Assembly (NCBI GenBank): GCA_046734955.1
Contig: JBKPSH010000113.1
Location: forward strand, 33,518-97,517
From: Acidobacteriota bacterium
GTDB lineage: Bacteria; Acidobacteriota; Vicinamibacteria; Vicinamibacterales; 2-12-FULL-66-21
Direction of reading: 5' to 3'
DNA: 64,000 nt
A program made the position numbers and the translations under genes. The notes below the pieces were generated by a model. That model was given only the letters and a program-made list of their open reading frames with translations. It searched no databases and had not been told where the DNA came from. This document shows positions 1-64,000 of this stretch, piece after piece. Every line of letters starts with the position of its first letter. Position 1 is the stretch's first letter.

Positions 1-82
1 CTATCATCCTCAAACTGCGCGTTCGGTTTTGGCGCTCAAGGAAGACGCCAGCGAGTGCAGCGAAGCGAGCCACGCGATCGGC

Positions 83-140
83 CCGCCTTCGCCATGGCTC
101 CGGCGAGGTCTCGCCGTGGCGCTTCGCGCGGAGGCGGAAG
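83..140. repeat. GC-rich REP-like element, copy A
   Basis: The core CCGCCTTCGC..GCTCCGGCG..CGCCGT..GGAGGC is shared with 35882-35928. It explains the spurious ORF 29-367. Confidence 0.5.
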
Positions 141-225
141 CGAGCCGGCGAAGCGGCTTGCGAGAGAGCGTGCCGGGGAGTCCGAGGGGCGAAGCCCCTC
201 GGAGTAAGGATCGTGTGGCTTCCGC

Positions 226-525
226 CTACTTCAAGTGCTTGCCTACGAGCTTGGTCATCTCGAACATGTTGACCTGGGTCTTGCCACCGAAGACCGGCTT
301 CAATGCGGCGTCGGCCTTGATCATCCGCTTGTTCTTGCTGTCCTGCAGCCCGTTCTTCTTGATGTAGGCCCACAGCTTCTTGGTGACCTCGGTCCGCGGC
401 ACTGCCTTCGAGCCAATAACCTCGGCCAACGCGGGGCTGGGTGTTACCGGCTTCATGAATGCGGCGTTTGGCTTCCGGGTGCTCTTCTTCGCGGTCGCGG
501 TTTTCTTTTTCGCTGTCTTGGCCAT
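226..525 (-). CDS. SWIB/MDM2-domain protein with Lys/Ala-rich N-terminal tail
   Basis: 99 aa. The tail MAKTAKKKTATAKKSTRK is followed by a SWIB-like core (VPRTEVTKKLWAYIKKNGLQD...MFEMTKLVGKHL). Confidence 0.8.
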   Translation of the reverse strand: MAKTAKKKTATAKKSTRKPNAAFMKPVTPSPALAEVIGSKAVPRTEVTKKLWAYIKKNGLQDSKNKRMIKADAALKPVFGGKTQVNMFEMTKLVGKHLK

Positions 526-615
526 CTACTCTCCTCTTGAAGACGCTCGAAGGCGTCAGCGCAGTAGTATCGCGCAAATTCGCGCATTACAGAGAAGAAA
601 AGTGCAATTCGCGGG

Positions 616-2739
616 CTAGCTCGGTAACACAGTTCGGAGCACAACGAGGGACCAGGGCTGCACCTGAATCTTGTCGCCCGCGCCGAACTCTGGCCCCGAC
701 GTTTCCTGCTCGGACAGGAGATCCTTCTCCTCGGCCGTGTTCAGGATCATCGTCCATCGCTCCGCCCACTTCGAGTCTGCCAACGTGAATTCGAGCGGCT
801 CGTGGTGTGCATTAAACATCAGGTAAAAGTTATCGTCGACCACGGGTTCGGCGCGCTCGTTGGTCGGAATCGCGCGGCCATTTACGAAGACGCCGAGCGA
901 TTTCGCAAATCCGGCGCGCCAGTCTTCGTCGGACATCTGCGACCCGCCCGGCGTGAACCACCCGATGTCGCTGACCTTCGTCCCGTGAATCATCCGGCCC
1001 TGAAACCAGCGGCGCCGCCAGAAAACAGGATGGCGGTTGCGGAAGGCAATCAGCCGTCGCGCGAACTGTAGAAGATCCTTGTCGACGTCTTCCCAGTCGT
1101 ACCAGGAAATCTCATTGTCCTGGCAGTACGCGTTGTTGTTTCCCTGCTGCGTCCGGCCAACCTCATCGCCACCGAGCAGCATGGGCACTCCCTGCGACAG
1201 GAGCAGCGTTGTCAGAAAATTGCGCGTCTGCCGCCGGCGCAACGCCAGCACTTCCGGATTGTCGGTCGGACCTTCTGCTCCGCAGTTCCACGACCGGTTA
1301 TGGCTCTCGCCGTCGCGATTCTCTTCGCCGTTCGACTCATTGTGCTTGTCGTTGTATGACACGAGATCGCGCAGCGTGAACCCGTCATGCGCGGTGATGA
1401 AGTTGATGCTGGCGTAAGGGCGCCGCCCGGTGCCCTGATACAAATCGGAACTGCCGGTGAACCGCCAGCCGAATTCGGCAAGCGTTTGATCCGTTCCACG
1501 CCAGAAATCACGGACGGTGTCGCGGTACTTTCCATTCCATTCCGACCAGAGCGGCGGAAAATTTCCGACCTGATAGCCACCCTCACCGATGTCCCAGGGT
1601 TCGGCAATCAGCTTCACTTGACTGACGACCGGATCCTGTTGAATCAGGTCGAAGAACGACGACAGGCGATCGACGTCGTGGAGCTCGCGCGCGAGCGTCG
1701 CCGCGAGATCAAAACGAAAACCATCGACGTGCATGTCGATGACCCAGTAGCGCAGGCTGTCCATGATCAACTGCAGCACGTGCGGGTGCCGCATGTTGAG
1801 CGTGTTGCCGGTACCGGTGTAGTCCATGTAGTAGCGACGGTTGTCGGCCACGAGCCGGTAATACGCCGCGTTGTCGATGCCCTTGAACGACAGCATCGGG
1901 CCGAGATGATTGCCTTCGGCCGTGTGGTTGTAGACGACATCGAGAATGACTTCGATGCCAGCGACGTGGAGGGTCTTGACCAGGTGTTTGAATTCCAGGA
2001 CCTGCTCGCCGCACTGGCCGCCGGCGGAATACTCGTTGTGCGGCGCGAGATATCCAATCGAGTTGTAGCCCCAGTAGTTGCGCAGTCCGCGCTCGACGAG
2101 CGTGGAGTCCTGCACGAACTGGTGCACCGGCAGAAGTTCAATCGCGGTAATTCCGAGACTCTTCAAATACTCAACCGATGCCGGGTGCGCGAGACCCGCA
2201 TAGGTGCCGCGCAACTCCTCAGGAACGGCGGAATTCGTACGGCTGAACCCTTTGACGTGTGTCTCGTAGAGGACCGTGCGATGCCACGGCGTGTTCGGCT
2301 GGCGGTCGTTCCCCCAGTCGAAGAATGGATTGATGACGACGCTCTTGGGAACAAACGGCGCGCTATCGAGCTCGTTCTTCGAATTCTCGGGATCGGCGAA
2401 GTGGTAAGGAAAAACGGCTTCGCTCCAGTCCCACAAGCCGTCGATGGCTTTCGCATAGGGATCGAGCAGCACCTTCGCCGGATTGCACCATTGTCCGTTC
2501 TCCGGCGCCCATGGACCGTGGATTCGAAATCCATATCGCTGGCCAGGACGAATGTTTGGAAGATACCCGTGCCAGCAGAGCGCCGTGCTCTCGGGCAGGT
2601 CTATCCGGGTCTCTCGGTCGTGATCGTCGAAGAGACAGAGTTCGACACGTTCGGCGACTTCTGAAAACAGCGAAAAGTTCGTCCCGGTTCCATCGTAGGT
2701 TGCGCCCAGTGGATACGGCTTCCCGGGCCAGATCTGCAT
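616..2739 (-). CDS. glgX: Glycogen debranching enzyme (GH13)
   Basis: 707 aa. N-terminus [28 protein letters not shown]13 motifs DVVYNHT, GFRFDLA and EPWDIG are present. Confidence 0.92.
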
Positions 2740-2817
2740 GCTGCGCTCCGACTAAAAGGCAATACGCCGTGCAGCGATTCGGCCGCCGCTGTCCGTGTTT
2801 CGGGCTGTGCCCGCGCG

Positions 2818-4641
2818 ATGTCGCGGCGAGCTTCAATTCCCGTGCCGCGCGCGGTCATTGTAAGCTTCATCGATGGAGCAACATTGCTGAGGTTCGGGAT
2901 GCGGATCCTTCCGTTGATCACCGGTGCCGCACTCTTCTTCCCGACGGTTTCCGCTGCCCCTCGAATCGACGATCCTGGCGTCGAGGCCAGGGATGGCGTT
3001 GTCGTCTGCACGTCGGCTACCGCTTGCGATGCTGGAGCGTCTGTGCTCGCCCGCGGTGGTAATGCCGTCGATGCTGCCGTCGCCACCGCATTCGCACTGG
3101 CCGTGACTCACCCGAGCGCCGGCAATATCGGCGGCGGGGGGTTCATGATCGTGCGCACGCCGAAAGGACGCGTCACGGCATTCGACTATCGCGAACGCGC
3201 ACCGTTCCGATCCACACGTGAGATGTATCTCGGTAGCGACGGCCAGATTGTGAGGGAACTGACCGACACGGGATATCTCGCGCCCGGGGTGCCCGGCACC
3301 GTTCGTGGCCTGGAGCTCGCGCACAAGCGATTCGGCAAACTGCCGTGGAAAGACGTCGTCATGCCGGCTGTTCTGCTTGCGGAGAACGGGTTCGTGCTGC
3401 CGGCCGGACTCGCCCGCGATCTGAATACACAGCTCGTCGGAGACATGAGGCCCTTCCCGGCATCGGTGGCCACGTACGGGAAAGCTGGCGGCGGCGAGTG
3501 GGCCGAAGGCGACCGCCTCGTGCTTGGAGATCTCGGAAAGGCTCTTCGCGCGATCGCCAGCGACGGCGCCGACGTGTTCTACAAGGGCTGGATTGCCGAT
3601 CGCATCGCCGACGACATGAAAGCGCACGGCGGCTTGATCACCAGGCAGGATCTCGCAGCCTATCAGGCAAAGATCCGAACGCCCGTGAAAGGCAAGTATC
3701 GGGATTACGACATCGTTTCGATGCCGCCGCCGAGCTCGGGAGGCGTCGCGCTCATCGAGATGCTCAATATCCTCGAACGGTACGATCTGAAATCAAAGGG
3801 GCTGCTGACGCCGCCATCGCTGCATCTCCAAATCGAAGCAATGCGTCGAGCGTATCTCGATCGCGCGCGGGGTCTCGGCGATCCGGACTTCGTCAAGGTC
3901 CCGATAGGCGAGTTGACGTCGAAGCGTCACGCGCGCATGGTCTCGGCGACTATCGATCCAGGAAAGGCGTCGAGCAGTGTTGAACTCGGGCGCGACATCG
4001 TGTCGACGGTGTCAACCGACGAAGCTGACGAGACCACTCACTTCTCCGTGCTCGATCGCGACGGAATGGCGGTCGCGAGCACATACACACTGGAAGGTGG
4101 ATTCGGCTCCCATGTCGTGGTGAACGGAGCTGGCTTCATTCTGAATAACGAGATGGGCGACTTCAACAAGAAGCCCGGTGAGACCAACACGAGCGGCGAT
4201 ATCGGCACTTCGGCCAACCTGATCGATCCGGGCAAGCGGATGTTGAGCTCCATGACGCCGACGATGGTGACAAGGAACGGGAAACTTGTGCTGGTCACTG
4301 GATCTCCGGGGGGGCGCACGATCATCAACACGGTCTTCACGATTGTGTTCGGCGTCGTCGAGTACGGGTTGACTGGTCGCGAGGCCGTCGACCTCCCACG
4401 ACTGCATCATCAGTGGCTTCCAGACCGGGCGTCGATCGAAAGCGATGGTGCTCCACCCGAGGGCGTCTTTGGCGCGCTAACGGCGATGGGACACACGATT
4501 CGAGCGGGCAACCGGCAAGGAGATGCGGAATCGATCTGGATTGCGCCGGATGGAACACCTTACGGCGTCAACGATCGACGCGTCGCGAACTCGAAGGCAT
4601 CGACACCCTCCAATTTGACAGCGCCGACAACAGAACGATAG
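2818..4641 (+). CDS. ggt: Gamma-glutamyltranspeptidase
   Basis: 607-aa ORF with the autoprocessing-site context ETTHFSVLDRDGMAVA and GSPGGRTIINTV. A signal-like MRILPLITGAALFF suggests the true start may be 2899. Confidence 0.9.
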   Translation: MSRRASIPVPRAVIVSFIDGATLLRFGMRILPLITGAALFFPTVSAAPRIDDPGVEARDGVVVCTSATACDAGASVLARGGNAVDAAVATAFALAVTHPSAGNIGGGGFMIVRTPKGRVTAFDYRERAPFRSTREMYLGSDGQIVRELTDTGYLAPGVPGTVRGLELAHKRFGKLPWKDVVMPAVLLAENGFVLPAGLARDLNTQLVGDMRPFPASVATYGKAGGGEWAEGDRLVLGDLGKALRAIASDGADVFYKGWIADRIADDMKAHGGLITRQDLAAYQAKIRTPVKGKYRDYDIVSMPPPSSGGVALIEMLNILERYDLKSKGLLTPPSLHLQIEAMRRAYLDRARGLGDPDFVKVPIGELTSKRHARMVSATIDPGKASSSVELGRDIVSTVSTDEADETTHFSVLDRDGMAVASTYTLEGGFGSHVVVNGAGFILNNEMGDFNKKPGETNTSGDIGTSANLIDPGKRMLSSMTPTMVTRNGKLVLVTGSPGGRTIINTVFTIVFGVVEYGLTGREAVDLPRLHHQWLPDRASIESDGAPPEGVFGALTAMGHTIRAGNRQGDAESIWIAPDGTPYGVNDRRVANSKASTPSNLTAPTTER

Positions 4642-4652
4642 GCTGTAGGGCA

Positions 4653-4730
4653 ATGTTCCGCGCGCAGCACGTCCACCGGCACCATCATCATTCCTGCTCC
4701 AGCGGGCCGGCCGGACTGCATACGCACTGA
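4653..4730 (+). CDS. Candidate histidine-operon leader peptide (25 codons, 8 His)
   Basis: ATG 4653. Peptide MFRAQHVHRHHHHSCSSGPAGLHTH, stop 4728-4730. It lies between the ggt stop and the hisI start, immediately upstream of an intrinsic terminator. Only a weak SD (GGG) is present. Confidence 0.5.
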   Translation: MFRAQHVHRHHHHSCSSGPAGLHTH

Positions 4731-4760
4731 CGACATTCGACACACGCATCGCAGCCAACC

Positions 4761-4794
4761 AAGCCCCGCTGGAGACATTCAGCGGGGCTTTTTT
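4761..4794 (+). terminator. Intrinsic terminator (attenuator hairpin) upstream of hisI
   Basis: AAGCCCCGCT (4761-4770) pairs with AGCGGGGCTT (4781-4790), giving a 10-bp stem. It runs into TTTTTT (4789-4794), 13 nt before the hisI ATG. Confidence 0.7.
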
Positions 4795-4807
4795 CATCTG
4801 GATAGTC

Positions 4808-5137
4808 ATGGATTTCTCAAAGTTGAGCGGACTGGTTCCGGCGGTCATTCAGGACGCCTCGACACAGGAAGTGCTGATGGTCGGCTTCATGAACCAGGCA
4901 GCACTCGATCGGACCGTCGAGAGCGGCTTTGCGACGTTCTTCAGCCGGACACGCAACAAGCTGTGGACGAAGGGGGAAACGTCGGGTAACCGCCTGAAGG
5001 TCGATCGGATCCTCGTCGACTGTGATGACGATACGCTGCTGCTCCTGGTCACGAGGCTTGGCGATGGCAACGTCTGTCACACGGGTGAACGGACCTGTTT
5101 TTTCAGGGAGCTTCCATCTCGTAGCGCAGCCCTGTAG
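4808..5137 (+). CDS. hisI: Phosphoribosyl-AMP cyclohydrolase (monofunctional)
   Basis: 109 aa with [16 protein letters not shown] and [15 protein letters not shown]. No HisE (pyrophosphohydrolase) extension. Confidence 0.9.
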
Positions 5138-5156
5138 GGCTGCCGTCAGGATACGC

Positions 5157-6047
5157 ATGGCCACATTAAAGCTCGGCATCCCCAAGGGCTCGTTACAGGA
5201 CGCGACGATTCAGCTCTTCGCGCGAGCAGGCTTCAATATTTACGCGAGCGCGCGATCGTACTTTCCCGCGATCGACGATCCCGAAATCGATTGCATGCTG
5301 ATCCGCGCGCAGGAGATGGCGCGGTATGTTGCCGACGGCGTGCTCGACGCCGGCCTGACCGGGCAGGACTGGATCACCGAACACGCTGCAGCCAACGGCG
5401 GCACCGGCGCCGTGACGCCACTCGCAGATCTCATATACGCCAAGCAGAGTTTTGGAAAGGTTCGCTGGGTTCTCGCCGTGCCGGAGGAGTCGCGGTACCA
5501 ACGCGCGCGCGATCTCGAGGGCGCGACGATTGCGACGGAACTGGTGCGGGCGACGCAGGCGTATTTCGCGCGTCAGGGGATCACGGTGAACGTCGAGTTC
5601 TCGTGGGGCGCGACGGAAGTAAAGGCGCCGCGCCTCGCTGACGCCATCGTGGAAGTGACGGAGACGGGATCGTCGCTGCGTGCGAATCGACTCCGCATCA
5701 TCGATACGGTTCTGGAATCCAACACCCAACTCATTGGCAATCCTGCCGCCCTTTCGGATCCGTGGAAGCGCACCAAGCTCGAGAACATCGCGCTGCTGTT
5801 GAAGGCGGCGATCGAGGCACAGGGGCGCGTCGGCATCATGCTGAATGCACGGCGTGCCGATCTGGATGCGGTGCTCGCGCTGCTGCCGGCGCTGCAGCGG
5901 CCGACCATCTCCCCACTCAGCGACAACGAGTGGGTCGCGATCAACACGATCATCGAAGAACGCACGGTTCGTGATCTGATCCCGCGGCTCAAAGCGGCGC
6001 GCGCGCAGGGCATCGTCGAGTATCCGCTCAACAAGATTGTGATGTGA
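5157..6047 (+). CDS. hisG: ATP phosphoribosyltransferase, long form
   Basis: Internal ATG at 5157 gives [15 protein letters not shown] (296 aa). The upstream part of ORF 5022-6047 overlaps hisI and looks non-coding. Confidence 0.88.
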
Positions 6048-7333
6048 TGGCCTTTCAGGTACGCATCATCGATTCTGCCGACCAGCGCCAGGTAGGCCGT
6101 CTCCTGGAACGCCGGACACGCGGGAACACCACGCTCATGCGTCGGGTTGCACGGATTGTCGCGGACGTGCAAAACCGAGGCGACCGGGCCGCGATGGACT
6201 ACGCGCGACGCTTTGACCGGTTGACGCAGCCGCTGGAAGTGAGCGGCGCCGAAATACTGGCTGCGGAGCGGCAATTGCCACGAACTGTACGGCGAGCGAT
6301 TTCCCTCGCCGCCACCAATATTCGCCGCGTGGCGAGTCGTCAGTTACCGCAGCCCTGGTCGGTTCGACCGACGGACGGCATCCGCATTTCCCAGCGCGTG
6401 CTGCCATTGGATCGGGTGGGTTGCTATGTTCCGGGCGGCCGATATCCGTTGCCGTCCTCACTTCTCATGACGGCCACGCCTGCGCGTGTGGCGGGGGTGA
6501 AAGAAATCATCGCGGTCTGCCCTCGTCCCGACGCCACGATCATGTTCGCCGCTCGTGTTGCCGGAGTCTCGCGCCTGTTCCGCCTGGGAGGGGCACATGC
6601 GATTGCAGCGCTCGCTTACGGCACCGGGACGATTCCTGCCGTCGACAAGATCGTCGGACCAGGTAATGCGTATGTGGCGGCGGCAAAGTCGCTCGTCTCG
6701 GCCGACTGCGCGATTGACTTCCATGCCGGGCCGAGCGAGATCGTGGTGGTGTCGTCAGCTGGCCGGCCGGCGTGGATCGCCGCCGATCTGATCGCGCAGG
6801 CGGAACACGACCCGGATGCGCGGGCGATCCTGCTGACGCCTTCACGACGCCTGGCCGAGGCCGTCGCACGGCACCTGGCCGTGCGCATGCCGTCAGAAGG
6901 GCCGGCGGCGACTGCGATGCGCATCAACGGTGGCGTGATTGTGACCCGGACGCTCGCCGAGGCAATCGATCTCTGCAATCGCATGGCTCCCGAACACGTC
7001 GTGTGCGACACCGACCAGGTGGCGGCGCGGATCACACGTGCCGGAACGATCTTTGTCGGCGAACACAGTGCGCAAGCGTCAGGCGATTACGCAACCGGCT
7101 CGAATCACGTCCTGCCGACCAACGGAGCGGCACGCGCCCGCGGTGGACTCAGTGCCAGCGATTTCGTCCGCGTGGCAACCGTCCAGCACGTCACGGCACG
7201 AGGGCTTCGGAACATCGGTCCGGCAGTGATCACCCTCGCAGACGCGGAAGGGCTTGCCGCGCACGCGGCATCAGTTGCGATTCGGCTCGACGCTGAGGCG
7301 TCGCCAAACAGCGGCCGGGGAGCAAGACGATGA
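6044..7333 (+). CDS. hisD: Histidinol dehydrogenase
   Basis: 429 aa with [13 protein letters not shown] and AQAEHDPDA. The GTG at 6044 overlaps the hisG stop; an ATG at 6047 is an alternative start. Confidence 0.92.
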
Positions 7334-8361
7334 GTTACGAGTACGAGCGCGTCGCGACTCCCGCGAGCGGACTGCGGCTTCACCTGAATGAAAACACCGC
7401 CGGATGTTCACCGTCGGTGATCGATGCGATTCGGGCACTCACACGCGAGCAGATCGCCGAGTATCCCGACTACGAGGCGGCCATCGATGCCGCTGCTGCT
7501 CGATTGAACGTCCGCAGCGACTCAGTACTCCTGACCAATGGTCTCGATGAAGGAATCCTCGTCGCCTCAATGGTCGCGCTGCGTGCCACGGGTGGACATG
7601 CGGAAGGTATCGTCGTCGTTCCAGCGTTCGACATGTATGCGGCCTGCACGGATGCTCTCGGCGGACGAGTAATTCAGGTTCCGCTCGGAAACGAATTCGA
7701 GTTTCCGCTCGAGCGCGTGCTCGGTGCCATGACGGAACGGACGCGAATCGTCTGGCTGACCAATCCCAACAACCCAACCGGGCAAAGCATTTCGCGGGAA
7801 GCCATCGCGCGAATCGCTTCGGCCGCCGGTCACGCCATCGTGTTTGTCGACGAGGCCTATGTGGACTTCGGCGGCAGCACGTTGATCGGCGATTCGTTGT
7901 TACAACAGCATCCGAAGGTCATCGTCGGGCGCACTTTCGCGAAAGCCTATGGCCTCGCAGGAATTCGCGCCGGCGCGGTGATTGGAGATCCGCACACGCT
8001 TAGGTCGCTGCGTCGCGTGGCTCCTCCGTACAGTCTCAATGTGTGCGCGGCGGCGGCGCTTCCTCCGGCGTTCCGCGATCGCGCGTATTACGACTGGTAT
8101 GTCAGCCAGGTCGCGCAATCGAGAGAGTTGCTCTACGCGGGCCTCGGCCGACTCGGCGTCCGCTATTGGCGGAGCGATGCGAACTTTGTTCTGGCGAGAT
8201 TTGACGGAGGCAGCTCCGCGATCGCGTCAGCTCTGGCAGCGAGAGGTGTCCACGTGCGAGACCGTTCCAGTGATCCTGGCTGCGAGAACTGCCTGCGTGT
8301 CACTGCCGGAGTGGTCGAACACACGCGCCAATTTCTCGCCGCGCTCGAGGCGGTCGTATGA
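7330..8361 (+). CDS. hisC: Histidinol-phosphate aminotransferase
   Basis: 343 aa with LTNPNNPTG and [15 protein letters not shown] (PLP lysine context). ATGA overlap with hisD. Confidence 0.9.
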
Positions 8362-8945
8362 GGCGAGCGACCATCAAACGGACGACAACTGAGACACAGA
8401 TTGCGCTTCGCCTTTCACTCGACGGCAAGGGTCGCTACGACGTTCACTCTGGGATCAGGTTTCTCGATCACATGCTCGAGCTATTCGCACGCCACGGCGC
8501 CTTCGATCTGAAGCTCGAGGCAGATGGCGATCTCGACGTCGATCAGCATCACACGGTCGAAGACATCGGGATCGCCCTGGGCGAAGCGGTTTCGAGTGCC
8601 CTCGGCAATCGTCGCGGAATCAACAGGGCTGGGTACTTCGTGATGCCGATGGACGAAACGCTCGCCGTCGTGGCAATCGATCTCGGCGGACGAATTCATA
8701 CCGTCGTCGATTTGCAGCTGAAGGTTCTGCAGGTCGGCGATCTTCAGGCGGAGCTCGTGACTGATTTCTTTGAAGGGTTCGCCCAGGGAGCGCGCGCGAA
8801 CGTGCACGTCAAAGTTCTGTACGGCCGCTCGAGTCATCACCACGTGGAGGCGGTTTTCAAGGCGTTTGCCCGCGCGCTGCGCGTCGCCTGCGCGCGCGAT
8901 CGGCGGCTGGCGAAAATGCTGCCCAGCACCAAGGGACTTTTATGA
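8358..8945 (+). CDS. hisB: Imidazoleglycerol-phosphate dehydratase
   Basis: 195 aa with [14 protein letters not shown] and [19 protein letters not shown] overlap with hisC. Confidence 0.92.
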
Positions 8946-9544
8946 TTGCGCTCATCGACTACGGCGCCGGGAACCTGACATCCGTTCGCAAAGGGCTCGC
9001 GGCCGTCGGTGCGGAGATCTACACGCCGGCGGCGCCCCGCGATTTGAATCGCGCGCGCGGCATTGTCGTACCGGGCGTCGGACACTTCGCCGCGACGGCT
9101 GCGCTCCAGGAGGGCTGGACCGAAACCATTCGCAACGCTGTTGCTGGTGGCGTTCCGCTTCTCGGCGTCTGCGTCGGATTACAGTGGCTGTTCGAAGGCA
9201 GCGACGAAGCACCGGACGTCCCGGGGCTCGCCGCCATCAACGGAAAGTGCTCGCGCCTTCCTCAGAGTGCCGAGCTTAAAGTTCCGCACGTCGGGTGGAA
9301 TTCGCTGCACGTTCCTCACCCGACACGGCTGCTCGAGGGTGTCCCCGAGGATGCGCAGGTCTATTTCACACATTCATATGCGGCACCGGTCACGAAAGAA
9401 ACGGCGGCGACGTGCGAACACGGCACGGTGTTCGCAGCCGCCGTCGAATCCGGCAACATCTTCGGCGTGCAGTTCCATCCGGAAAAGTCCAGCGAGCCAG
9501 GCCTCCGGATTCTGCACAATTTCGTTGCGCTGACCCGAGGCTGA
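8942..9544 (+). CDS. hisH: Imidazole glycerol phosphate synthase, glutaminase subunit
   Basis: 200 aa with [11 protein letters not shown] (nucleophile Cys) and FHPEKS. Confidence 0.92.
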
Positions 9545-9546
9545 CC

Positions 9547-10302
9547 ATGCTTTCGAAACGGCTCATCGCATGCCTTGACGTTCGCAACGGCTGCGTCGTC
9601 AAAGGCGTGAACTTCGAGCGGCTGAGGAACGCTGGGGATCCCGCCGCGCTCGCGAAACGCTACAACCAGGAAGGCATCGACGAGGTCGTCGTCCTTGACG
9701 TGACGGCGACGTTGGAAGGTCGGCGCGCGTTCGAAGCCACGATCCGGGCGGTGGCGAGCGAGTTGTTCATCCCATTGACGGTCGGAGGCGGAATTCGTAC
9801 CGAGTCCGACGCAGCGGCTGCGATTGACGCTGGGGCGGACAAAGTAGGCGTCAACAGCGCGGCGCTGGCCGACCCAGCACTGTTGACTCGCCTCGCGGCA
9901 CGCTACGGGAGTCAGGCGATCGTCGTCGCCATTGACGCCAAGCGTGTGGACGGTCGATTTCAGGTGTTCTCTCGAAGTGGCAGCACACCCACGCCCCGCG
10001 ATGCGGTTGAGTGGGCGGTCGAGGCCGAGGCACGCGGCGCTGGCGAAGTTCTTCTCACCTCAATCGATCGTGATGGAACCCGCGCCGGTTTCGATTGCGA
10101 ACTGACCGCTGCGGTATCCGGCGCAGTGTCGATTCCAGTGATTGCGTCAGGAGGCGCGGGGACCTTCGATCATTTCACTGAAGTCTTCAAGGAAGGACGC
10201 GCTGATGCCGCCCTCGCAGCCTCCGTCTTCCATTACTCCGAGCACGCAGTGGAAGAGTTGAAACGGCACCTCAAAAACGGAGGCATTCCGGTCAGATGCT
10301 GA
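9547..10302 (+). CDS. hisF: Imidazole glycerol phosphate synthase, cyclase subunit
   Basis: ATG 9547 gives [23 protein letters not shown] (251 aa). It starts 2 nt after the hisH stop. The longer ORF from 9295 overlaps hisH. Confidence 0.92.
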
Positions 10303-10970
10303 TTCCTTCGATCGATCTTCAGGGCGGAAGGATCGTTCAGCTCGTCCAGGGCGAGCGGCTTGCGGTCGAGACCACTGATGTAAACGCCTGGATCCAAAAG
10401 TTCGCCGCGTACCCCAAGGTTCAATTGATCGATCTCGATGCAGCAAAAGGCGCAGGCAGCAACGAGACGCTCGTGGCGCGGATTTGCGGCGCGCTTCCTT
10501 GCCGCGTGGGCGGCGGGATTCGTTCGATCGAACGTGCCAAAGCGATCCTCGGACTCAGCGCGACGAAAGTGATCCTTGGTTCTTCGCTTTTCAGCGGCAA
10601 TCTCGTCAACCTCGATTTTGCGCGAACCCTCTCGGAACACATCGGGGCCGAACGACTCATCGCCGCGGTAGACGGCAAAGGCGGAAAAGTCGTAGTGAAT
10701 GGCTGGAAGACCTCGCTCGACATCACGCCGGCCGAGGCGATTCAGCGGCTCGAACCTTTTTTCAGCGAGTTCCTTTACACGCACGTCGATCTCGAAGGTC
10801 TGATGAAGGGGACCGACATGAACGCCATCCGGGCGCTGCGGGCGACGACTACTCGCGCGCTCACCGCGGCAGGTGGCATCACCACACGCGAAGAGATCGA
10901 CCAGCTCGATAGCCTGAACGTAGACGCGGTCGTCGGGATGGCCGTGTATACGGGAAAGTTGAAGATCTAA
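10296..10970 (+). CDS. hisA: ProFAR isomerase
   Basis: 224 aa with [28 protein letters not shown] and VGGGIRS. It overlaps the hisF end by 7 nt. Confidence 0.85.
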
Positions 10971-11001
10971 GCCCTTGTTCCTTTTCCCTTGTCCCTTCCG
11001 C
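10971..11001. repeat. Solo pyrimidine-rich arm (CTTTTCC class)
   Basis: GCCCTTGTTCCTTTTCCCTTGTCCCTTCCGC directly after the hisA stop. It resembles the right arm of the hairpin at 19902-19920. No partner arm lies nearby. Confidence 0.5.
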
Positions 11002-11045
11002 AAGAAATAAACGCTGCGAGCGGTGCTTTCGTCTAAGCAACCGCT

Positions 11046-11738
11046 ATGAAAAACAGCCTCCTCGCCCTCCTCCTCGTCGCCCTGGTCGCCGCTCCGGCTG
11101 CGGCACAGAGAAAAGAAACCGAAACCGTAGACCGGACACTGGCTTTTCAGAGTGGCGGAACGGTCAAACTGAAGAACTTCTCAGGAGATGCCCGCATCAG
11201 CGGGAGTGCCTCCAACGAAGTCGTCATTCACGCTGTTCGAAAAGGCACCCGGGACCAGCTCGACAACATCAAGCTCGACATTCAGGCGTCAGGCTCGACG
11301 ATCGACATCGAAGCAAATTCTCGCAATCCTGGCTGGGATCACCACAACGACAACGTCGTCGAGACCGAGTTCGAGATTCAGGTGCCGGCATCGACGGAAC
11401 TCGATCTCCACGCCTTTTCCGGAAACTTGATCGTGCGTGGCACGACCGCCAGCATCGAGGCCAAGACCTTCAGCGGCGACGTCGACCTCGATGTTTCCAC
11501 CGCCCCAGCGGCGCCTGACGTGAAGGCCGAGACCTTCAGTGGCGATATCGCGGCAAAACTGCCCGATATGTCGAACGGTCACGTGCGATTCAACAGTTTC
11601 AGCGGAGATTTTCGAAGTGACTTTCCCGTGCTGCTGAAATCGAGATCGAAACGCGATATTTCCGCCGATCTTGGCAGCGGCGGAGGCGCCAACCTCGAGT
11701 TCAAGACCTTCAGCGGAGACCTCAAACTGGTCAAGTAA
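11046..11738 (+). CDS. Secreted DUF4097-like repeat protein (putative adhesin fold)
   Basis: 230 aa with signal peptide MKNSLLALLLVALVAAPAAAQ and six spaced (N/T/S/A)FSG(D/N) repeats. Confidence 0.7.
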   Translation: MKNSLLALLLVALVAAPAAAQRKETETVDRTLAFQSGGTVKLKNFSGDARISGSASNEVVIHAVRKGTRDQLDNIKLDIQASGSTIDIEANSRNPGWDHHNDNVVETEFEIQVPASTELDLHAFSGNLIVRGTTASIEAKTFSGDVDLDVSTAPAAPDVKAETFSGDIAAKLPDMSNGHVRFNSFSGDFRSDFPVLLKSRSKRDISADLGSGGGANLEFKTFSGDLKLVK

Positions 11739-11764
11739 TCGACGGTTGCATTACGCTGGCTCGG

Positions 11765-14158
11765 ATGCTGCGCCGGCGTAATGCTGCAACCCTTCTCCTC
11801 GTCCTCCTTCCCGCGTTCGCGGCGTGCAGCCGGAACGCGGGGGTCTTTTCCGAACAAAACGCGCGCGCTCATGTCTCGATGCTCGCCGGCACGATTGGAA
11901 GCCGGCCGGTCGGCAGCGAGGCGAACGCCCGCGCCCGCGCGTACGTAATCGATCAGTTAAAGCTGTACGGTTACGAAGTGCGCGTCCAGGAGAGCGACGC
12001 CCGCCGTCCGGAGATCGGGCGCACTGCACATGTATCGAACATCATCGCCACGCTGACTGGACGCCGGCCGGAGGCCGTTGGTCTCGTATCGCATTACGAC
12101 TCGGCCCCCGAGTCGCCGGGGGCCGCCGACGATGGGCTCGGGGTCGCCGTTGTTCTCGAAACCGCACGAGTTCTTGCCGCCCGCGCTGACCGCCAATGGA
12201 CGACGTTTGTTCTCGTCACCGATGGCGAAGAAGCGAGCCTGATGGGCGCTGCCGCGCTGGTCACCGATCGCGTCATCGCCTCGAACTTGAAGGCCTACAT
12301 CAACGTGGAGGCCGCAGGATCCGATGGCGCCGCAGTGCTCTTTCAGACCGGGCCTGGCAATGGGTGGCTCACGAGCGCGTGGGCGCGGCGCGCGCCGCAC
12401 CCGCGGGGCGGATCGTTCGGCATCGAGGTCTATCGCCGCCTTCCCAACGACACTGATTTCACCATTCTTGCCCGCGAGAACGTTCCCGGCCTCAACTTCG
12501 CAGCCGTCGACGACGGGTACAGCTATCACACCGCACGAGACGAACCGGATCGACTCTCGTCGGATTCGCTGCGCATGACCGGCGAGAACATCGTTGCGGT
12601 CGCGACAATGCTCGAAGGAATGGACATCACGAGACGGCAACGTTGGGAAGCCACCTACTTCGACATTGGGCGGGTCTCGGCCCTGAGTTACGGCATGGTC
12701 GCGAGTTGGATCATCGATGCGGCGGCGCTGCTGTTTGGTGTCATTGCATGGGTTCGAGTCATGTCGGCGGCGCTGAGGCTTGCAGGTCGGATGCGTTGGA
12801 GTCTCGCCGCGATTTGGTCGCTCATCGCGGTCACCCTGGTTGTCGTCGCCATGATCGAAGCCACCTGGGCACTCCGCGTGGCGCGACAGGTGTATCACCC
12901 GTGGTACGCCTATCCAGATCGATTGCTCCTGCTCTTGTCAGCCGTCGCGGTTGCCACCGGATGGGCCATGGCACGGTTCGGCGCGCTCCTGCCGGCGCGA
13001 GTCCGTGCGCCGCGTGATCCGATGATCACGTGGAGCCTGGCGCTGCCGATCTGGATTCTGCTTGCGGCGGGTGCAACATGGCTTGCCCCAAGCGCTGCAT
13101 ATCTGTGGACGGTGCCGCTTCTGGTCGCGGGCGTGTGTCTCATCGCGGCTTCGGCACTTTTTCAAGATCGGATCCCGGTCCACGGATCCCGGCCTTCGAC
13201 AGGCGCAGGCCGCCCCGAGCCTGCCGAGTGGAGGATCCCGATCGCGATCGCGTCCATCATCGTTCTCGCCGTAACCGGAACTCTCTGGTTGCGAAATACC
13301 GTCGACCTGCTGCGATTCGCGAACGCCGTGTTCGGAAGACTGCCGCTCATCACGCCGGTGTACGTGTTTGCCGGAATCATCGCGGCTGCGGGTCTCATGG
13401 TCGCGCCGCCACTCATCGCCCTCATGACGCGACCCGCACCGATACGAAGACCGTCGCTGGTAACCGCGTTGTGCCTGCTGATAGTCGCGATCGCGACCGG
13501 CGTCGCCTCGCTCGCGCCGGCGTACACCTACGAGCGCCCTCTTCGCCGGCATGTTCGCGCACTGCAGGAGCCAGCCAGCCCCACGGCGATCTGGGAAATC
13601 GCGTCGAATGAGCCTGGCATCGATCTCGCGGTGGGCGCGCCGATCGGATGGACGCTCCAGAAGGACGCCGTGAGTGCGAATATCCCGTGGGGCCGGTTCA
13701 GTAATCCGTTTGTTTTTCGCACCCGCAGCGAGCCCCTGGGACCGGCACCCGCCGATGTCGCCGGATTCGCGATCACGCCAGGGCAAGAGGCGGTTGACGT
13801 ATCGGCGAGCGTCGTCCCTCACCGGGGTGGTCTTGCGATCTCGTTCGTCCTTCCGTCTGGCGTCAGCCCGTTGCGTTCGAATTTTCCTGGCGCCCTGCGC
13901 CTGGGCCAATGGGTCGCGACGTTCGTTGCGCCGCCGTCGGAAGGGATTGCCTGGCGCGCGACGTTCGCCGCCGCCGACGCCCCGCGTCTCGGCGACGTTC
14001 GCATCGTCGTCACCGATTCCGGCTTCCCGGCCGGCATCGGCTGGCAGCGGTTGCCGGCATGGCTGCCGCAGGATCGAGCGGTATGGACGGCGACGGCAAC
14101 CTGGATCCTGATTCCCGGGCAAAGCTCGCCGGTTGAACCTGGACCGGCATTACGCTAA
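11765..14158 (+). CDS. M28-family metallopeptidase fused to a polytopic membrane domain
   Basis: 797 aa. Lipoprotein-like N-terminus (LLPAFAAC). M28 motifs SHYDSAPESPGAADDGLG and TDGEEASLMG. These are followed by multiple hydrophobic segments and a C-terminal soluble domain. Confidence 0.8.
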   Translation: MLRRRNAATLLLVLLPAFAACSRNAGVFSEQNARAHVSMLAGTIGSRPVGSEANARARAYVIDQLKLYGYEVRVQESDARRPEIGRTAHVSNIIATLTGRRPEAVGLVSHYDSAPESPGAADDGLGVAVVLETARVLAARADRQWTTFVLVTDGEEASLMGAAALVTDRVIASNLKAYINVEAAGSDGAAVLFQTGPGNGWLTSAWARRAPHPRGGSFGIEVYRRLPNDTDFTILARENVPGLNFAAVDDGYSYHTARDEPDRLSSDSLRMTGENIVAVATMLEGMDITRRQRWEATYFDIGRVSALSYGMVASWIIDAAALLFGVIAWVRVMSAALRLAGRMRWSLAAIWSLIAVTLVVVAMIEATWALRVARQVYHPWYAYPDRLLLLLSAVAVATGWAMARFGALLPARVRAPRDPMITWSLALPIWILLAAGATWLAPSAAYLWTVPLLVAGVCLIAASALFQDRIPVHGSRPSTGAGRPEPAEWRIPIAIASIIVLAVTGTLWLRNTVDLLRFANAVFGRLPLITPVYVFAGIIAAAGLMVAPPLIALMTRPAPIRRPSLVTALCLLIVAIATGVASLAPAYTYERPLRRHVRALQEPASPTAIWEIASNEPGIDLAVGAPIGWTLQKDAVSANIPWGRFSNPFVFRTRSEPLGPAPADVAGFAITPGQEAVDVSASVVPHRGGLAISFVLPSGVSPLRSNFPGALRLGQWVATFVAPPSEGIAWRATFAAADAPRLGDVRIVVTDSGFPAGIGWQRLPAWLPQDRAVWTATATWILIPGQSSPVEPGPALR

Positions 14159-14191
14159 ACTACGTAACCGTTACGTCGTTTGACGTAATGC
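14147..14191. repeat. 45-nt imperfect palindrome (candidate operator or hairpin)
   Basis: GCATTACGcTAAACtACGTAAC-C-GTTACGTcGTTTgaCGTAATGC centred on 14169. The inner 7+1+7 core is perfect and the outer 8-bp arms are perfect. It spans the M28 stop codon and lies 26 nt upstream of the ATPase gene. Confidence 0.8.
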
Positions 14192-14216
14192 CCCCAGCAC
14201 AGGCTGTGACCCTCGG

Positions 14217-15362
14217 GTGATGATGAATAATCCGTTCGTCTACGGTGAAGTCGTGCCGGTCACGGCGTTTGTCGATCGCGAAACCGAGCTCGACCGGTTG
14301 CGCGGCGACTTGCTGGCCGGACAGAAAATCTTTCTCATCTCGCCGCGCCGCTACGGCAAATCGTCGCTGGTCCGGCAGGCGCTCCGGGCCGCCACTCGGT
14401 CGGGGGCGCTCACGGTCGAGGTTACGGTCAGCAGTTACAGTTCGTATGTGGCATTCCTCGAAGGGTACGCGCGCGCTCTTCTTGCGGTGGAGACGCGCAT
14501 CGACAAAGCTAGGACGTGGCTACGCGAAATGCTCGGCGCCGTGCGACCGGAAGTGAGAGTGGAAGCTGATGAAGACGGCACGGCCCAACTCGCGCTCTCC
14601 TTTCCATCCGCGCGCACCGAAAGAGACGTGTCACGCCTCGCGCAGGAGGTCTTTGCGCTTCCCGGACGAGTGGCTGAGATCCGGCGGCGAAAAATGGCGA
14701 TCGCGCTCGACGAGTTCCAGGCCATCGCTTCGTTCAACGGCGGCAGTGTCGAGCAGACGCTTCGCGCGGCAGTGCAACATCAACGCGACGTCGGCTACGT
14801 CTTCTCCGGCTCGGAGCCGAGCCTGATGGAGCGAATGCTCGGACGGAGCCGTCCGTTCTACAAGGCCGGGCCGGTCATGCGTCTGCAGAAAATTCCCGCC
14901 GAACGGTTCGCCGACTTCATCGAGGCGCGGTTCCGCGCCACGCGGCTCCGCCCGGCACCAGGACTTGGCGCCGCGATCGTCGAGCTCGCCGGCAATCTTC
15001 CCTACGACGTGCAGCGTCTTGCGCACGAGGTCTGGGACGATGCGCAGGGACGAAAGAACGTGGGTGTGGACGATCTTCACGACACATTGCGTCGCCTGCT
15101 CGGTGAGCATGAAGCCATCTTCGAGGCGAGCTGGCAGCGCCTGACGCTGGTGCAGCGAGCGGCGCTCCGCAGCGCTGTTCTCGAGGATGGGCGCGAGCTT
15201 CTCTCTGCCGACGTTCGCGCCCGGTACAGACTCGGCGGCGCGTCGACCGTGCAGGCGTCACTTACCGCCCTGGTGCGTGAAGACATCCTCGCGCGCGAAG
15301 GCTCGCGTTATGCTGTCGTCGACTCGCTGTTTCGTGAGTGGGTTGCGAGAAAGACGCATTGA
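14217..15362 (+). CDS. Arch-type AAA ATPase (PF01637-like ATP-binding protein)
   Basis: 381 aa. Walker A LISPRRYGKSSL and Walker B AIALDEFQ. The start is GTG 14217 or ATG 14220. Confidence 0.7.
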   Translation: MMMNNPFVYGEVVPVTAFVDRETELDRLRGDLLAGQKIFLISPRRYGKSSLVRQALRAATRSGALTVEVTVSSYSSYVAFLEGYARALLAVETRIDKARTWLREMLGAVRPEVRVEADEDGTAQLALSFPSARTERDVSRLAQEVFALPGRVAEIRRRKMAIALDEFQAIASFNGGSVEQTLRAAVQHQRDVGYVFSGSEPSLMERMLGRSRPFYKAGPVMRLQKIPAERFADFIEARFRATRLRPAPGLGAAIVELAGNLPYDVQRLAHEVWDDAQGRKNVGVDDLHDTLRRLLGEHEAIFEASWQRLTLVQRAALRSAVLEDGRELLSADVRARYRLGGASTVQASLTALVREDILAREGSRYAVVDSLFREWVARKTH

Positions 15363-15374
15363 TTCTTTCGATGT

Positions 15375-15405
15375 CGGGATCCGTTGTGCGGGATCCGGAT
15401 CCCGG
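15375..15405. repeat. CGGGATC repeat element, copy A
   Basis: CGGGATCCGTTGTGCGGGATCCGGATCCCGG contains a perfect 16-nt palindrome (15389-15404). A near-identical copy lies at 55945-55974. Confidence 0.75.
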
Positions 15406-15440
15406 ACACCGGATCACGGATTCCGGTACGACTCATTCTC

Positions 15441-16766
15441 ATGGCAACCTCACCCTTCGTCCGCTTCCTCGCGCGAACCGCCTGCGGGTTGTTCTATCGC
15501 GCTGATTGCGTGAGCCAGCCGCCGCCATCTGGAGCGGCGCTGCTGCTGCCGAATCACCCGAACGCGCTGCTCGATCCGGCGGTGATCTGGGCAACCGCAG
15601 GACGCGATGTGCGGTTCCTTGCGAAATCAACGCTGTTTGATGGTCCGTTACGTTTTCTCGTCGCCGGGTCTGGTGCAATCCCGGTCTACCGCAAACTGGA
15701 TCAGGGGGTGGACGTTTCCAGGAACACGGAGACGTTCGCCGCAGTCGATGCCGCGCTCGCCGACGGAGATGCAATCTGCATCTTTCCCGAAGGCATCAGC
15801 CATTCATCAGGCCGTCTGGAACCGCTGCGAACCGGGGCCGCGCGGATGGCACTGAGCGCAGAGCGAGGCGGGACGCGCGTCAATCTCGTACCCGTCGGGC
15901 TCAACTTCGAACGCAAGACGACGTTTCGATCTCGCGTCACCGTCGTGTACGGTCAGCCATTCACCGGCGAGGACCTCGCGGAGACAACACGGCATCCCGA
16001 CGGCGTGCGCGAACTGACAGACCGGATCGCCGCCCGAATGCGGCGCTTGTTGATCGAAGCGGAGTCAAAGACGGATGTCGCAATTGTCGAACGCGTCGAT
16101 CGTATGTATTCCGCGGCACGTGGAGTCGGCCGCGATCCACACGAACGGCTGGTGCGGCGCCGCATCATCGCGGCTGGTATTGAGCGGCTACGCGCAACGG
16201 ATCCGCAGAGGTACGACGAGATTCTTCTTCGATTCCACCGGTATCAAAACCGCCTGGAAAGATTCGGACTTCGCGACCGCCATCTCGATTGGACCATCTC
16301 GACGCCTGATGCGGTGAAGTTCGCCGTGATGGAAGCGCTGCGCGCGATTGTTTTCGTCCCACTGGCAATCGCGGCGCTGGTGCTTTTTGCCGTTCCATAC
16401 CACCTTACCGGCTTCGCCGCGCGATGGTTCACGCGCGAGCCGGACGTCGCGGCTACGGCGAAGGTGGTCGGCGGATTCTTGATCTATAGCGCCTGGCTGG
16501 CCGCGTTGGGAGTCGCCGCTGCGGCTGCCGGCATGCCTCATCCAGTTGTGATTACGCTGGTGATCCTGCCTGCGATCGCCGTCGCCGGGCTGTTTGCGAT
16601 CGAACGCGAGTCGGCCGTCCTCGATGCGATCCGCGCATGGTTCTTGTTGACGCGAAAACGCGCCGACACGCGGGAGCGTCTCCGTCGTCGACGATCAGAA
16701 CTCGCCGATGTGCTCGATGAGGTAAATGAGTGGATGACGAAGAAGTCTGAAATTGCTGATTGTTGA
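15441..16766 (+). CDS. PlsC-family acyltransferase with C-terminal membrane domain
   Basis: ATG 15441 (MATSPFVRFLART). HX4D motif PNHPNALLD and FPEGISHS are present, with hydrophobic C-terminal segments. The upstream part of the ORF from 15384 is repeat sequence. Confidence 0.78.
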   Translation: MATSPFVRFLARTACGLFYRADCVSQPPPSGAALLLPNHPNALLDPAVIWATAGRDVRFLAKSTLFDGPLRFLVAGSGAIPVYRKLDQGVDVSRNTETFAAVDAALADGDAICIFPEGISHSSGRLEPLRTGAARMALSAERGGTRVNLVPVGLNFERKTTFRSRVTVVYGQPFTGEDLAETTRHPDGVRELTDRIAARMRRLLIEAESKTDVAIVERVDRMYSAARGVGRDPHERLVRRRIIAAGIERLRATDPQRYDEILLRFHRYQNRLERFGLRDRHLDWTISTPDAVKFAVMEALRAIVFVPLAIAALVLFAVPYHLTGFAARWFTREPDVAATAKVVGGFLIYSAWLAALGVAAAAAGMPHPVVITLVILPAIAVAGLFAIERESAVLDAIRAWFLLTRKRADTRERLRRRRSELADVLDEVNEWMTKKSEIADC

Positions 16767-16828
16767 TTGTTGATTGCTGATTTAAGAGCATCGGACTTTC
16801 AATCAGCAATCGACAATCAGCATTTTCA
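16748..16828. repeat. GCTGATT/AATCAGC heptamer hairpin between convergent genes
   Basis: The left arm is (GCTGATT GTTGATT GTTGATT GCTGATT) at 16755-16782. The right arm is AATCAGCAATCGACAATCAGCATTTTCA at 16801-16828. The element contains both flanking stop codons (16764-66 and 16826-28). Confidence 0.8.
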
Positions 16829-18898
16829 GTTCAACAGATACTGCTTAATAAACGTGATCCAGGTGTAAAACCAGAAATTGTTGTTCGCCGGTCGGGCCCA
16901 AAACGCGTGACCCTCGTCCGCGTAGATCGTCAGCCAAACCGGCACGCCATTCGCTCGCACGATTCGCGCCATCTCTTCCGCCTGCGCCGGCGGCACGCGA
17001 GTATCGTTCGCTCCGTGAACGATGAACAATGGAATGCGCAGCTTCGACGCATTCGTGATCGGTGAGATGCGCTTCAGGAAATCGCGCATCTCCGGGACCC
17101 GTTCATCCCCGTACTCCGCACGACGATCCTCCGGTCGCGTCGGATCAGTCGTCTCCAAATAGGTAATGAAGTCCGATATGCCCGCCGCTGCAAGCGCGCC
17201 GCGCAGCCGCGAGCTATACATCTCGGCGGCGGCGTAGGTCATATAGCCGCCGTAGCTGACGCCGTTTACCATGACCCGGTTCTTGTCGAGGGCCGGCTCC
17301 GTCTCAATCCAGTCGAGCAGCGCGCCGATGTCCTTTACCGAATCTTCCCGTTTCATCCCGTCATCGAGCCGACCGAAGGCCTTTCCAAAACCCCAGCTTC
17401 CCCGAACGTTCGGAAACACCAGCGCGATCCCAAGCTCGTTCAAGAGGTACGCGCTTCGTCCTTGATATCGCGGACGTTCGCGCGACGTCGGTCCGCCCGG
17501 GCCGCCGTGGATCGTAATGATGACCGGCCGCGGTCCGGTGAATCGCGCCGGCGGACGGTACAGGATTCCGGAAATCGTCAACCCGTCGAAGCTTTTCCAC
17601 CTGACGATTTCCGGTTCGGGCAAAGATTCGGGATCGAACGCGCCAAATTCGCTCTTCGTCCAACGCTCGACAGCACCTGTACGCGCATTCACGCCAAAGA
17701 CATCACCAAACGTTCGAAGTGACCAAAGCGAGAACGCGACTTCGCTGCTGTCGGACCGCCACAGCGGCGACCGTCCCAAGAGCTGACCGGCGGGAAGCTT
17801 CGGAGCCCAACGAACCTTGAAGGTGTTCGCGTCGATCAATTCGACCCGGCTGCTCGTGGTGCTATCGAACACGGCGGCGATGTTCTTGCCATCTGGAGAG
17901 AGTCCGAAGGACTCCAAATCGTCCGCCTCAGCGGTAATCGGTTTCCACGTCCCATTTGCCGGTTCGCCGCGCCACAGCCGAAGCGTCTCCGAGTCGCGGT
18001 TAGTGAGAACGTACACATATCGTCCATCCGGAGAGAAGACCGGCGATCGCCATACCGCGGGACTTCCCTCTGGACTGATCCGCGTTTTCTGACCCGACTT
18101 GAGATTGACACGCCACACCGAGGTTCGCGTGTTCTCCGACGGAGCATTGACGACCAGCAGTTCGCTATCGTCGGGGGACCAATCGGCAACGCTCCAGTTC
18201 CCCTCGACGTCGGAGACGAGCCTCGCACTCAAAGGATTCGTGGGATCCATTACCCACAGATCGCGATCGGCCCCCCCGTGTCCGCCCCGGCGTGTGGACT
18301 CGAATGCGATGAGACCCGAGCGATGTGACCACACGGGCAATCCATTACGCGACTTCCCATCAGTCAGGAGCGTCGTTTTCCTGGTCGCAAGATCGAAACG
18401 AAACAGCTGCATCGCTTCGCCGCCGCTCGTCGAGTCCTTGCTAAAGAGGACATACGCGCCGTCTGGTGAATACCAGGCGCCGACGCTTCCTGTGACGACG
18501 CCTCCCGCCGAGATGCCGGAGCCGGTCGGGAAGAACGTCAGTTGCTGCCGATCCATTCCTGGACCAGCGACCGAATGAAGCTGAAACGTGTTTCCGTCGA
18601 AGGCAGTCGTCACCAGAATCTCTCGCCGCGACGGATGCCACCCGAGCAGCAACGCCCGCCGCGATGCTGCGTATGGCGCGAGATCCTGGACGATTGAGGC
18701 GGGGATGGGCGGAAGTCCTTCAGCTTTGACGTTCGCTGGAACCGGTAGGAACTCCGCCGTGGAGTCACGGTTGGGCTCGGACCGCGGGGCCGGGGCCTGT
18801 GCGAGGACAGCAGTCGCCAAAGCTGGTCCGACGATGGCCAGGAGCGCGGCGCGGCAAAACTGAGTCATGAAAACTGACCGGGGGGGAACCGGTTTCAT
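16826..18898 (-). CDS. S9-family serine peptidase with N-terminal beta-propeller
   Basis: 690 aa. Signal peptide present. GVSYGGYM nucleophile elbow, HGANDTRVP and EGHAF triad contexts. ATG 18868 is an alternative start. Confidence 0.88.
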   Translation of the reverse strand: MKPVPPRSVFMTQFCRAALLAIVGPALATAVLAQAPAPRSEPNRDSTAEFLPVPANVKAEGLPPIPASIVQDLAPYAASRRALLLGWHPSRREILVTTAFDGNTFQLHSVAGPGMDRQQLTFFPTGSGISAGGVVTGSVGAWYSPDGAYVLFSKDSTSGGEAMQLFRFDLATRKTTLLTDGKSRNGLPVWSHRSGLIAFESTRRGGHGGADRDLWVMDPTNPLSARLVSDVEGNWSVADWSPDDSELLVVNAPSENTRTSVWRVNLKSGQKTRISPEGSPAVWRSPVFSPDGRYVYVLTNRDSETLRLWRGEPANGTWKPITAEADDLESFGLSPDGKNIAAVFDSTTSSRVELIDANTFKVRWAPKLPAGQLLGRSPLWRSDSSEVAFSLWSLRTFGDVFGVNARTGAVERWTKSEFGAFDPESLPEPEIVRWKSFDGLTISGILYRPPARFTGPRPVIITIHGGPGGPTSRERPRYQGRSAYLLNELGIALVFPNVRGSWGFGKAFGRLDDGMKREDSVKDIGALLDWIETEPALDKNRVMVNGVSYGGYMTYAAAEMYSSRLRGALAAAGISDFITYLETTDPTRPEDRRAEYGDERVPEMRDFLKRISPITNASKLRIPLFIVHGANDTRVPPAQAEEMARIVRANGVPVWLTIYADEGHAFWARPANNNFWFYTWITFIKQYLLN

Positions 18899-18933
18899 TA
18901 TAGTGCAAACTCAAAACCCTTCCTGCACGTCCA

Positions 18934-19875
18934 ATGCGCCGTATGAGAATCGTGATCGCCGGTGGGACGGGCTTCCTTGGGGTTGCACTCGCGGAAACTT
19001 ACGCCGAAGAAGGACACGACGTTCGTGTACTCACTCGTCACTTGCGGCCGGGTGAATCTCGTCACGATCCGGGCACGGGCGTCCCCGGTGTGACCCGCGT
19101 CGGCTGGCGTCCCGATGGCCGCGCAGACATCGGAACCGACGTGATCAACGGCGCCGACGCCGTCATCAACCTTTCAGGGGCCAACCTCGGAGACGCGCGC
19201 TGGACTCCGCAGCGCAAGGCAATTCTTCACGACAGCCGAATCCTTCCGACGCGCAGTCTCGCCGCCGCGATTACCGAAACTCCGGTTCGCCCACCTGTAT
19301 TCATCAGCGCGAGCGGTGTCGGGTACTACCGGTCGGGCAACGAACCGCTGACGGAAAGTTCCCCGGCCGGCAATGATTTCCTCGCCGAGCTCTGCAAAGA
19401 ATGGGAGCGCGAGGCGTTGCGAGCCCAGAGCGCCGCCACCCGTGTCGTCCCCATTCGTTCGGGTGTGGTACTCGAACGAAGCGGCGGCGTCCTGCCGCGG
19501 ATGATGACTCCTTTCCGTTTTTTCGTCGGCGGCCGACTCGGATCAGGAAGGCAGTACTTGTCCTGGATTCATCGAATCGACTGGATCGAAATGATTCGCT
19601 GGATCATCGACACGCCGTCGATCAGCGGCGCCGTGAACACGACTGCGCCCGTGCCTGTGACAAACCGCGAATTCGCGCGTGCCCTCGGCCGCGCGATGCA
19701 TCGCCCATCATTGATGCCGGCACCAGCATTCGCACTTCGATTGATTCTTGGTGAGATGGCCGATCCACTGACGCTTACCAGTCAACGGGTCATTCCGCAA
19801 TGCGCGCTCTCGCACGGGTTCCACTTCAGGTATCCGGAGATCGATCTGGCGTTCAGGGGGATCTTTGGTGATTGA
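18934..19875 (+). CDS. TIGR01777/YfcH-type NAD-dependent epimerase-family protein (DUF1731 C-terminus)
   Basis: 313 aa with Rossmann motif IAGGTGFLG. ATG 18943 (MRIVIAGG) is an equally plausible start. Confidence 0.8.
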   Translation: MRRMRIVIAGGTGFLGVALAETYAEEGHDVRVLTRHLRPGESRHDPGTGVPGVTRVGWRPDGRADIGTDVINGADAVINLSGANLGDARWTPQRKAILHDSRILPTRSLAAAITETPVRPPVFISASGVGYYRSGNEPLTESSPAGNDFLAELCKEWEREALRAQSAATRVVPIRSGVVLERSGGVLPRMMTPFRFFVGGRLGSGRQYLSWIHRIDWIEMIRWIIDTPSISGAVNTTAPVPVTNREFARALGRAMHRPSLMPAPAFALRLILGEMADPLTLTSQRVIPQCALSHGFHFRYPEIDLAFRGIFGD

Positions 19876-19878
19876 AAG

Positions 19879-19920
19879 AAAGGGAAAAGGGAAAAGGTAG
19901 ACCTTTTCCCTTTTCCCTTT
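19879..19920. repeat. Perfect 19-bp hairpin of AAAGGGA heptamers (likely bidirectional terminator)
   Basis: AAAGGGAAAAGGGAAAAGG (19879-19897), loop TAGA, then CCTTTTCCCTTTTCCCTTT (19902-19920). All 19 pairs are Watson-Crick. It lies between convergent stops at 19875 and 19926. Confidence 0.85.
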
Positions 19921-19925
19921 TGCCG

Positions 19926-21191
19926 TTAGAAAATTGCCGGCGCGCCCACTCTGAAATTCGCGCCGAGAATAGGCACAGAGTCCCCCCCGAGCCACGAGTC
20001 GATAACCTTCGCGTAAACCGAGCGGAAGTCTGTTTCGTAGTGAACGTCGTTTCCGCTGTTTTCGAGCGTGGGATTGTCGGGCGTGCCGCGCAGGTTTGGC
20101 GCCGTGCCATAAATGCCACCGCGGACCCCACCGCCGATTGCCATCATGACGCTTGCCGCGCCATGGTCGGTGCCCTGGCTGCCGTTCTCGTTGATGCGGC
20201 GGCCAAACTCCGAGAACTGCAATACCAGCGTGTCGTTGAGCAGCCCCTGATTGAGCACATCGCTGTAGAACGCCAGTAGCCCATCGTTCAACGTCGCCAT
20301 TAGCGTCGTGTACGAGCCGTTCGCCTGATTCGGGTTCTGCGATGCGTGCGTGTCGTAGCCACCGGTCTGTACCCAGAACACCTTGGTGCCGACCCCTTTC
20401 ACCATGGCGCCGGCAATCATGCGCAACGCCTGTCCGAATCCGTTATTTGGATAGGTCACGCTCGGGGCGTAGGTGCCCACCTGTGCGACTCGATCCAGTG
20501 TCGCAAACGCAGCCTGCGACGACGCGTTCACGAACGCGAGATGCGGCTGATCGTCAGGCAGGTGCGACGCGATGCGCGTCGCGCTGTCCCGCGCGTACTG
20601 CACTTCCGTCCCCGCATTGGGGCTGGCGAAGGCATATCCCTGGACCGTCGGGATCGATGGCACACCAACGCGGTTCGCCTGCAGCGTGCGGGGAATCGTG
20701 CCGGCGGTCGACCAACCCGTCAGCGGATCAATCGGTGACGGCAGCGCATCGAGATACCGGCCGAGCCAGCCATTCCCTTGAGGGACCCGTGGATCCGCTG
20801 TCGACCAGATGTCCGTCCCTTCGAAATGCGACCGGCTTGAATTCGCGTAGCCGGTCCGCTGAATGAACGCGAGCCGCCCGCTATTGAAGATTGTCCGCAG
20901 GCCCGTGAGACGAGGATGAAGACCGAGCGCAACACCAGAGGGATCGGATCCAATCTGCAGCACGTTGGCAGCAGGAATCGCAATCGTCGGACGGCGATTG
21001 CGATATTCCGGGTCGTTGTAAGGAATCAACATGCTGAGCGAATCATTGCCACCGCTCAGATAAAGGACGACGAGATTTTGTCGAGAGCGGCCCTGCGCTC
21101 GCGCGAGATCCGACAGAAACGCCGGCGCCGCGAAGCTGACAGTGAACGCCGCCACGCCGCCGCGGACGAACTCGCGCCTGGTGATGGCCAT
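19926..21191 (-). CDS. DUF1501 (sulfatase-like) protein with Tat signal
   Basis: 421 aa with MAITRREFVRGGVAAF and GGYDTHASQ. Confidence 0.85.
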   Translation of the reverse strand: MAITRREFVRGGVAAFTVSFAAPAFLSDLARAQGRSRQNLVVLYLSGGNDSLSMLIPYNDPEYRNRRPTIAIPAANVLQIGSDPSGVALGLHPRLTGLRTIFNSGRLAFIQRTGYANSSRSHFEGTDIWSTADPRVPQGNGWLGRYLDALPSPIDPLTGWSTAGTIPRTLQANRVGVPSIPTVQGYAFASPNAGTEVQYARDSATRIASHLPDDQPHLAFVNASSQAAFATLDRVAQVGTYAPSVTYPNNGFGQALRMIAGAMVKGVGTKVFWVQTGGYDTHASQNPNQANGSYTTLMATLNDGLLAFYSDVLNQGLLNDTLVLQFSEFGRRINENGSQGTDHGAASVMMAIGGGVRGGIYGTAPNLRGTPDNPTLENSGNDVHYETDFRSVYAKVIDSWLGGDSVPILGANFRVGAPAIF

Positions 21192-21203
21192 GGTCGCTCT
21201 CCC

Positions 21204-22703
21204 CTACACGAGCTGGTAATCGCCGGACCCAACGATCAAATGCGCAAGGCCGGCCGCCTTGACGAGCAACTGCGCATCGGAGCCGGTCCATGCGGTGCCT
21301 GCGCGCGCGTAATCGATGAGGGCCTGATAGGGCTCGTGCGCGAACGGCGCCGCCGTCAGTCGGTCGAGCATGAGCGAGACGAGCGCTTCCGGCGAACTAC
21401 GCCCGCCACGCGCGATGTCGCGCAGAGTGAACTTCTGATTGGTCGCCAGTTGCGACGCGAAGTTCATGCGGGTCAGCATCGCGCCACTTGAGTACCAGTT
21501 CGTTCCGAGATCCCACCCGGCCACATCGGGCGGCTCGAACAGCTGCTGACCCATGTTCGCCATCGGGCCAAGCGCATCGTTGACCGAGAACCCGGTCCAC
21601 CCCACCTCTTTGATCGATCGGGCGACGAACTCCGCCGGCCACGAATACCGCGCATATCGATTCTCCCCGGCGACGAACTGCGGCGACAGGAACAACCGTT
21701 GAAGCACCGGCTTCATTTCGAAACCGCTGCGATAGTAGGTATTCGCAAGATCCGCGATGAGTCCAGCGTCCGGCTCTGATACTTCGCTAACGAAGTACTG
21801 ATAGAGCTTTCTCGCGAGCCGCGGTCCGGTCGCAGGATGCGTGGCAACCGCGTTGATGAGATCGACGCCGTCCTGCATCCCGGCATCCGCCGAGCGCGCT
21901 GGTATCACCTTGCTGTTGTTCGAGTAGATCGGGAAGGTGAACTCTTTCGCCGTGGTGTCGTGCTGTGCCGCCACATAGCTGAACGTGTAATACGCGTTGG
22001 AAGGGCGCGCCAGATTCCAACCGGTGAACACGCGAGCTCCGGCGTAGACGTCAGTCTCGGCAAATGTATCGACGCCCATCGTGAACAGCTCCATCAGCTC
22101 GCGCGCAAAATTCTCCTGCGGCCTTCCTTTCACATTCGTGCGGCCGTCGAGCCACACGAGCATCGCCGTGTCCTTCGCCACCGCAAGAAGCAAGTCGCGG
22201 AAATTCCCAACCGCATACTGGCGGAACAGTTCGATTTGTCCCCTGACCTGATTTGGATCCTCGGTGGGCTTCGCCGCCATGTAGCGCGCGCCTTCTTCGG
22301 CCCCGAGCGCTCCCGCAACCTTGGTGTACGCCGTCGCGAAGTGGTTGTGCCAGAAGAGCGCCATCTTCTCCTGGAGAGGACGTCGCGAATGAATCATGCG
22401 AAACAGCCATCGCTGGCGCGAATCGTTGATGACCGTTCGAGGAAGAAACTCGCCGCGGGCGGTAATCGAGACGTAACCAGCTTTTCCAATCAGCTGATCG
22501 ACATCGTCAGGAACGCTCTGGTAATTCAGAAGTTGCTGGACGGCTGCCGACAATCCCATTTCCAGGTAATCGTCGATTTCGTCCTGGCCTGCGCCGAAGC
22601 CGGCGCGACGTAGCAGGTGCTCGATGACATGCTCGCCGTGCCGGACGCGCTCTCGTTCTGGCGGATCGCGTCGTTGCTGCATCGTAGGGCTCCCCGCCGG
22701 CAT
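21204..22703 (-). CDS. DUF1800 protein
   Basis: 499 aa with HLLRRAGFGAGQDEIDDY. It sits 12 nt upstream of its usual DUF1501 partner. Confidence 0.8.
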   Translation of the reverse strand: MPAGSPTMQQRRDPPERERVRHGEHVIEHLLRRAGFGAGQDEIDDYLEMGLSAAVQQLLNYQSVPDDVDQLIGKAGYVSITARGEFLPRTVINDSRQRWLFRMIHSRRPLQEKMALFWHNHFATAYTKVAGALGAEEGARYMAAKPTEDPNQVRGQIELFRQYAVGNFRDLLLAVAKDTAMLVWLDGRTNVKGRPQENFARELMELFTMGVDTFAETDVYAGARVFTGWNLARPSNAYYTFSYVAAQHDTTAKEFTFPIYSNNSKVIPARSADAGMQDGVDLINAVATHPATGPRLARKLYQYFVSEVSEPDAGLIADLANTYYRSGFEMKPVLQRLFLSPQFVAGENRYARYSWPAEFVARSIKEVGWTGFSVNDALGPMANMGQQLFEPPDVAGWDLGTNWYSSGAMLTRMNFASQLATNQKFTLRDIARGGRSSPEALVSLMLDRLTAAPFAHEPYQALIDYARAGTAWTGSDAQLLVKAAGLAHLIVGSGDYQLV

Positions 22704-22789
22704 GGTACGCCTCCCTATTACTTCCGGTTGCTGGGCCGCGCAACCAAACTTCTTTAGACAGGGCGGCAGTCCGCGGCGTTACCTTGGCG

Positions 22790-24013
22790 TCAAAGGACCC
22801 TGGAGAAGCCGAATAAATCGTCCCCCTTGGCGGGTTCCTTCTGGTAATGCCGCATCAGGATCCGGGCGGCGAGCCACGCAAATGCGGCGCCATGGCGACC
22901 CGGCGCCATGGCGAACAAATGGCGCGGAAAATTGCGGTGAAGCCCCACAAACGGCAGCCGATCAACACTTTCGTAATGGCGTGAGGACCACGCCCACTCG
23001 GCTGGCTGGCCGGAGATCGCCGGATACATCACCGATAGCTCATACATCAGCTGGCCAGTGCGTTGAACGAGCGTCTTGTCGCGCCCGCGATCCGGAATCA
23101 CCGGCTGATCCGCGCCCGCAAAGAGCGCACGGTCGTCCTTCAACCATCGGAGTGTGTGTGATGGTGTTTCGGTATCGATCACCGCACTGGTGCGGCTGCC
23201 GACTTCGCGGCGAACAGCAGCGGGTAGTTGCGCGGTCACGACGCCGTAAGTGTCGGACGCTTTGATGTGACGGCGAAGCGCGCGTAAATCCTGGAGCGGA
23301 GCGGATGTCGCGATGACAACCGCTTGCGCCTTCAGCGTGCCGCTCGCGGTCGAGACCTGCACGCCTTTTCGGCCCGCGCGAATACGGCGCACCGGCGAAC
23401 GTTCGTAAAGCATCGCGCCGCGTCTGACCGCGGCTGCTGCAACGCCGATGGACGCACGATAGGGGTCGAACGAGAACCCATGAGAGCGGATCGCGCCGTC
23501 ACTGTCGACGGCCGTCTCTCGCTTCACCGCCGCGGGCTTCACCCAACTGTTTTCGAGACCGGCATCGCGTCGGGCCTGATACTCGCGCGACAAGAATCGT
23601 GACGTTTCGGAACCGGCGCGCGCGACCGTCAGAAAGTCGCAGGGCACGAGGTCGCAGCGAATCTCCAGCCGTCGGAGCGCCGCCGCCATATCCAACGCGG
23701 CGCGTCTCATCGTCTGCCACATCGTCCGCGATGTTCTCAACCCGTGCGCCTGGACGTTCTCACGAAACGATGCGTCGAAGTCCTCGCGGATGACACCGAC
23801 TGACTCAGCGGTTCCCGCGCCGCCGAGCGTTTCGACTTCGAGAAGGACGGTGGGGATTCCCGCGTTCGCAAATGACCAGGCGCACGCGCACCCAGTCAGG
23901 CCGCCGCCAACGATGACGACGTCTGTTTCGGAATCACCTTTGAAGCGCGGGTATGAAGGACGACGGGTTTTGGGAAATCGGTCGAGCCAGATTGGGACGT
24001 GACGAATCGGCAT
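22790..24013 (-). CDS. FAD-dependent oxidoreductase (DAO family)
   Basis: 407 aa with dinucleotide fold DVVIVGGGLTGCACAW. Confidence 0.8.
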   Translation of the reverse strand: MPIRHVPIWLDRFPKTRRPSYPRFKGDSETDVVIVGGGLTGCACAWSFANAGIPTVLLEVETLGGAGTAESVGVIREDFDASFRENVQAHGLRTSRTMWQTMRRAALDMAAALRRLEIRCDLVPCDFLTVARAGSETSRFLSREYQARRDAGLENSWVKPAAVKRETAVDSDGAIRSHGFSFDPYRASIGVAAAAVRRGAMLYERSPVRRIRAGRKGVQVSTASGTLKAQAVVIATSAPLQDLRALRRHIKASDTYGVVTAQLPAAVRREVGSRTSAVIDTETPSHTLRWLKDDRALFAGADQPVIPDRGRDKTLVQRTGQLMYELSVMYPAISGQPAEWAWSSRHYESVDRLPFVGLHRNFPRHLFAMAPGRHGAAFAWLAARILMRHYQKEPAKGDDLFGFSRVL

Positions 24014-24030
24014 GAATGCGTGCGCCTAGT

Positions 24031-24098
24031 CTACCTTTTCCCTTATTTCCTTGCCCCCTTTGCTTTTCCCTTCTCCCGTTTCCCTTTTCCCTTTCTCC
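24031..24098. repeat. Solo pyrimidine-rich tract (CTTTTCC class)
   Basis: CTACCTTTTCCCTTATTTCCTTGCCCCCTTTGCTTTTCCCTTCTCCCGTTTCCCTTTTCCCTTTCTCC in a divergent promoter region. Its first 12 nt match the right arm of the 19902 hairpin. Confidence 0.6.
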
Positions 24099-24151
24099 GG
24101 GCACAGGGTTTGCGCTCGATCGGCGACAGCCAAAAATGACGAGGAGAATAT

Positions 24152-25303
24152 ATGTCGCTGACTGAACAGCTCGACCGGCTCGCCGGATTTGAACCCGCTC
24201 CCTACCCCGTGGTGAGCCTGTATCTCGATACGCGACCGAACCAACATGGGCGCGACCAGCATCAGGCATTCACCCGCAAAGAGTTAAAGGCACGGAGCCG
24301 CACCTATCCCTCAAATTCTCCGGAACGCGAGAGCCTCGACAAAGACATCGAGCGCATCACTCGTTTTCTCGAAACCGAGGTCGACCCGTCGGCGAACAGC
24401 GTCGCGCTTTTTGCGTGCTCAGCCGGAGAGTTGTTCGAGACAATCCAGTCGGCGGGCGTCGTTCCGCAGCACGCCCTCCACATTGGTGATCGACCGCATC
24501 TCTATCCACTTGCCCGCCTCGAATCGCAGTCGCGGCGATACGCCGCGGTCGTCACGGACACGAACTCTGCACATATTCTTGTCATCTCAGCGGGCGAACT
24601 GGTCGCGGATCGGGAGGTGAAGAACGTCAAGACGCGATGGACGTCGCAAGGCGGATGGTCTCAAGCACGGTATCAGCGGCACATTGAAAATTTCCATCTG
24701 CAACACGTCAAGGAAGTCGTCGACACTCTCGACCGCCTCGTCCAGGATGAGGGAATCGCTCACATACTGATTTCGTGTGACGAAGTGACTCTTCCGGTTT
24801 TGCGTGAGCAGCTGCCGAAGCCGCTTGCCGAAAAGGTCGTCGATCACATTCGTCTCGAGGCGCATGCGGCAGCGGCCGAGGTGCTGAAGGCGTCGATGGA
24901 GGCGATGAACAAGATCAATGCGAAGACAGACCGCGAGAAGGTCGATACCGCCATCGGCGCCTATCGCGCCGGTGGCCTCGGAGTGGTCGGCCCCGAAGAT
25001 ACTCTCGCCGCACTGATGAAGGGCCAGGTCGATGACTTGCTCATCACCGCGGATATGCAGCGCATGCGGCCGGTACCAGTCGGAACAGCGGTCGGTCGCG
25101 GCAAAGAGGCAAACGTTTCCGAACCGGTGCTCGAAGCGGTTGCGGCAGGTGAAGCAGCTCAGGCGCCGCCGGAAACAGTGCGGCTGGCAGATGACCTTAT
25201 TGCGAAAGCGAAGCAAACTGCTGCACGGATAACCTTCATTGAAGATCCGGAACTGCTTTCCAAGTACGGAGGAGTGGCCGCGCTGCTGAGATTCAGGATC
25301 TGA
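24152..25303 (+). CDS. Bacterial eRF1/Pelota-fold protein (baeRF / VLRF1-like)
   Basis: 383 aa, preceded by a good SD (GAGGAG). The central loop TSQGGWSQARYQRH resembles the Gln-containing catalytic loop of Vms1-like release factors. The length fits three domains. Confidence 0.6.
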   Translation: MSLTEQLDRLAGFEPAPYPVVSLYLDTRPNQHGRDQHQAFTRKELKARSRTYPSNSPERESLDKDIERITRFLETEVDPSANSVALFACSAGELFETIQSAGVVPQHALHIGDRPHLYPLARLESQSRRYAAVVTDTNSAHILVISAGELVADREVKNVKTRWTSQGGWSQARYQRHIENFHLQHVKEVVDTLDRLVQDEGIAHILISCDEVTLPVLREQLPKPLAEKVVDHIRLEAHAAAAEVLKASMEAMNKINAKTDREKVDTAIGAYRAGGLGVVGPEDTLAALMKGQVDDLLITADMQRMRPVPVGTAVGRGKEANVSEPVLEAVAAGEAAQAPPETVRLADDLIAKAKQTAARITFIEDPELLSKYGGVAALLRFRI

Positions 25304-26033
25304 TCCGGCGTGTATGAGAGGGGTTGTCCGCCGACGTCCCGCGCCGTGGTCCACTCGCGCGTTCCCGCTTGGAGCTTCGATACAACGCGATTGCCGACAC
25401 GACACTGCCCACGGTCGCGATGACAGCCATGCCGGCGACGATCATGGTAAAGGTCGTCGACTGCATCCATCCAATGATGCTTTTGCCGTAGTGTGCAGCC
25501 AGTGCACCTTCGGCAAGGAAGCGAACCGTGCGCACGGCGCCAAGTGTGGCGAAGAATATCCAGGCGTTCACATGACCTGCCCCACTCGTTAGAACGAACG
25601 CGGTGAACGGAAAAGGCGGAGGGATAATGGCGAGCGCGGCGACGGTGACTGCAGCGCTCTTCCCAACGCGTTGCTGCACTCGTTCCAGCCGCGACGGCTT
25701 TACGAATCGTGACAGTCCGTGTTCGCCAACCTTGCGTCCGATCCAGAAAGTGCCTGCGGCTCCAAGCATCGATCCCATCGTGGCCAGAATCGCGTACAAC
25801 CAGAACCAATCAGGTTTTCGCGCGGCGAGCAGAATGAGGACGAAATCGATGCCCAGCGGCAGGAAGAACACGATCGAGGAGTCCAATGCGGCGAGAAGTA
25901 TCAGTCCCGGGGGCGTCAGGAAGTATCCGAGAAAAGAGTAGAAAAGGCCGCGCACCCCTCCCGGCGTATCAAACGCTGGACCATGTCTGGGATTCAGCAG
26001 GAGCGGTAGTAAGCTCAACTGCGAGAAATTCAA
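25293..26033 (-). CDS. YqaA/DedA-like (VTT-domain) membrane protein
   Basis: 246 aa and polytopic, with LAALDSSIVFFLPLGIDF. The TTG start at 26033 abuts the divergent gene, so the true start may lie downstream (for example GTG 25955). Confidence 0.6.
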   Translation of the reverse strand: MNFSQLSLLPLLLNPRHGPAFDTPGGVRGLFYSFLGYFLTPPGLILLAALDSSIVFFLPLGIDFVLILLAARKPDWFWLYAILATMGSMLGAAGTFWIGRKVGEHGLSRFVKPSRLERVQQRVGKSAAVTVAALAIIPPPFPFTAFVLTSGAGHVNAWIFFATLGAVRTVRFLAEGALAAHYGKSIIGWMQSTTFTMIVAGMAVIATVGSVVSAIALYRSSKRERASGPRRGTSADNPSHTRRIRS

Positions 26034-27370
26034 TGAAACGCGTCATTCTGGCGGCATGTTGTGTCATCGCGTCCGCCGGCATCATCGCCGGACCGGATGC
26101 GGGTTCAGTCGCGGCACAGGGGACGAAGGGCGGTGCGATGGACAAGATCGCGGAGCAGTACGTGAGGCTCGTGCTGGCGCTCGGTCAACACGATGCCGAT
26201 TACGTCGATGCGTACTACGGACCACCGGAGTGGAAGAAGGAAGCGGCGGCCACCAAGATCGACCTGGATAACATCGGCGCGCAGGCAAAGACACTCATCG
26301 CCAACCTCGATCGCGAGCGCACCGCGGGGCTATCGTCCAAATCCACCGACGAGATGATCCAGCTTCGTCTGCAGTATCTCGAGCGTCAATTGTCGGCACT
26401 CTCGGCGCGTGTGCGCATGCTCAAGGGCGAGCGGCTGTCGTTCGATGACGAGTCGCGCGCGCTCTATGACGCGGTCGCGCCGACGTTTCCGGAGTCGCAC
26501 TTTCAGGCGATTCTCGATCGCCTCGAACAGAGATTTCCCGGTCCAGGACCGCTGGTCGAACGATACGACGCGTTTCGGCGCGCATTCGTCATCCCGCGCG
26601 ACCGGCTCGATGCGGTATTTCAGCGCGCCATTCAAGCGGGTCGTGAGCGGACCCTGCAGCACGTCAAATTGCCTGGCGACGAGAAATTCACCGTCGAGTA
26701 CGTCACCAACAAGTCATGGAGCGGGTACAACTGGTATCAGGGCGGCTATCGCAGCCTGATTCAAGTCAACACCGATCTGCCAATCTTCATCGACCGCGCG
26801 ATCGATCTTGCCTGCCACGAGGGCTATCCGGGACACCACGTCTACAACGTTCTGCTCGAAAAGAATCTCGTGAAGGATCGCGGATGGATCGAGTTTTCGA
26901 TTTACCCGCTTTTTTCGCCACAATCGCTGATCGCAGAAGGCACAGCGAATTTCGGCATTGAAGTCGCGTTCCCCGGGAAGGAGCGGGTTGAATTCGAACG
27001 CGCGGTGCTCTTCCCTCTTGCGGGCCTGGACCCGGCGCGCGCGGGTGAATACGACGAGGTCCAGGCACTCGTCGATCAGCTTTCGTACGCGGGGAACGAA
27101 GCGGCGCGACGCTACATCAACAAACAAATCGACGCTGCACAAGCTGCCGCATGGCTCGAGCGCTACGCGCTGATGCAGCACGACAGGGCCGTCCAGCGCG
27201 TAAAGTTCTTCGATCAATATCGAAGCTACGTGATCAACTACAACCTCGGGAAGGACATGGTCCGCCGCTACATCGAATCGCGTGGCGGAAGGGCAGATGC
27301 TCCCGAGAAGCGGTGGGCGGAATTCGAACGGCTCATCTCGTCGCCGCGGCTGCCGTCAGGATTGAAGTAA
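26033..27370 (+). CDS. Secreted DUF885-like metallopeptidase-fold protein
   Basis: ATG 26033 gives the signal peptide MKRVILAACCVIASAGIIAG. HExxPGHH-type motif CHEGYPGHHVYN is present. Confidence 0.65.
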   Translation: MKRVILAACCVIASAGIIAGPDAGSVAAQGTKGGAMDKIAEQYVRLVLALGQHDADYVDAYYGPPEWKKEAAATKIDLDNIGAQAKTLIANLDRERTAGLSSKSTDEMIQLRLQYLERQLSALSARVRMLKGERLSFDDESRALYDAVAPTFPESHFQAILDRLEQRFPGPGPLVERYDAFRRAFVIPRDRLDAVFQRAIQAGRERTLQHVKLPGDEKFTVEYVTNKSWSGYNWYQGGYRSLIQVNTDLPIFIDRAIDLACHEGYPGHHVYNVLLEKNLVKDRGWIEFSIYPLFSPQSLIAEGTANFGIEVAFPGKERVEFERAVLFPLAGLDPARAGEYDEVQALVDQLSYAGNEAARRYINKQIDAAQAAAWLERYALMQHDRAVQRVKFFDQYRSYVINYNLGKDMVRRYIESRGGRADAPEKRWAEFERLISSPRLPSGLK

Positions 27371-27400
27371 GCGGCATCGCAGGCTGTGGGGGGCTAACGG

Positions 27401-28717
27401 CTACCGCGCGAGTATCGCAAGCGCAGAGCTCTGCTCGACTGGGTAACTTCCGTCGCCGTTCAGGCCGCGCAAGCGGTGTGGCAGTTGACCTGTCGATTCG
27501 CGACAATGCTGCCGCGCCTCCTCGAGCGACGGCTGGGGGGTGATGCGCCGGCCATCCCGCATGACCCGCTCGAGAAGTGCTCTCGCGCTCGCGGGTGCTG
27601 CCTCGTCTTCCAACGAAATGAGGTCACCAACGGCGACACTGTTTTCCTCCGATCGCCACACCTGCTTTGCACCCGGCCAGGTTCCCTTCCCTTCGCTGCG
27701 CTTCCTGACTCGACGGACGACGCCCCGATCTGTGAGTTCGACCAGCTTGTAGACGCCACCGAGCGCAGGGGCATCATCGGAGGTCGCGAGCGCGGTGCCG
27801 ACTGCGAACATGTCGACGGGCGCTCCGGATGCGACGAGGTCAGCGATCTTCCATTCATCGAGATCTCCGCTCAGAATGATTCGCGTCGAGGAGAGCCCGG
27901 CGTGATTCAGCAGCTCACGCACGGAACGCGACGCAACGCTGAGATCTCCGCTGTCGATGCGCACGCCCTGTGGCCGGAGACCGGCGTCAATCAGAATCTT
28001 CGTTGCCGCGTTGACGTCGAACGTGTCGAGCAAGAGCACTGTGTGCTGATCGAACAGCTCTGCGTACGACGTAAACGCGTCCATCTCGGACGGTGCCGCA
28101 AGGATCCAGGAGTGAGCCATCGTGCCCGAGAGTGGAATCCCAAATCTCCTCCCGGCTTCAACCAATGATGTCGCGACGCAACCGGCGAGATACGCCGCAC
28201 GCGCGGCAAACAGGCCGGCATCGAGACCGTGCGCGCGCCGCGCACCAAACTCCATCACCGGCCGATCACCTGCGGCGTGAACGATCCGGACGGCTTTACT
28301 GGCGATGGTCGTCTGGAAACTCACAATCGCCAGCAGTGCCGTCTCGACCAGCTGCGCTTCCGCGATCGGCGCAGACACCCGAAGAATTGGCTCCATCGGA
28401 AAGAATGGTGTGCCCTCGCGCATCGCCCAGACGTCGCCGGAAAACCGAAACGCACTCAGGTAATCAAAAAACGCTGTGGGAACGCGGCGGAACGCGGGCT
28501 GATTTCGAAGCCAGTCGATATCGTCACCGGAGAATGTCAGGGCTTCGAGATAACTGAGCGCCTGATCGAGCCCGGCGGCAACGAGAAACGCGCGATTCCG
28601 CGGAAGTCGACGGACAAAGAGTTCGAACGTCGCGCGAATCGGCAGCATTTCGCGGTCGAAGTAGCCGGCCATCATCGTCAATTGGTAAAGATCGGTAGAG
28701 AATGCTGGTGTGGGCAT
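27401..28717 (-). CDS. pncB: Nicotinate phosphoribosyltransferase
   Basis: 438 aa with N-terminus MPTPAFSTDLYQLTMMAGYF and the SGTMAHSW context. Confidence 0.88.
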   Translation of the reverse strand: MPTPAFSTDLYQLTMMAGYFDREMLPIRATFELFVRRLPRNRAFLVAAGLDQALSYLEALTFSGDDIDWLRNQPAFRRVPTAFFDYLSAFRFSGDVWAMREGTPFFPMEPILRVSAPIAEAQLVETALLAIVSFQTTIASKAVRIVHAAGDRPVMEFGARRAHGLDAGLFAARAAYLAGCVATSLVEAGRRFGIPLSGTMAHSWILAAPSEMDAFTSYAELFDQHTVLLLDTFDVNAATKILIDAGLRPQGVRIDSGDLSVASRSVRELLNHAGLSSTRIILSGDLDEWKIADLVASGAPVDMFAVGTALATSDDAPALGGVYKLVELTDRGVVRRVRKRSEGKGTWPGAKQVWRSEENSVAVGDLISLEDEAAPASARALLERVMRDGRRITPQPSLEEARQHCRESTGQLPHRLRGLNGDGSYPVEQSSALAILAR

Positions 28718-28756
28718 GCTGCTTGCGAACCCTCGAAATCGACGCGGCTGCAGAGG

Positions 28757-29662
28757 ATGCGGGTGCCGGAGTCAATGGTGAACAGCTGGCTCGATGTTGT
28801 TGACGCGCTGTACGAAGGATCCTGGAACAAGGATCTCCAGCGCTTCCGATCGCCATTTGCGTTTCGCGGCCTGAATTGCGTTACGCACACGCTTGCGAGT
28901 TCGCTGCTTCGGCTGGCCGAGCCGGAAGCGGACATCGCCCGGCTCGAGGTCGCCCTGCTGCGCAACTTTCGCAAGTACGGTCACGGCCTGGCGACCGGCG
29001 CCGACTCGATCTGGGACTGGCTTGCGCTCGGTCAACATCGCGGCCTTCCGACACGCCTCCTCGATTGGACCTACTCTCCGCTCGTTGCGCTGCACTTCGC
29101 GACGGAGAATACCTCCGAATTCGACCAGGACGGAACCGTGTGGTGCGTCAACTTCGTCCAAGCGAACAAGCGGCTGCCCGCGCGGCTGAAGCGGATGCTA
29201 CAGCAGGAAGGATCCGATACGTTCACCGTCGAGATGCTGTCGGCATTCCGGTCGTTGCGGAATTTCGACGCCCTCGCCCGCGAACCGTTCGTCGTCTTTC
29301 TCGAACCGCCGGCGGTCGATCAGCGAATCCTCCATCAACTCGCGCTCTTCTCGCTGATGTCCAGCCCGTCGGCACGTCTTGATGACTGGCTCGTGCAACA
29401 CCCCGACCTCTGTCGTCGCGTCGTCGTACCGGCGTCACTCAAGTGGGAGATTCGGGACAAGCTCGATCAGGCGAACGTCAACGAGCGCGTGCTATTTCCA
29501 GGGCTCGACGGCTTGAGCCGCTGGCTCGCGCGCTACTACACACCCGCCGCGCATCGCGGCGCTCGCCGATCACCGAGGCACAATCAGCAGCTTCCACTGG
29601 CTGGAACTAACGCCGTCACGAAATCACAGGAGCAAAGAGAAAGGAGGAGCAAGAAGAAATAA
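28757..29662 (+). CDS. FRG-domain protein
   Basis: ATG 28757 (ATG 28775 is an alternative). Contains SPFAFRGL and GQHRGLPTRLLDWTYSP. The ORF portion from 28229 is antisense to pncB and is discarded. Confidence 0.7.
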   Translation: MRVPESMVNSWLDVVDALYEGSWNKDLQRFRSPFAFRGLNCVTHTLASSLLRLAEPEADIARLEVALLRNFRKYGHGLATGADSIWDWLALGQHRGLPTRLLDWTYSPLVALHFATENTSEFDQDGTVWCVNFVQANKRLPARLKRMLQQEGSDTFTVEMLSAFRSLRNFDALAREPFVVFLEPPAVDQRILHQLALFSLMSSPSARLDDWLVQHPDLCRRVVVPASLKWEIRDKLDQANVNERVLFPGLDGLSRWLARYYTPAAHRGARRSPRHNQQLPLAGTNAVTKSQEQRERRSKKK

Positions 29663-29688
29663 TGATCCACCCTTCCTTTCTCCTGTGG
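29625..29688. repeat. Purine/pyrimidine-arm hairpin (GAGAAAGGAGG class)
   Basis: CACAGGAGCAAAGAGAAAGGAGG ... CCTTCCTTTCTCCTGTGG. The FRG stop codon (29660-62) lies in the loop. Confidence 0.55.
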
Positions 29689-29722
29689 TCTCTTAGGACA
29701 TTCGAAGAAAGCGTGACAGTGA

Positions 29723-30736
29723 ATGACGTTGATGAGCATCCCGACGCAGATGATCGCAATCGAAATCACACAACCCGGTGGCCCAGAGGTGCTGCGCGCG
29801 GTGCAGCGGCCTGTGCCACAGCCTGCCCCTGGGGAAGTGCTGATCCGCGTCGAAGCGGCCGGCGTGAACCGACCTGACGTGCTGCAGCGGCGCGGCCATT
29901 ATCCACCGCCACCGGGAGCGTCCGACATCCCCGGCCTCGAAGTTGCCGGCACGATCGTCGATGTGGGCGGGAATGTCGATCGCTGGCACGTCAACGATCG
30001 CGTGTGTGCGCTCGTCGCAGGCGGCGGGTATGCCGAGTACTGCGTCGCCCCCGCTCCGCAGTGTCTTCCTATCCCGGAGAACGTCGACGTTGTCGCGGCC
30101 GCCGCGATCCCGGAGACGTTCTTCACCGTGTGGACGAATCTCTTGCAACGAGGCGCACTTCGTGCCGGCGAACGCGTGCTCATTCACGGCGGGACCAGCG
30201 GTATCGGGACAACGGCGCTTCAACTCGCCCATGTGCTTGGTGCGATCGCTTTCGCGACCGCGGGGTCGGATGAAAAGTGCGCCGCATGCCAGCGGCTCGG
30301 TGCTTCTGTCGCCATCAACTATCGCAACAGTGACTTCGTGGACGTAATCAGACGCGAGACGAACGGGGCGGGCGTCAGTGTCGTTCTCGACATCATTGGT
30401 GGCGATTACTTCAACCGCAATATTGAATGCTTGGCGATCGACGGACGACTGGTTCAAATCGGATTGCAGGGCGGCTCCACGTCGACGATCGATCTCGGCC
30501 GTGTGATGCGGCGCCGTTTGACGGTCACGGGTTCGACGCTTCGCATTCGCAGCGTCGAAGAAAAGGGCGCGCTCGCGCGTGAAGTGGAAAGGAACGTCTG
30601 GCCACTGCTAGCGAACAGACGAGTCTCCCCCGTCATCGATCGCACATTCTCGCTGAGCGACGCGTCAGCAGCGCACCAGCGGATGGAAGCTGGCGAACAT
30701 ATTGGGAAGCTCGTCCTCACCGTAAATCGTGACTAA
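29723..30736 (+). CDS. NAD(P)H:quinone oxidoreductase, PIG3/Qor family (MDR)
   Basis: 337 aa with GEVLIRVEAAGVNRPDVLQRRGHYPPPPGASDIPGLEVAG. The start may be the internal Met at 29750. Confidence 0.85.
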   Translation: MTLMSIPTQMIAIEITQPGGPEVLRAVQRPVPQPAPGEVLIRVEAAGVNRPDVLQRRGHYPPPPGASDIPGLEVAGTIVDVGGNVDRWHVNDRVCALVAGGGYAEYCVAPAPQCLPIPENVDVVAAAAIPETFFTVWTNLLQRGALRAGERVLIHGGTSGIGTTALQLAHVLGAIAFATAGSDEKCAACQRLGASVAINYRNSDFVDVIRRETNGAGVSVVLDIIGGDYFNRNIECLAIDGRLVQIGLQGGSTSTIDLGRVMRRRLTVTGSTLRIRSVEEKGALAREVERNVWPLLANRRVSPVIDRTFSLSDASAAHQRMEAGEHIGKLVLTVNRD

Positions 30737-30934
30737 CGTCGAGCTTCCTTGGCCCTCCCAAACGCCACGCTGTGGCAGTTGTGCACCGAGGTCAACATGT
30801 AACTGGGTTGGAGTATCGTTTGTAAGTCGAAGTCTTGTAGCGATTTTTCGTCCACGTGTCAGATCCACCGCGCGGCAATCGCATTGCACGCATCTATGAC
30901 ACTGACAACCTTTCGCTCTTTCCAGGAGGGATCC

Positions 30935-31306
30935 GTGAAGAAGATCGTTCTCGCACTCGCCGTTGCTGTCGCCACTGCTGCGGCGGCCAATGCGCAGACT
31001 GCCGCCACCAAGGCGCCGGCGGCGAAGCCGGAAGCTCAGACCAAGTCGGCGGCGGCCAAGCCACACACTGAAAAGGCTGCGCCGATGAAAGCAGAGGTCG
31101 TCTCGACCGATGCGACGGCGAAGACCATTACAGTCAAGGACGCGTCGGGCTCAAACGTCACGTTGACGGCGACCGGCTCTGCCGTTGCGGAGCTCGCGAA
31201 GGTCAAGGCTGGCGACATGGTGATGGTGACCAAGTCTGAAAACAACGCCACCAAGATCACCAAGGTGAAGGAACCGACGACCAAGGCGCACAAGGAGAAG
31301 AAGTAA
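30935..31306 (+). CDS. Small secreted Ala/Lys-rich protein (hypothetical)
   Basis: GTG 30935 lies 5 nt after AGGAGGG. It has signal peptide VKKIVLALAVAVATAAAANA and is followed by a strong terminator. Confidence 0.6.
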   Translation: MKKIVLALAVAVATAAAANAQTAATKAPAAKPEAQTKSAAAKPHTEKAAPMKAEVVSTDATAKTITVKDASGSNVTLTATGSAVAELAKVKAGDMVMVTKSENNATKITKVKEPTTKAHKEKK

Positions 31307-31327
31307 GGCGGCGTCAACTTCTACGTT

Positions 31328-31376
31328 GCACGCGGCGGGATGTGTCGATCGCGATCCCGTCGCGTGCATTTTTTTT
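31328..31376 (+). terminator. Intrinsic terminator
   Basis: GCACGCGGCGGGAT (31328-41) pairs with ATCCCGTCGCGTGC (31354-67), 13 Watson-Crick pairs plus one G-U. It is followed by T8 (31369-76) and overlaps the DUF763 stop codon. Confidence 0.8.
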
Positions 31377-32523
31377 AATCGTTCGCTTTCAGCCGCGCTC
31401 GGACCCGTTCCTCACCGAAGCGCACCAGCCGTTTCAACGCCTGCACGCGCTCCGATCGTTCGATCCCTGCACGATTGACCGCAGCACGAAGGACCTCGAC
31501 GGTCCGGTCGTACGTAGCCGTGTCGACAGGATAGGGAAATCCATCCTTCCCGCCGTGCGCGAACGAGAACCGCGCCGGATCACGTGTGCTTGCCGGCGTA
31601 CCGTAAATGATCTCGGATACCAGTGCGAGCGCTCGAAGGGTGCGTCCGCCAACTCCCTGCATTCCGAGCAGCGTTTCAAAATTCTCCGGTGCGCGCTCGT
31701 AAGTCTTCAGCAGGATTTTTTCCAAGTACGCGGGGTTGACATCCGACAGGAGCACCGCATGCCGCCTCGGCATCGTCAATACTGGTAATCGTTTCAACGT
31801 GTCAATCACCGTCGATGGGCGCTCGCGCGACAGCTCCGCGGACGCCGCGCGGGCGGCCTCACTTTCGTGCGCGACGAGGTTCAACGTCGGCGCTTCGGCT
31901 TCCGCACAGATCGCTGCATGCGGTTCGTTGACGTAGCTGCTTACCGATGACGACAACCAGTGATACCGGCGGGCCATGCCGTTGTCGTCGTTCATGCCTT
32001 GCTGGACGACGCACCAGCCGCCCGAACGTGTGAAGAAGAACGCGTGGTGATACAGCTGATAGCCGTCCTGCACTGCGGCGCTGTCGACCTTGGCGGACAT
32101 GCGACTCGCATACACGAGCGGTTCCGGATCAAGCGAGAGCACTTCACATGCAGTGACGATCTCAGACGGAGTTTTCCGCGACACGGCCCCCTTGCCGCCG
32201 CCAGCGAAAAACCCAAGATCGGATTCGAGTCCGCGAATTCCTTCCTTGACCGCGCCGGTGACCGTCGTGGTCACGCCGCTCGAATGCCAGTCGAACCCGA
32301 GTACGCAGCCAAACGCCTGGAACCAGAACGGGTCTGAGAGCCGGCGCAGCATCTCGTCCGATCCATATTCCGAGACGATATGGATGGAGATCTCGCGAGC
32401 GAGCTTCACCATCCGAGAGAACAGCCAGGCCGGCGCTCTGCCGCCGTGCAATGGAAGCTGCGCTGTCCCGGTTCGCCCCTGCATCTTGTGTCTGTGGTGA
32501 TGGTAAGTGTCCGCTTTTATCAC
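31375..32523 (-). CDS. DUF763 protein
   Basis: 382 aa with LPLHGGRAPAWLFSRMVKLAREI and FGCVLGFDWHSSGVTTT. It starts 15 nt downstream of the topoisomerase B-subunit stop. Confidence 0.75.
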   Translation of the reverse strand: MIKADTYHHHRHKMQGRTGTAQLPLHGGRAPAWLFSRMVKLAREISIHIVSEYGSDEMLRRLSDPFWFQAFGCVLGFDWHSSGVTTTVTGAVKEGIRGLESDLGFFAGGGKGAVSRKTPSEIVTACEVLSLDPEPLVYASRMSAKVDSAAVQDGYQLYHHAFFFTRSGGWCVVQQGMNDDNGMARRYHWLSSSVSSYVNEPHAAICAEAEAPTLNLVAHESEAARAASAELSRERPSTVIDTLKRLPVLTMPRRHAVLLSDVNPAYLEKILLKTYERAPENFETLLGMQGVGGRTLRALALVSEIIYGTPASTRDPARFSFAHGGKDGFPYPVDTATYDRTVEVLRAAVNRAGIERSERVQALKRLVRFGEERVRARLKAND

Positions 32524-32538
32524 TGGCGCGTGGGGCCT

Positions 32539-34452
32539 CTAGACGTCGAGCTCTTCGGCCTCTTCCGCTCTTTCCATAATGAAGCGGAAGCGAGCTGACG
32601 GATCCTTACCCATGAGCTCGTTGATGACGCGGTCGGTGATGATCTGATCGTTGATCTCGACCTTCAGCAGCCGCCGCGTGCGCGGGTTCATCGTTGTCTC
32701 CCACAACACCTTCGGCATCATCTCGCCCAGACCTTTGAAACGCGTGATCTCCGGATTCGCGCGGCCGTTTCCGTGCAGCTTCAAAAGACGATTGCGATGT
32801 CCATCGTCCAGCGCCCAGTAGGTCTCCTTGCCGAGATCGATTCGATAAAGCGGCGGCTGCGCGAGGAATACTCGACCTGATGTGATTAAATCCGGCATGT
32901 GGCGGTAGATGAACGTCATGAGCAGCGTGGCGATGTGATGTCCGTCGGAGTCGGCATCGGACAGGATGATGATCCGGCCGTATCGAAGCTTGGCGAGATC
33001 GAAGTTCTTGCCGAGACCGCAGCCAAGGGCAATCACCAGATCGGAAAGCTCTTTGTTCTCGAGCACTTTCGCGAGCGATGCGCTTTCAACGTTCAGAACC
33101 TTTCCTCGCAGCGGGAGGATGGCCTGGCGAGTGCGATCGCGCCCCTGTTTCGCCGACCCTCCCGCCGAGTCTCCCTCGACGATGAAGATCTCGCTGTCTT
33201 CCCGTCCCGGAGCCGTGCAGTCGCTGAGTTTGCCAGGAAGCGTCAGACGTCCCGACGTCGCCGTCTTTCGTGCAACCTCCTGCTGCGCCGCGCGGCTCGC
33301 TTCACGCGCACGCGCCGCAAGAATGACCCGCGCGACGATCGACTCTGCCACGCTGATGTTCGTGTTCAGCCAATGCTCCAGCGCCGGCCGCACCTGCGAA
33401 TCAACCGCTGACAGGACTTCCGGATTGTTCAATCGATCCTTGGTCTGTCCCTGAAACTGTGGCTCGGCGAGAAACACACTGAGCACCGCAACAAGCCCCT
33501 CACGGATGTCTTCCGCCGTCAGCGTGACGCCTTTCGGCGAGAGGTTATGCGTATCAATGAAGTTACGGACCGCCTTGCCGAGCCCGGCGCGGAAACCATT
33601 CTCGTGGGTGCCGCCCGATCCCGTCGGAATGCCGTTGACGTAACTGCGAACGTGCTCGTCGGTCGACTGCGTCCACTGCAGCGCCAGGTCGATCCTCAGG
33701 CTCGTTTCGTCGCTGTCCTTCGACACCGTAAACGGCGATTCGTGAACCGGTGTCGCCGAGCGTTCGCGCAGGATCGTTTTCAGATAGTCGGCAAGACCCT
33801 CGGTGTGCTGGAACACCTGGCGTTCTTTCTTGCCTTCATCCTCGAAAACAATCTTCAGACCTTTGTGCAGGTAGCTGGAGACCTCGAGTCTCTGCTTGAT
33901 GATGTCGGGATCGAACTCGACCTTCGGAAAGATTGTCGTATCGGGTCTGAAGAACACGGTCGTCCCGGTCCCGCGAGCAGCGCCAATTTTCTTGAGCGGC
34001 GCGACAGCCTGCCCCTGCTTGAATCGGACCTCCCATTCCGCACCATCACGGCGCACGCTCGCCACGAGCTCCTTCGAGAGTGCATTGACGACGCTTGCGC
34101 CAACACCATGCAGCCCGCCGGCGGTCTTGTAGTTGCCGGACTCGAACTTGCCACCGGCGTGCAGCATCGTGAAGATCACCTCGACGGCGCTCTTCTTGGT
34201 CTTTGGATGCTTGTCGACCGGCATCCCGCGCCCATCGTCCGCAATCGTGATCGAACTGCCGTCGGCGTGCAGCGTCACCGTGATGTTCGAGGCGTGGCCA
34301 TTCATCGCCTCGTCAATCGAGTTGTCGAGAATCTCCCAGACGAGATGATGGAGTCCGGCAGAACCAACGCCGCCGATGTACATACCCGGGCGTTTTCGAA
34401 CAGGCTCGAGACCTTCGAGGACAGTAATGTCTTTAGCGGTATAAGAGGGCAT
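32539..34452 (-). CDS. Type IIA DNA topoisomerase subunit B (ParE/GyrB family)
   Basis: 637 aa with LEGLEPVRKRPGMYIGG, Toprim EGDSAGGSAKQGRDR and PLRGKVLNV. Confidence 0.9.
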   Translation of the reverse strand: MPSYTAKDITVLEGLEPVRKRPGMYIGGVGSAGLHHLVWEILDNSIDEAMNGHASNITVTLHADGSSITIADDGRGMPVDKHPKTKKSAVEVIFTMLHAGGKFESGNYKTAGGLHGVGASVVNALSKELVASVRRDGAEWEVRFKQGQAVAPLKKIGAARGTGTTVFFRPDTTIFPKVEFDPDIIKQRLEVSSYLHKGLKIVFEDEGKKERQVFQHTEGLADYLKTILRERSATPVHESPFTVSKDSDETSLRIDLALQWTQSTDEHVRSYVNGIPTGSGGTHENGFRAGLGKAVRNFIDTHNLSPKGVTLTAEDIREGLVAVLSVFLAEPQFQGQTKDRLNNPEVLSAVDSQVRPALEHWLNTNISVAESIVARVILAARAREASRAAQQEVARKTATSGRLTLPGKLSDCTAPGREDSEIFIVEGDSAGGSAKQGRDRTRQAILPLRGKVLNVESASLAKVLENKELSDLVIALGCGLGKNFDLAKLRYGRIIILSDADSDGHHIATLLMTFIYRHMPDLITSGRVFLAQPPLYRIDLGKETYWALDDGHRNRLLKLHGNGRANPEITRFKGLGEMMPKVLWETTMNPRTRRLLKVEINDQIITDRVINELMGKDPSARFRFIMERAEEAEELDV

Positions 34453-34474
34453 TCGGAGTGTGTGGGTCTATTGT

Positions 34475-34579
34475 GAATCGTGAATCACTAATCGTGGATC
34501 GTCAATCCTAAATCGCGAATCGCCGCATCGGGACTACGATTCGCGGATTCAACGATTCGCGATTAGTGATGCATGATTC
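34475..34579. repeat. Long imperfect hairpin of NAATCNN heptamers
   Basis: The left arm is seven tandem heptamers: GAATCGT GAATCAC TAATCGT GGATCGT CAATCCT AAATCGC GAATCGC (34475-34523). The right arm GATTCGCGGATTCAACGATTCGCGATTAGTGATGCATGATTC is its imperfect complement. It fills the sucB-to-topoisomerase-B spacer. Confidence 0.8.
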
Positions 34580-34584
34580 TCAAG

Positions 34585-35832
34585 CTAATCCAGCAGCAAG
34601 GCACCAGGATCTTCGACCAGCTGTTTGACCCGGACCAGGAATTGGACCGCCTCGGCACCGTCGACGATACGGTGATCGTAGGTCAATGCGACGTACATCA
34701 TCGGATGGACAACGACCTGGCCGTTCACCGCAACCGGACGCTGCTGGATCGCGTGGAGGCCGAGAATGCCGACCTGCGGAGGATTCAGGATCGGCGTACT
34801 CAGAAGCGAGCCGAACACGCCGCCGTTGGTGATCGTAAACGTGCCCCCTTTGAGGTTCGCCAGCGACAACGTTCCGTCTTCCGCGCGCTTTGCGAATTCA
34901 CGGATCTGCTGTTCGATTCCGGCAAACGACAGGCGATCGGCGTCGCGAAGCACAGGGACGACGAGACCTTCACTGGCACCGACGGCGACGCCGATGTCGT
35001 AGTAGTGCTTCAGGATCATCTCGTCGCCCTGGATTTCGGCGTTGAGGCGTGGAAACGCGCGCAGTGCGCCGATCGAGGCCTTTACGAAGAACGACGCGAT
35101 ACCGAGGCCGACGCCGTGACGTTCCCTGAACGACTGCTTGTGGCGTTCGCGAAGGGCCATGACGGCCGACATGTCGACCTCGTTAAAGGTCGTCAGCATC
35201 GCCGCGGTGCTTTGCGCCTCGACGAGGCGCCGCGCAATTGTCGCGCGACGCTTTGACATGCGGACGCGCTCTTCCGTTCGCTCACCCGCAGGAGGACGCG
35301 ATTCGGCAACCGGGGCAACAGGACGCGCCTTCGGCGCCTCAACCGGCGCCGGCGTCGCGGGAGCAGCGCTGCGACCGTTGCCGCCGGTCGCCGCCTGCTC
35401 GACGTCGCGGCGCATGACCCGCCCTGCATCGCCGGTCCCTCGAACGCGACTGAGATCGACAGCGTGTTCTTCGGCCGCCTTGCGTGCCGTCGGTGTGGAC
35501 CGCGTTTTTTCGACCGGCCTGCTTTCCTCTGTTGCGTTTGGCGCGGCTGGCGGTGGCGGAGCCGACGTCGACGCCGCACCGGCCGCCTCCTCGATCACGC
35601 CCAGCACCTCGCCAACCTTGACGTCCTCGCCGTCCTTACGATCGATCCGCTTCAGCACACCGCCCTGCGGTGCGGAGACTTCCAAATCGATCTTGTCGGT
35701 CTCGAGTTCGACCAGCGGATCGCCGACGGCGACAATCTCACCTTCATGCCGCAGCCACTTGGCCACGCGGGCATCAACGATCGACTCTCCGACTTCAGGA
35801 ACGACAATATTGGCTGGCATATATGTCTGCAT
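34585..35832 (-). CDS. sucB: Dihydrolipoyllysine-residue succinyltransferase (2-oxoglutarate dehydrogenase E2)
   Basis: 415 aa with lipoyl motif [12 protein letters not shown] and catalytic [13 protein letters not shown]. Confidence 0.9.
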
Positions 35833-35881
35833 TCTGTAATGCGCTTGGAGTCCACCCCCAAGCGCGCTCGCTCGGCGACTT

Positions 35882-35928
35882 CCGCCTTCGCTAAAGCTCC
35901 GGCGGACCGCCGTAGCCTTGGCGGAGGC
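35882..35928. repeat. GC-rich REP-like element, copy B
   Basis: CCGCCTTCGCTAAAGCTCCGGCGGACCGCCGTAGCCTTGGCGGAGGC in the sucA-sucB spacer. It is related to 83-140. Confidence 0.55.
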
Positions 35929-35966
35929 TGGTTGCGCCTCGCTCGGGCCGTAGGCGCTTTCCCTTT

Positions 35967-38771
35967 TTACCGCGTGAGCTGCTCCGCCGTCCGTGACGCA
36001 GCGGCGTCTGAGCGAACGGCTCGATCACCGAACGCCTGATTGACCAGTGCCTGCTGATTGAGCGTGTGCCGCGCCGCTGAACCTTCAGCTGGGCTCGCGC
36101 TGCGCGGACGCGCGATCCGGCGCACGGTGCGTCCGTTCGAGACTTCAACCAAGTGCGGACGAATGAAGTCCCAGGCCCCCATGTTCTCCGGCTCTTCCTG
36201 GACCCAGACGATCTCGTCTGCCTTCGAATAGGTGTCGAACATCGCGCGCAGATCGCGCATCGGGACCGGATAGAGCTGTTCCAGCCGGCAGATGGCGATG
36301 TCGGAGCGCGCCGCGCGATGTTCACTCGCGACGAGATCGGCGTACACCTTGCCCGAGCAGAGAAGCACCCGCCGGATGTCGGCCGTTCGATCCACCGCGT
36401 CGGGATCCGGCAGCACCATGCGAAAGCGTCCTTCGGCAAGATCGCGCGGCGTCGACGCGACGAGCGGATGACGAAGAAGGCTCTTCGGCGTCAGCACGAC
36501 GAGCGGCAGCGGATCGACGTGCAACAGTGCCGCTTGCCTGCGCAGAAGATGAAAATACTGCGCCGCAGTGGTGCAGTTGGCGATCCGCATATTGATGTCG
36601 GCCGCAAGTTGCAGGAACCGTTCGGGCCGCGCGCTTGCGTGATCCGGTCCCTGCCCTTCATGTCCGTGCGGCAGCAGAAAGACCAGCGATGCGCGAAGTC
36701 CCCATTTGCCCCTCGCTGACACGACGAACTCGTCGATCATCGTCTGCGCGCCGTTGATGAAATCGCCGTATTGCGCTTCCCAGATGACCAGCCGCGATGG
36801 TTCCTGAATGTTGTAGCCGAACTCGAACGCAACCAGGGCGTTTTCTGTCAGCGGACTGTTATGGATCTCGAATGCGGCGCGCGCCTGCGGGAACGACTGC
36901 AGCGCGACATGGAGTTTGCCGTCGCTGGCGTCGTGCAGCACCGCGTGGCGATGGCTGAACGTACCTCGCTCGACGTCCTCACCCGTCAAGCGGATGCTGA
37001 CGCCGTCGGCAAGAATGGATGCGAGCGCCAGTTCCTCGGCTGCTGACCAGTCGACCGTCCGCCCGTCCGGATTGTCGAGCATGTGGATCCGCTTCTCTCG
37101 CACCCGTTCCAGCTTGCGATGAATGGCGAAGTCGGATGGCAACCGCAGCAGCGCGTCGTTCATTTCGCGCAGCTGGGCGAGAGGCACTGCGGTTTCTGCT
37201 TTGGCCGCCGCGCCAGGTGGTGGTGTCTCGGGTTGCGGTTCGATGAAGTCCTGCTCGGGCTTGAGCGCGTCCATGACGGCCTGCAGCTCGTCGGTGTTCT
37301 TGCGGACCATCTCGTCAGCGACGCCGGGCTGCAGAATGCCGCGTGCTTCGAGCGTCCTGGCCCACACCTCACGAACTGTCGGATGGTTCGTGATTCGTTG
37401 ATACATCAACGGCTGGGTAAACGCCGGCTCGTCTCCTTCGTTATGTCCGTGACGCCGGTAGCCAATGAGATCGATCAGAAAATCGCGCTGAAAACGTTCA
37501 CGATACGCGAACGCGAGCCGCGCCGCCTCGACGCACGCTTCAGGATCGTCGGCATTGACGTGGACGATTGGAATCTTGAACCCACGCGCGAGCCCGCTCG
37601 CATATGAGGTGCTGTATGAATCCTCGGCACCGGTCGTAAACCCGAGCTGATTGTTGACGATGATGTGAATCGTGCCGCCGGTGCGGTATCCGGGCAGGCG
37701 ACTGAGGTTGAGGGTTTCGGCGACGACACCCTGGCCGGGAAAGGCCGCGTCTCCGTGAATCAGGATCGGCAGGCTGCGCATCGGATCGAATGTCGGCGCG
37801 CCTGGCGAATCGACCACGGTGCCTGCCGCCCGCGCCATTCCCTCGACAACGGGATCGATCGCCTCGAGATGGCTCGGGTTGGGCGGCATCGAGACTACCA
37901 CTTCGACCGCCCGGCCACCTTTCATCGCCCGTCGCGCGCCGGCGTGATACTTGACGTCGCCGGTCCACGCCATGTCCTCGCGGAACGAACGCGATGAGAT
38001 CGGCTCTTTGAACTCCGCGAGGATCTGGGCGTACGGTTTGTTCAACACGTGCGCCATCACGTTGAGCCGGCCGCGATGCGCCATGCCGATCAAAATGTTG
38101 CGGGTGCCGGCTTCGGCGGCTTCGCCAATCACCTCGTCGAGAACAGGCACGAGCATGTCGAGCCCTTCGATCGAGAACCGCGTCTTGCCGGGAAATGCGC
38201 GCTGAAGAAAGCGCTCGAACACCTCGATTTGTGTGAGCCGCTCGAGCAGCGCGACCGGACTAATCGGATCCGCCGGTGCGCGGAATCGCCCCTCTTCCGC
38301 CGCCTGACGCAGCCATCGGCGTTCTTCAGGGACAAAAACGTGGTTGTAGTCGTAGCCGGTGGTCGAGCAATACAGGCCGCGGAGCGCGGCAACCGCCTCG
38401 CCCATGTTCGAGGCGCGCTCGGTGAGCGGAGAGGAAATGAGCGTCTGCGGCAGCCGCCGCAGATCTTCCTCGGTGACGTTGTGCGTTTCCGGAAGCAGCG
38501 ACGGATCGCCGCTCGGAATACGCAGGCCCAGTGGATCGAGAGTCGCGGCGAGATGACCGTACCGCCGAATCGACTGTGCCAGGCGTGCGGCGCCGACGAT
38601 TTTCTCGTAGGCCACGCCATCGGGAACGGCCGCGGATTCCGCCGGTGGCGTCCATTGCTCGAAAATCGCGCGCGTCTCGGGATCAACCGACGACGGGTCG
38701 TTACGGTATCTCTCGTATAACTCGAGGACGTACCCCCGGTTGAGCCCGGCAAAATCCTGCCACGCTGCCAT
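35967..38771 (-). CDS. sucA: 2-oxoglutarate dehydrogenase E1 component
   Basis: 934 aa with the typical SucA N-terminus ([21 protein letters not shown]) and ThDP-fold core. Confidence 0.92.
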
Positions 38772-38831
38772 ATCTTTCTAATCGTAACCGATCGAGTCTT
38801 GTGGCTTCCGCCTTTGGGCGGAAGATCTGCG

Positions 38832-40259
38832 CTACTGCGACAGTCCGAAGCAATAAAGCGAATTCAACGTTCGGATGTAGATGCGTTGATCAACCAGCGC
38901 CGGTGTCGCGTAGATATTGTCTTGAAGATCATTAACCGCAAGCGCATCGAGCCCGCCGCCGGGCGGCAGTACGATCACCTTCCCGCTTTCGCTGGCAATG
39001 TAAATCTTCCCGTCGCCGGCCACTGGCGACGCGTAGTAACGATCGCTCGGCACCTTGAGCCGCGCCTGCAGAATCAGTGCACCGGTATCGGGATTCAGGA
39101 TCGTCACGATGCCGCCGGCGTCGTTCACCATGTACAACGCTCGTTCGTAGAGGAGCGGCGACGGTAGCTGCGGGATGCCGCGTTGATACCGCCACCGGAC
39201 AGCGGTCGCGGTCATGTCGCCGGAGCCGCCCAGCTGGATCGCGAGCATGCCGTTTTCGGACTCCATCGCCGCCTTGTAGTAGTCCCATTCAGACCGATCG
39301 ATCACCTTGTCGCCGTTCAGATCAAAAAAAGGAAGTGACTCGCGCGCATGGGTCGTCGGGAGTTCCTCGGCGGTGAGCTTGCCGTCCTTGTTCGCATCAC
39401 GCGATGCGAACACCTCGGCGGTCGACATCACGGCAATCATCGCGCCGGGCTGGTTCTCCGGCGATCCGAATCCGTTGATGTAGAGGGTGTCGCCGCTGAT
39501 CACCGGCGTCGACTTCAACTCGAACGATAGACCGCCCACCCACCACAGTCGTCGTCCGTCGCGCGCATCGTAAGCAGACAATAGAAACGAACCGGGTACG
39601 ACGATCTGCGGCCGGCCGCCCGCCGGTGTGTAGATGACCGGCGTTGAATGGCCGCTTCGCGCCTCGACTCGGGGCGTCCGCCATCGTTCACGACCGGTCT
39701 TCCTGTCGAACGCAGCGATGAACGACCCGATGCTCTGATCGCAATTGAGCACGACCACATCGTCGACGACGATCGGCGACGCGCCCATGCCGTAGATGTT
39801 GTTGAAAGGACCTAGTGGCCGGCGCCACAGTTCCTTGCCATTGACGTCGTACGCCAGCAGGCCGTAGTCGGCGAAGAAGAAAAAGACACGTTCACCATCA
39901 GTCGCGGCAGATGGCGACGCCGGATGATTCCGTGGATCGAGTTTTTCCTGACGCCCGCGTGGCGCTTCTCGTTCCCACAGCGTCTTCCCGGTCGCGCGAT
40001 CGACGGCAAAGCTGAAGAGACGTCCGTCGCGAATCCCGGTCAGAAAGATCCGGTTGCCATAGATGATCGGGGACGAATATCCCGGCGGTAGGTCCGTCTT
40101 CCAAATCAGGTTGTTGGTCGGGCCGAACTCCACCGGCAGTCCGCTGACCTCCGCCACGCCGGAGCCGTTCGGCCCGCGGAACCTGGCCCACTCTCCAGGC
40201 GGGTCTGAGAACGCGGCCCCGATTGTAACGGCAAGCGCGAGCAACGCCTGGATGATCAT
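38832..40259 (-). CDS. Secreted PQQ-like beta-propeller protein with EF-hand pair
   Basis: ATG 40259 (MIIQALLALAVTIGAAFS) after GGAG repeats. EF-hand-like loops DANKDGKLTAEEL and DLNGDKVIDRSEW are inserted in the propeller repeats. Confidence 0.75.
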   Translation of the reverse strand: MIIQALLALAVTIGAAFSDPPGEWARFRGPNGSGVAEVSGLPVEFGPTNNLIWKTDLPPGYSSPIIYGNRIFLTGIRDGRLFSFAVDRATGKTLWEREAPRGRQEKLDPRNHPASPSAATDGERVFFFFADYGLLAYDVNGKELWRRPLGPFNNIYGMGASPIVVDDVVVLNCDQSIGSFIAAFDRKTGRERWRTPRVEARSGHSTPVIYTPAGGRPQIVVPGSFLLSAYDARDGRRLWWVGGLSFELKSTPVISGDTLYINGFGSPENQPGAMIAVMSTAEVFASRDANKDGKLTAEELPTTHARESLPFFDLNGDKVIDRSEWDYYKAAMESENGMLAIQLGGSGDMTATAVRWRYQRGIPQLPSPLLYERALYMVNDAGGIVTILNPDTGALILQARLKVPSDRYYASPVAGDGKIYIASESGKVIVLPPGGGLDALAVNDLQDNIYATPALVDQRIYIRTLNSLYCFGLSQ

Positions 40260-40260
40260 T

Positions 40261-40281
40261 TCGCTCCTCGCTCCTCGCTCC
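40261..40281. repeat. Three perfect tandem heptamers, (TCGCTCC)3, equal to (GGAGCGA)3 on the coding strand
   Basis: They occupy the 37-nt spacer between the topoisomerase-A stop (40297) and the PQQ-protein start (40259). They supply three SD-like GGAG motifs. Confidence 0.85.
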
Positions 40282-40296
40282 TGGCTTCGCGATTCA

Positions 40297-42693
40297 CTAT
40301 TCCGATAACGGCTGTGGCGCGTCGGGCACTGCCCAGACGATTTTTGTGAACTGCCCGCGCTGGAGCAGCTCGCGTCCCTTCCCACCGCGGCCCGTCACTT
40401 CGTACTTGCCAGTGCTGATCGTCTGTTCGGCACCGCGACTCGTCTCGACGATCAGCATGTCGCGATCGCCACTCGACGCCACAAAGCCGAGCACACGATC
40501 TGCGTCGGACGTCAGTTTGATCAGAATGACGCCGCGTCCCGGGCCCGACAGGAAATTGACTTCCTCCACTTTGGTCAGAATCGCGCGCGCTTCGCGCGTA
40601 GCAGCAATCAGAATTTCGTCACCCGTTATTCGGGCAACGCCAACGAACTCGGCGCCATCGGCAGCTCTCGCAAACCGCCGGCCTCCCCGCGTACTCGGTT
40701 CGACGAACGGTGCAAGGCTGAACCGCAGGCTGTATCCGTCGCTCGTCACTGCCACTGCGTGCACATCCGGCACGTCACCTTCCTTGGCCGCCGTGATCTT
40801 GCCTACCACTCGCGGGTCGAGGCTCAGCGCGGCGACGATGCGCTCGCCGTCTTTCAGCTTGAAGAAGCGCTGGATTGGTTCACCGTAACCGGTGGACGCC
40901 GGGATATCCGTAATTCTGGATGTGTATGCGACGCCAAAGTTGCTGAAGAAGACAACCGAGGCACGCGTGCTCCCGGGCAGCACCGCCATGACGGTATCCC
41001 CTTCTCTGACTCGCGTCGCGGCAACATCCTTCACTTCCTTCTGCCGCTTTACCCATCCGTCGCGAGAGACGAGCACAACGTTGTCTTCTTCGACGATGAA
41101 GTCCTCGGCCGTGTACTCGGCCTCCCCTTCGTCGCTGGCAATACTTGTGCGGCGTACATCGCCGTACTTCTTCTGAATTTCCTCGATTTCAACGCGGACG
41201 ATGTCCCAGCGGCTGTCTTCGTCTTTCAAGAGCGTGTTGATTTGACGAACGCGACGACGGCGATCCTCGAGTTCCTTACGAATCAGGAGAATCTCGAGCC
41301 GTGCGAGTCGATAGATTTTCAGTTCGAGAATCGCATCGGTCTGTTCCGCATCGAGACTGAACCGCTTGATGATCTGCTGCGCCGCGTCCGCTTTGCCTTC
41401 CGACTTGCGGACGATCTTCAGGATCTCGTCGAGCGCATCGAAGACCTTCTCGAATCCTTCGAGGATGTGGACTCGTTTCTTGATCGCGGCCAGCTCGTGT
41501 TCCAGTCGCTTGGTGACGACATCGAGCCGGAAGTGCAGGAAGTGCCACAGCATCGAATGAAGATCGAGCCGCTCGGGCCGGCCGACCTCCTGGTTCTCGG
41601 TCGGGATCAGGCACGTAAGGTTGACGATGAAGCTGGTCTGGAGCGGCGTGTGTTTGAAGAGATACGCCATCACCATCTTTTCATCGGCGTCTTTCTTCAA
41701 TTCGAGCGCAATCCGCACATCGTCGGTCGATAGATCCTTGACGTCGACGAGCGGCGGCAGCTTGCGGCTGAGCGCGACCTCGGCGATGCGCTCGACCAGC
41801 GTTGCCTTGTTCACCGTGTAAGGAACGCTCGTGATGTAGATGGTTTTTCCGCTTCTGGTAACCGGGCCTTCTTCCCATGTGGCGCGCAAACGGATCGCTC
41901 CCGACCCGGTTTTGTAGATTTCCTTCAGCTCCGCCGGCGAGTTCAGCATCTGGCCGCCCGTCGGGAAGTCCGGCCCCTTCACATACCGACACAACTGCAC
42001 GCTGCTCAAATCAGCGTCGTCGAGAAGCTTGATCAGAGCCGTGCAGATTTCGTTCAGATTGTGCGGAGGAATATTGGTCGCCATGCCGACCGCGATGCCT
42101 GTCGCACCGTTGATCAGCAGGTTGGGAATTCGCGCCGGCAGGACGACCGGTTCGGTGCGGGTGCCGTCGTAATTCGGACGAAATGGTACGGTCGTTTGAT
42201 CGATTTCCGCGAGCATCTCGTCGCTGATGCGCGCCAGGCGGCATTCCGTGTACCGCATGGCTGCGGCGCTATCGCCGTCGAGCGACCCGAAGTTCCCGGA
42301 TCCATCGATCAGCGGATAGCGCAACGAAAACGGTTGGGCCATCCGAACCAGCGTTTCGTACAACGCGGAGTCACCGTGCGGGTGGTAGTTGCCCATCACG
42401 TCGCCGACCACCTTCGCGCATTTCCGGTACTTGGCATCCGCGGTGAGGTTCTGCTGCCACATCGTGTAAAGGATGCGGCGCTGCACCGGTTTCAGGCCGT
42501 CGCGGACGTCGGGGAGCGCGCGCGACGTGATGACCGAGAGTGCGTAATTGAGGTATCGGGTTTGGGCGGCTTCGTGGAGCGCCACAGCTTCCGGATCGTT
42601 CGGACCACCCGGTCCGCCCGGTCCGCGTGTATCGATAATCGCTCCGCCGTCACCGTCGAAGAGCGATGGTTCCTTCTTCCTGCGTTTGGCCAT
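40297..42693 (-). CDS. Type IIA DNA topoisomerase subunit A (ParC/GyrA family)
   Basis: 798 aa with [18 protein letters not shown] and active-site [10 protein letters not shown]. There is no QRRGGKG box after [20 protein letters not shown] motif lies near the C-terminus. Confidence 0.9.
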
Positions 42694-42710
42694 GGGAGGA
42701 GGATACCAAA

Positions 42711-43403
42711 GGAGGTCACGGAGGGAACGGAGATTAAAAACGAAGGAACGGAGGGAACGGAGACGAACGGAGAAGAATCAGTCATTGGAGAACGAAGGTG
42801 GGATCTCGTTGGACCGAGCCGCCTCTGCCCCGGGATCAGCGCTCCTGGCCATGTCGGGATTGAGAATCCGTTTCACTCCATCCTTCAGAACAGGCACATT
42901 GAAATTGATTAAGAGGCCGACTGGTTTGCGGGAGAGTTTCAGGTAGGTGAGCATTTGCGCCGTATGAATCGGCGATAGTGTCTCCACGGACTTCAATTCC
43001 ACGATCACCGTATCGTCGACGAGTAGATCTGCTCGATATCCGGCCTCAAGATGAATGCCCCAATACACCAGCGGAATCGGCCACTGGGTGACGACGGCCA
43101 GTCCGGATTGCCGTAATTCGAATACAACACAAGGTGAATAGACCGATTCGAGCAGTCCGGGTCCAGTCGCGCGATGGACTCTGATCGCGGCGCCGATAAT
43201 GGTACTGGTAAGGCGATTCGTGCTGAACGGATGGTAAGCATGTGTCGGGAAGCTGCAAGCGATCTGCCGCCGCGCAACCCTTTGGATTTGGATGTTTGGA
43301 TCACAAAGTACGCAGAAACTCCTGTTTGGTCAGCGGCAATGACAGAAAAATCTTCGTTCGTCTCCGTTATCTCCGTTCCTTCGTTGTGAACTCCGTTACC
43401 TCC
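42711..43403. mobile_element. Inverted-repeat-bounded GxxExxY cassette 1 (putative insertion module)
   Basis: IR-L at 42711-42785 (GGAGGTCACGGAG..ACGAAGGAACGGAGGGAACGGAGACGAACGGAG..GTCATT) matches the reverse complement of IR-R at 43338-43403. The interior is visibly lower in GC than the flanks. Total length is 693 bp. Confidence 0.5.
42778..43241 (-). pseudogene. GxxExxY (PD-(D/E)xK, PDDEXK_3-like) protein, start lost or frameshifted
   Basis: The frame is open from 43329. It encodes LTSTIIGAAIRVHRATGPGLLESVY...DLLVDDTVIVELK. The first in-frame ATG/GTG/TTG is GTG 43068, in mid-domain. The only upstream ATG (43241) is in a frame shifted by one nucleotide relative to the domain. Confidence 0.6.
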
Positions 43404-43413
43404 GAGGCCGCCT

Positions 43414-44328
43414 ATGCTTCTCCGTTATCTCCACCTCGATGTGTTCACCGACACTCCCTTCGAAGGAAATCAGCTGGCCGTGTTCCCGGAGCCGCATGGC
43501 CTCGACACCACCATGATGCAGACGATCACCCGCGAGATGAACTTCTCCGAGTGCACGTTCATCTTTCCCCCGGAACGCGGTGGAGATGTGAAGATGCGCA
43601 TCTTCACACCCGGCGAAGAACTGCCGATGGCCGGCCATCCGACGATTGGATCGACCTTCGCGCTTGCCATCGAGGGCACTATCGCACGAGGGCGCACCGA
43701 CTTCGTCTTCGAACTCGGTGTCGGGCCGACGCCGGTTTCGCTCGAGTGGAAAGACGGCACCCTGTCGTTCGCCTGGATGACGCAGCAGCTGCCGAACTTT
43801 GGCCCGGTCGTTCGTGATCGCCAGGCACTCGCGAGTGCTATTGGCGTCAGCGAATCAGATCTGGCGGGGAATCTGCCGGCGCAGGTCGTATCCTGCGGCG
43901 TGCCGTTTGTGTTCGTCGCGCTAGGATCTCGGGACGCGGTCGATTCAGTGTCGATCGATCGCAAGGGGCTCGCTCGTTGCTATGACGAGAGCGGCATCGA
44001 AGAGATCCCAACCTTCTTCTTCACAACCGCCGGCAAGCAGGAGACTGGCGCGGCACAAACCGTCTACAGCCGCATGCTCGCCGCGTCTTTTGGAATTGCC
44101 GAGGACCCTGCCACCGGTGGCGCAAGCGGGCCGCTCGGGTGTTATCTGCTTCAGTACAAGTTGGTGACGCCGGACGCGGCGAAGAACATTCTGAGCCTGC
44201 AGGGCGTACTGATGAAACGCCCGAGCCGCCTTCACATCTCCGTCGACAGCGCGAACGGCGCCATCACACGCGTGCGCGTCGGTGGCCGCTCGGTCCTGGT
44301 TGGCCGTGGGGAACTCAACGCGAGCTAA
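43414..44328 (+). CDS. PhzF-family isomerase
   Basis: 304 aa with MLLRYLHLDVFTDTPFEGNQLAVF and GHPTIGS. Confidence 0.88.
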   Translation: MLLRYLHLDVFTDTPFEGNQLAVFPEPHGLDTTMMQTITREMNFSECTFIFPPERGGDVKMRIFTPGEELPMAGHPTIGSTFALAIEGTIARGRTDFVFELGVGPTPVSLEWKDGTLSFAWMTQQLPNFGPVVRDRQALASAIGVSESDLAGNLPAQVVSCGVPFVFVALGSRDAVDSVSIDRKGLARCYDESGIEEIPTFFFTTAGKQETGAAQTVYSRMLAASFGIAEDPATGGASGPLGCYLLQYKLVTPDAAKNILSLQGVLMKRPSRLHISVDSANGAITRVRVGGRSVLVGRGELNAS

Positions 44329-44331
44329 CCG

Positions 44332-44811
44332 TCAATCAAACTCGACCCGCGGGCTCGTTTGCTCGGCTCCCACGCGCCCTGTTGCGATGTCTGCCTTGGC
44401 GTAGTTCTCAGCACGGACGGGCGCACCCGCAAGTCGACGCAACATCGCGATCTGGCCGATATGCGCCAGGGAATCGGCGACCGGTCCCTGGAAGAGCTGT
44501 TCCACGGTGCACGCGAGCGGAGTGTCGTTCGCGAGCCGTTCATCGAAACGGCGCAGCGCCGAGAAAAACCGCGCGCATTCGTCGTCCCACGCGAGCGGCG
44601 TCGAGTTGTTCCATCGCTGCGGCCCATCCGCCATCGTCAACGCCCAGTCATAGAGATCCCCGATGTGCGCGAGGATCTGCCCCGGCGTCCGCGATGAATC
44701 CCCAACCTTGAACTCCGCAAAACCAGCCGGCGCGCCTCGAACCGCCTTGCCGCCGCGATACGCGACGGTCGCCAGTGTGTGCCGCAAAAGGGTCCTCGCG
44801 TCCGGGTCCAC
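44332..44811 (-). CDS. DinB-family (four-helix bundle) protein
   Basis: 159 aa with TLATVAYRGGKAV and ILAHIGDLYDWAL. Confidence 0.7.
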   Translation of the reverse strand: MDPDARTLLRHTLATVAYRGGKAVRGAPAGFAEFKVGDSSRTPGQILAHIGDLYDWALTMADGPQRWNNSTPLAWDDECARFFSALRRFDERLANDTPLACTVEQLFQGPVADSLAHIGQIAMLRRLAGAPVRAENYAKADIATGRVGAEQTSPRVEFD

Positions 44812-44849
44812 ATCTACCTCCGATATATTCAGTCTTCGGTCACGCCTAA

Positions 44850-44855
44850 TATAAT
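44850..44855 (+). promoter_or_regulatory. Perfect TATAAT -10 box; candidate leaderless promoter
   Basis: The TATAAT ends 6 nt before ATG 44862. There is no SD between them and only a weak -35. Confidence 0.35.
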
Positions 44856-44861
44856 CCCAGC

Positions 44862-45911
44862 ATGCGGCCGGATCAGTGGGAGACGTTCAAGCGCGCGGCG
44901 AGGCGGGAAAAACTGGACAAGGTGCCGATGGCGCTGATTGTCGACAGCCCGTGGATCCCTGGCTACCTTGGGATCAAGCATCTCGATTACTACCTCGATC
45001 CGCAGCTCTGGTTCGAGTCAAACCTCAAGATCATGCGGGAATTTCCTGACATCATCATGGTGCCGTCGTGGTGGATGGAATACGGGATGGCGGCCGAACC
45101 GTCGGTGCTTGGGGCCAAGATCAAGTTCTGGCAGGACAACACACCCAGCGAGTACCACACGCTCTACCGGCTGGAAGACATCGATCAATTTCCGGAATAC
45201 GAAGTCGAAGCGGACGCATTCGCCGCGCTGACGCTCCACCGAATCGGCATGCACCGCCAGCAGATCCTCGACCACGGCTACATCCTCCCGATGGTGACGT
45301 CGCGGGGACCACTCTGCACCGCGGGTTTCGTGCGAAGCACAACGAATTTAATGATCGAGCTGGTGGAGAACCCCGACGGGGCGCACAAACTGATCGACTT
45401 GTGCACGCGTGTGATCATCGACTGGCTCAAAGCGCAGCACAAAGTCATGGGCGACACGGTCGAGGGCATCTTCATCCTCGACGACATCGTCGGATTCATC
45501 AACGAAGATCACTACCAGGAATTCGCACACCCCTACCTGAAGCGGATCTGTGATGCCTTTCCAAAGGACTGGGTCAAGGTGTACCACAACGACGCCGAAG
45601 TCGACGCGTGCCTCGATTACCTGCCCGATGCGGGGTTTCACGTGCTCAACTGGGGCAAGCAGAAAGACATTCGCGAAGTGAAGGCGCGTGTCGGCGATCG
45701 CATGTGCCTCATGGGCAATGTGAATCCGCTCGAGATCGCGGTACGTGGCACCCCCGAAGAAGTCAGAGACGCAACGCTCGACGTCCTTGAAGGATCAGGC
45801 GGCGAAGGCATCATCCTGTCGGTCGGCGGCGGCGTCAGCCCCGGGATGCCGCGCGAAAACATCGTCGCGATGCTCGAAGCACTCGAAGAGTTCAATTCCA
45901 GCCGTGTTTGA
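44862..45911 (+). CDS. URO-D/MtaA-family methyltransferase
   Basis: 349 aa with a uroporphyrinogen-decarboxylase-like TIM-barrel pattern (ILDDIVGFI, NVNPLEI, ILSVGGGVSPGMP). First gene of the corrinoid operon. Confidence 0.75.
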   Translation: MRPDQWETFKRAARREKLDKVPMALIVDSPWIPGYLGIKHLDYYLDPQLWFESNLKIMREFPDIIMVPSWWMEYGMAAEPSVLGAKIKFWQDNTPSEYHTLYRLEDIDQFPEYEVEADAFAALTLHRIGMHRQQILDHGYILPMVTSRGPLCTAGFVRSTTNLMIELVENPDGAHKLIDLCTRVIIDWLKAQHKVMGDTVEGIFILDDIVGFINEDHYQEFAHPYLKRICDAFPKDWVKVYHNDAEVDACLDYLPDAGFHVLNWGKQKDIREVKARVGDRMCLMGNVNPLEIAVRGTPEEVRDATLDVLEGSGGEGIILSVGGGVSPGMPRENIVAMLEALEEFNSSRV

Positions 45912-46555
45912 ACATGCCTGATTACGCGCTGATGAACCAGTACCTCTACGAAGGCAATGCCAAAGAGGTCGAGCAGATGACGAAGGACGCCCTCGCTGAA
46001 GGACGTCCCGTCCAGGAGGTTCTCACCGAAGGGCTGATTGCCGGCATGAGCGTCGTCGGAGAGGATTTCAAACACAACGTGCTCTATGTTCCGGAAGTGT
46101 TAATTGCTGCCAGAGCGATGAAGGCGGGAATGGCCGTGCTCAAACCGCTCCTGAGCGCCAAAGACAGCGCTGTCGAACGCAAGGGCGTGCTGCTGATGGG
46201 AACCGTGCGCGGTGATCTGCACGACATCGGGAAGAATCTCGTGTGCATGATGGCGGAGGGAGCCGGGTTCGAAGTCGTCGACATCGGTGTCGACCAAAGC
46301 GTCGAGAAGTTCATGGCAGCCGCAGAGAAGTGCCAACCAGTGATCATCGGAATGAGCGCGCTTCTGACGACGACGATGACTTACATGAAGACGGTCATCG
46401 ACGGATTCGAGAAGGCCGGCAAGGGACACATCAAGATGGCCGTCGGTGGCGCCCCGATCAGCCAGATGTTCGCTGACGAGATCGGCGCGGACGGCTACGG
46501 ACAGAACGCCTCCGCCGCGGTGGATCTGTTCCTGCGTCTGGCTAGGCAGTCCTAA
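45908..46555 (+). CDS. Corrinoid (B12-binding) protein
   Basis: 215 aa with the DxHxxG...SxL...GG signature: GDLHDIGKNLV, MSALLTTT, MAVGGAP. ATGA overlap with the upstream gene. Confidence 0.9.
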   Translation: MNMPDYALMNQYLYEGNAKEVEQMTKDALAEGRPVQEVLTEGLIAGMSVVGEDFKHNVLYVPEVLIAARAMKAGMAVLKPLLSAKDSAVERKGVLLMGTVRGDLHDIGKNLVCMMAEGAGFEVVDIGVDQSVEKFMAAAEKCQPVIIGMSALLTTTMTYMKTVIDGFEKAGKGHIKMAVGGAPISQMFADEIGADGYGQNASAAVDLFLRLARQS

Positions 46556-46557
46556 AC

Positions 46558-46815
46558 GTGGCCACTTACACCATTCTCTACTGGCAGGAGATTCCTTCGC
46601 AGATCAAGGCGGAGGACGATCTCGACGACGTCACCTTGCCGCTCGATGCCAGATTCATGGAACGGATCGATCAACTCGCCAGTCAGCGTGGTCTCCAGGG
46701 AACAGACGATTACCTCGCTCAATGGCGATGGAGTGAACCACAGGAACGCACGGGAACGGCCGAAGAAGTCGCGCACGCGATCAAGCTGGAGCTCGAACGC
46801 GCCGCCGGTTGGTAG
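46558..46815 (+). CDS. Small conserved operon protein (hypothetical)
   Basis: 85 aa (MATYTILYWQEIPSQIKAEDD...). It starts 2 nt after the corrinoid-protein stop and shows coding-like GC3. Confidence 0.6.
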   Translation: MATYTILYWQEIPSQIKAEDDLDDVTLPLDARFMERIDQLASQRGLQGTDDYLAQWRWSEPQERTGTAEEVAHAIKLELERAAGW

Positions 46816-46827
46816 TCCTTTCCACGC

Positions 46828-48486
46828 ATGCCGGTCACCCTCACGGTCAACGGCCACCGGATCGTCGCGCCGACCGGCGTTTCGCTCTTCAGCCTCGCCG
46901 AACAGGCGGGCGTCCGCGTGCCGACCTCGTGCGTCACACAGGGGAAGTGCAAGGAATGCGTGGTTGAAGTGACGCGCGGGATGGAGTTGCTCTCGGCGCC
47001 TACCGATTTCGAGAAGCATCTCGATCTGCGCGGCAGCCCCTTCCGTCTTTCCTGCCAGTGCCGGATCGTGTCTGAACACGGCGAGGTTGACTGCCACACG
47101 ATGCGCCGCGGCCACATGCGCATCGAGCGAAAGGCATTGCACCTTCCCGTGACACACGAAACGACGCCGCTCGATCCAGCAGTGGCTCGGGACGGCGATC
47201 GCATTGTCGACACGGTCACAGGGGAAGAGATCGCGCGGTCGACCGGGCCGATGCACGGCCTCGCCGTCGACCTGGGGACGACAACGGTCGTCGTTCGTCT
47301 CATTGATCTTGAAAGCGGCGAGCTCGTGGCCGACGCATCGTTCGAGAATCCGCAGCGCTTCGGCGGCTCGGACGTCATGTCGAGAATTCACTACGACACC
47401 GAGCATCGCGGCCGATTGTTGATGCGGACCGTTGCCGGATATCTGAGCCACGCGATCACCGACCTGCCGGCCGATCCGGTCACCATCTACGACGTCGTGC
47501 TGGTCGGCAATTCAACCATGCGCGACCTGTTCTTCCGGCAGAGCGTGTATTCGATCGGACAGAACCCGTATCGGTCGATCACCGAAATTGAAATGGCCGA
47601 GGGAAAGCGGGCGACGACGAGCCTCACCACGACCGGGCGCCGCAGCCTCCTTCCCATTCATCCGAATGCGGGCGTCTCGGGTCTCCCGATCATCAGCGGC
47701 CATGTCGGCGCCGATGCTGCCGCGTGCATGCTGGCGGTCAATCTCGCGCACGAGGATCGTCTCGTTGCCATCATGGACATCGGGACGAACACCGAACTGA
47801 TTGTCGGCAACCGTGATCGCATTCTGGCGGCGTCCTGTCCCGCCGGCCCCGCATTCGAAGGCGGAGCAATCGCCTGCGGGATGCCTGGCCTGGACGGCGC
47901 GATTGAAGACGTGGCGATCAATGATGATGGAACGTTTCGGCTCGGTGTCATCGGCGGGGGTGCTCCGGATGGGATCTGCGGATCCGGTCTCGTTGATCTG
48001 CTGAGCGAGCTGCTTCGAACCGGCCGCATGAACGCGATGGGACGATTCGAAGACGACCTGGAACGAGTGATCCTCGATTCCAGTCGCAATATCTTTTTCC
48101 TGGAGCGCGACGTCAACGAGCTCGCACAGGCAAAGGGGGCCAACGTCGCAGGATTGCAGGTCGTCTTCAGCGATTACGGCATTCAATTCGACGACATAGC
48201 GGTGTTTTATCTGGCCGGTGGATTCGGCCGCCATTTGAAGAAGGGCGCGTCGAAGCGCATCGGACTCATCCCAAACATTGCAGACGAAAAGATCGTACAG
48301 GTCGGGAACGCGGCGCTCGAAGGTGCAACCATCGCGCTCGTGTCGCGCAGCCGGCGGCGGGAACTCGAGGCCTTGGTGAGAAAGGTGGAGCATCGCCGTC
48401 TCGAAACTCATCCCGGCTTTTTTGATTTCTTCGTCGATGGATGTCAGTTCCGACCTGCCGACTCTGGAAGCCGGGTGACCGGTTGA
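46828..48486 (+). CDS. Reductive activator of corrinoid enzymes (2Fe-2S ferredoxin + ASKHA/DUF4445)
   Basis: 552 aa. N-terminal CVTQGKCKECV...LSCQC cluster. ASKHA phosphate motifs AVDLGTTTVVVRL and IMDIGTNTELIVG. Confidence 0.85.
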   Translation: MPVTLTVNGHRIVAPTGVSLFSLAEQAGVRVPTSCVTQGKCKECVVEVTRGMELLSAPTDFEKHLDLRGSPFRLSCQCRIVSEHGEVDCHTMRRGHMRIERKALHLPVTHETTPLDPAVARDGDRIVDTVTGEEIARSTGPMHGLAVDLGTTTVVVRLIDLESGELVADASFENPQRFGGSDVMSRIHYDTEHRGRLLMRTVAGYLSHAITDLPADPVTIYDVVLVGNSTMRDLFFRQSVYSIGQNPYRSITEIEMAEGKRATTSLTTTGRRSLLPIHPNAGVSGLPIISGHVGADAAACMLAVNLAHEDRLVAIMDIGTNTELIVGNRDRILAASCPAGPAFEGGAIACGMPGLDGAIEDVAINDDGTFRLGVIGGGAPDGICGSGLVDLLSELLRTGRMNAMGRFEDDLERVILDSSRNIFFLERDVNELAQAKGANVAGLQVVFSDYGIQFDDIAVFYLAGGFGRHLKKGASKRIGLIPNIADEKIVQVGNAALEGATIALVSRSRRRELEALVRKVEHRRLETHPGFFDFFVDGCQFRPADSGSRVTG

Positions 48487-49709
48487 TCGAAATTGTCGAC
48501 AACTCGCCCGATATCAACGTTCAGCCTGCCGAGTATATGCGGCTGCTCGGATACCCTCGCGGCTTTACGCTCGAAGGACGCGCGCTGGAGCTCGCCGACA
48601 GCGCTCGCGAATGGTTCGAACGCAACGGACACCCGTGGGTTTTCGCGCGAGGTGTTGACACGCTGGCCGTCGAAGCCGATTCCGTCATCATCGATGGCGT
48701 CACCTTTAGCAGTCCTCGACTTCGCAGCACGTTGCACGACGCCGGAGCCCGAAGCGCCGTTCTCGTTGCCGTCAGCGCCGGGCCGGAGCTCGAGGAGGAA
48801 GCGCAGGCGCGGTGGCGTGATGCCAAGCCGGACGAGTATTTCTTCCTCGAAGTTTTCGGATCCGCTGTCGTCGAACACCTCGTGACGATGACCGGCGCAC
48901 GGCTCTGCGCGTGGGCCGACGGCGAAGGTGCGGCGATGCTCCCCCACTACAGCCCCGGTTACCCGGACTGGATCATTGACGAGCAGCCAAGCCTTCTCGA
49001 ACTAATTCGCGGCTCACGGCCCGACGCGATACGAATTGAAGCGATGGAATCGGGGATGCTGCGGCCGAAGAAGTCGCTGCTCGCGGTGTTCGGCGTCACG
49101 CATCATACTGATCGCGTTCGGCGATTGACAGAGTTGAGCCCATGCGAGAGCTGTTCATTCATCCCATGTCAGTACCGCCGCGCGCCGTACCGACGGTCAC
49201 GCGCGTCGTCAGCGTCGGAGTTACCGCTCAAGTCAGTCGAAACCGGCGCTCCGCTGACCAGGACTGCCAGCTACAGCGTCGGCCTCAAAGCGCTTCAACG
49301 ATGGCGACAGGAACGGCTCTCAATGACGGTCAGAGAAGACGGCCGAATCGCCGCCCTGTTTCGTTATGACGGGACGACCTGCACGAACATGGGAAGGCCG
49401 CTGCAGTTTCACTATCATGTGATCCTGGGACCACGCGAAAACGGCTATCCGATTCTGGAGCAATCGTGCGCGCCCGCACCCGGCGATGAAGGCCACACGT
49501 CCATGTGCCGGTACATCAGCGATCGCGAACAGCTGATGGCGACCATCGCGGTTGAGCATCCGCTCCACGGGCAGCCATTGGATGATGTGATTCGGTGGGT
49601 GCGGACGAGCAGTCCAGCCGGCTGTTACTGCGAGGTGGAGAGCCGCCAACACAAGTGGGGGCTCGTGCTCGAAACGATTCACTATGCGCTGTCTGTAGGC
49701 GCGGTCTAA
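48441..49709 (+). CDS. MetH activation-domain-like protein fused to a Cys-rich C-terminal domain of unknown function
   Basis: 422 aa. The N-terminal ~210 aa resemble the B12-dependent methionine synthase activation region (EYFFLEVFGSAVVEHL, HYSPGYPDWIIDEQPSLLELI). CESCSFIPC follows, then ~170 aa I cannot assign. TTG 48483 is an alternative start. Confidence 0.6.
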   Translation: MSVPTCRLWKPGDRLIEIVDNSPDINVQPAEYMRLLGYPRGFTLEGRALELADSAREWFERNGHPWVFARGVDTLAVEADSVIIDGVTFSSPRLRSTLHDAGARSAVLVAVSAGPELEEEAQARWRDAKPDEYFFLEVFGSAVVEHLVTMTGARLCAWADGEGAAMLPHYSPGYPDWIIDEQPSLLELIRGSRPDAIRIEAMESGMLRPKKSLLAVFGVTHHTDRVRRLTELSPCESCSFIPCQYRRAPYRRSRASSASELPLKSVETGAPLTRTASYSVGLKALQRWRQERLSMTVREDGRIAALFRYDGTTCTNMGRPLQFHYHVILGPRENGYPILEQSCAPAPGDEGHTSMCRYISDREQLMATIAVEHPLHGQPLDDVIRWVRTSSPAGCYCEVESRQHKWGLVLETIHYALSVGAV

Positions 49710-49748
49710 CGATGGCGGGGTCTCTAGACCCCGCCGGCATGTTTAACG

Positions 49749-50678
49749 TTGAAAAAAACTCTACTGGACGCAATCAAGGAACGGCCGCTGCTCGGCGATG
49801 GTGCGATGGGTACGCAACTGATGAGCGCCGGCCTCGAACAGGGCAACTGCGGCGAAGCCTGGAACCTGATACACCCTGAACGCGTCCTCGCGATTCAGCG
49901 TCGATACGTTGACGCCGGCTCGGACTGCCTCCTCACCAACACGTTTGGCGGCAGCCGAATCATGCTGAATCGGCATTCGCATGCTGATGATGTCGTCGCG
50001 GTCAACACGGCTGGCGTCGAACTCGCGCGCGAAGCGTTCGCCGGCCGTGACGGTTATGTGATTGGTGACATTGGTCCGTTCGGCGGGCTGATGGAGCCCT
50101 ACGGTGAGTTCACCGAGAAGCAGGTGCTGGGCGCCTTCCGCGAGCAGGCGAAAGCGCTGGTGGACGGCGGCGCCGACGCGATCATCATCGAAACACAAAC
50201 TTCGCTGGAGGAACTGGGCCTTGGCTTGACCGCGGCGCGTGAAGCAGGAGCCGCCTGCGTGATCGGGTCTATGGCCTACGACGTCACGCTTGATGGATCA
50301 ACATTTCGGACGATGATGGGCGTGGATCCGGAACGAGCTGCCGAGTTCATGCAGGAGCACGGTGCCGACATCGTCGCGCTGAACTGCGGCACCGGCATGG
50401 ACATGGAACGTGCCCGACACGCGGTGACGCGGTACGTCCAGGTCACCGATCTGCCGATCATGGTACAACCCAACGCCGGACAGCCGAAACTCGTGGACAT
50501 GAAGGTGGTCTACGATGAAACGCCCGACGAGATGGTCGCGGGTGTCGTCCCGTTGCTCGAAGCCGGTGCAAGCATCATCGGAGGGTGCTGCGGTAGCACA
50601 CCGGATCACATCCGTGCGTTCCGGCAGGCGATGGATCAATTCCGAATGGCAAAGCGCCTGCGGCCCGCGCGAGGATAG
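49749..50678 (+). CDS. Homocysteine S-methyltransferase-domain protein
   Basis: 309 aa from a TTG start. Contains LLGDGAMGTQL and the zinc Cys contexts LNCGTG and GGCCGSTPDHI. Confidence 0.85.
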   Translation: MKKTLLDAIKERPLLGDGAMGTQLMSAGLEQGNCGEAWNLIHPERVLAIQRRYVDAGSDCLLTNTFGGSRIMLNRHSHADDVVAVNTAGVELAREAFAGRDGYVIGDIGPFGGLMEPYGEFTEKQVLGAFREQAKALVDGGADAIIIETQTSLEELGLGLTAAREAGAACVIGSMAYDVTLDGSTFRTMMGVDPERAAEFMQEHGADIVALNCGTGMDMERARHAVTRYVQVTDLPIMVQPNAGQPKLVDMKVVYDETPDEMVAGVVPLLEAGASIIGGCCGSTPDHIRAFRQAMDQFRMAKRLRPARG

Positions 50679-50737
50679 CGAGTCTTCGAGCGCCGCAGCG
50701 CGAGCGCGTGGGGGTGGGGCCCCACGCGCATAAAAAA

Positions 50738-51085
50738 ATGATGAAACAGCGGTTGTGTGATGTGAATTCGGCGGCAGTTGCGAAACTGCCGCAGCAGACC
50801 GACGACAAGTCGGGAATCGGCGTCCACTACGTCGACGCGTACATCAAGCCGATGAACGTGAAGCTCGAGAACGGCACCGCGGTCAAGTGCAAGCGGCGCG
50901 GTTTGAAGATCGTGTTGACGGTGGGCACCAAGAAGGGGGAAGGGCTCATGCGACGGCTCGCCGTCAGTCCGGATCCGGTGGTGATGCTGGACGCGGCGCT
51001 GCAGGAAGCGGCGAAGGGAGCGGGGGCGGAGCTGATCGTGGAGAGCGGAACAATGTATCTGAAATTGCTGAATGCTGATTGTTGA
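50738..51085 (+). CDS. Hypothetical protein
   Basis: 115 aa from ATG 50738 with coding-like third-position GC. The last codons (LLNADC*) lie inside the GCTGATT repeat. Confidence 0.45.
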   Translation: MMKQRLCDVNSAAVAKLPQQTDDKSGIGVHYVDAYIKPMNVKLENGTAVKCKRRGLKIVLTVGTKKGEGLMRRLAVSPDPVVMLDAALQEAAKGAGAELIVESGTMYLKLLNADC

Positions 51086-51136
51086 TTGGCTAAAACCAAT
51101 CAATCAGAAATCAGCAATCGACAATCAGCAATTTCA
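51060..51136. repeat. GCTGATT/AATCAGC heptamer hairpin, copy 2
   Basis: TGAAATTGCTGAATGCTGATTGTTGATTGG, loop CTAAAA, then CCAATCAATCAGAAATCAGCAATCGACAATCAGCAATTTCA. It lies between convergent stops at 51085 and 51141. Confidence 0.8.
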
Positions 51137-51140
51137 CAGC

Positions 51141-52166
51141 TCACCTTTGCACCCGTCCCGACGCGTCACCAGCCGCCAGCGCGTCCACCTCACCAACCGT
51201 TGCGCGATTGAAGTCGCCAGGTATGGTCTGCTTCAACGCACTCGCGGCGACCGCAAAACGCAACGCCGCGTCGTTCGATCGCCCGGTCACTAATCCGTAA
51301 ATCAGTCCCCCGGCAAAGCTGTCGCCACCGCCAATGCGATCGACGAGTCGCACGTTGTAGTGCTGGCTCTGGTGCATGGTCGTTCCGTCCCACAGCACGG
51401 CACTCCAGCCGTTGTCGCTCGCCGACAGGCTCTCGCGCAGTGTGATCGCGACCATCGACGGGCCAAGTTCGCGCGTCACGCGCTCAGCCGCGGCACGATA
51501 CGCGGCGACGTTCAGCGATCCTGACGTGACGTCGGCTCCCGCGACGTCGATACCGAGGACGCACTGCAAATCCTCCTCGTTGGCGATGACGACATCAACG
51601 TCACGCATCAACGGCCGCATCGTCTGCTGCGCCTGCGCCTGGGTCCAAAGCTTTTTACGGTAATTCAGATCAACGCTGATGCGCGCGCCGGCGCGTTTGG
51701 CCGACGCAACGGCTGCCTGAGTGGCCGCTGTGGTCTTTGCCCCAAGCGCCGGAGTTATCCCGGTGACGTGGAACCACGCAGCACCTTTCATGACGCGGTC
51801 CCAATCCACCGCATCCGGCGGCATCTCGCTGATGGCGGAATTCGCGCGATCGTACAAAACGGTGGACGCGCGCTGGCTGGCACCGGTCTCAGTGAAATAG
51901 ATCCCCATCCGGCTGCCGCCGCGAACGATGCCATCCGTCCGCACACCCTCGGCGCGCAGCGCGCGCACTGCAGCGTCGCCAATGGCATTCGAAGGCAGCC
52001 GGGTCACGTAACTGCTGTCGAGACCGAACTGCGCGAGACTGACAGCGACATTTGCTTCTCCGCCGCCGAACGTCGCGCAGAGCATCGGTGATTGCAGGAG
52101 TCGCTCGAATCCCGGCGGGCCGAGCCGCAGCATCAGCTCACCGAATGTGACGACCGGCGCGGTCAT
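51141..52166 (-). CDS. kdgK: 2-dehydro-3-deoxygluconokinase (PfkB family)
   Basis: ATG 52166 gives [15 protein letters not shown]...[17 protein letters not shown]-terminal [10 protein letters not shown] is present. Confidence 0.85.
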
Positions 52167-52825
52167 TTCGCTCTCGCTGCCTTCACGTTTTCGACAAACC
52201 TCCGCGCGTTGGCGGTAATGACAGCGAAGTTGCCGGTCTCGATTGCCTTGGCATCCAGCAGCGACGATCCGGCCGCGACGGCGACGGCACCGGCGCGGAT
52301 CCAGTCGCCCGCGTTGTCCGGTGTTACACCACCCGTCGGCATCAGCTTGACTTGCGGCAGTGGTGCACGAACGTCCTTGATGTATTGAGGTCCAAGCGTC
52401 GTCGCGGGGAACACTTTGACGATGTCGGCGCCCGCGTCGTGTGCCTCGAGGATCTCGGTTGGAGTGAAGCAGCCAGGAGCGGCGGGAACACCGCGCTCGT
52501 GGCACGCCTCGATCACTGATCGCCTGAACACCGGGGAAATAACAAACTGGGCACCGGCATCGACAACCGCCCGAGCAGTTTCAGAATCAATCACCGTGCC
52601 GGCACCAAGCAGGAAACCTTCGGGCAGCGTCGGCGCGAGGCCGCGTATCAACTCGACGGCTCCAGGCACCGTCATCGTGACCTCCAGCGCGCGCACACCG
52701 CCGGCCATAATCGCGTCCACGACCGCTCGCAGTTTGCCCGGGTCACGCAGGCGAATGACAGCGACAATGCCGAGCTCTTCGATCTGTCGGACGGTTGCAC
52801 TTCGATCAAGCATGACTTTGTTCAT
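52163..52825 (-). CDS. eda: KDPG / 4-hydroxy-2-oxoglutarate aldolase
   Basis: ATG 52825 ([12 protein letters not shown]). Contains [10 protein letters not shown] and the Schiff-base Lys context [12 protein letters not shown] overlap with kdgK. Confidence 0.88.
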
Positions 52826-53622
52826 GGATTGACAGCCTCGTGAATCCAACGGTGATCCGGATCTTCGTGGAGCGCGAGTTTTCGCTCCGCGCCCGCCATT
52901 GCCCACAAGTAGTACAAACAGTAGCCGGGTGGAGACGACACCGGATGATATCCGTACGGCAACAACACAGCATCGCCGTCGCGAACGACGTGTGAGATGC
53001 ACTCGCCGTCGGCGGTATACAGCAGCTGCTGACCGAAGCCCTGGGGAGGATTAATTCGGAAGTAATACACCTCTTCGAGGGTCGGCTCACCATCCTTGCC
53101 GTCGTGCTTGTGCGGTGGAAAACTGCTCCAATGCCCTGCCGGGTTGAACGTCTCGCCGACCATGATTCGCTGCGCGATCGAATCGTGTACGAAAATGTCG
53201 TGCACCTCGCGCGCGTAGTTTCCACGACCCCGTGCATTCACGCGGACATCGGCGGGTGATACACATGCCGGCGAACCGCCGCGTGGTGCCGGTGTCGAGA
53301 CGACAATTGCCTCGAACTCTGACGTCGGCACGATTGCGATCGATTCGTCCGCCGGCGCGTAGACCGCGCTGGCACGTTCCTCGAAAACGTCCCTTCGGCT
53401 GACCTCGAATTTCTGTCCTGCAACCGTAACCGTTGCTACGCCGCTTTGTACGACGAGCACAGATTCCTCCCCGGGGACGTGACACTGCGCCTCCGTGCCG
53501 GGTGACAAACGGACTCGCCAGGTCGTCAGCTCACGCGCCCCGCCGTCACCGCGGCACTGGAGGCATTGGGGTCCAGGTTGCCGGGGCAGCCGGTAGAGGG
53601 TGTCGCGCAACATGAAGGACAT
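52822..53622 (-). CDS. IolB/KduI-family sugar isomerase (5-deoxy-glucuronate isomerase-like)
   Basis: ATG 53622 (MSFMLRDT). IolB-type cupin motif GHWSSFPPHKHDGKDGEPTLEEVYYF. ATGA overlap with eda. Confidence 0.78.
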   Translation of the reverse strand: MSFMLRDTLYRLPRQPGPQCLQCRGDGGARELTTWRVRLSPGTEAQCHVPGEESVLVVQSGVATVTVAGQKFEVSRRDVFEERASAVYAPADESIAIVPTSEFEAIVVSTPAPRGGSPACVSPADVRVNARGRGNYAREVHDIFVHDSIAQRIMVGETFNPAGHWSSFPPHKHDGKDGEPTLEEVYYFRINPPQGFGQQLLYTADGECISHVVRDGDAVLLPYGYHPVSSPPGYCLYYLWAMAGAERKLALHEDPDHRWIHEAVNP

Positions 53623-53641
53623 GCTAACCTGCGCCGGAGTC

Positions 53642-54415
53642 ATGTCGAAAAACCTTTTCAGTCTAGAAGGACGCGTTGCCGTTGTTGTCGGGGGAACGAG
53701 CGGGATTGGACGAGTGCTGGCGCTGGGACTCGCGGATGCGGGCGCCGATGTCGTCGCGACCGCACGTCGGGCGCCGCTCGTGGAAGAGGTCGCCGCCGCG
53801 ATCGCGGCAAAAGGACGAAAAACGTTGCGGATCGCGACCGACGTGCTCGACCGGTCGTCGCTCACCCAGGCCGCCGACGCGATCCAGAAGGCATTCGGTC
53901 ACATCGACATCGTGGTCTACTGCGCGGGCATCAACAAGAGAGTTCCGACGATCGATATGACCGACGAAGACTGGCAGCGCATCATCGATACGAACCTGAC
54001 CGGGGCGGTGCGGACATATCAAGTGTTTGCCAGGCCGATGATGGCGCGGCGATCCGGCAGGCTCATCGGCATTGCCTCTCTCTCCTCGTTTGTCGGCCTT
54101 CACGAGGTCAGCGCCTACACCGCATCGAAAGCTGGGATCGCCGGATTGACCCGCGCGCTCGCGGTAGAGTGGGCGCCGCATGGTTTGACCGTCAACGCGA
54201 TCGCTCCCGGCGTGTATCGCACCGAGTTGAATGCAAAGCTCCTCGAAGGACCGCGAGGTCAGGAATTCCTGCTTCGCACGCCGATGAAACGCTACGGTAA
54301 TCTTGAAGAGCTCGTCGGGGCCGCGGTGTATCTTGCGTCCGACGCGTCGACGTTCGTGACCGGACAAGTGATCGCGGTCGACGGCGGGTTCCTCGCCAGT
54401 GGAGTGAACCAGTGA
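53642..54415 (+). CDS. SDR-family oxidoreductase (KduD/gluconate 5-dehydrogenase-like)
   Basis: ATG 53642 (MSKNLFSLEGRVAVVVGGTSGIG). YxxxK motif YTASKAGIAGL. Confidence 0.85.
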   Translation: MSKNLFSLEGRVAVVVGGTSGIGRVLALGLADAGADVVATARRAPLVEEVAAAIAAKGRKTLRIATDVLDRSSLTQAADAIQKAFGHIDIVVYCAGINKRVPTIDMTDEDWQRIIDTNLTGAVRTYQVFARPMMARRSGRLIGIASLSSFVGLHEVSAYTASKAGIAGLTRALAVEWAPHGLTVNAIAPGVYRTELNAKLLEGPRGQEFLLRTPMKRYGNLEELVGAAVYLASDASTFVTGQVIAVDGGFLASGVNQ

Positions 54416-54765
54416 GCCAGGTGCCGGCGCTCGTGATCAGTGCGCGCGACAACGTCGCGACCGCGTTGCAACCGCTCGAAGCGGGTCAGACGATCAGAGT
54501 CGGCGATGAATCGATTACCGTCGCGGAGCAGACTCCACGCGGTCACAAGATTGCCCTGCGTCTGATTCGCAAGGGCGAAGTGGTCGTGAAGTACGGAAGC
54601 ACAATCGGCACGGCAACAGACGACATCCCCGCCGGTGCGCACGTACATACCCACAACGTCGCCAGTGGCCGCGGCCGCGGCGACCTGCACACGATTGCCG
54701 CAGAGGGCCCGCGGTTGGCCGAGCCGCCTGATCTCTCGCCGGTCACGGGGAAAACCGCGCAATGA
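54412..54765 (+). CDS. UxaA-family dehydratase, N-terminal SAF-domain subunit
   Basis: 117 aa with ISARDNVATALQPLEAGQ and PRGHKIAL. The GTG overlaps the SDR stop. Confidence 0.8.
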   Translation: MSQVPALVISARDNVATALQPLEAGQTIRVGDESITVAEQTPRGHKIALRLIRKGEVVVKYGSTIGTATDDIPAGAHVHTHNVASGRGRGDLHTIAAEGPRLAEPPDLSPVTGKTAQ

Positions 54766-55934
54766 ACGCGCTCACGTTCTCCGGCTACAGGCGGACCGAC
54801 GGCCGTGTTGGCGTCCGCAACCATGTGCTCGTCGTCCCGACCGTGATTTGCGCGTCGGTCGTCGCCGAGAGAATCGCGGACGCGATCGGACCAACAGGCG
54901 CGGCGCTGCCACATCTCGCCGGCTGCGGTCAGCTGGGACCCGATCGTCTCCTCACGCACGAGACGCTCGCCGCATACTGCGCGCATCCGAATGTCGGTGC
55001 GGTGGTGGTTGTCGCACTCGGATGCGAGCAGGTGATCGCCCAGCATCTGGCGAACGCGGCGCGAACTGCGGGAAAGCCCGCCGCAGTCATTGCGATTCAG
55101 AGTGAAGGCGGGACCGTTCGAACGACCGCGCGCGGCATCGAGATCGCGGCTTCGTTCGCCGCGTCGCTCGAGAGCGAACCGCGTGTCCCCTGTGACGTTT
55201 CATCTTTGATTCTGTGTGTAAAGTGCGGCGGCTCAGACTACACCTCCGGCCTGGCGGCAAACCCCGCGCTGGGCCGGGTGGCCGATCGACTGGTTGATGC
55301 GGGAGGGACGGCGGTGCTCGGTGAAATCGCCGAGATCATGGGCGCCGAGCATCTGCTTGCTGCCCGTGCGGCGTCGCCCGAACCGGCGGCGCAACTGCTC
55401 AGGATCATCAAGCGCGTCGAATCCGAGGCGGTGGCACTCGGGCTCGACATCCGGGGCACACAGCCATCACCCGGAAACATTCGCGGGGGCCTGACGACGA
55501 TCGAAGAGAAGTCTCTCGGCGCCACACACAAAGGCGGCGAGCGAACACCGCTGACTGACGTCGTCCCATATGCCGGCCGCATCACCAAGCGTGGACTGAC
55601 GGTCATGGACACGCCCGGCCTCGACGTCGAGTCGGTGACCGGCATGGTCGGCGGTGGCGCTCAAGTCGTGGTCTTTACCACCGGTCTTGGAACGCCGACA
55701 GGCAATCCGATCGCGCCCGTGATCAAGATCACTGGTAACGCCCAGACTGCTGCCGCCATGGCCGACAATCTCGACGATGACGTGAGCGGCATACTCGACG
55801 GCGCGGAAACACTGGAGATGGCCGCGGATCGGTTGATGGCGGACGTGCTGGCGGTCGCGTCCGGCCGGCCCACCGCCGCCGAGCGACTTGGCCATCGCGA
55901 GTTCGCGATTCATCGCAGGAATCCGACGATATGA
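54762..55934 (+). CDS. UxaA-family (altronate/galactarate-type) dehydratase, large subunit
   Basis: 390 aa with FSGYRRTDGRVGVRNHVLVVPTV and LGCEQV. Confidence 0.85.
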   Translation: MNALTFSGYRRTDGRVGVRNHVLVVPTVICASVVAERIADAIGPTGAALPHLAGCGQLGPDRLLTHETLAAYCAHPNVGAVVVVALGCEQVIAQHLANAARTAGKPAAVIAIQSEGGTVRTTARGIEIAASFAASLESEPRVPCDVSSLILCVKCGGSDYTSGLAANPALGRVADRLVDAGGTAVLGEIAEIMGAEHLLAARAASPEPAAQLLRIIKRVESEAVALGLDIRGTQPSPGNIRGGLTTIEEKSLGATHKGGERTPLTDVVPYAGRITKRGLTVMDTPGLDVESVTGMVGGGAQVVVFTTGLGTPTGNPIAPVIKITGNAQTAAAMADNLDDDVSGILDGAETLEMAADRLMADVLAVASGRPTAAERLGHREFAIHRRNPTI

Positions 55935-55944
55935 ATCATGTTGC

Positions 55945-55974
55945 CGGGATCCGTTGTTCGGGATCCGGGATCCG
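55945..55974. repeat. CGGGATC repeat element, copy B
   Basis: CGGGATCCGTTGTTCGGGATCCGGGATCCG. It differs from copy A (15375-15405) by one substitution over the first 24 nt. Confidence 0.75.
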
Positions 55975-56024
55975 TTTGCGTCACTTCGTGGACTCCGCGT
56001 TTAGGCGGAACTTCAGCGATTGAG

Positions 56025-57320
56025 ATGGCTGTTCCCCTTCAAGCCGACCGACCTGTTGCCGCAACGCGCGTCGGACACGTGCGCTGGGTGATCTGTGCGC
56101 TGCTGTTCTTTGGCACGACCATCAATTACATCGACCGGCAGGTCCTCGGGATCCTGGCGCCGGATCTGCAGCGTGACATCGGGTGGAGCGAGCTCGATTA
56201 CGGACGCATCGTCATCGCGTTCCAGGTGGCCTACGCGGTGATGATGCTGGCGTGGGGACGGATTCTCGACAAGATCGGGACGAAATTGGGATTCGGGATC
56301 GCCGTGGTGTGGTGGTCAGTGGCCGCGATGGGCACCGCGTTCGCGCGATCCGCGATGCAATTCGGCGTCGCGCGCTTCCTGCTGGGCGTCGGAGAGGCGG
56401 CGAACTTTCCTGCATCGATCAAAACCGTCGCCGAGTGGTTTCCCAAGAGCGAACGCGCCTTCGCGACTGGCATCTTCAACTCCGGAACAAACATCGGCGC
56501 CGTTGTTGCTCCGATCATGGTTCCGCTGATGGCCGCGAAATGGGGGTGGCAGGCGGCATTCATCGGCACGGGTGCGCTCGGATTCCTCTGGTTGATTGCG
56601 TGGTGGGCGATCTACTACGGACCCACAGCGCATCCGCGCTTGACCGCCGTCGAGCGTCAACACATTCAGGACGGCATCGACGAACCGGTCACCTCCAGGG
56701 TGCCGGTCAGTGAAGTCCTCGGAAGGCGCCAGCTGTGGGCATTCGCATCGGGAAAACTGCTAACCGATCCGATCTGGTGGTTTTATCTCTTCTGGCTTCC
56801 GAAGTTTCTCGCCCAGGAACATGACATTCGCGGCACGGCGCTGATTCCGTATCTCACAAGTGTTTACATCATCGCCGACTTCGGCTCCGTGATCGGCGGT
56901 TACGTCTCGTCCACTCTCATCAAACGCGGATGGACAGTGAACGCCGCGCGCAAAACGACCATGGGGATCTTCGCGGCGATGGTTCCCTTTGTCATCATTG
57001 CGGGGCAGACGCGAAGCGCATGGCTGGCCGTCGGTCTCATCGGCATGGCCACCGCCTGTCACCAGGCCTGGTCGGCCAATCTGTTCACGCTCTCGTCTGA
57101 CATGTTCCCGCGCCGTGCCGTCGGGACAGTCGTCGGCATCGGCGGGTTCGCCGGGGGGGTGGGCGGCATCCTGATCGCCGAGTTCGCGGGCCGCGTTCTA
57201 CAGCGAGATCCAAGCTTCTATCTGCCGATGTTCGTCGTTGCGGGACTCATTTATCTCGTCGCGCTCGGCGTGATTCATCTTTTCGCGCCGCGCCTCGAGC
57301 GCGTCGACCTGTCGGGCTAA
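56025..57320 (+). CDS. MFS transporter (hexuronate/ACS-family-like)
   Basis: ATG 56025 (MAVPLQADRP). Contains FGTTINYIDRQVLGILAP and has 12-TM character. Confidence 0.85.
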   Translation: MAVPLQADRPVAATRVGHVRWVICALLFFGTTINYIDRQVLGILAPDLQRDIGWSELDYGRIVIAFQVAYAVMMLAWGRILDKIGTKLGFGIAVVWWSVAAMGTAFARSAMQFGVARFLLGVGEAANFPASIKTVAEWFPKSERAFATGIFNSGTNIGAVVAPIMVPLMAAKWGWQAAFIGTGALGFLWLIAWWAIYYGPTAHPRLTAVERQHIQDGIDEPVTSRVPVSEVLGRRQLWAFASGKLLTDPIWWFYLFWLPKFLAQEHDIRGTALIPYLTSVYIIADFGSVIGGYVSSTLIKRGWTVNAARKTTMGIFAAMVPFVIIAGQTRSAWLAVGLIGMATACHQAWSANLFTLSSDMFPRRAVGTVVGIGGFAGGVGGILIAEFAGRVLQRDPSFYLPMFVVAGLIYLVALGVIHLFAPRLERVDLSG

Positions 57321-57322
57321 TC

Positions 57323-58609
57323 ATGACTGTCGATACCAGCGTGCTCGGCACCGGCGCGCCGTCGGCCGATCTCAACGTCACCGACATGGGGCCGATCGTC
57401 GACGCTGCGTTGCACGCGATCAAGCCGGGCTCGCGCGTCCTCGCGGTCGTCTCGGATCGCACGCGCGACGACAACACACCCGAACTCTTTCCGCTCGTCT
57501 CGCAGACACTGGCGCGGATCGGCGCCGCCTCGCTTGACGTTCTGATCGCGCAGGGCACGCACGTCGCGATGAATGATGCCGACAAGCGCGCAAAGATCGG
57601 CGCCGGACTCGCATCGATGCCCCTCCTCGGAACGATTTTCGATCATCACTGGGACCGCCAGTCTGAACTGACGACGCTTGGCACGATCGGCGCCGACGTG
57701 ATCGCACAGGAAACCGGCGGACTGCTGAACGAATCGGTTAAGATTCGGTTGAACGCGCGGCTTGCGCCGGGGCAGTACGATCACGTGCTCGTGCTCGGCG
57801 CGGTGGTGCCACACGAGGTCGCCGGATTCGCAGGAGGAGCGAAGTACTTCTTTCCCGGTGTCGCCGGACCAGAACTGACGCACCTGACTCACTGGCTCGG
57901 GGCGCTCGCCACAATCGAGCGGGTGATCGGCCGGGTCGAAACCCCGACACGGCACCTCATCGAGGCGGCGGCCGCATTCGTTCCTGCGCCCGTAACCGCA
58001 TTCACCACCGTTGCGACTCGCGATGCAGCCGGTCTGAAGACGCGAGCGCTCTTCACCGGGGACATCCGCGGGACCGTACGCCGCGCCGCCGAGATCAGCC
58101 AGCACGTGCACGTCCGCTACACGGACCGCTACTACCCGCGCGTCGTCGCGATCCTCGACGAGCACTACGACGAACTCTGGGTCGGTGGTAAGGCGAGCTA
58201 CAAACTCGGCGGCATCATCGACAAGGGCGGGGAACTGATCATCTACGCGCCGCATCTGTCCGCGATTTCGCTGACGCATGGCGCGCTGATCGAGAAGTAC
58301 GGCTACGCTCCGCTCGAACGCGTCCGCGACATGGTGGAAGGCTCCGACGAACTACGGGCGAACCTCTGTGTGGCCGCCCACCTGGCTCACGTCGCCTATG
58401 CCGGGGAGAAGGGGAACGATGGGGTCGTCGTGCCGCGATACCGCATTACGCTTGCAGCCAACTTGCCAGAGGCGACGACTCGTCGAGTCAATCTCGGCTA
58501 CCTTGATGTGCGGACGTTCGATCCCCGCGACTATCGTGACGACCCGGATACGCTCATTGTCGAGAACGCAGGGCGCGATCTCTATCTCGTGAGTCGGGAA
58601 GGCAGATAG
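57323..58609 (+). CDS. LarA-family (nickel-pincer-dependent 2-hydroxyacid racemase/epimerase-like) protein
   Basis: 428 aa with LIAQGTHVAMN and VVPHEVAGFAGGAKYFFPGV. By eye these align to the catalytic His pair and cofactor-tethering Lys of lactate racemase. It starts 2 nt after the MFS stop. Confidence 0.75.
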   Translation: MTVDTSVLGTGAPSADLNVTDMGPIVDAALHAIKPGSRVLAVVSDRTRDDNTPELFPLVSQTLARIGAASLDVLIAQGTHVAMNDADKRAKIGAGLASMPLLGTIFDHHWDRQSELTTLGTIGADVIAQETGGLLNESVKIRLNARLAPGQYDHVLVLGAVVPHEVAGFAGGAKYFFPGVAGPELTHLTHWLGALATIERVIGRVETPTRHLIEAAAAFVPAPVTAFTTVATRDAAGLKTRALFTGDIRGTVRRAAEISQHVHVRYTDRYYPRVVAILDEHYDELWVGGKASYKLGGIIDKGGELIIYAPHLSAISLTHGALIEKYGYAPLERVRDMVEGSDELRANLCVAAHLAHVAYAGEKGNDGVVVPRYRITLAANLPEATTRRVNLGYLDVRTFDPRDYRDDPDTLIVENAGRDLYLVSREGR

Positions 58610-58636
58610 CCGGGTTCGCTCAAATCAACGTCTTCT

Positions 58637-59319
58637 ACTGTCACACTGCGACCTTACCTAGAGACTGGAACGGAGAAGGAAGAAAGGAGAACCAATTCTT
58701 TTCTCCCCTACTTCCGGTGGCAAAAACTGCAACCCCGCCGGCACGGACCCATTGCAGAAACTGAAACACTAACCGCAAAAGCTCTGGAGATTCCTAAGTT
58801 CCCGAATAGATTTTCAGTCGGCGAAGTCCTTGCAACGCAACAACGCATGTTCAGAGACATCGCCGGCCACGAAGATCTGACGGAAGCCATTATTGGCTGT
58901 GCCATGCGTGTGCACGAACACTGGGGACCAGGCTTACTCGAATCTGTCTACAAGGCATGCCTGGTTGTTGAACTCAAGGCAGAGGGGCACCGAGTGAATA
59001 CGAACCTCAGAGTTCCATTCATTTACAAGGGCCGCGATCTCAAGACGGACTTCTGTCCAGACTTGATCATCGACGACATCGTGGTTGGTGAACTGAAGGT
59101 CGTCGAGAAACTTGCGCCGGTCCACAAAGCGCAAGTGGTCACGTATCTAAAGTTGACGCGCCTACCAGTGGGCTTGCTGATGAACTTCAATGTCCCGTTG
59201 CTCAAACAGGTGACTCACCGCATCGTACGGCCGGATTCACTGATTAGAAGCGAATAGCCTCCATTCTCCCTTCTCCTTTCTCCTTTTCTGGCTCTAAGTC
59301 ATGATCGCAGTGTGACTGT
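58637..59319. mobile_element. Inverted-repeat-bounded GxxExxY cassette 2 (putative insertion module)
   Basis: IR-L at 58637-58693 (ACTGTCACACTGCGACCTTACCTAGAGACTGGAACGGAGAAGGAAGAAAGGAGAACC) matches the reverse complement of IR-R at 59259-59319. Total length is 683 bp and the interior is lower in GC. Confidence 0.5.
58847..59257 (+). CDS. GxxExxY (PD-(D/E)xK, PDDEXK_3-like) protein
   Basis: 136 aa with LTEAIIGCAMRVHEHWGPGLLESVY and DLIIDDIVVGELKVV. Confidence 0.8.
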   Translation: MFRDIAGHEDLTEAIIGCAMRVHEHWGPGLLESVYKACLVVELKAEGHRVNTNLRVPFIYKGRDLKTDFCPDLIIDDIVVGELKVVEKLAPVHKAQVVTYLKLTRLPVGLLMNFNVPLLKQVTHRIVRPDSLIRSE

Positions 59320-59344
59320 GAAGGTGCCGAGGTGAGTTTTCCTT

Positions 59345-61285
59345 TCAGCGGGTGACTGATGATCCAGTTCCCTTTCTGAGCGCAAGCCGCCCAATGAATC
59401 CACCGCCCGCACGCAAACTAAGGATCAGTGATCCCTGTCGTGTAAGTATCAACCGTTCGATCCTCTCGGCTGCCGCATTGTCGGGATCGTCGCGCACGAG
59501 CATGCTGCTGTAAGTGCCGGGGCCAAGGAACTTCAGATCGACGCGCAGCGTTCGAGCCTCGGGTCCATTCAATACGGCGACAAACCACGCGTCTCCCTTG
59601 CGCCGCGCGAATGCCGCGACTTCACCGATGGCGCTGCCGGGCAACACGATCGTTTCATCCCACGTGCTCGGCAGCGCTTTGATGAGATCAACGGCTGAAT
59701 TCTCGAGCAGGGTCTTCGGGTTCGCGCCGTAGACGAGCAACGGGGAGGTGAATATTGCCGCGGTGGCGATCTGGTGCGGCCATGAGGTCTCCCGCCGCCG
59801 ATCACCAAACACGACCGGCGTGTAATCGCCGTGTCCGGCGAGATAACGGGTAAATGGAATCGTCGTGTTATGTCGCGCCCAGGTCTGCGCGCGATGTTCG
59901 AGTCCGTACACGCCTTCGCGAGTCAATTCGTTAGGCCACGTCCGCGACTCGCCCGCGGGCTTGTTCGCACCGTGAAAGTCCACGAGCAGATGGAACTCCG
60001 CCGTGTCGCGAAGGATGGCCTGGTAAAGATCGATGACCTCCTTCGCCTCGTGATCGAAGAAGTCGATCTTGACGCCGGCGATTCCGAGATCGTGGAGCCT
60101 TTTGAACAGCGCCCGGCGGGCCTCCGCGTTCTGAATATCGCGGCTGTGGACCCACAACAGAATTCCGACCTTCCGGGCACTGGACGACGCCACCAGCTCG
60201 CGAAGCTGATCGTCGCTCCATCGGCGCCAGAGCCCCTCGACGACCTGATATTCGAAGCCGAGCTGCCCCGCCATCTCCGAAAAGGACTTGATTCCTTCAA
60301 ATGTGTTCTCGCCACCATCGAGATACCGCCACACCGCGCGTCCCGGCTTGACCCACGGCGTGTCGATCCCTTGCGGGAATAGTCCAGGGTCCGGAGGCGC
60401 GGAGAGATTGGTGATGATGTCGTTGTTGACCAGGGCATTGAGATCGCGACCGACAAGGACCACTCGCCACGGAGTGGTGATTTCTCCTTTGACGGACGCG
60501 GGATTCTCGAGGCGCCGCACGTCGAGCGCCGGATAGCGCAGGCGGTACGGATATGACGCCGGGGCTGCATGCGCAAGGCGCGCTACGAATCCGCCACGGC
60601 GATCTGTCTGCAGCACCATGCCGGCGTAGTCCTTCAGGCCGGCCTCGGTAATGGATGCGTATCCGGATGCGTCCGGCAGCTGCGCGGTTACCGGGGGCGC
60701 TGCCCAGTCGCCTTCCGCAACATCCTCGATCTCCTTCTTCTCGTGGACGCCTTCGTAATGACCGTCGAGGTCGTGGTACCAGACCGTGCTGCGCGGTGGA
60801 AAATTGAAGGCGCTCGCTTCGTCCGGAATCCGCACAGTCGCATCGCTCGCACCAGGCACGATGTACCTGAACGCTACCCCATCGTCGAAGGCACGGACCT
60901 CCATCGAATAGCGAGTTCCCGAGGGCTGATGGACCAGCGCGACTTTCGCGCCGTTGTGGCGATTGACTGCGATAGAGTGCACCCCCCGCGCTCGATACCG
61001 CTCATCGTGCTTTGTTCGTTCGACGCCAGTCACGGAGGCGCCATCGCCAAGATTGACGGCGTCGACGATGATGCCGGCGCGCGACAGCTCGATGACAGGA
61101 CGGCCGTTCATCGTAATGCGATAGGCGAGGCGATTCGCTGATCGCAGGCTCAGATCGAGTTTGATGGTGGAGTTTGGACTCGCAACAGTGATCGGCGGTG
61201 CTCCGTCGTTCTCGACGGCGTTGATTCGTCCTGACGACGTAAGGAGCAAGGCAAACAGGGCCACGACCGAGAGTGCTCTTGTCAT
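59345..61285 (-). CDS. Glycoside hydrolase family 97 (alpha-glucosidase-like), secreted
   Basis: ATG 61285 gives MTRALSVVALFALLLTSS; the track ORF begins at TTG 61294. The length and the N-terminal beta-sandwich plus TIM layout are typical of GH97. Confidence 0.75.
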   Translation of the reverse strand: MTRALSVVALFALLLTSSGRINAVENDGAPPITVASPNSTIKLDLSLRSANRLAYRITMNGRPVIELSRAGIIVDAVNLGDGASVTGVERTKHDERYRARGVHSIAVNRHNGAKVALVHQPSGTRYSMEVRAFDDGVAFRYIVPGASDATVRIPDEASAFNFPPRSTVWYHDLDGHYEGVHEKKEIEDVAEGDWAAPPVTAQLPDASGYASITEAGLKDYAGMVLQTDRRGGFVARLAHAAPASYPYRLRYPALDVRRLENPASVKGEITTPWRVVLVGRDLNALVNNDIITNLSAPPDPGLFPQGIDTPWVKPGRAVWRYLDGGENTFEGIKSFSEMAGQLGFEYQVVEGLWRRWSDDQLRELVASSSARKVGILLWVHSRDIQNAEARRALFKRLHDLGIAGVKIDFFDHEAKEVIDLYQAILRDTAEFHLLVDFHGANKPAGESRTWPNELTREGVYGLEHRAQTWARHNTTIPFTRYLAGHGDYTPVVFGDRRRETSWPHQIATAAIFTSPLLVYGANPKTLLENSAVDLIKALPSTWDETIVLPGSAIGEVAAFARRKGDAWFVAVLNGPEARTLRVDLKFLGPGTYSSMLVRDDPDNAAAERIERLILTRQGSLILSLRAGGGFIGRLALRKGTGSSVTR

Positions 61286-61292
61286 TGACGCC

Positions 61293-61320
61293 AATCAGCA
61301 ATCAGCAATCAGCATTTTCA
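61293..61320. repeat. Solo AATCAGC arm
   Basis: AATCAGCAATCAGCAATCAGCATTTTCA. Its TCA is the lacI-family stop codon. It fills most of the spacer to the GH97 start. Confidence 0.75.
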
Positions 61321-62343
61321 GAATGCGTCCTTGCCGCCGCTGGAGCGGCGAACGATGAGCTGCGGAGGGATCACGACGGCCTGAAATTTGTCTGACGATG
61401 GATTTGGCCCGATGCGATCGAGAAGCAGCCGCGCGGCTTCCTTGCCCTGCTGATCGCGAGACCAGCTCACCGTCGATAGTGGCACGCGCAGGAGATCGCC
61501 GAGTGCAATGTCGCCGGCGCCGACCACGCCAATGTCCTCGGGCACGCGAAGTCGTGCGTCCCAAATTGCTTTCATCGCGCCAATCGCGGCCGGATCGTTG
61601 GCGGCAAAGACGGCATCGACACGCGGCTTGACCGCCAGCAGTTTCTTCATCGCGCGATAGCCATCCGCTTCCATGAATCCGCCACGCACCATCCATTCGA
61701 CCCGCGATCGCACTTTGTGTTGCTTCAGCGCCGAACGGTAGCCCTCGGCCCGCCTCTTCGCGTGGACGATTGGAGGCCCGAGTATGTGCGCAATCGCCTT
61801 CCGCCCCTGCTCGATCAAATGCGACGTCGCCAGCCTGCCAACTTCCACGTCGTCGGTGACGACGCGATCGCATTTCACGACCGGATGATCGTCGCGGTCG
61901 ATCATGACCAGGCCGATGCCGAGTGAGCCGAGTTTCTGAAGCAGGTCGGTGTTCCCTGATGCGTTGACCGACGCGAGGATGATTCCATCGACCTGGCGCT
62001 GGCGGAGCATGTCGATCTCAGCGCGCTCCTTGACCGGATCTTCATTCGAGCTGCAAAGCAGCAGACCGTAGCCGCGCGCACTCGCGACCGTTTCGAGTCC
62101 GGCGACAATCTCGACGAAGAACGAGTGCATCAGATCGGGAATGACGACGCCGAGGGTGTGCGTGCGCCGCAACGTGAGACTGCGCGCGACGGCATTGGGC
62201 TGGTATCCGAGCTCGGCGACCTTCGCGAGCACGCGTTCGCGTGTCGCATGACCGATGTCGTCGCGATTGTTGAGGACCTTGGAAACGGTCGTAATGGAGA
62301 CACCAAGCTCTCCCGCGATCCGTTTCATCGTCGGCTCTGCCAT
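61318..62343 (-). CDS. LacI-family transcriptional regulator
   Basis: 341 aa with HTH MKRIAGELGVSITTVSKVLNN and a periplasmic-binding-fold C-terminus. Confidence 0.9.
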   Translation of the reverse strand: MAEPTMKRIAGELGVSITTVSKVLNNRDDIGHATRERVLAKVAELGYQPNAVARSLTLRRTHTLGVVIPDLMHSFFVEIVAGLETVASARGYGLLLCSSNEDPVKERAEIDMLRQRQVDGIILASVNASGNTDLLQKLGSLGIGLVMIDRDDHPVVKCDRVVTDDVEVGRLATSHLIEQGRKAIAHILGPPIVHAKRRAEGYRSALKQHKVRSRVEWMVRGGFMEADGYRAMKKLLAVKPRVDAVFAANDPAAIGAMKAIWDARLRVPEDIGVVGAGDIALGDLLRVPLSTVSWSRDQQGKEAARLLLDRIGPNPSSDKFQAVVIPPQLIVRRSSGGKDAF

Positions 62344-62390
62344 CGTTGACTTTTCGCGTGCGCGTCCAGCGTTTGGGGAAGCGCAAATGG

Positions 62391-62404
62391 CTTTAACGTT
62401 AAAG
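62391..62404. promoter_or_regulatory. Perfect 14-bp palindrome, LacI-type operator candidate O1
   Basis: CTTTAACGTTAAAG has a central CG, as in LacI/GalR-family operators. It lies between the regulator and the TonB receptor gene. Confidence 0.6.
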
Positions 62405-62412
62405 TTAATTGA

Positions 62413-62426
62413 CTTTAACGGTAAAG
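62413..62426. promoter_or_regulatory. Near-palindromic operator candidate O2
   Basis: CTTTAACGGTAAAG differs from O1 by one base. It lies inside the spacer of a possible TTGACT(62409-14)-17 nt-TATCAC(62432-37) promoter. Confidence 0.5.
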
Positions 62427-62486
62427 CATAGTATCACAGGCGCCGCGCTCACCGGAGCGCCAACCCTGCCCGTCAGGAGGCGCGTG

Positions 62487-64000
62487 ATGAACTGGACCCT
62501 TCGGTCGATTGCCGGCCGGTTTCTGTCCGGCCTCGGCGTGCTGCTGCTGGCTGCCGCGCCAGCCGCCGCCCAGAATACCGGCACCATCTCGGGCACCATT
62601 ATCGATAATACCGGGCAGGTCGTGCCCGGTGCCACGCTGACCCTCATCAACGAAGCCACCTCCGACAGCCGGACGATGACGTCGGGCAGCCGGGGGGAAT
62701 TCGCGTTTCGGGCCATCGAGCCTGGATCCTACACCGTCAAAGTCGAGCTCACCGGCTTCCGCACGATGCAGCTGAAAGGCAACGTGTTGAATGCCAGCGG
62801 TACGCTCGATCTCGGCAACGTCAAACTCGATCTCGGCACGCTCCAAGAGGTGGTCTCGGTCGTCTCCGAAGGAAGCGTCATCGAAACGAAAAACAGCGAC
62901 TATTCCGGCCTGCTGACTGCCACCCAGATCTCTCAGATTCAGAGTCGCGGACGCGACGTCGTCAACCTGCTGCGCCTGGTGCCCGGCGTTCATTACGAGG
63001 CGGACATCGAAGCGATGGGCGACAGCTTCGGATCCGCGATTCCCAACATCAGCGGGATGCGAAAGGCATGGAACCAGGTCACCGTGGACGGCTTGAATGG
63101 CAACGAGTTATCGGGCACGAGCCGCATGAACTCGTCGATCAATCTCGATGCGATCGCCGAGGTCAAGGTGCTGCTCAATACCTACAAAGCGGAGTTCGGT
63201 CACAGTGGCGGCGCGAATATCCAGGTGGTCAGCAAGAGCGGCGCGTCGAATTATTCCGGCAGCATCTACTACTACGGGAAGCGTGATGCGTGGAATGCGA
63301 CTCCGTGGGAAAACAACCGCAGCGGGCTTGCGAAACCCAAGCTTCACGTCGACACGCCCGGGTTCAACCTCGGCGGTCCGGTGAGGCTTCCCGGTGTCTA
63401 CGAACAGAAGGGAGACAAGAAGCTTTTCTTCTTCTACTCGTTTGAAGGTCCGCAGGTCCAGCGGCCCGGACAGGTACGCCTCTATCGCATGCCGACGGCG
63501 CTCGAACGTCAGGGAGATTTCTCGCAAACGTTCGATTCGAACGGACGGTTGATCAACATCAAGGATCCGCTGTCGAGCGCCGCGTGCAACGTTACGACCG
63601 GCGGCGCGGGATGTTTTCCAGGAAACGTCATCCCCGGGAACCGGCTCGACGCGAATGCGCTCGCGCTGATGAAGTTGATGCCGTTGCCGAATGCGCTTGG
63701 CGTCAGCCCGAACTACAACTTTACTCGACAAGAGACGTCAACCAACCCTCGGTTCAATCACTTGATCCGGGTGGACGCGCGGCCGTCGGGACACAACGCG
63801 ATCTGGGGTGCCTTCCGCACCTTCTCTTCGAGTCAGTACGGATCGGAGATCACCGCGGGCCCGGCAAAGTGGGGCTTCTTCAATGGGTCCTATGTTTCTG
63901 GCGATCGATCCGTCAACGGTGGCTGGAACCACGTCATGGGCAGCAACGGCGTGAACGAGCTGTCTGCGGGCTTCAGACGAGCGACCGAGGGATTCGGCAC
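62487..64000 (+). CDS. TonB-dependent receptor with CarboxypepD_reg N-terminal domain (partial; continues past the window end)
   Basis: This ORF is absent from the track because no stop is reached. AGGAGG lies 6 nt before ATG 62487. My translation is MNWTLRSIAGRFLSGLGVLLLAAAPAAAQNTGTISGTIIDNTGQVVPGATLTLINEAT...TVDGLNGNE... Confidence 0.85.
   Translation, partial: MNWTLRSIAGRFLSGLGVLLLAAAPAAAQNTGTISGTIIDNTGQVVPGATLTLINEATSDSRTMTSGSRGEFAFRAIEPGSYTVKVELTGFRTMQLKGNVLNASGTLDLGNVKLDLGTLQEVVSVVSEGSVIETKNSDYSGLLTATQISQIQSRGRDVVNLLRLVPGVHYEADIEAMGDSFGSAIPNISGMRKAWNQVTVDGLNGNELSGTSRMNSSINLDAIAEVKVLLNTYKAEFGHSGGANIQVVSKSGASNYSGSIYYYGKRDAWNATPWENNRSGLAKPKLHVDTPGFNLGGPVRLPGVYEQKGDKKLFFFYSFEGPQVQRPGQVRLYRMPTALERQGDFSQTFDSNGRLINIKDPLSSAACNVTTGGAGCFPGNVIPGNRLDANALALMKLMPLPNALGVSPNYNFTRQETSTNPRFNHLIRVDARPSGHNAIWGAFRTFSSSQYGSEITAGPAKWGFFNGSYVSGDRSVNGGWNHVMGSNGVNELSAGFRRATEGFG

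Follow-up and report, generated by a model that had tools for sequence, protein, structure and literature searches.

A GxxExxY nuclease gene enclosed by a long inverted repeat (cassette 1) was found between a topoisomerase A gene and phzF in the window, that is, the whole 64-kb stretch of acidobacterial DNA that was analysed. Comparison across loci showed that such arms are a trait of the GxxExxY family, and that arms and gene are gained, lost and relocated as one unit. With a confidence that falls just short of even, cassette 1 is read here as an insertion-type module in which the nuclease gene is combined with its cognate inverted repeat, one case of a widespread partnership between such nucleases and palindromes made of RCRRAG units. 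The copy in the window was most likely an inactive, vertically inherited relic with arms that are still conserved, because its gene is frameshifted and has long been resident at the locus. The features of this cassette and of a second one in the window were as follows.

42707–43416, minus strand: complete cassette 1, comprising one arm, the GxxExxY gene, its leader and the other arm, from the inverted-repeat alignment, gene calls and empty sites in relatives
42707–42787, no strand assigned: left arm, the 3' arm in the sense of the gene, from the inverted-repeat alignment
42778–43241, minus strand: GxxExxY (TIGR04256/PF13366) PD-(D/E)XK nuclease gene, frameshifted, from profile matches and orthologue comparison
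43242–43336, minus strand: leader, about 95 nt long, that separates the ATG from the 5' arm, from orthologue comparison
43337–43416, no strand assigned: right arm, the 5' arm in the sense of the gene, from the inverted-repeat alignment
58632–59323, plus strand: cassette 2, from the arm alignment, the intact ORF and the neighbour domains
58632–58691 and 59264–59323, no strand assigned: arms of cassette 2, from the inverted-repeat alignment
58847–59257, plus strand: intact GxxExxY ORF of cassette 2, from translation and profile matches

The arms of cassette 1 (42707–42787 and 43337–43416) were identical in 65 of 80 aligned columns, with one 1-nt gap. Their local alignment score was 79, and 1000 dinucleotide-preserving shuffles of the purine-rich arm gave 18.8 ± 3.4, with a maximum of 39. 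An inverted repeat of about 70 nt around the ORF had been described in the sequence-only reading; it proved to be real and slightly longer, and the shuffled purine-rich controls named there scored far lower. The 16-nt versus 6-nt "insertion" that had been proposed within the arms was not retained, because a 1-nt indel and two mismatches gave a better alignment. Each arm was a tandem array of 9–10-nt units (AACGGAG or AACGAAG plus a spacer) around TTCACA. The left arm was pyrimidine-rich on the gene's strand, with 9–10-nt units of the CTCCGTT type, and its inner end overlapped the stop codon (42778–42780) and the last two codons of the GxxExxY gene, as had been claimed. The right arm contained ACGRAG units and the TTCACA motif, and its outer end overlapped the start codon of phzF.

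Cassette 1 was flanked by a DNA_topoisoIV/gyrase-A-type gene (minus strand, start at 42693) and a PhzC-PhzF gene (plus strand, start at 43414), and the domain matches to both agreed with the location given before. Since the cassette lies between these divergent genes, the unit fills almost the whole intergenic spacer. The GC content was 0.51–0.57 inside the cassette and 0.59–0.65 in the flanks, in accordance with the AT-richer interior reported earlier. Likewise, no target-site duplication was found at the cassettes, and none had been seen before. The leader differed from one orthologue to another, apart from short motifs (CTGCGNAC, TTTGCA). Inside the cassettes, no consensus promoters or terminators were found. 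One arm of cassette 1 now lies directly upstream of a -10-like motif preceding the topoisomerase gene, and the other lies at the phzF start. The 5' coding sequence of phzF (CTCCGTTATCTCC) also resembled an arm unit, which was probably coincidental because the stretch encodes the conserved residues LRYLH.

The GxxExxY gene of cassette 1 extended from an ATG at 43241–43239 to a stop codon at 42780–42778. All close relatives begin with ATG CTN ACN GAY CCN (MLTDPF...), and the window reads ATG CTT ACC ATC CGT. A 1-nt deletion between 43233 and 43232 produced a frameshift after codon 3, and there was no in-frame start. Contigs of two soil-metagenome runs, which may share the source population of the window, spanned the deletion site with no indel. 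Judging from the comparison with relatives, the gene is probably a pseudogene. The remainder of the frame was open, so it looks like a recent inactivation. The frameshift, the tandem 9–10-nt arm units and the ORF-less hairpins with the same arms (see below) had all been overlooked in the sequence-only reading.

The frame of cassette 1 matched TIGR04256 (E = 6e-42) and PF13366 (E = 5e-40). Both cassette proteins were above the cut-offs, with 142.6 and 135.2 bits for a cut-off of 35, and 137 and 131.8 bits for a cut-off of 22. The motifs were GLLESVY, RADLLVDD and VELK in cassette 1, and GLLESVY, PDLIIDD and GELK in cassette 2. In an alignment of 46 sequences, the residues E32, D72, E82, K84, H23, H93 and Q96-x3-Y100 were invariant, which is the motif set of RecB, Cas4 and lambda exonuclease. 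The AF2 model (pLDDT 84.6) had its best PDB fold matches, which were weak (E 2e-3, TM 0.48), with lambda exonuclease, LHK-Exo and Cas4 SSO0001. The protein is thus predicted to be a minimal PD-(D/E)XK enzyme of about 125 residues, similar to RecB, Cas4 and lambda exonuclease. The same alignment contained a single invariant Cys and no Fe-S cysteine set. In addition, two-domain GxxExxY fusions exist, which suggests that the protein acts as a dimer. PF13366 was the only domain found, with neither a HuH/Y1 transposase (Y1_Tnp) nor a GIY-YIG domain. A sequence search of the PDB gave no relative of the protein, the PADLOC defence models gave no match, and the neighbourhoods examined held no conserved partner gene, cas genes or helicase partners. 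The GxxExxY/PF13366 family comprises 15,373 clusters at 50% identity. Only 2 GxxExxY loci were present in the viral-contig collection, and this near-absence indicates that it is not a phage gene.

A second unit had been placed at 58637–59319; it was present at 58632–59323, with significant arms and an intact ORF. Its arms were identical at 48 of 59 positions, with a score of 51 compared with 14.4 ± 2.1 in shuffles. Cassette 2 filled the spacer between the convergent ends of the Lar_N-domain and GH97 genes.

The survey of the family was performed on 80 metagenomic loci encoding GxxExxY relatives, of which 66 were evaluable (at least 150 nt on both sides). An inverted repeat, defined by blastn at E ≤ 1e-3 over at least 24 nt, bracketed the gene in 48 of the 66 evaluable loci (73%), so that the earlier question of whether other GxxExxY copies carry inverted repeats is answered positively. 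In the 48 bracketed loci, the arms had a median length of 40 nt and 88% identity, and the median gap was 427 nt, approximately the ORF plus short leaders. The purine-rich arm was on the 5' side in 44 of them. Runs of at least three RCRRAG units occurred within 300 nt of the gene in 65 of all 80 loci (81%), counting the forms ACGGAG, CGCAGAG, CACAGAG and CACAAAG in units of 8–10 nt. Elsewhere, 8 such runs were found in 684 kb not selected for GxxExxY, and shuffles gave none; three of the 8 were inside GxxExxY cassettes and one was a lone arm at a vacated site.

The same layout was found in cultured bacteria of other phyla. In Bacteroides finegoldii (protein WP_032839887), the order was radA, then TTCACCACAGAGGACGCAGAGGACACGGAG, the ORF and the reverse complement, then a FAD-dependent gene. 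The cassette of Bernardetia lay between ade and a mannose-1-phosphate guanylyltransferase gene, and that of Gemmatirosa had a hairpin-ORF-hairpin layout. Cultured Bacteroides, Bernardetia and Gemmatirosa had arms of one design, TTCACC plus RCRGAG units, to the left and right of the gene. The cassette of Sphingomonas was located between fabD and fabG-acpP; only its upstream arm was clear, and the inverted-repeat score was not significant. Four distant family members (31–39% identity) had no significant inverted repeat, and two of these four carried direct repeats instead of inverted ones. In some loci, the gene lay between complete hairpins and not inside one. Moreover, a PIN/antitoxin pair was separated by the same repeats in one organism, which indicates that the repeats are not exclusive to GxxExxY, and small genes were separated by the same repeat at locus L026. 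Protein clades and arm types partly co-varied.

The orthologous cassette was present in the phzF/topoisomerase spacer of six metagenomic contigs (L003–L007 and L041), with a protein identity of 72–85%. A more divergent copy (53% protein identity) occupied the same site with the same arm type in L032 and in the genome locus L130. Replacement of the cassette was considered for these two loci, but ordinary divergence explains them equally well, L032 branching as sister to the cassette-1 clade. The scan for empty sites, with one genome per species and a PhzF alignment required, gave about 22 Acidobacteriota/Vicinamibacterales genomes that keep the divergent topoisomerase/phzF pair with a spacer of 87–570 nt and no GxxExxY gene. 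Empty sites in related strains, which had been suggested as a check, were thereby found. One of the vacant loci, L081, ranks with the closest relatives of the window that were found (amino-acid identity of 95% for the topoisomerase and 87% for PhzF). Therefore, occupied and empty sites are interleaved among relatives.

Furthermore, the cassette-1 element occurred at other locations. In L002 it adjoined a gene for a large membrane protein; arms, leader and ORF were the same there, and the protein was 76% identical. In L008 and L012 it was found in contexts with neither topoisomerase nor phzF. The relatives of cassette 2 at the Lar_N/GH97 site (79–85% identity) retained the arms, and those at a second site (72% identity) had a TonB gene on one side and a molybdopterin oxidoreductase/cytochrome c pair on the other. 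No excised or joined forms were present among the contigs of three DNA runs, in which the depth was only 2–4x. The cassette had previously been proposed to be either a mobile insertion cassette or a processed RNA unit; the empty sites and the several locations support the mobile part, and the part concerning an RNA unit was not established.

The mechanism of such a module may be outlined by analogy with RAYT-REP and Ssn-NTS, from which the steps of folding, recognition and cutting are taken. The arms, or short ORF-less hairpins, would fold into a stem when the DNA is exposed as a single strand, either at the replication fork or in the course of uptake or repair. A GxxExxY dimer might then recognise the repeated units of its own arms and cut there. 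Such cutting could spread or maintain the hairpins and move the module. Over more than 1 substitution per synonymous site, the cassette-1 element has remained at a single locus with its arms and ORF conserved, and this long residence is more readily explained by domestication, a host function or an RNA function than by continuing transposition.

Pairing between the arms was conserved. Across nine ACGRAG-type cassettes, 93.9% of the cells of a 49-pair stem were paired. Both-side changes occurred at 11 pairs compared with 5.2 ± 1.6 in shuffles, and none of 500 shuffles reached 11. This excess indicates that the complementarity of the arms has been maintained through evolution. The maintained pairing fits either RNA or single-stranded DNA. 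An RNA-level module similar to an intervening sequence has to be considered, which we regard as rather unlikely. In this explanation, a stem of 50–80 bp in a read-through transcript would be cut by RNase III or would mask the start region, so that the nuclease mRNA is excised or insulated, its translation is limited and the flanking operon is spared; it is compatible with separate mobility at the DNA level. The covariation of the arms speaks for it, as do the predicted minimum-free-energy and centroid folds of the single strands, which close both cassettes by a terminal stem (z = -4.7 and -4.6). The cassettes also lie within tight co-directional strings such as fabD/X/fabG-acpP, where a polar insertion would be harmful, and 43 of 58 upstream neighbours and 38 of 54 downstream neighbours were co-oriented.

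Also in its favour, RNA containing an arm was present in a soil metatranscriptome, in which one contig spanned the right arm and the phzF start; the loose end of this contig was an adapter, and it therefore gives no processing site. None of the RNA runs searched held the cassette. A slight G·U excess on the sense strand (22 compared with 11) speaks for this explanation, but the G·U versus A·C mismatches did not give a significant transcript strand in either data set: G·U-compatible mismatches numbered 60 on the gene's strand and 45 on the opposite strand in 33 loci (p = 0.17), and 22 and 11, respectively, within the clade (p = 0.08). The transition mismatches of cassette 1 in the window were A·C on the gene's strand, which favours the opposite strand. 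Moreover, the arms were conserved in sequence and unit structure, beyond what pairing alone requires, and a stem in an mRNA leaves high-copy ORF-less hairpins and hairpin-ORF-hairpin layouts unexplained. No Rfam family was found: the window had no match at gathering thresholds, rRNA included, and 15 related loci gave only chance-level or unrelated matches.

Hairpins with no ORF were found in several vacant topoisomerase/phzF spacers. Short hairpins were present in L083, L092 and L145, and the spacer of L081 held a half-element with arms homologous to those of cassette 2 (TGTCACNCTGCGA...GGAGAAGGGAGAAGGGAGAAC); the ORF-less hairpins of L081 and L083 were both homologous to cassette-2 arms. Further vacant spacers contained inverted arrays of different heptamers, and L099 retained a lone arm of the CTCCGTT type. 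In Gemmatirosa kalamazoonensis, the hairpin flanking the GxxExxY gene occurred in at least 79 places on two megaplasmids, with about six in a 50-kb sample, and the ORF with its leader was single-copy at the DNA level. Thus, hairpins that share the arms and have no ORF can become numerous on their own, with only one copy of the gene present. No ORF-less copies of the arm type of either cassette were seen in the 64-kb window.

These hairpins are relevant to a second explanation, namely that GxxExxY is a selfish gene homing into or next to pre-existing REP-like host hairpins by cutting and repair copying, with the arms as its target. It would account for the arm sequences shared by ORF-less hairpins, for their excess over the gene in Gemmatirosa, for the other hairpins that are nested within the 3' regions in L002 and L005, and for a protein as divergent as that of L032/L130 (53% identity) occupying this site between arms of the same type. 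Nevertheless, arms of the cassette-1 type almost never occurred apart from the ORF in 684 kb of related genomes, arms, leader and ORF recurred together at an unrelated site, and the partial co-variation of protein clades and arm types also argues against it. The divergence of L032 has the ordinary explanation given above. Homing into host palindromes is accordingly considered unlikely.

The GxxExxY protein was under strong purifying selection, with a dN/dS of 0.04–0.13 among syntenic orthologues, for which the synonymous sites were saturated (pS 0.55–0.79). Judged by eye, the arms were largely conserved between orthologues, and the leader and the 3' tail were full of indels. This selection, the long-standing synteny and the conservation of the arms at the topoisomerase/phzF site would all be expected if GxxExxY were an ordinary, non-mobile gene of the host, its inverted repeat regulatory and the empty sites simple deletions. 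However, near-identical units of arm plus ORF were found at unrelated sites for both cassette types, occupied and empty sites were interleaved among close relatives, different hairpin types occupied the same spacer across genomes, and cassettes were wedged into housekeeping operons in four phyla, which makes this explanation improbable. An integron-type gene cassette with arms as attC-like recombination sites could draw on the ability of the imperfect palindromes to fold as single strands and on the small genes separated by the same repeat at L026, but it was excluded with hardly any probability left, since array, integrase and attC cores are all missing: the units are solitary, among housekeeping genes and separated by more than 15 kb, they almost always enclose GxxExxY, the arm sequences have no RYYYAAC/GTTRRRY cores and no integrase adjoined any locus examined.

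The insertion-type module of nuclease gene and cognate repeat was therefore compared with known systems. The GxxExxY gene family is already known; as far as the literature was searched, no description of its pairing with its own hairpin repeats and no account of the flanking repeats or the function of GxxExxY/PF13366/TIGR04256 was found. The arm architecture gives this large family, whose genes sit tightly among housekeeping genes across many phyla, a concrete candidate substrate: its own arms. We propose, as a possibility that is more tentative than the reading of cassette 1 itself, that GxxExxY and RCRRAG-unit palindromes form a phylum-spanning third counterpart, based on PD-(D/E)XK, to RAYT-REP (HuH) and Ssn-NTS (GIY-YIG), in which each paralogue, acting as a DNA nuclease specific for both structure and sequence, would recognise its own tandem-unit arms and drive the spread, maintenance or excision of hairpins. 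If this is true, a class of palindromes between genes, and of insertion/deletion polymorphisms, would be accounted for in Acidobacteriota, Bacteroidota, Gemmatimonadota and other phyla, and it would mark the turnover of promoter regions at sites like topoisomerase/phzF. In addition, it would provide a function for this family, which has more than 15,000 protein clusters, and could be a source of programmable sequence- and structure-specific hairpin nucleases as laboratory tools.

Several systems share single properties with the cassettes. The intervening sequences of 23S rRNA, like cassette 1, carry a small ORF in the loop of a long inverted-repeat stem; their ORF encodes an S23p/four-helix-bundle protein (PF05635), whereas that of the cassette belongs to PF13366 and the window contains no rRNA. 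MITEs (Correia/NEMIS, ERIC) resemble the ORF-less hairpins in being short, intergenic, of inverted-repeat form and co-transcribed with their neighbours, and the ORF-less relatives may qualify as MITE/Correia-type elements. Unlike MITEs, the cassettes carry an ORF, have no TA or other target duplication and have arms that are arrays of tandem units. The Cas4/RecB family shares the E, D, ExK and QxxxY motifs with GxxExxY, and Cas4 and lambda exonuclease were the best structural neighbours; Cas4 has a four-cysteine Fe-S cluster and a cas neighbourhood, while GxxExxY, with about 125 residues, has neither. The IS200/IS605 elements combine a Y1 TnpA with subterminal hairpins, whereas the cassettes encode PF13366 and their ends form one long inverted repeat.

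The REP/RAYT (TnpA-REP) system is closer. Like the cassettes, it has a small nuclease gene with a palindromic repeat on either side, in inverted orientation; this gene is present in one or a few copies, vertically inherited and under purifying selection, and target duplications are absent. Furthermore, as in Gemmatirosa, ORF-less hairpins can be present at high copy number in the same genome. The enzyme of REP/RAYT is a HuH Y1 transposase, whereas GxxExxY is a PD-(D/E)XK nuclease of RecB/Cas4 type. The REPs are 20–40 nt long and GTAG/CGTC-tagged, in contrast to GxxExxY arms of 25–80 nt with tandem 8–10-nt RCRRAG units; no GTAG/CGTC tag was seen in the arms, which begin with TTCACC, AACC or GGAGG. 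GxxExxY also differs in having several divergent paralogues per genome with their own arm types (two in the window), and a repeat population was not evident for the arm types of the window.

In the Ssn system (GIY-YIG), nuclease genes are flanked by their own target hairpins, and the hairpin is cut as single-stranded DNA (PMC11893778). Of the ssnA regions, 71% had at least one repeat and 42% were flanked on both sides (PMC11893778), compared with 81% (65/80) and 73% (48/66), respectively, for GxxExxY. The Ssn-NTS/SRM and GxxExxY systems have in common the repeat-gene-repeat layout, an own repeat variant for each homologue and dispersed hairpins. The Ssn nuclease superfamily is unrelated to GxxExxY, and its activity has been demonstrated, while that of GxxExxY is a prediction. 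Unlike Ssn-NTS, the GxxExxY repeats contain internal tandem units, and in the simple form the gene lies inside one long palindrome. The cassette belongs to neither RAYT-REP nor Ssn-NTS, because neither a HuH nor a GIY-YIG fold is present and the arms consist of arrayed tandem units. The comparison places GxxExxY beside these two nuclease families, which are independently paired with genomic hairpin repeats.

The sequence TGNTATCCT upstream of the topoisomerase-A gene resembled an extended -10 element and was conserved in occupied and empty relatives, that is, with the cassette in the topoisomerase/phzF spacer or with the same gene pair and no GxxExxY gene. In the window, the outer end of cassette 1 lay immediately upstream of this motif, which was placed as follows:

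Window 42700-42708, minus strand: extended -10-like motif, TGGTATCCT, 7-9 nt upstream of the ATG of the topoisomerase-A gene

Because the motif is so near the ATG, the topoisomerase-A mRNA may be leaderless in the cassette-bearing clade. On the other side of the spacer, the empty-site genomes (L081-L092, L145) had in common a conserved AATGCACCTTG(C), located upstream of phzF at a distance of about 40-60 nt; this motif may be a promoter or operator. The window lacks this motif, and its cassette arm lies directly against the phzF start; therefore, the phzF expression signals must differ in cassette-bearing genomes.

The GxxExxY family also included proteins of 250-295 aa with two GxxExxY domains in tandem (P0062, P0066, P0067, P0122, P0124 and others); this arrangement is a hint that single-domain members function as dimers. 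A further copy was found in Sphingomonas parapaucimobilis:

L164 1171-1599: GxxExxY gene between fabD and fabG-acpP

The spacers flanking it were 33 nt and 2 nt, and its reading frame appeared to continue into the would-be 3' arm. The Gemmatirosa copy (L163 1195-1585), like that of cassette 1, may be frameshifted, since its tblastn match was split in two pieces.

In locus L026 (557-1804), an antitoxin-like small ORF and a probable PIN-domain ORF, both labeled from the sequence by eye and not by profile search, were flanked on either side by a copy of the pyrimidine-type repeat found 3' of the GxxExxY gene, and a further copy followed the pair. The compared locus L016 (753-830) was without these ORFs. 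Thus, the repeats can bracket small genes other than GxxExxY. Moreover, second-type hairpins of CGCAGAG units were nested in the cassette-1-type elements of L002 (3490-3630) and L005 (2577-2811), in the stretch that separates the stop codon from the 3' arm, indicating that hairpin elements insert into one another.

About 2 kb upstream of the GxxExxY cassette in L048, two mutually inverted matches to Acido-Lenti-1 RNA (147-192 and 778-823), both exceeding the gathering score, coincided with an 84-nt inverted repeat. In the soil metatranscriptome X18, five RNA contigs matched the arm sequence alone (window 43352-43405) and then ran into unrelated flanks, which indicates that other loci with ACGGAG-type arms are transcribed in soil communities.

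Hairpins with tandem-heptamer arms and no ORF also occurred in the window:

Window 16747-16829: ORF-less hairpin between convergent gene ends
Window 51060-51136: ORF-less hairpin between convergent gene ends
Window 34471-34583: ORF-less hairpin
Window 61297-61310: half-site

Their arm heptamers were GATTGTT/GATTGCT ... CAATCAG, and one family was common to two of the three hairpins. Similar inverted heptamer arrays filled the topoisomerase/phzF spacer of loci L103 and L105. In their placement between convergent gene ends, the hairpins at 16747-16829 and 51060-51136 were like bidirectional terminators or REP-like elements.

Follow-up and report, generated by a model that had tools for sequence, protein, structure and literature searches.

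The window (the whole 64-kb stretch of DNA that was analysed) encodes a vitamin-B12 system of seven genes that is widely conserved and uncharacterised. Our preferred reading, to which we give a probability of about 0.55, is that the seven proteins would pass the methyl group of 4-O-methyl-D-glucuronate, or a close derivative, to a corrinoid protein and from there to homocysteine. The route proposed in the first-pass annotation, from a non-folate donor through the corrinoid protein to homocysteine, is still the most economical one. The features of the cluster are as follows.

44862..45911, + strand: URO-D-superfamily methyltransferase, 349 aa (PF01208, E = 2.9e-43)
45914..46555, + strand: corrinoid (B12-binding) protein, 213 aa (PF02607 and PF02310; likely start ATG 45914)
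46558..46815, + strand: PF13769 protein, 85 aa (E = 1.3e-15)
46828..48486, + strand: 2Fe-2S and ASKHA reductive activator of corrinoid proteins (RACo/RamA/AcsV type), 552 aa (Fer2, RACo_middle, RACo_C_ter)
48483..49709 (frame open from 48441), + strand: protein 5, ~408 aa (MetH activation-domain fold in the N-terminal half)
49714..49735, + strand: perfect 9-bp GC-rich hairpin (GGCGGGGTC-tcta-GACCCCGCC; direct sequence reading)
49749..50678, + strand: homocysteine S-methyltransferase domain protein, 309 aa (PF02574, E = 5.7e-61)
50738..51085, + strand: small protein, 114-115 aa (cluster-conserved; in synteny in most complete loci)

Content and distribution of the cluster

Six open reading frames at 44862-50678, all on the + strand, had been described previously; their coordinates and domains are borne out, each being backed by Pfam or fold searches. 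The description as a six-gene operon is one gene short, as a conserved gene for a 115-aa protein (50738-51085) lies 3' of the homocysteine methyltransferase gene and is kept in synteny. A synteny search, suggested in the first-pass annotation, found the gene set in other genomes. Species genomes with the seven-gene system number at least 500 and belong to the Acidobacteriota, Planctomycetota, Chloroflexota, Gemmatimonadota, KSB1 and Ignavibacteria; the genes come in two orders. The cultured Gemmatirosa kalamazoonensis has the complete set. The window's host is a soil bacterium. Of the 87 loci, 46 keep the full set of seven in co-linear order, and most others do so up to the contig limits. The order is permuted in Ignavibacteria and KSB1 (activase, protein 5, small protein, URO-D-like protein, corrinoid protein, PF13769 protein, homocysteine methyltransferase). 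More than 60 independent loci share this gene set, which puts the arrangement far outside what chance would give. No published description of the system was found in the literature searched.

The frame of the corrinoid protein is open from TTG 45908. Its start is likely ATG 45914, judging from the 213-aa homologues and the junction with the first gene, which reads gtTTGAacATG and lacks the ATGA overlap reported earlier. For protein 5 the most probable start codon is TTG 48483; the homologues begin there, and it overlaps the stop codon of the activase gene in a TTGA. The hairpin lies in the 39-nt spacer between the genes for protein 5 and the homocysteine methyltransferase.

The URO-D-like protein and its partners

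The URO-D-like protein, the proposed substrate:corrinoid methyltransferase (MT-I), is the best-conserved protein of the cluster, with identities of 78-97% across phyla though synonymous sites appear saturated, and with the invariant signature DSPW / WxEYGMAxEPS / YHND / SxGGG. It scores far under the NCBIfam cut-offs for MtaA/CmuA and HemE (61 bits for HemE against a cut-off of 303), and residue comparison found neither the HemE catalytic residues nor the MtaA zinc cysteines. It is thus neither a HemE nor an MtaA. The absence of the MtaA H-x-C...C triad had been seen in the first reading; the histidine alone is kept, in the motif H-N-D, and GCG is changed to GGG. Against HemE, MtaA and CdmB the E-values were 1e-8 to 1e-11, the CdmB alignment covering the C-terminal half only, and the protein is no nearer to CdmB, the sole solved structure of the O-demethylase branch, than to HemE or MtaA. 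Of the four nearest non-cluster relatives looked up (41-42% identity), two lie in sugar loci, and the contigs of the other two are uninformative.

In the corrinoid protein the DxHxxG (DLHDIG), SAL and GG motifs named earlier are readable in the translation. Its identity is 84-97% in most relatives, with two outliers at 48% and 76%. The small protein has no Pfam match and belongs to no known family; its own family of 7211 proteins carries no annotation among the 120 listed, and its AF2 model (pLDDT 79) gave no PDB fold match (best E = 0.065). In both the permuted and the KSB1 variants its gene directly precedes that for the URO-D-like protein.

The KSB1 loci L005 and L006 hold the small protein, URO-D-like protein and corrinoid protein followed by MTHFR and Pterin_bind genes, which replace the homocysteine branch and give the classic MT-I/CP/MT-II arrangement. 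Since this variant drops the homocysteine branch, the conserved core appears to be the demethylase half and not the methionine-synthase half. This layout, together with the missing zinc and HemE residues, leads us to propose that the URO-D-like protein is a substrate methyltransferase and not a folate or thiol enzyme.

It seems very unlikely that the protein instead works on the acceptor side, like MtaA, with methyl-THF or AdoMet methylating the corrinoid protein and the methyl group passing to homocysteine or, through the URO-D-like protein, to another acceptor. The direction of methyl flow is unreadable from sequence, the KSB1 layout of MTHFR, pterin methyltransferase, corrinoid protein and URO-D-like protein could run either way, and the best NCBIfam matches are the MtaA/CmuA and methylcobalamin:CoM methyltransferase models. 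However, these scores fall far under the family cut-offs, the acceptor-activating zinc site of MtaA-type enzymes is missing, the main cluster would contain two acceptor methyltransferases and no donor enzyme, and the genes found with the cluster encode glycoside hydrolases and esterases, which serve degradation and not biosynthesis.

Slightly less weight still can be given to the barrel being a non-canonical methyl-folate or methyl-pterin module in the place of the DHPS-like domain of MetH, which we regard as the least probable reading. Most clusters encode no pterin module, the extreme conservation would suit a housekeeping enzyme, and the methyl-folate-binding MetE falls within the wider URO-D superfamily (PMC10418091). 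Such a module would, however, be redundant in KSB1 and three other loci, where a canonical Pterin_bind methyltransferase stands beside the URO-D gene, and it would not explain why the cluster is so strongly associated with alpha-glucuronidases.

Homocysteine, folate and reactivation

The PF02574 protein is the proposed methyl-corrinoid:homocysteine methyltransferase (MT-II). Its zinc site, formed by Cys213, Cys280 and Cys281, is retained in every locus aligned (59, 57 and 57), and its best NCBIfam models are of the YitJ, BHMT and MetH types (PRK08645 252 bits, PRK07534 225, MetH 148). MmuM is not among them (PRK09485, 87 bits), so the protein is MetH/BHMT-like, and the MmuM-type relationship that would have spoken against the original proposal is not seen.

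No Pterin_bind or MTHFR match was found by tblastn within the window, and the pterin module is missing inside the cluster in most relatives, in line with the earlier observation. In a minority of syntenic relatives a pterin methyltransferase is adjacent, as it is in KSB1, an arrangement that the first-pass annotation had named as speaking against its proposal; Pterin_bind and a MetVF-type MTHFR adjoin the full cluster in L057, L063 and L085. The term folate-independent therefore holds for the operon and not necessarily for the cell, and a pterin methyltransferase may be encoded elsewhere in cluster-bearing genomes. These adjoining genes suggest that the corrinoid protein is a hub able to serve folate too.

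Methionine synthases typically have an AdoMet-type activation domain, and many loci lack any catabolic context. These features would fit a housekeeping split MetH in which methyl-THF is the main donor through a distant pterin subunit and the URO-D-like protein feeds in extra methyl groups as an accessory, like MtgB of Ruegeria. The first-pass annotation knew of no characterised system of this composition; a close analogue, whose architecture the seven genes parallel, is the split MetH of Phaeobacter and Ruegeria, in which the corrinoid protein is common to a substrate demethylase and a RamA-type activase and the pterin subunit is encoded at a distant locus (PMC5764234, PMC12478193). Ruegeria MtgBCDE is a precedent for a corrinoid hub serving both a demethylase and methionine synthesis (PMC12478193). 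The pterin genes at L057, L063 and L085 also favour a housekeeping role. We nevertheless consider it unlikely, as the invariant, best-conserved partner is the URO-D gene and no pterin gene, the window lacks both Pterin_bind and MTHFR, and KSB1 retains the URO-D-like, corrinoid and small proteins while dropping the homocysteine branch.

Two sets of genes would maintain the cofactor. The top NCBIfam matches of the activase are AcsV and RamA, each under the cut-off. The PF13769 protein corresponds to the N-terminal domain of RamA/RACo-type activases of alphaproteobacteria, here encoded on its own, and PF13769 is fused to Fer2 and RACo in Terrarubrum L091. Protein 5 has no Pfam or NCBIfam match even at E = 10; among the profiles named in the first-pass annotation PF01208, PF02607/PF02310, the RACo domains and PF02574 were detected, and PF02965 was undetectable in protein 5 by sequence. 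The AdoMet-type activation domain predicted for its N-terminal half is recovered by structure. The AlphaFold model, of moderate confidence (pLDDT 68), matches 1j6r/TM0269 over this half (E = 3.7e-8, TM 0.80), and the top Foldseek matches (1j6r, 8sse, 6bdy, 2o2k, 1msk) comprise TM0269 and the activation domains of Thermus, E. coli and human MetH. A CxxCx4C linker and a Cys/His-rich C-terminal domain without fold assignment follow, and the homologues keep invariant Cys and His residues. Protein 5 does not belong to DUF1638.

Genomic neighbourhood and the methyl donor

A LacI gene lies near the cluster, and the following genes lie 3' of it:

51141..52505, - strand: PfkB-family sugar kinase (KdgK-like; PF00294), convergent with the cluster
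52822..53865, - strand: KduI/IolB-family isomerase of the hexuronate / 5-keto-4-deoxyuronate pathway (PF04962, E = 3.6e-70)
53600..54415, + strand: short-chain dehydrogenase (SDR; KduD/UxuB-like; Pfam)
54762-55934, 3' of the SDR gene: altronate/galactarate-dehydratase-like gene (Pfam)
55938-57320, 3' of the altronate-dehydratase-like gene: MFS transporter (Pfam)

The PfkB and KduI/IolB genes also adjoin the cluster in the Vicinamibacterales loci L009 and L011, and a related SDR lies beside it in 24 of the 87 loci. Alpha-glucuronidases of GH67 or GH115 or a CE15 glucuronoyl esterase are found beside or inside the cluster in 33 of the 87, across four phyla (within 10 kb: GH67 27, GH115 6, CE15 7), and are often co-directional with it and directly adjoining. 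A recurrent order is enolase-superfamily dehydratase, the seven genes, SDR and GH67. In L015 the URO-D and corrinoid-protein genes are separated by genes for an MFS transporter, a GH43 beta-xylosidase and GH67, all of them on a single strand, and in L057 and L063 the genes for protein 5 and the homocysteine methyltransferase are separated by CE15. About 60% of the 87 loci have no alpha-glucuronidase within 10 kb; these include most Acidobacteriaceae and the window's own Vicinamibacterales relatives, and are tied to general hexuronate genes only, or to none. From the glucuronidase and esterase genes at 33 loci and the hexuronate-catabolism neighbours in the window, the likeliest donor would seem to be 4-O-methyl-D-glucuronate. 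Genome context thus points to a methylated sugar acid in place of the aromatic ethers, thiols or amines proposed at first.

Cleavage of an aliphatic (secondary-alkyl) methyl ether by Co(I) is chemically harder than that of an aryl ether, and the URO-D-like protein has no evident Lewis-acid zinc site for it. The easier chemistry would favour the same flow from a lignin-derived methoxylated aromatic (ferulate, vanillate, syringate or lignin-carbohydrate fragments), which we think improbable. CE15 and other neighbouring esterases free lignin-linked material, the URO-D-superfamily MT-I enzymes MtvB, OdmB, VdmB and MtoB use aryl methyl ethers, some without zinc (PMC13222342), and Acidobacteriota of Stordalen Mire express genes binned as 'methoxy' methyltransferases (PMC10805028). 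The lack of any special likeness to CdmB argues against an aromatic donor, as do the recurrent neighbours (GH67, GH115, ManD-like, SDR, KduI), which are specific to glucuronyl side chains or sugar acids, and the survey of cluster flanks, in which no aromatic-ring catabolic genes were found.

With 4-O-methyl-D-glucuronate as donor, alpha-glucuronidases of GH67 and GH115 and esterases of CE15 would free the sugar acid from glucuronoxylan. The URO-D-like enzyme, probably with the 115-aa protein, would move its methyl group onto Co(I) of the corrinoid protein, and the demethylated glucuronate would enter ordinary hexuronate catabolism. The PF02574 zinc enzyme would then transfer the methyl group from methyl-Co(III) to homocysteine, giving methionine. 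Oxidation of the corrinoid cofactor to Co(II) is frequent in aerobes; the activase with the detached PF13769 domain may repair it by ATP-driven reduction, and protein 5 may re-methylate Co(I) with AdoMet during this repair. By a rough estimate the methyl flux from growth on glucuronoxylan alone would exceed the demand for methionine, and homocysteine may therefore not be the sole sink; in some lineages the corrinoid protein could also pass methyl groups to tetrahydrofolate through the adjacent pterin methyltransferase and MTHFR. If correct, this would be a new link between the decay of plant cell walls, through the 4-O-methyl-glucuronate of xylan, and the synthesis of methionine.

Gene layout and cofactor-handling genes

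The first-pass annotation had described six tightly packed genes on one strand, and the ORF listing (+ strand) and the scans against Pfam and NCBIfam both agree with this. The count itself was one short, as the gene at 50738-51085 also belongs to the cluster:

44862-45911, +: URO-D-like protein (PF01208 URO-D, E = 2.9e-43)
45908-46555, +: corrinoid protein ORF (B12-binding_2 + B12-binding, PF02607 + PF02310; DLHDIG, SAL and GG motifs)
46558-46815, +: PF13769 'Virulence_fact' protein, 85 aa
46828-48486, +: activase (Fer2 + Raco_middle + RACo_C_ter)
48441-49709, +: protein 5 ORF, without a family match even at E = 10
49749-50678, +: homocysteine methyltransferase (PF02574, E = 5.7e-61)
50738-51085, +: small protein, the seventh gene, in conserved synteny

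The intergenic gaps are 2, 2, 12, -4, 39 and ~60 nt. The ATGA overlap that had been read between the first two genes is not there: the junction is gtTTGAacATG. From this sequence and the 213-aa length of the homologs, ATG 45914 is the probable start of the corrinoid protein, which would then also have 213 aa. Homologs of protein 5 begin at the position of TTG 48483, where there is a TTGA overlap with the activase stop.

With respect to control by a SAM or cobalamin riboswitch, no Rfam family reached its gathering threshold anywhere in the window, and a simple promoter and terminator scan gave nothing useful for the boundaries of the + strand operon. The 39-nt spacer that separates protein 5 from the homocysteine methyltransferase, whose start codon is TTG, is filled by a perfect 9-bp GC-rich hairpin at 49714-49735 (GGCGGGGTC tcta GACCCCGCC); this might be an element for mRNA processing or stability or have an effect on translation. 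An 8-bp hairpin at 51082-51103 (TTGATTGG ctaaaa CCAATCAA), not called by the terminator scan, overlaps the stop codon of the seventh gene and is followed by repeated 'aatcagcaatc' motifs ahead of the end of a convergent PfkB gene at 51141. The window at 1-44000 and 57000-64000 is ordinary chromosome. Genes outside the cluster include those for histidine biosynthesis, 2-oxoglutarate dehydrogenase E1/E2, topoisomerase IV/gyrase subunits, gamma-glutamyltranspeptidase and a DUF1800/DUF1501 pair and, with a PhzF-like protein directly upstream of the cluster, a glycogen-debranching-type amylase, GH97, a LarA-like protein and a PD-(D/E)XK protein.

The corrinoid protein combines a PF02607 cap with a PF02310 Rossmann domain, and the DxHxxG/SxL/GG motifs picked out at first reading are present in the translation. 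Similarly, the gene taken to be a 2Fe-2S and ASKHA activator has the Fer2, Raco_middle and RACo_C_ter domains of the ATP-dependent RACE/RamA type. In Alphaproteobacteria, PF13769 forms the N-terminal domain of corrinoid activases of the RamA/RACo type, and on a Terrarubrum plasmid (locus L091, 7080-9362) a 760-aa 'virulence factor' consists of PF13769, Fer2, RACo_linker, RACo_middle and RACo_C. Because PF13769 is fused to RACo domains in Terrarubrum, the 85-aa protein is predicted to be a detached activase domain. Both the Pfam name and the RefSeq product name, 'virulence factor', are misnomers for PF13769.

Conservation and affinities of the proteins

A scan of the genome collection with the URO-D-like protein, using one genome per species, returned at least 532 relatives, the best 80 of which are all 87-97% identical; among the matches listed, the closest (96-97%) are from Vicinamibacterales or unclassified Acidobacteriota MAGs, so that the window probably belongs to this acidobacterial order. 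The module is present in at least 500 species genomes and its hosts are mainly aerobic soil heterotrophs. By tblastn of the window proteins against 86 loci, the synteny of the six genes recurs throughout, in the order URO-D-like protein, corrinoid protein, PF13769, activase, protein 5 and homocysteine methyltransferase. The exact order with the small protein last is found in 46 loci, and most of the others end at contig ends. All seven genes are present in a cultured organism, Gemmatirosa kalamazoonensis KBS708, on plasmid 1, at ~924.2-930.7 kb of NZ_CP007129.1. In Ignavibacteria and KSB1 the order is permuted to activase, protein 5, small protein, URO-D-like protein, corrinoid protein, PF13769 and homocysteine methyltransferase. 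The homocysteine methyltransferases of three such permuted loci (L087-L089) are only 42-44% identical to that of the window, whereas the URO-D-like and corrinoid proteins are highly conserved at 81-84% and 85-88% respectively, which suggests that the homocysteine module may have been exchanged independently. In four loci of uncultured Acidobacteriota (L013, L015-L017) 5-9 kb lie between the URO-D gene and the corrinoid protein, and in L019, from the same lineage, no corrinoid protein was found within the locus.

The best NCBIfam models for the URO-D-like protein are of the MtaA/CmuA type, at ~100 bits against cut-offs of 235-600 (TIGR01463: 101 bits, cut-off 235; MtaA: 73 bits, cut-off 400). 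Alignment to 4ay7 bears out the earlier remark that the H-x-C...C zinc triad is missing, with HIC replaced by HND and GCG by GGG. Given the absence of the zinc cysteines and the scores under the NCBIfam cut-offs, an MtaA/MtbA/MtsA-type thiol methyltransferase was rejected. That the protein could be a true uroporphyrinogen decarboxylase, a possibility raised by the first-pass annotation, is contradicted by its residues, its score and its context: relative to HemE (4wsh), RQAGR is VDS-P and GHG is GGG, removing its histidine, TIGR01464 gives 61 bits against a cut-off of 303, and the gene lies in a B12 operon. The protein is about equally remote from the solved structures of HemE (1e-11), MtaA (1e-8) and CdmB (1e-8). 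CdmB (9rui), the sole aryl-ether/chloromethane substrate methyltransferase (MT-I) compared, matched over the C-terminal half with E = 1.5e-8, no better than HemE or MtaA.

When representatives at 50% identity were searched exhaustively, all full-length members with at least ~75% identity fell into a single cluster, beyond which the nearest full-length relatives are 38-42% identical. Within the family the motifs DSPW, WxEYGMAxEPS, LDD, YHND and SxGGG do not vary, and these more distant relatives share them for the most part. Two of the four distant relatives that were checked are in sugar loci; one adjoins ABC permeases, transaldolase and transketolase, another AP_endonuc_2, a third lies beside a GntR/FCD regulator and the contig of the fourth is too short to inform.

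Across at least six phyla (window against L001-L090) the URO-D-like protein is 78-97% identical, and 81-88% between Acidobacteriota, Planctomycetota, Chloroflexota, KSB1 and Ignavibacteria. That this identity reflects recent horizontal transfer was rejected on two comparisons in the same loci. Conserved four-fold codons agree at the third position in a fraction of only 0.18-0.64, mostly 0.4-0.5 and about 0.2-0.5 where the protein is 81-88% identical, and protein 5 is only 50-60% identical. Since the four-fold third positions have diverged to the point that synonymous sites look saturated, the likelier cause is very strong purifying selection. The constraint appears greater than that usual for housekeeping enzymes.

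For protein 5 (probably 48483-49709, ~408 aa) the first-pass annotation had proposed an AdoMet-dependent reactivation domain of MetH in the N-terminal half. The modelled fold resembles such a domain; the sequence matches no Pfam, NCBIfam or PDB profile, PF02965 included. In an AlphaFold model built from 30 homologs (pLDDT 68) the N-terminal half (~16-232) matches the activation domain of TM0269 (1j6r, E = 3.7e-8, TM 0.80) and, in addition, the reactivation domains of MetH from Thermus, E. coli and human; E values for 1j6r, 8sse, 6bdy and 1msk run from 4e-8 to 4e-5, and none of these is matched by sequence. The invariant LPHYSPGYP...ESGMLxPxKS presumably corresponds to the RPAPGYP AdoMet-binding region of E. 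coli MetH. The C-terminal half has invariant Cys and His residues (CxxCx4C; GTTCTN; AGCYC) and no significant structural match. The family has ~3700 members, with none annotated among the 120 listed. Identity with DUF1638 was rejected at an hhalign probability of 0.1 against the DUF1638 profile.

The small protein (114-115 aa) has 7211 relatives, without annotation among the 120 listed, and against Pfam gave only sub-threshold noise (PilW_C, TusA). Its model is confident (pLDDT 79), and a fold search against the PDB returned no match (best E = 0.065).

In the homocysteine methyltransferase the Cys/Cys-Cys zinc site recognised at first reading corresponds to Cys213, Cys280 and Cys281, which are invariant in 57-59 loci. 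Its best NCBIfam models are YitJ-type, alphaproteobacterial BHMT-type and MetH, with the MmuM type worst. The alternative of an MmuM-type AdoMet/S-methylmethionine enzyme not syntenic elsewhere fails on both counts: with 87 bits PRK09485 falls short of its cut-off of 215 and ranks under YitJ, BHMT and MetH, and the gene is syntenic with that of the corrinoid protein in ~60 loci.

Neighbouring genes and the predicted methyl donor

The ORFs flanking all loci were clustered and the recurrent ones annotated. Amongst these are the alpha-glucuronidases GH67 and GH115, the glucuronoyl esterase CE15, an enolase-superfamily (ManD/GudD-like) dehydratase, an SDR, a xylose-isomerase-like barrel, ILVD/EDD dehydratases, TonB-dependent receptors and GH2. 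By tblastn, GH67 (27), GH115 (6) or CE15 (7) lies within 10 kb in 33 of 87 loci, from Acidobacteriota, Planctomycetota, Chloroflexota and KSB1; about 60% of the 87 loci have no alpha-glucuronidase within 10 kb. Although unrelated as families, GH67, GH115 and CE15 all act on the (4-O-methyl)glucuronyl side chain of xylan.

The cluster and these enzymes are combined in at least six different arrangements. GH67 ends 18-34 nt ahead of the URO-D start in L038, L054 and L061, GH115 lies 51-213 nt upstream in the planctomycete loci L024, L044, L077 and L084, CE15 is placed between protein 5 and the homocysteine methyltransferase in L057 and L063, and in Bryobacteraceae and Limnocylindrales the order is dehydratase, the seven genes, SDR and GH67. 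L015 has, on one strand, CE15, ILVD, URO-D, MFS, GH43 beta-xylosidase, GH67, corrinoid protein, PF13769, activase, protein 5 and homocysteine methyltransferase; judged by gene content, the insert of MFS, GH43 and GH67 appears to be an aldouronate-utilisation operon spliced into the B12 cluster. Because the 4-O-methyl ether is the sole methyl group in (4-O-methyl)glucuronyl xylan chemistry, we infer that the methyl donor is 4-O-methyl-D-glucuronate or a close derivative. This new substrate class for the system is well supported but unproven.

In the window itself the neighbours are a PfkB kinase, KduI, an SDR, an altronate-dehydratase-like protein, an MFS transporter and a LacI regulator, and two further Vicinamibacterales loci (L009, L011) also have PfkB, KduI and SDR beside the cluster. 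The altronate/galactarate-dehydratase-like gene (54762-55934) encodes the 'second' and C-terminal domains only, and a 117-aa ORF just upstream (54412-54765, +) might encode, as a polypeptide of its own, the N-terminal (SAF) part that is missing from it. In four Acidobacteriaceae loci (L050, L068, L073, L074) a GH2 glycosidase lies ~650-830 nt upstream of URO-D on the opposite strand; beta-glucuronidases are among the GH2 members.

Relation to known systems and a proposed pathway

The operon had been described as lacking a pterin-binding module, and PF00809 is indeed absent from both the cluster and the 64-kb window, in which no Pterin_bind or MTHFR homolog was found. It had also been considered that relatives might encode a pterin methyltransferase beside the cluster, and this is so only in part. 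A Pterin_bind and MTHFR pair adjoins the full cluster in just three loci (L057, L063, L085), and in a KSB1 variant (L005/L006) a fused MetVF-type MTHFR and a Pterin_bind methyltransferase come after the small protein, an 81%-identical URO-D gene and the corrinoid protein, with activase, protein 5 and homocysteine methyltransferase missing. A complete aerobic-type quaternary-amine demethylase cluster on Paracoccus aminovorans plasmid IV (L092; NZ_LN832562.1, 277.7-286 kb) parallels the KSB1 layout, in the order MttB, corrinoid protein, DUF1638, MetV, MetF, methyl-THF:cobalamin methyltransferase and ASKHA activase. On the basis of these layouts the URO-D-like protein appears to fill the slot of the substrate-specific MT-I, and the corrinoid protein would be able to deliver the methyl group to either folate or homocysteine. 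By analogy with Ruegeria, a pterin subunit encoded at a distance may make the cluster a housekeeping split MetH as well.

A split MetH with a RamA-like activase has been characterised genetically in Phaeobacter and Ruegeria (PMC5764234, PMC12478193). The split MetH/glycine-betaine demethylase of Phaeobacter inhibens and Ruegeria pomeroyi (MtgB, MtgC, MtgD, MtgE, RamA-like, DUF1638; PMC5764234, PMC12478193) likewise has its corrinoid protein and its PF02574 homocysteine methyltransferase as separate polypeptides. It shares with the cluster a RamA-type 2Fe-2S/ASKHA activase, occurrence in aerobes, a corrinoid protein as the hub from substrate demethylase to methionine synthesis and an optional metF paralog beside a pterin methyltransferase. 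However, the substrate methyltransferase is MttB-type there and URO-D-type here, and by Pfam the cluster has neither an MttB-family MtgB (PF06253) nor DUF1638 (PF07796). The place of DUF1638 is taken by the MetH activation-fold protein with its extra Cys/His domain, the conserved set is without a pterin subunit and has the 115-aa protein in addition, all parts are in one operon and the predicted donor differs.

The three-component systems of anaerobes (MtvABC, OdmABD, VdmB, MtoABCD, CdmBCA; PMC13222342, PMC8630106) include URO-D-type MT-I enzymes that act on aryl ethers or chloromethane, zinc-free ones among them. These share with the cluster a URO-D-superfamily MT-I, a small corrinoid protein and a RACE-type ATP-dependent activator, and the KSB1 variant has their full layout of MT-I, corrinoid protein and pterin MT-II (second methyltransferase). 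In contrast, the hosts of the cluster are mainly aerobic, its predicted substrate is a sugar methyl ether, its MT-I is remote (phmmer E ~1e-8 to CdmB, C-terminal half only) and its MT-II is a homocysteine methyltransferase, a folate MT-II occurring only in the KSB1 variant and the three loci. The homocysteine and B12-cap/B12 modules of MetH (EC 2.1.1.13), including the Thermotoga split TM0268/TM0269, are represented in the cluster, and protein 5 supplies a putative activation domain that resembles that of MetH in fold but is unrecognisable by sequence. The modules are on separate polypeptides, without the PF00809 pterin module and with an ATP-dependent activase in addition. A methionine link has been proposed for the type 1 mlp clusters of Kountz and Balskus (PMC10418091). 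These have two to three zinc-site Mlps and no PF02574 and occur in obligate anaerobes, mostly Firmicutes, whereas here there is a single URO-D protein, without a zinc site, alongside a dedicated homocysteine methyltransferase; with composition and hosts both different, the two were not equated. In PMC13425298, Reisky et al. 2018 is cited for a cytochrome P450 of marine bacteria that oxidatively demethylates 6-O-methyl-D-galactose, a precedent for dedicated removal of a sugar methyl ether in a polysaccharide-utilisation locus; the P450 uses O2 and releases formaldehyde, whereas the cluster would conserve the methyl group through B12. At Stordalen Mire, Acidobacteriota express 'methoxy'-type methyltransferase genes (PMC10805028).

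The original observation was borne out and extended, and its interpretation finds support in part. The cluster is a new form of corrinoid three-component/split-MetH system. From the parts list and associations, which were observed directly, we infer the catalytic steps as follows. The URO-D-like protein, perhaps with the small protein, would convert 4-O-methyl-D-glucuronate and the Co(I) corrinoid protein to glucuronate and CH3-Co(III) protein, with the invariant His-Asn-Asp at the former zinc position as a candidate acid catalyst. Attack by Co(I) on an aliphatic ether is demanding, and the URO-D-like protein has no obvious Lewis-acid site. The PF02574 protein would then pass the methyl group to homocysteine, giving methionine and Co(I) protein. 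Corrinoid protein oxidised to Co(II) would be reduced by the ATP-dependent activase with PF13769 and then trapped by AdoMet-dependent methylation via protein 5, as in MetH, and in some lineages a folate outlet would be added. By our own rough stoichiometry the methyl supply from xylan could exceed the demand for methionine, and additional methyl sinks besides homocysteine are therefore likely.

Glucuronoxylan ranks with the most abundant of land polymers, and a 4-O-methyl group is present on most of its glucuronic acid side chains. A literature search for methylglucuronate with corrinoid, cobalamin or demethylase found, in the library covered, no paper explaining bacterial removal of the 4-O-methyl group. 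With a probability that we put at about 0.45, slightly short of even, the cluster would be the first system to remove this ether from glucuronoxylan-derived glucuronate: a cobalamin-dependent sugar O-demethylase of mainly aerobic Acidobacteriota, Planctomycetota, Gemmatimonadota, Chloroflexota and KSB1, with an exceptionally conserved new URO-D subfamily, a new 115-aa partner and a new activation protein, that passes the methyl group directly to homocysteine (hemicellulose to methionine). Whatever the donor, the module is of interest for its presence in at least 500 species genomes, the conservation of its URO-D-like protein and two proteins without family annotation, and the cultured carrier G. 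kalamazoonensis KBS708 makes it directly testable. If the proposal is true, it would fill a gap in hemicellulose catabolism, and the range of corrinoid three-component methyltransferases would widen to include aliphatic sugar ethers and aerobic hosts. Plant-derived methyl groups would enter the methionine and AdoMet pool directly, without folate, and dominant, poorly cultured soil phyla would have a concrete and abundant reason for needing vitamin B12.
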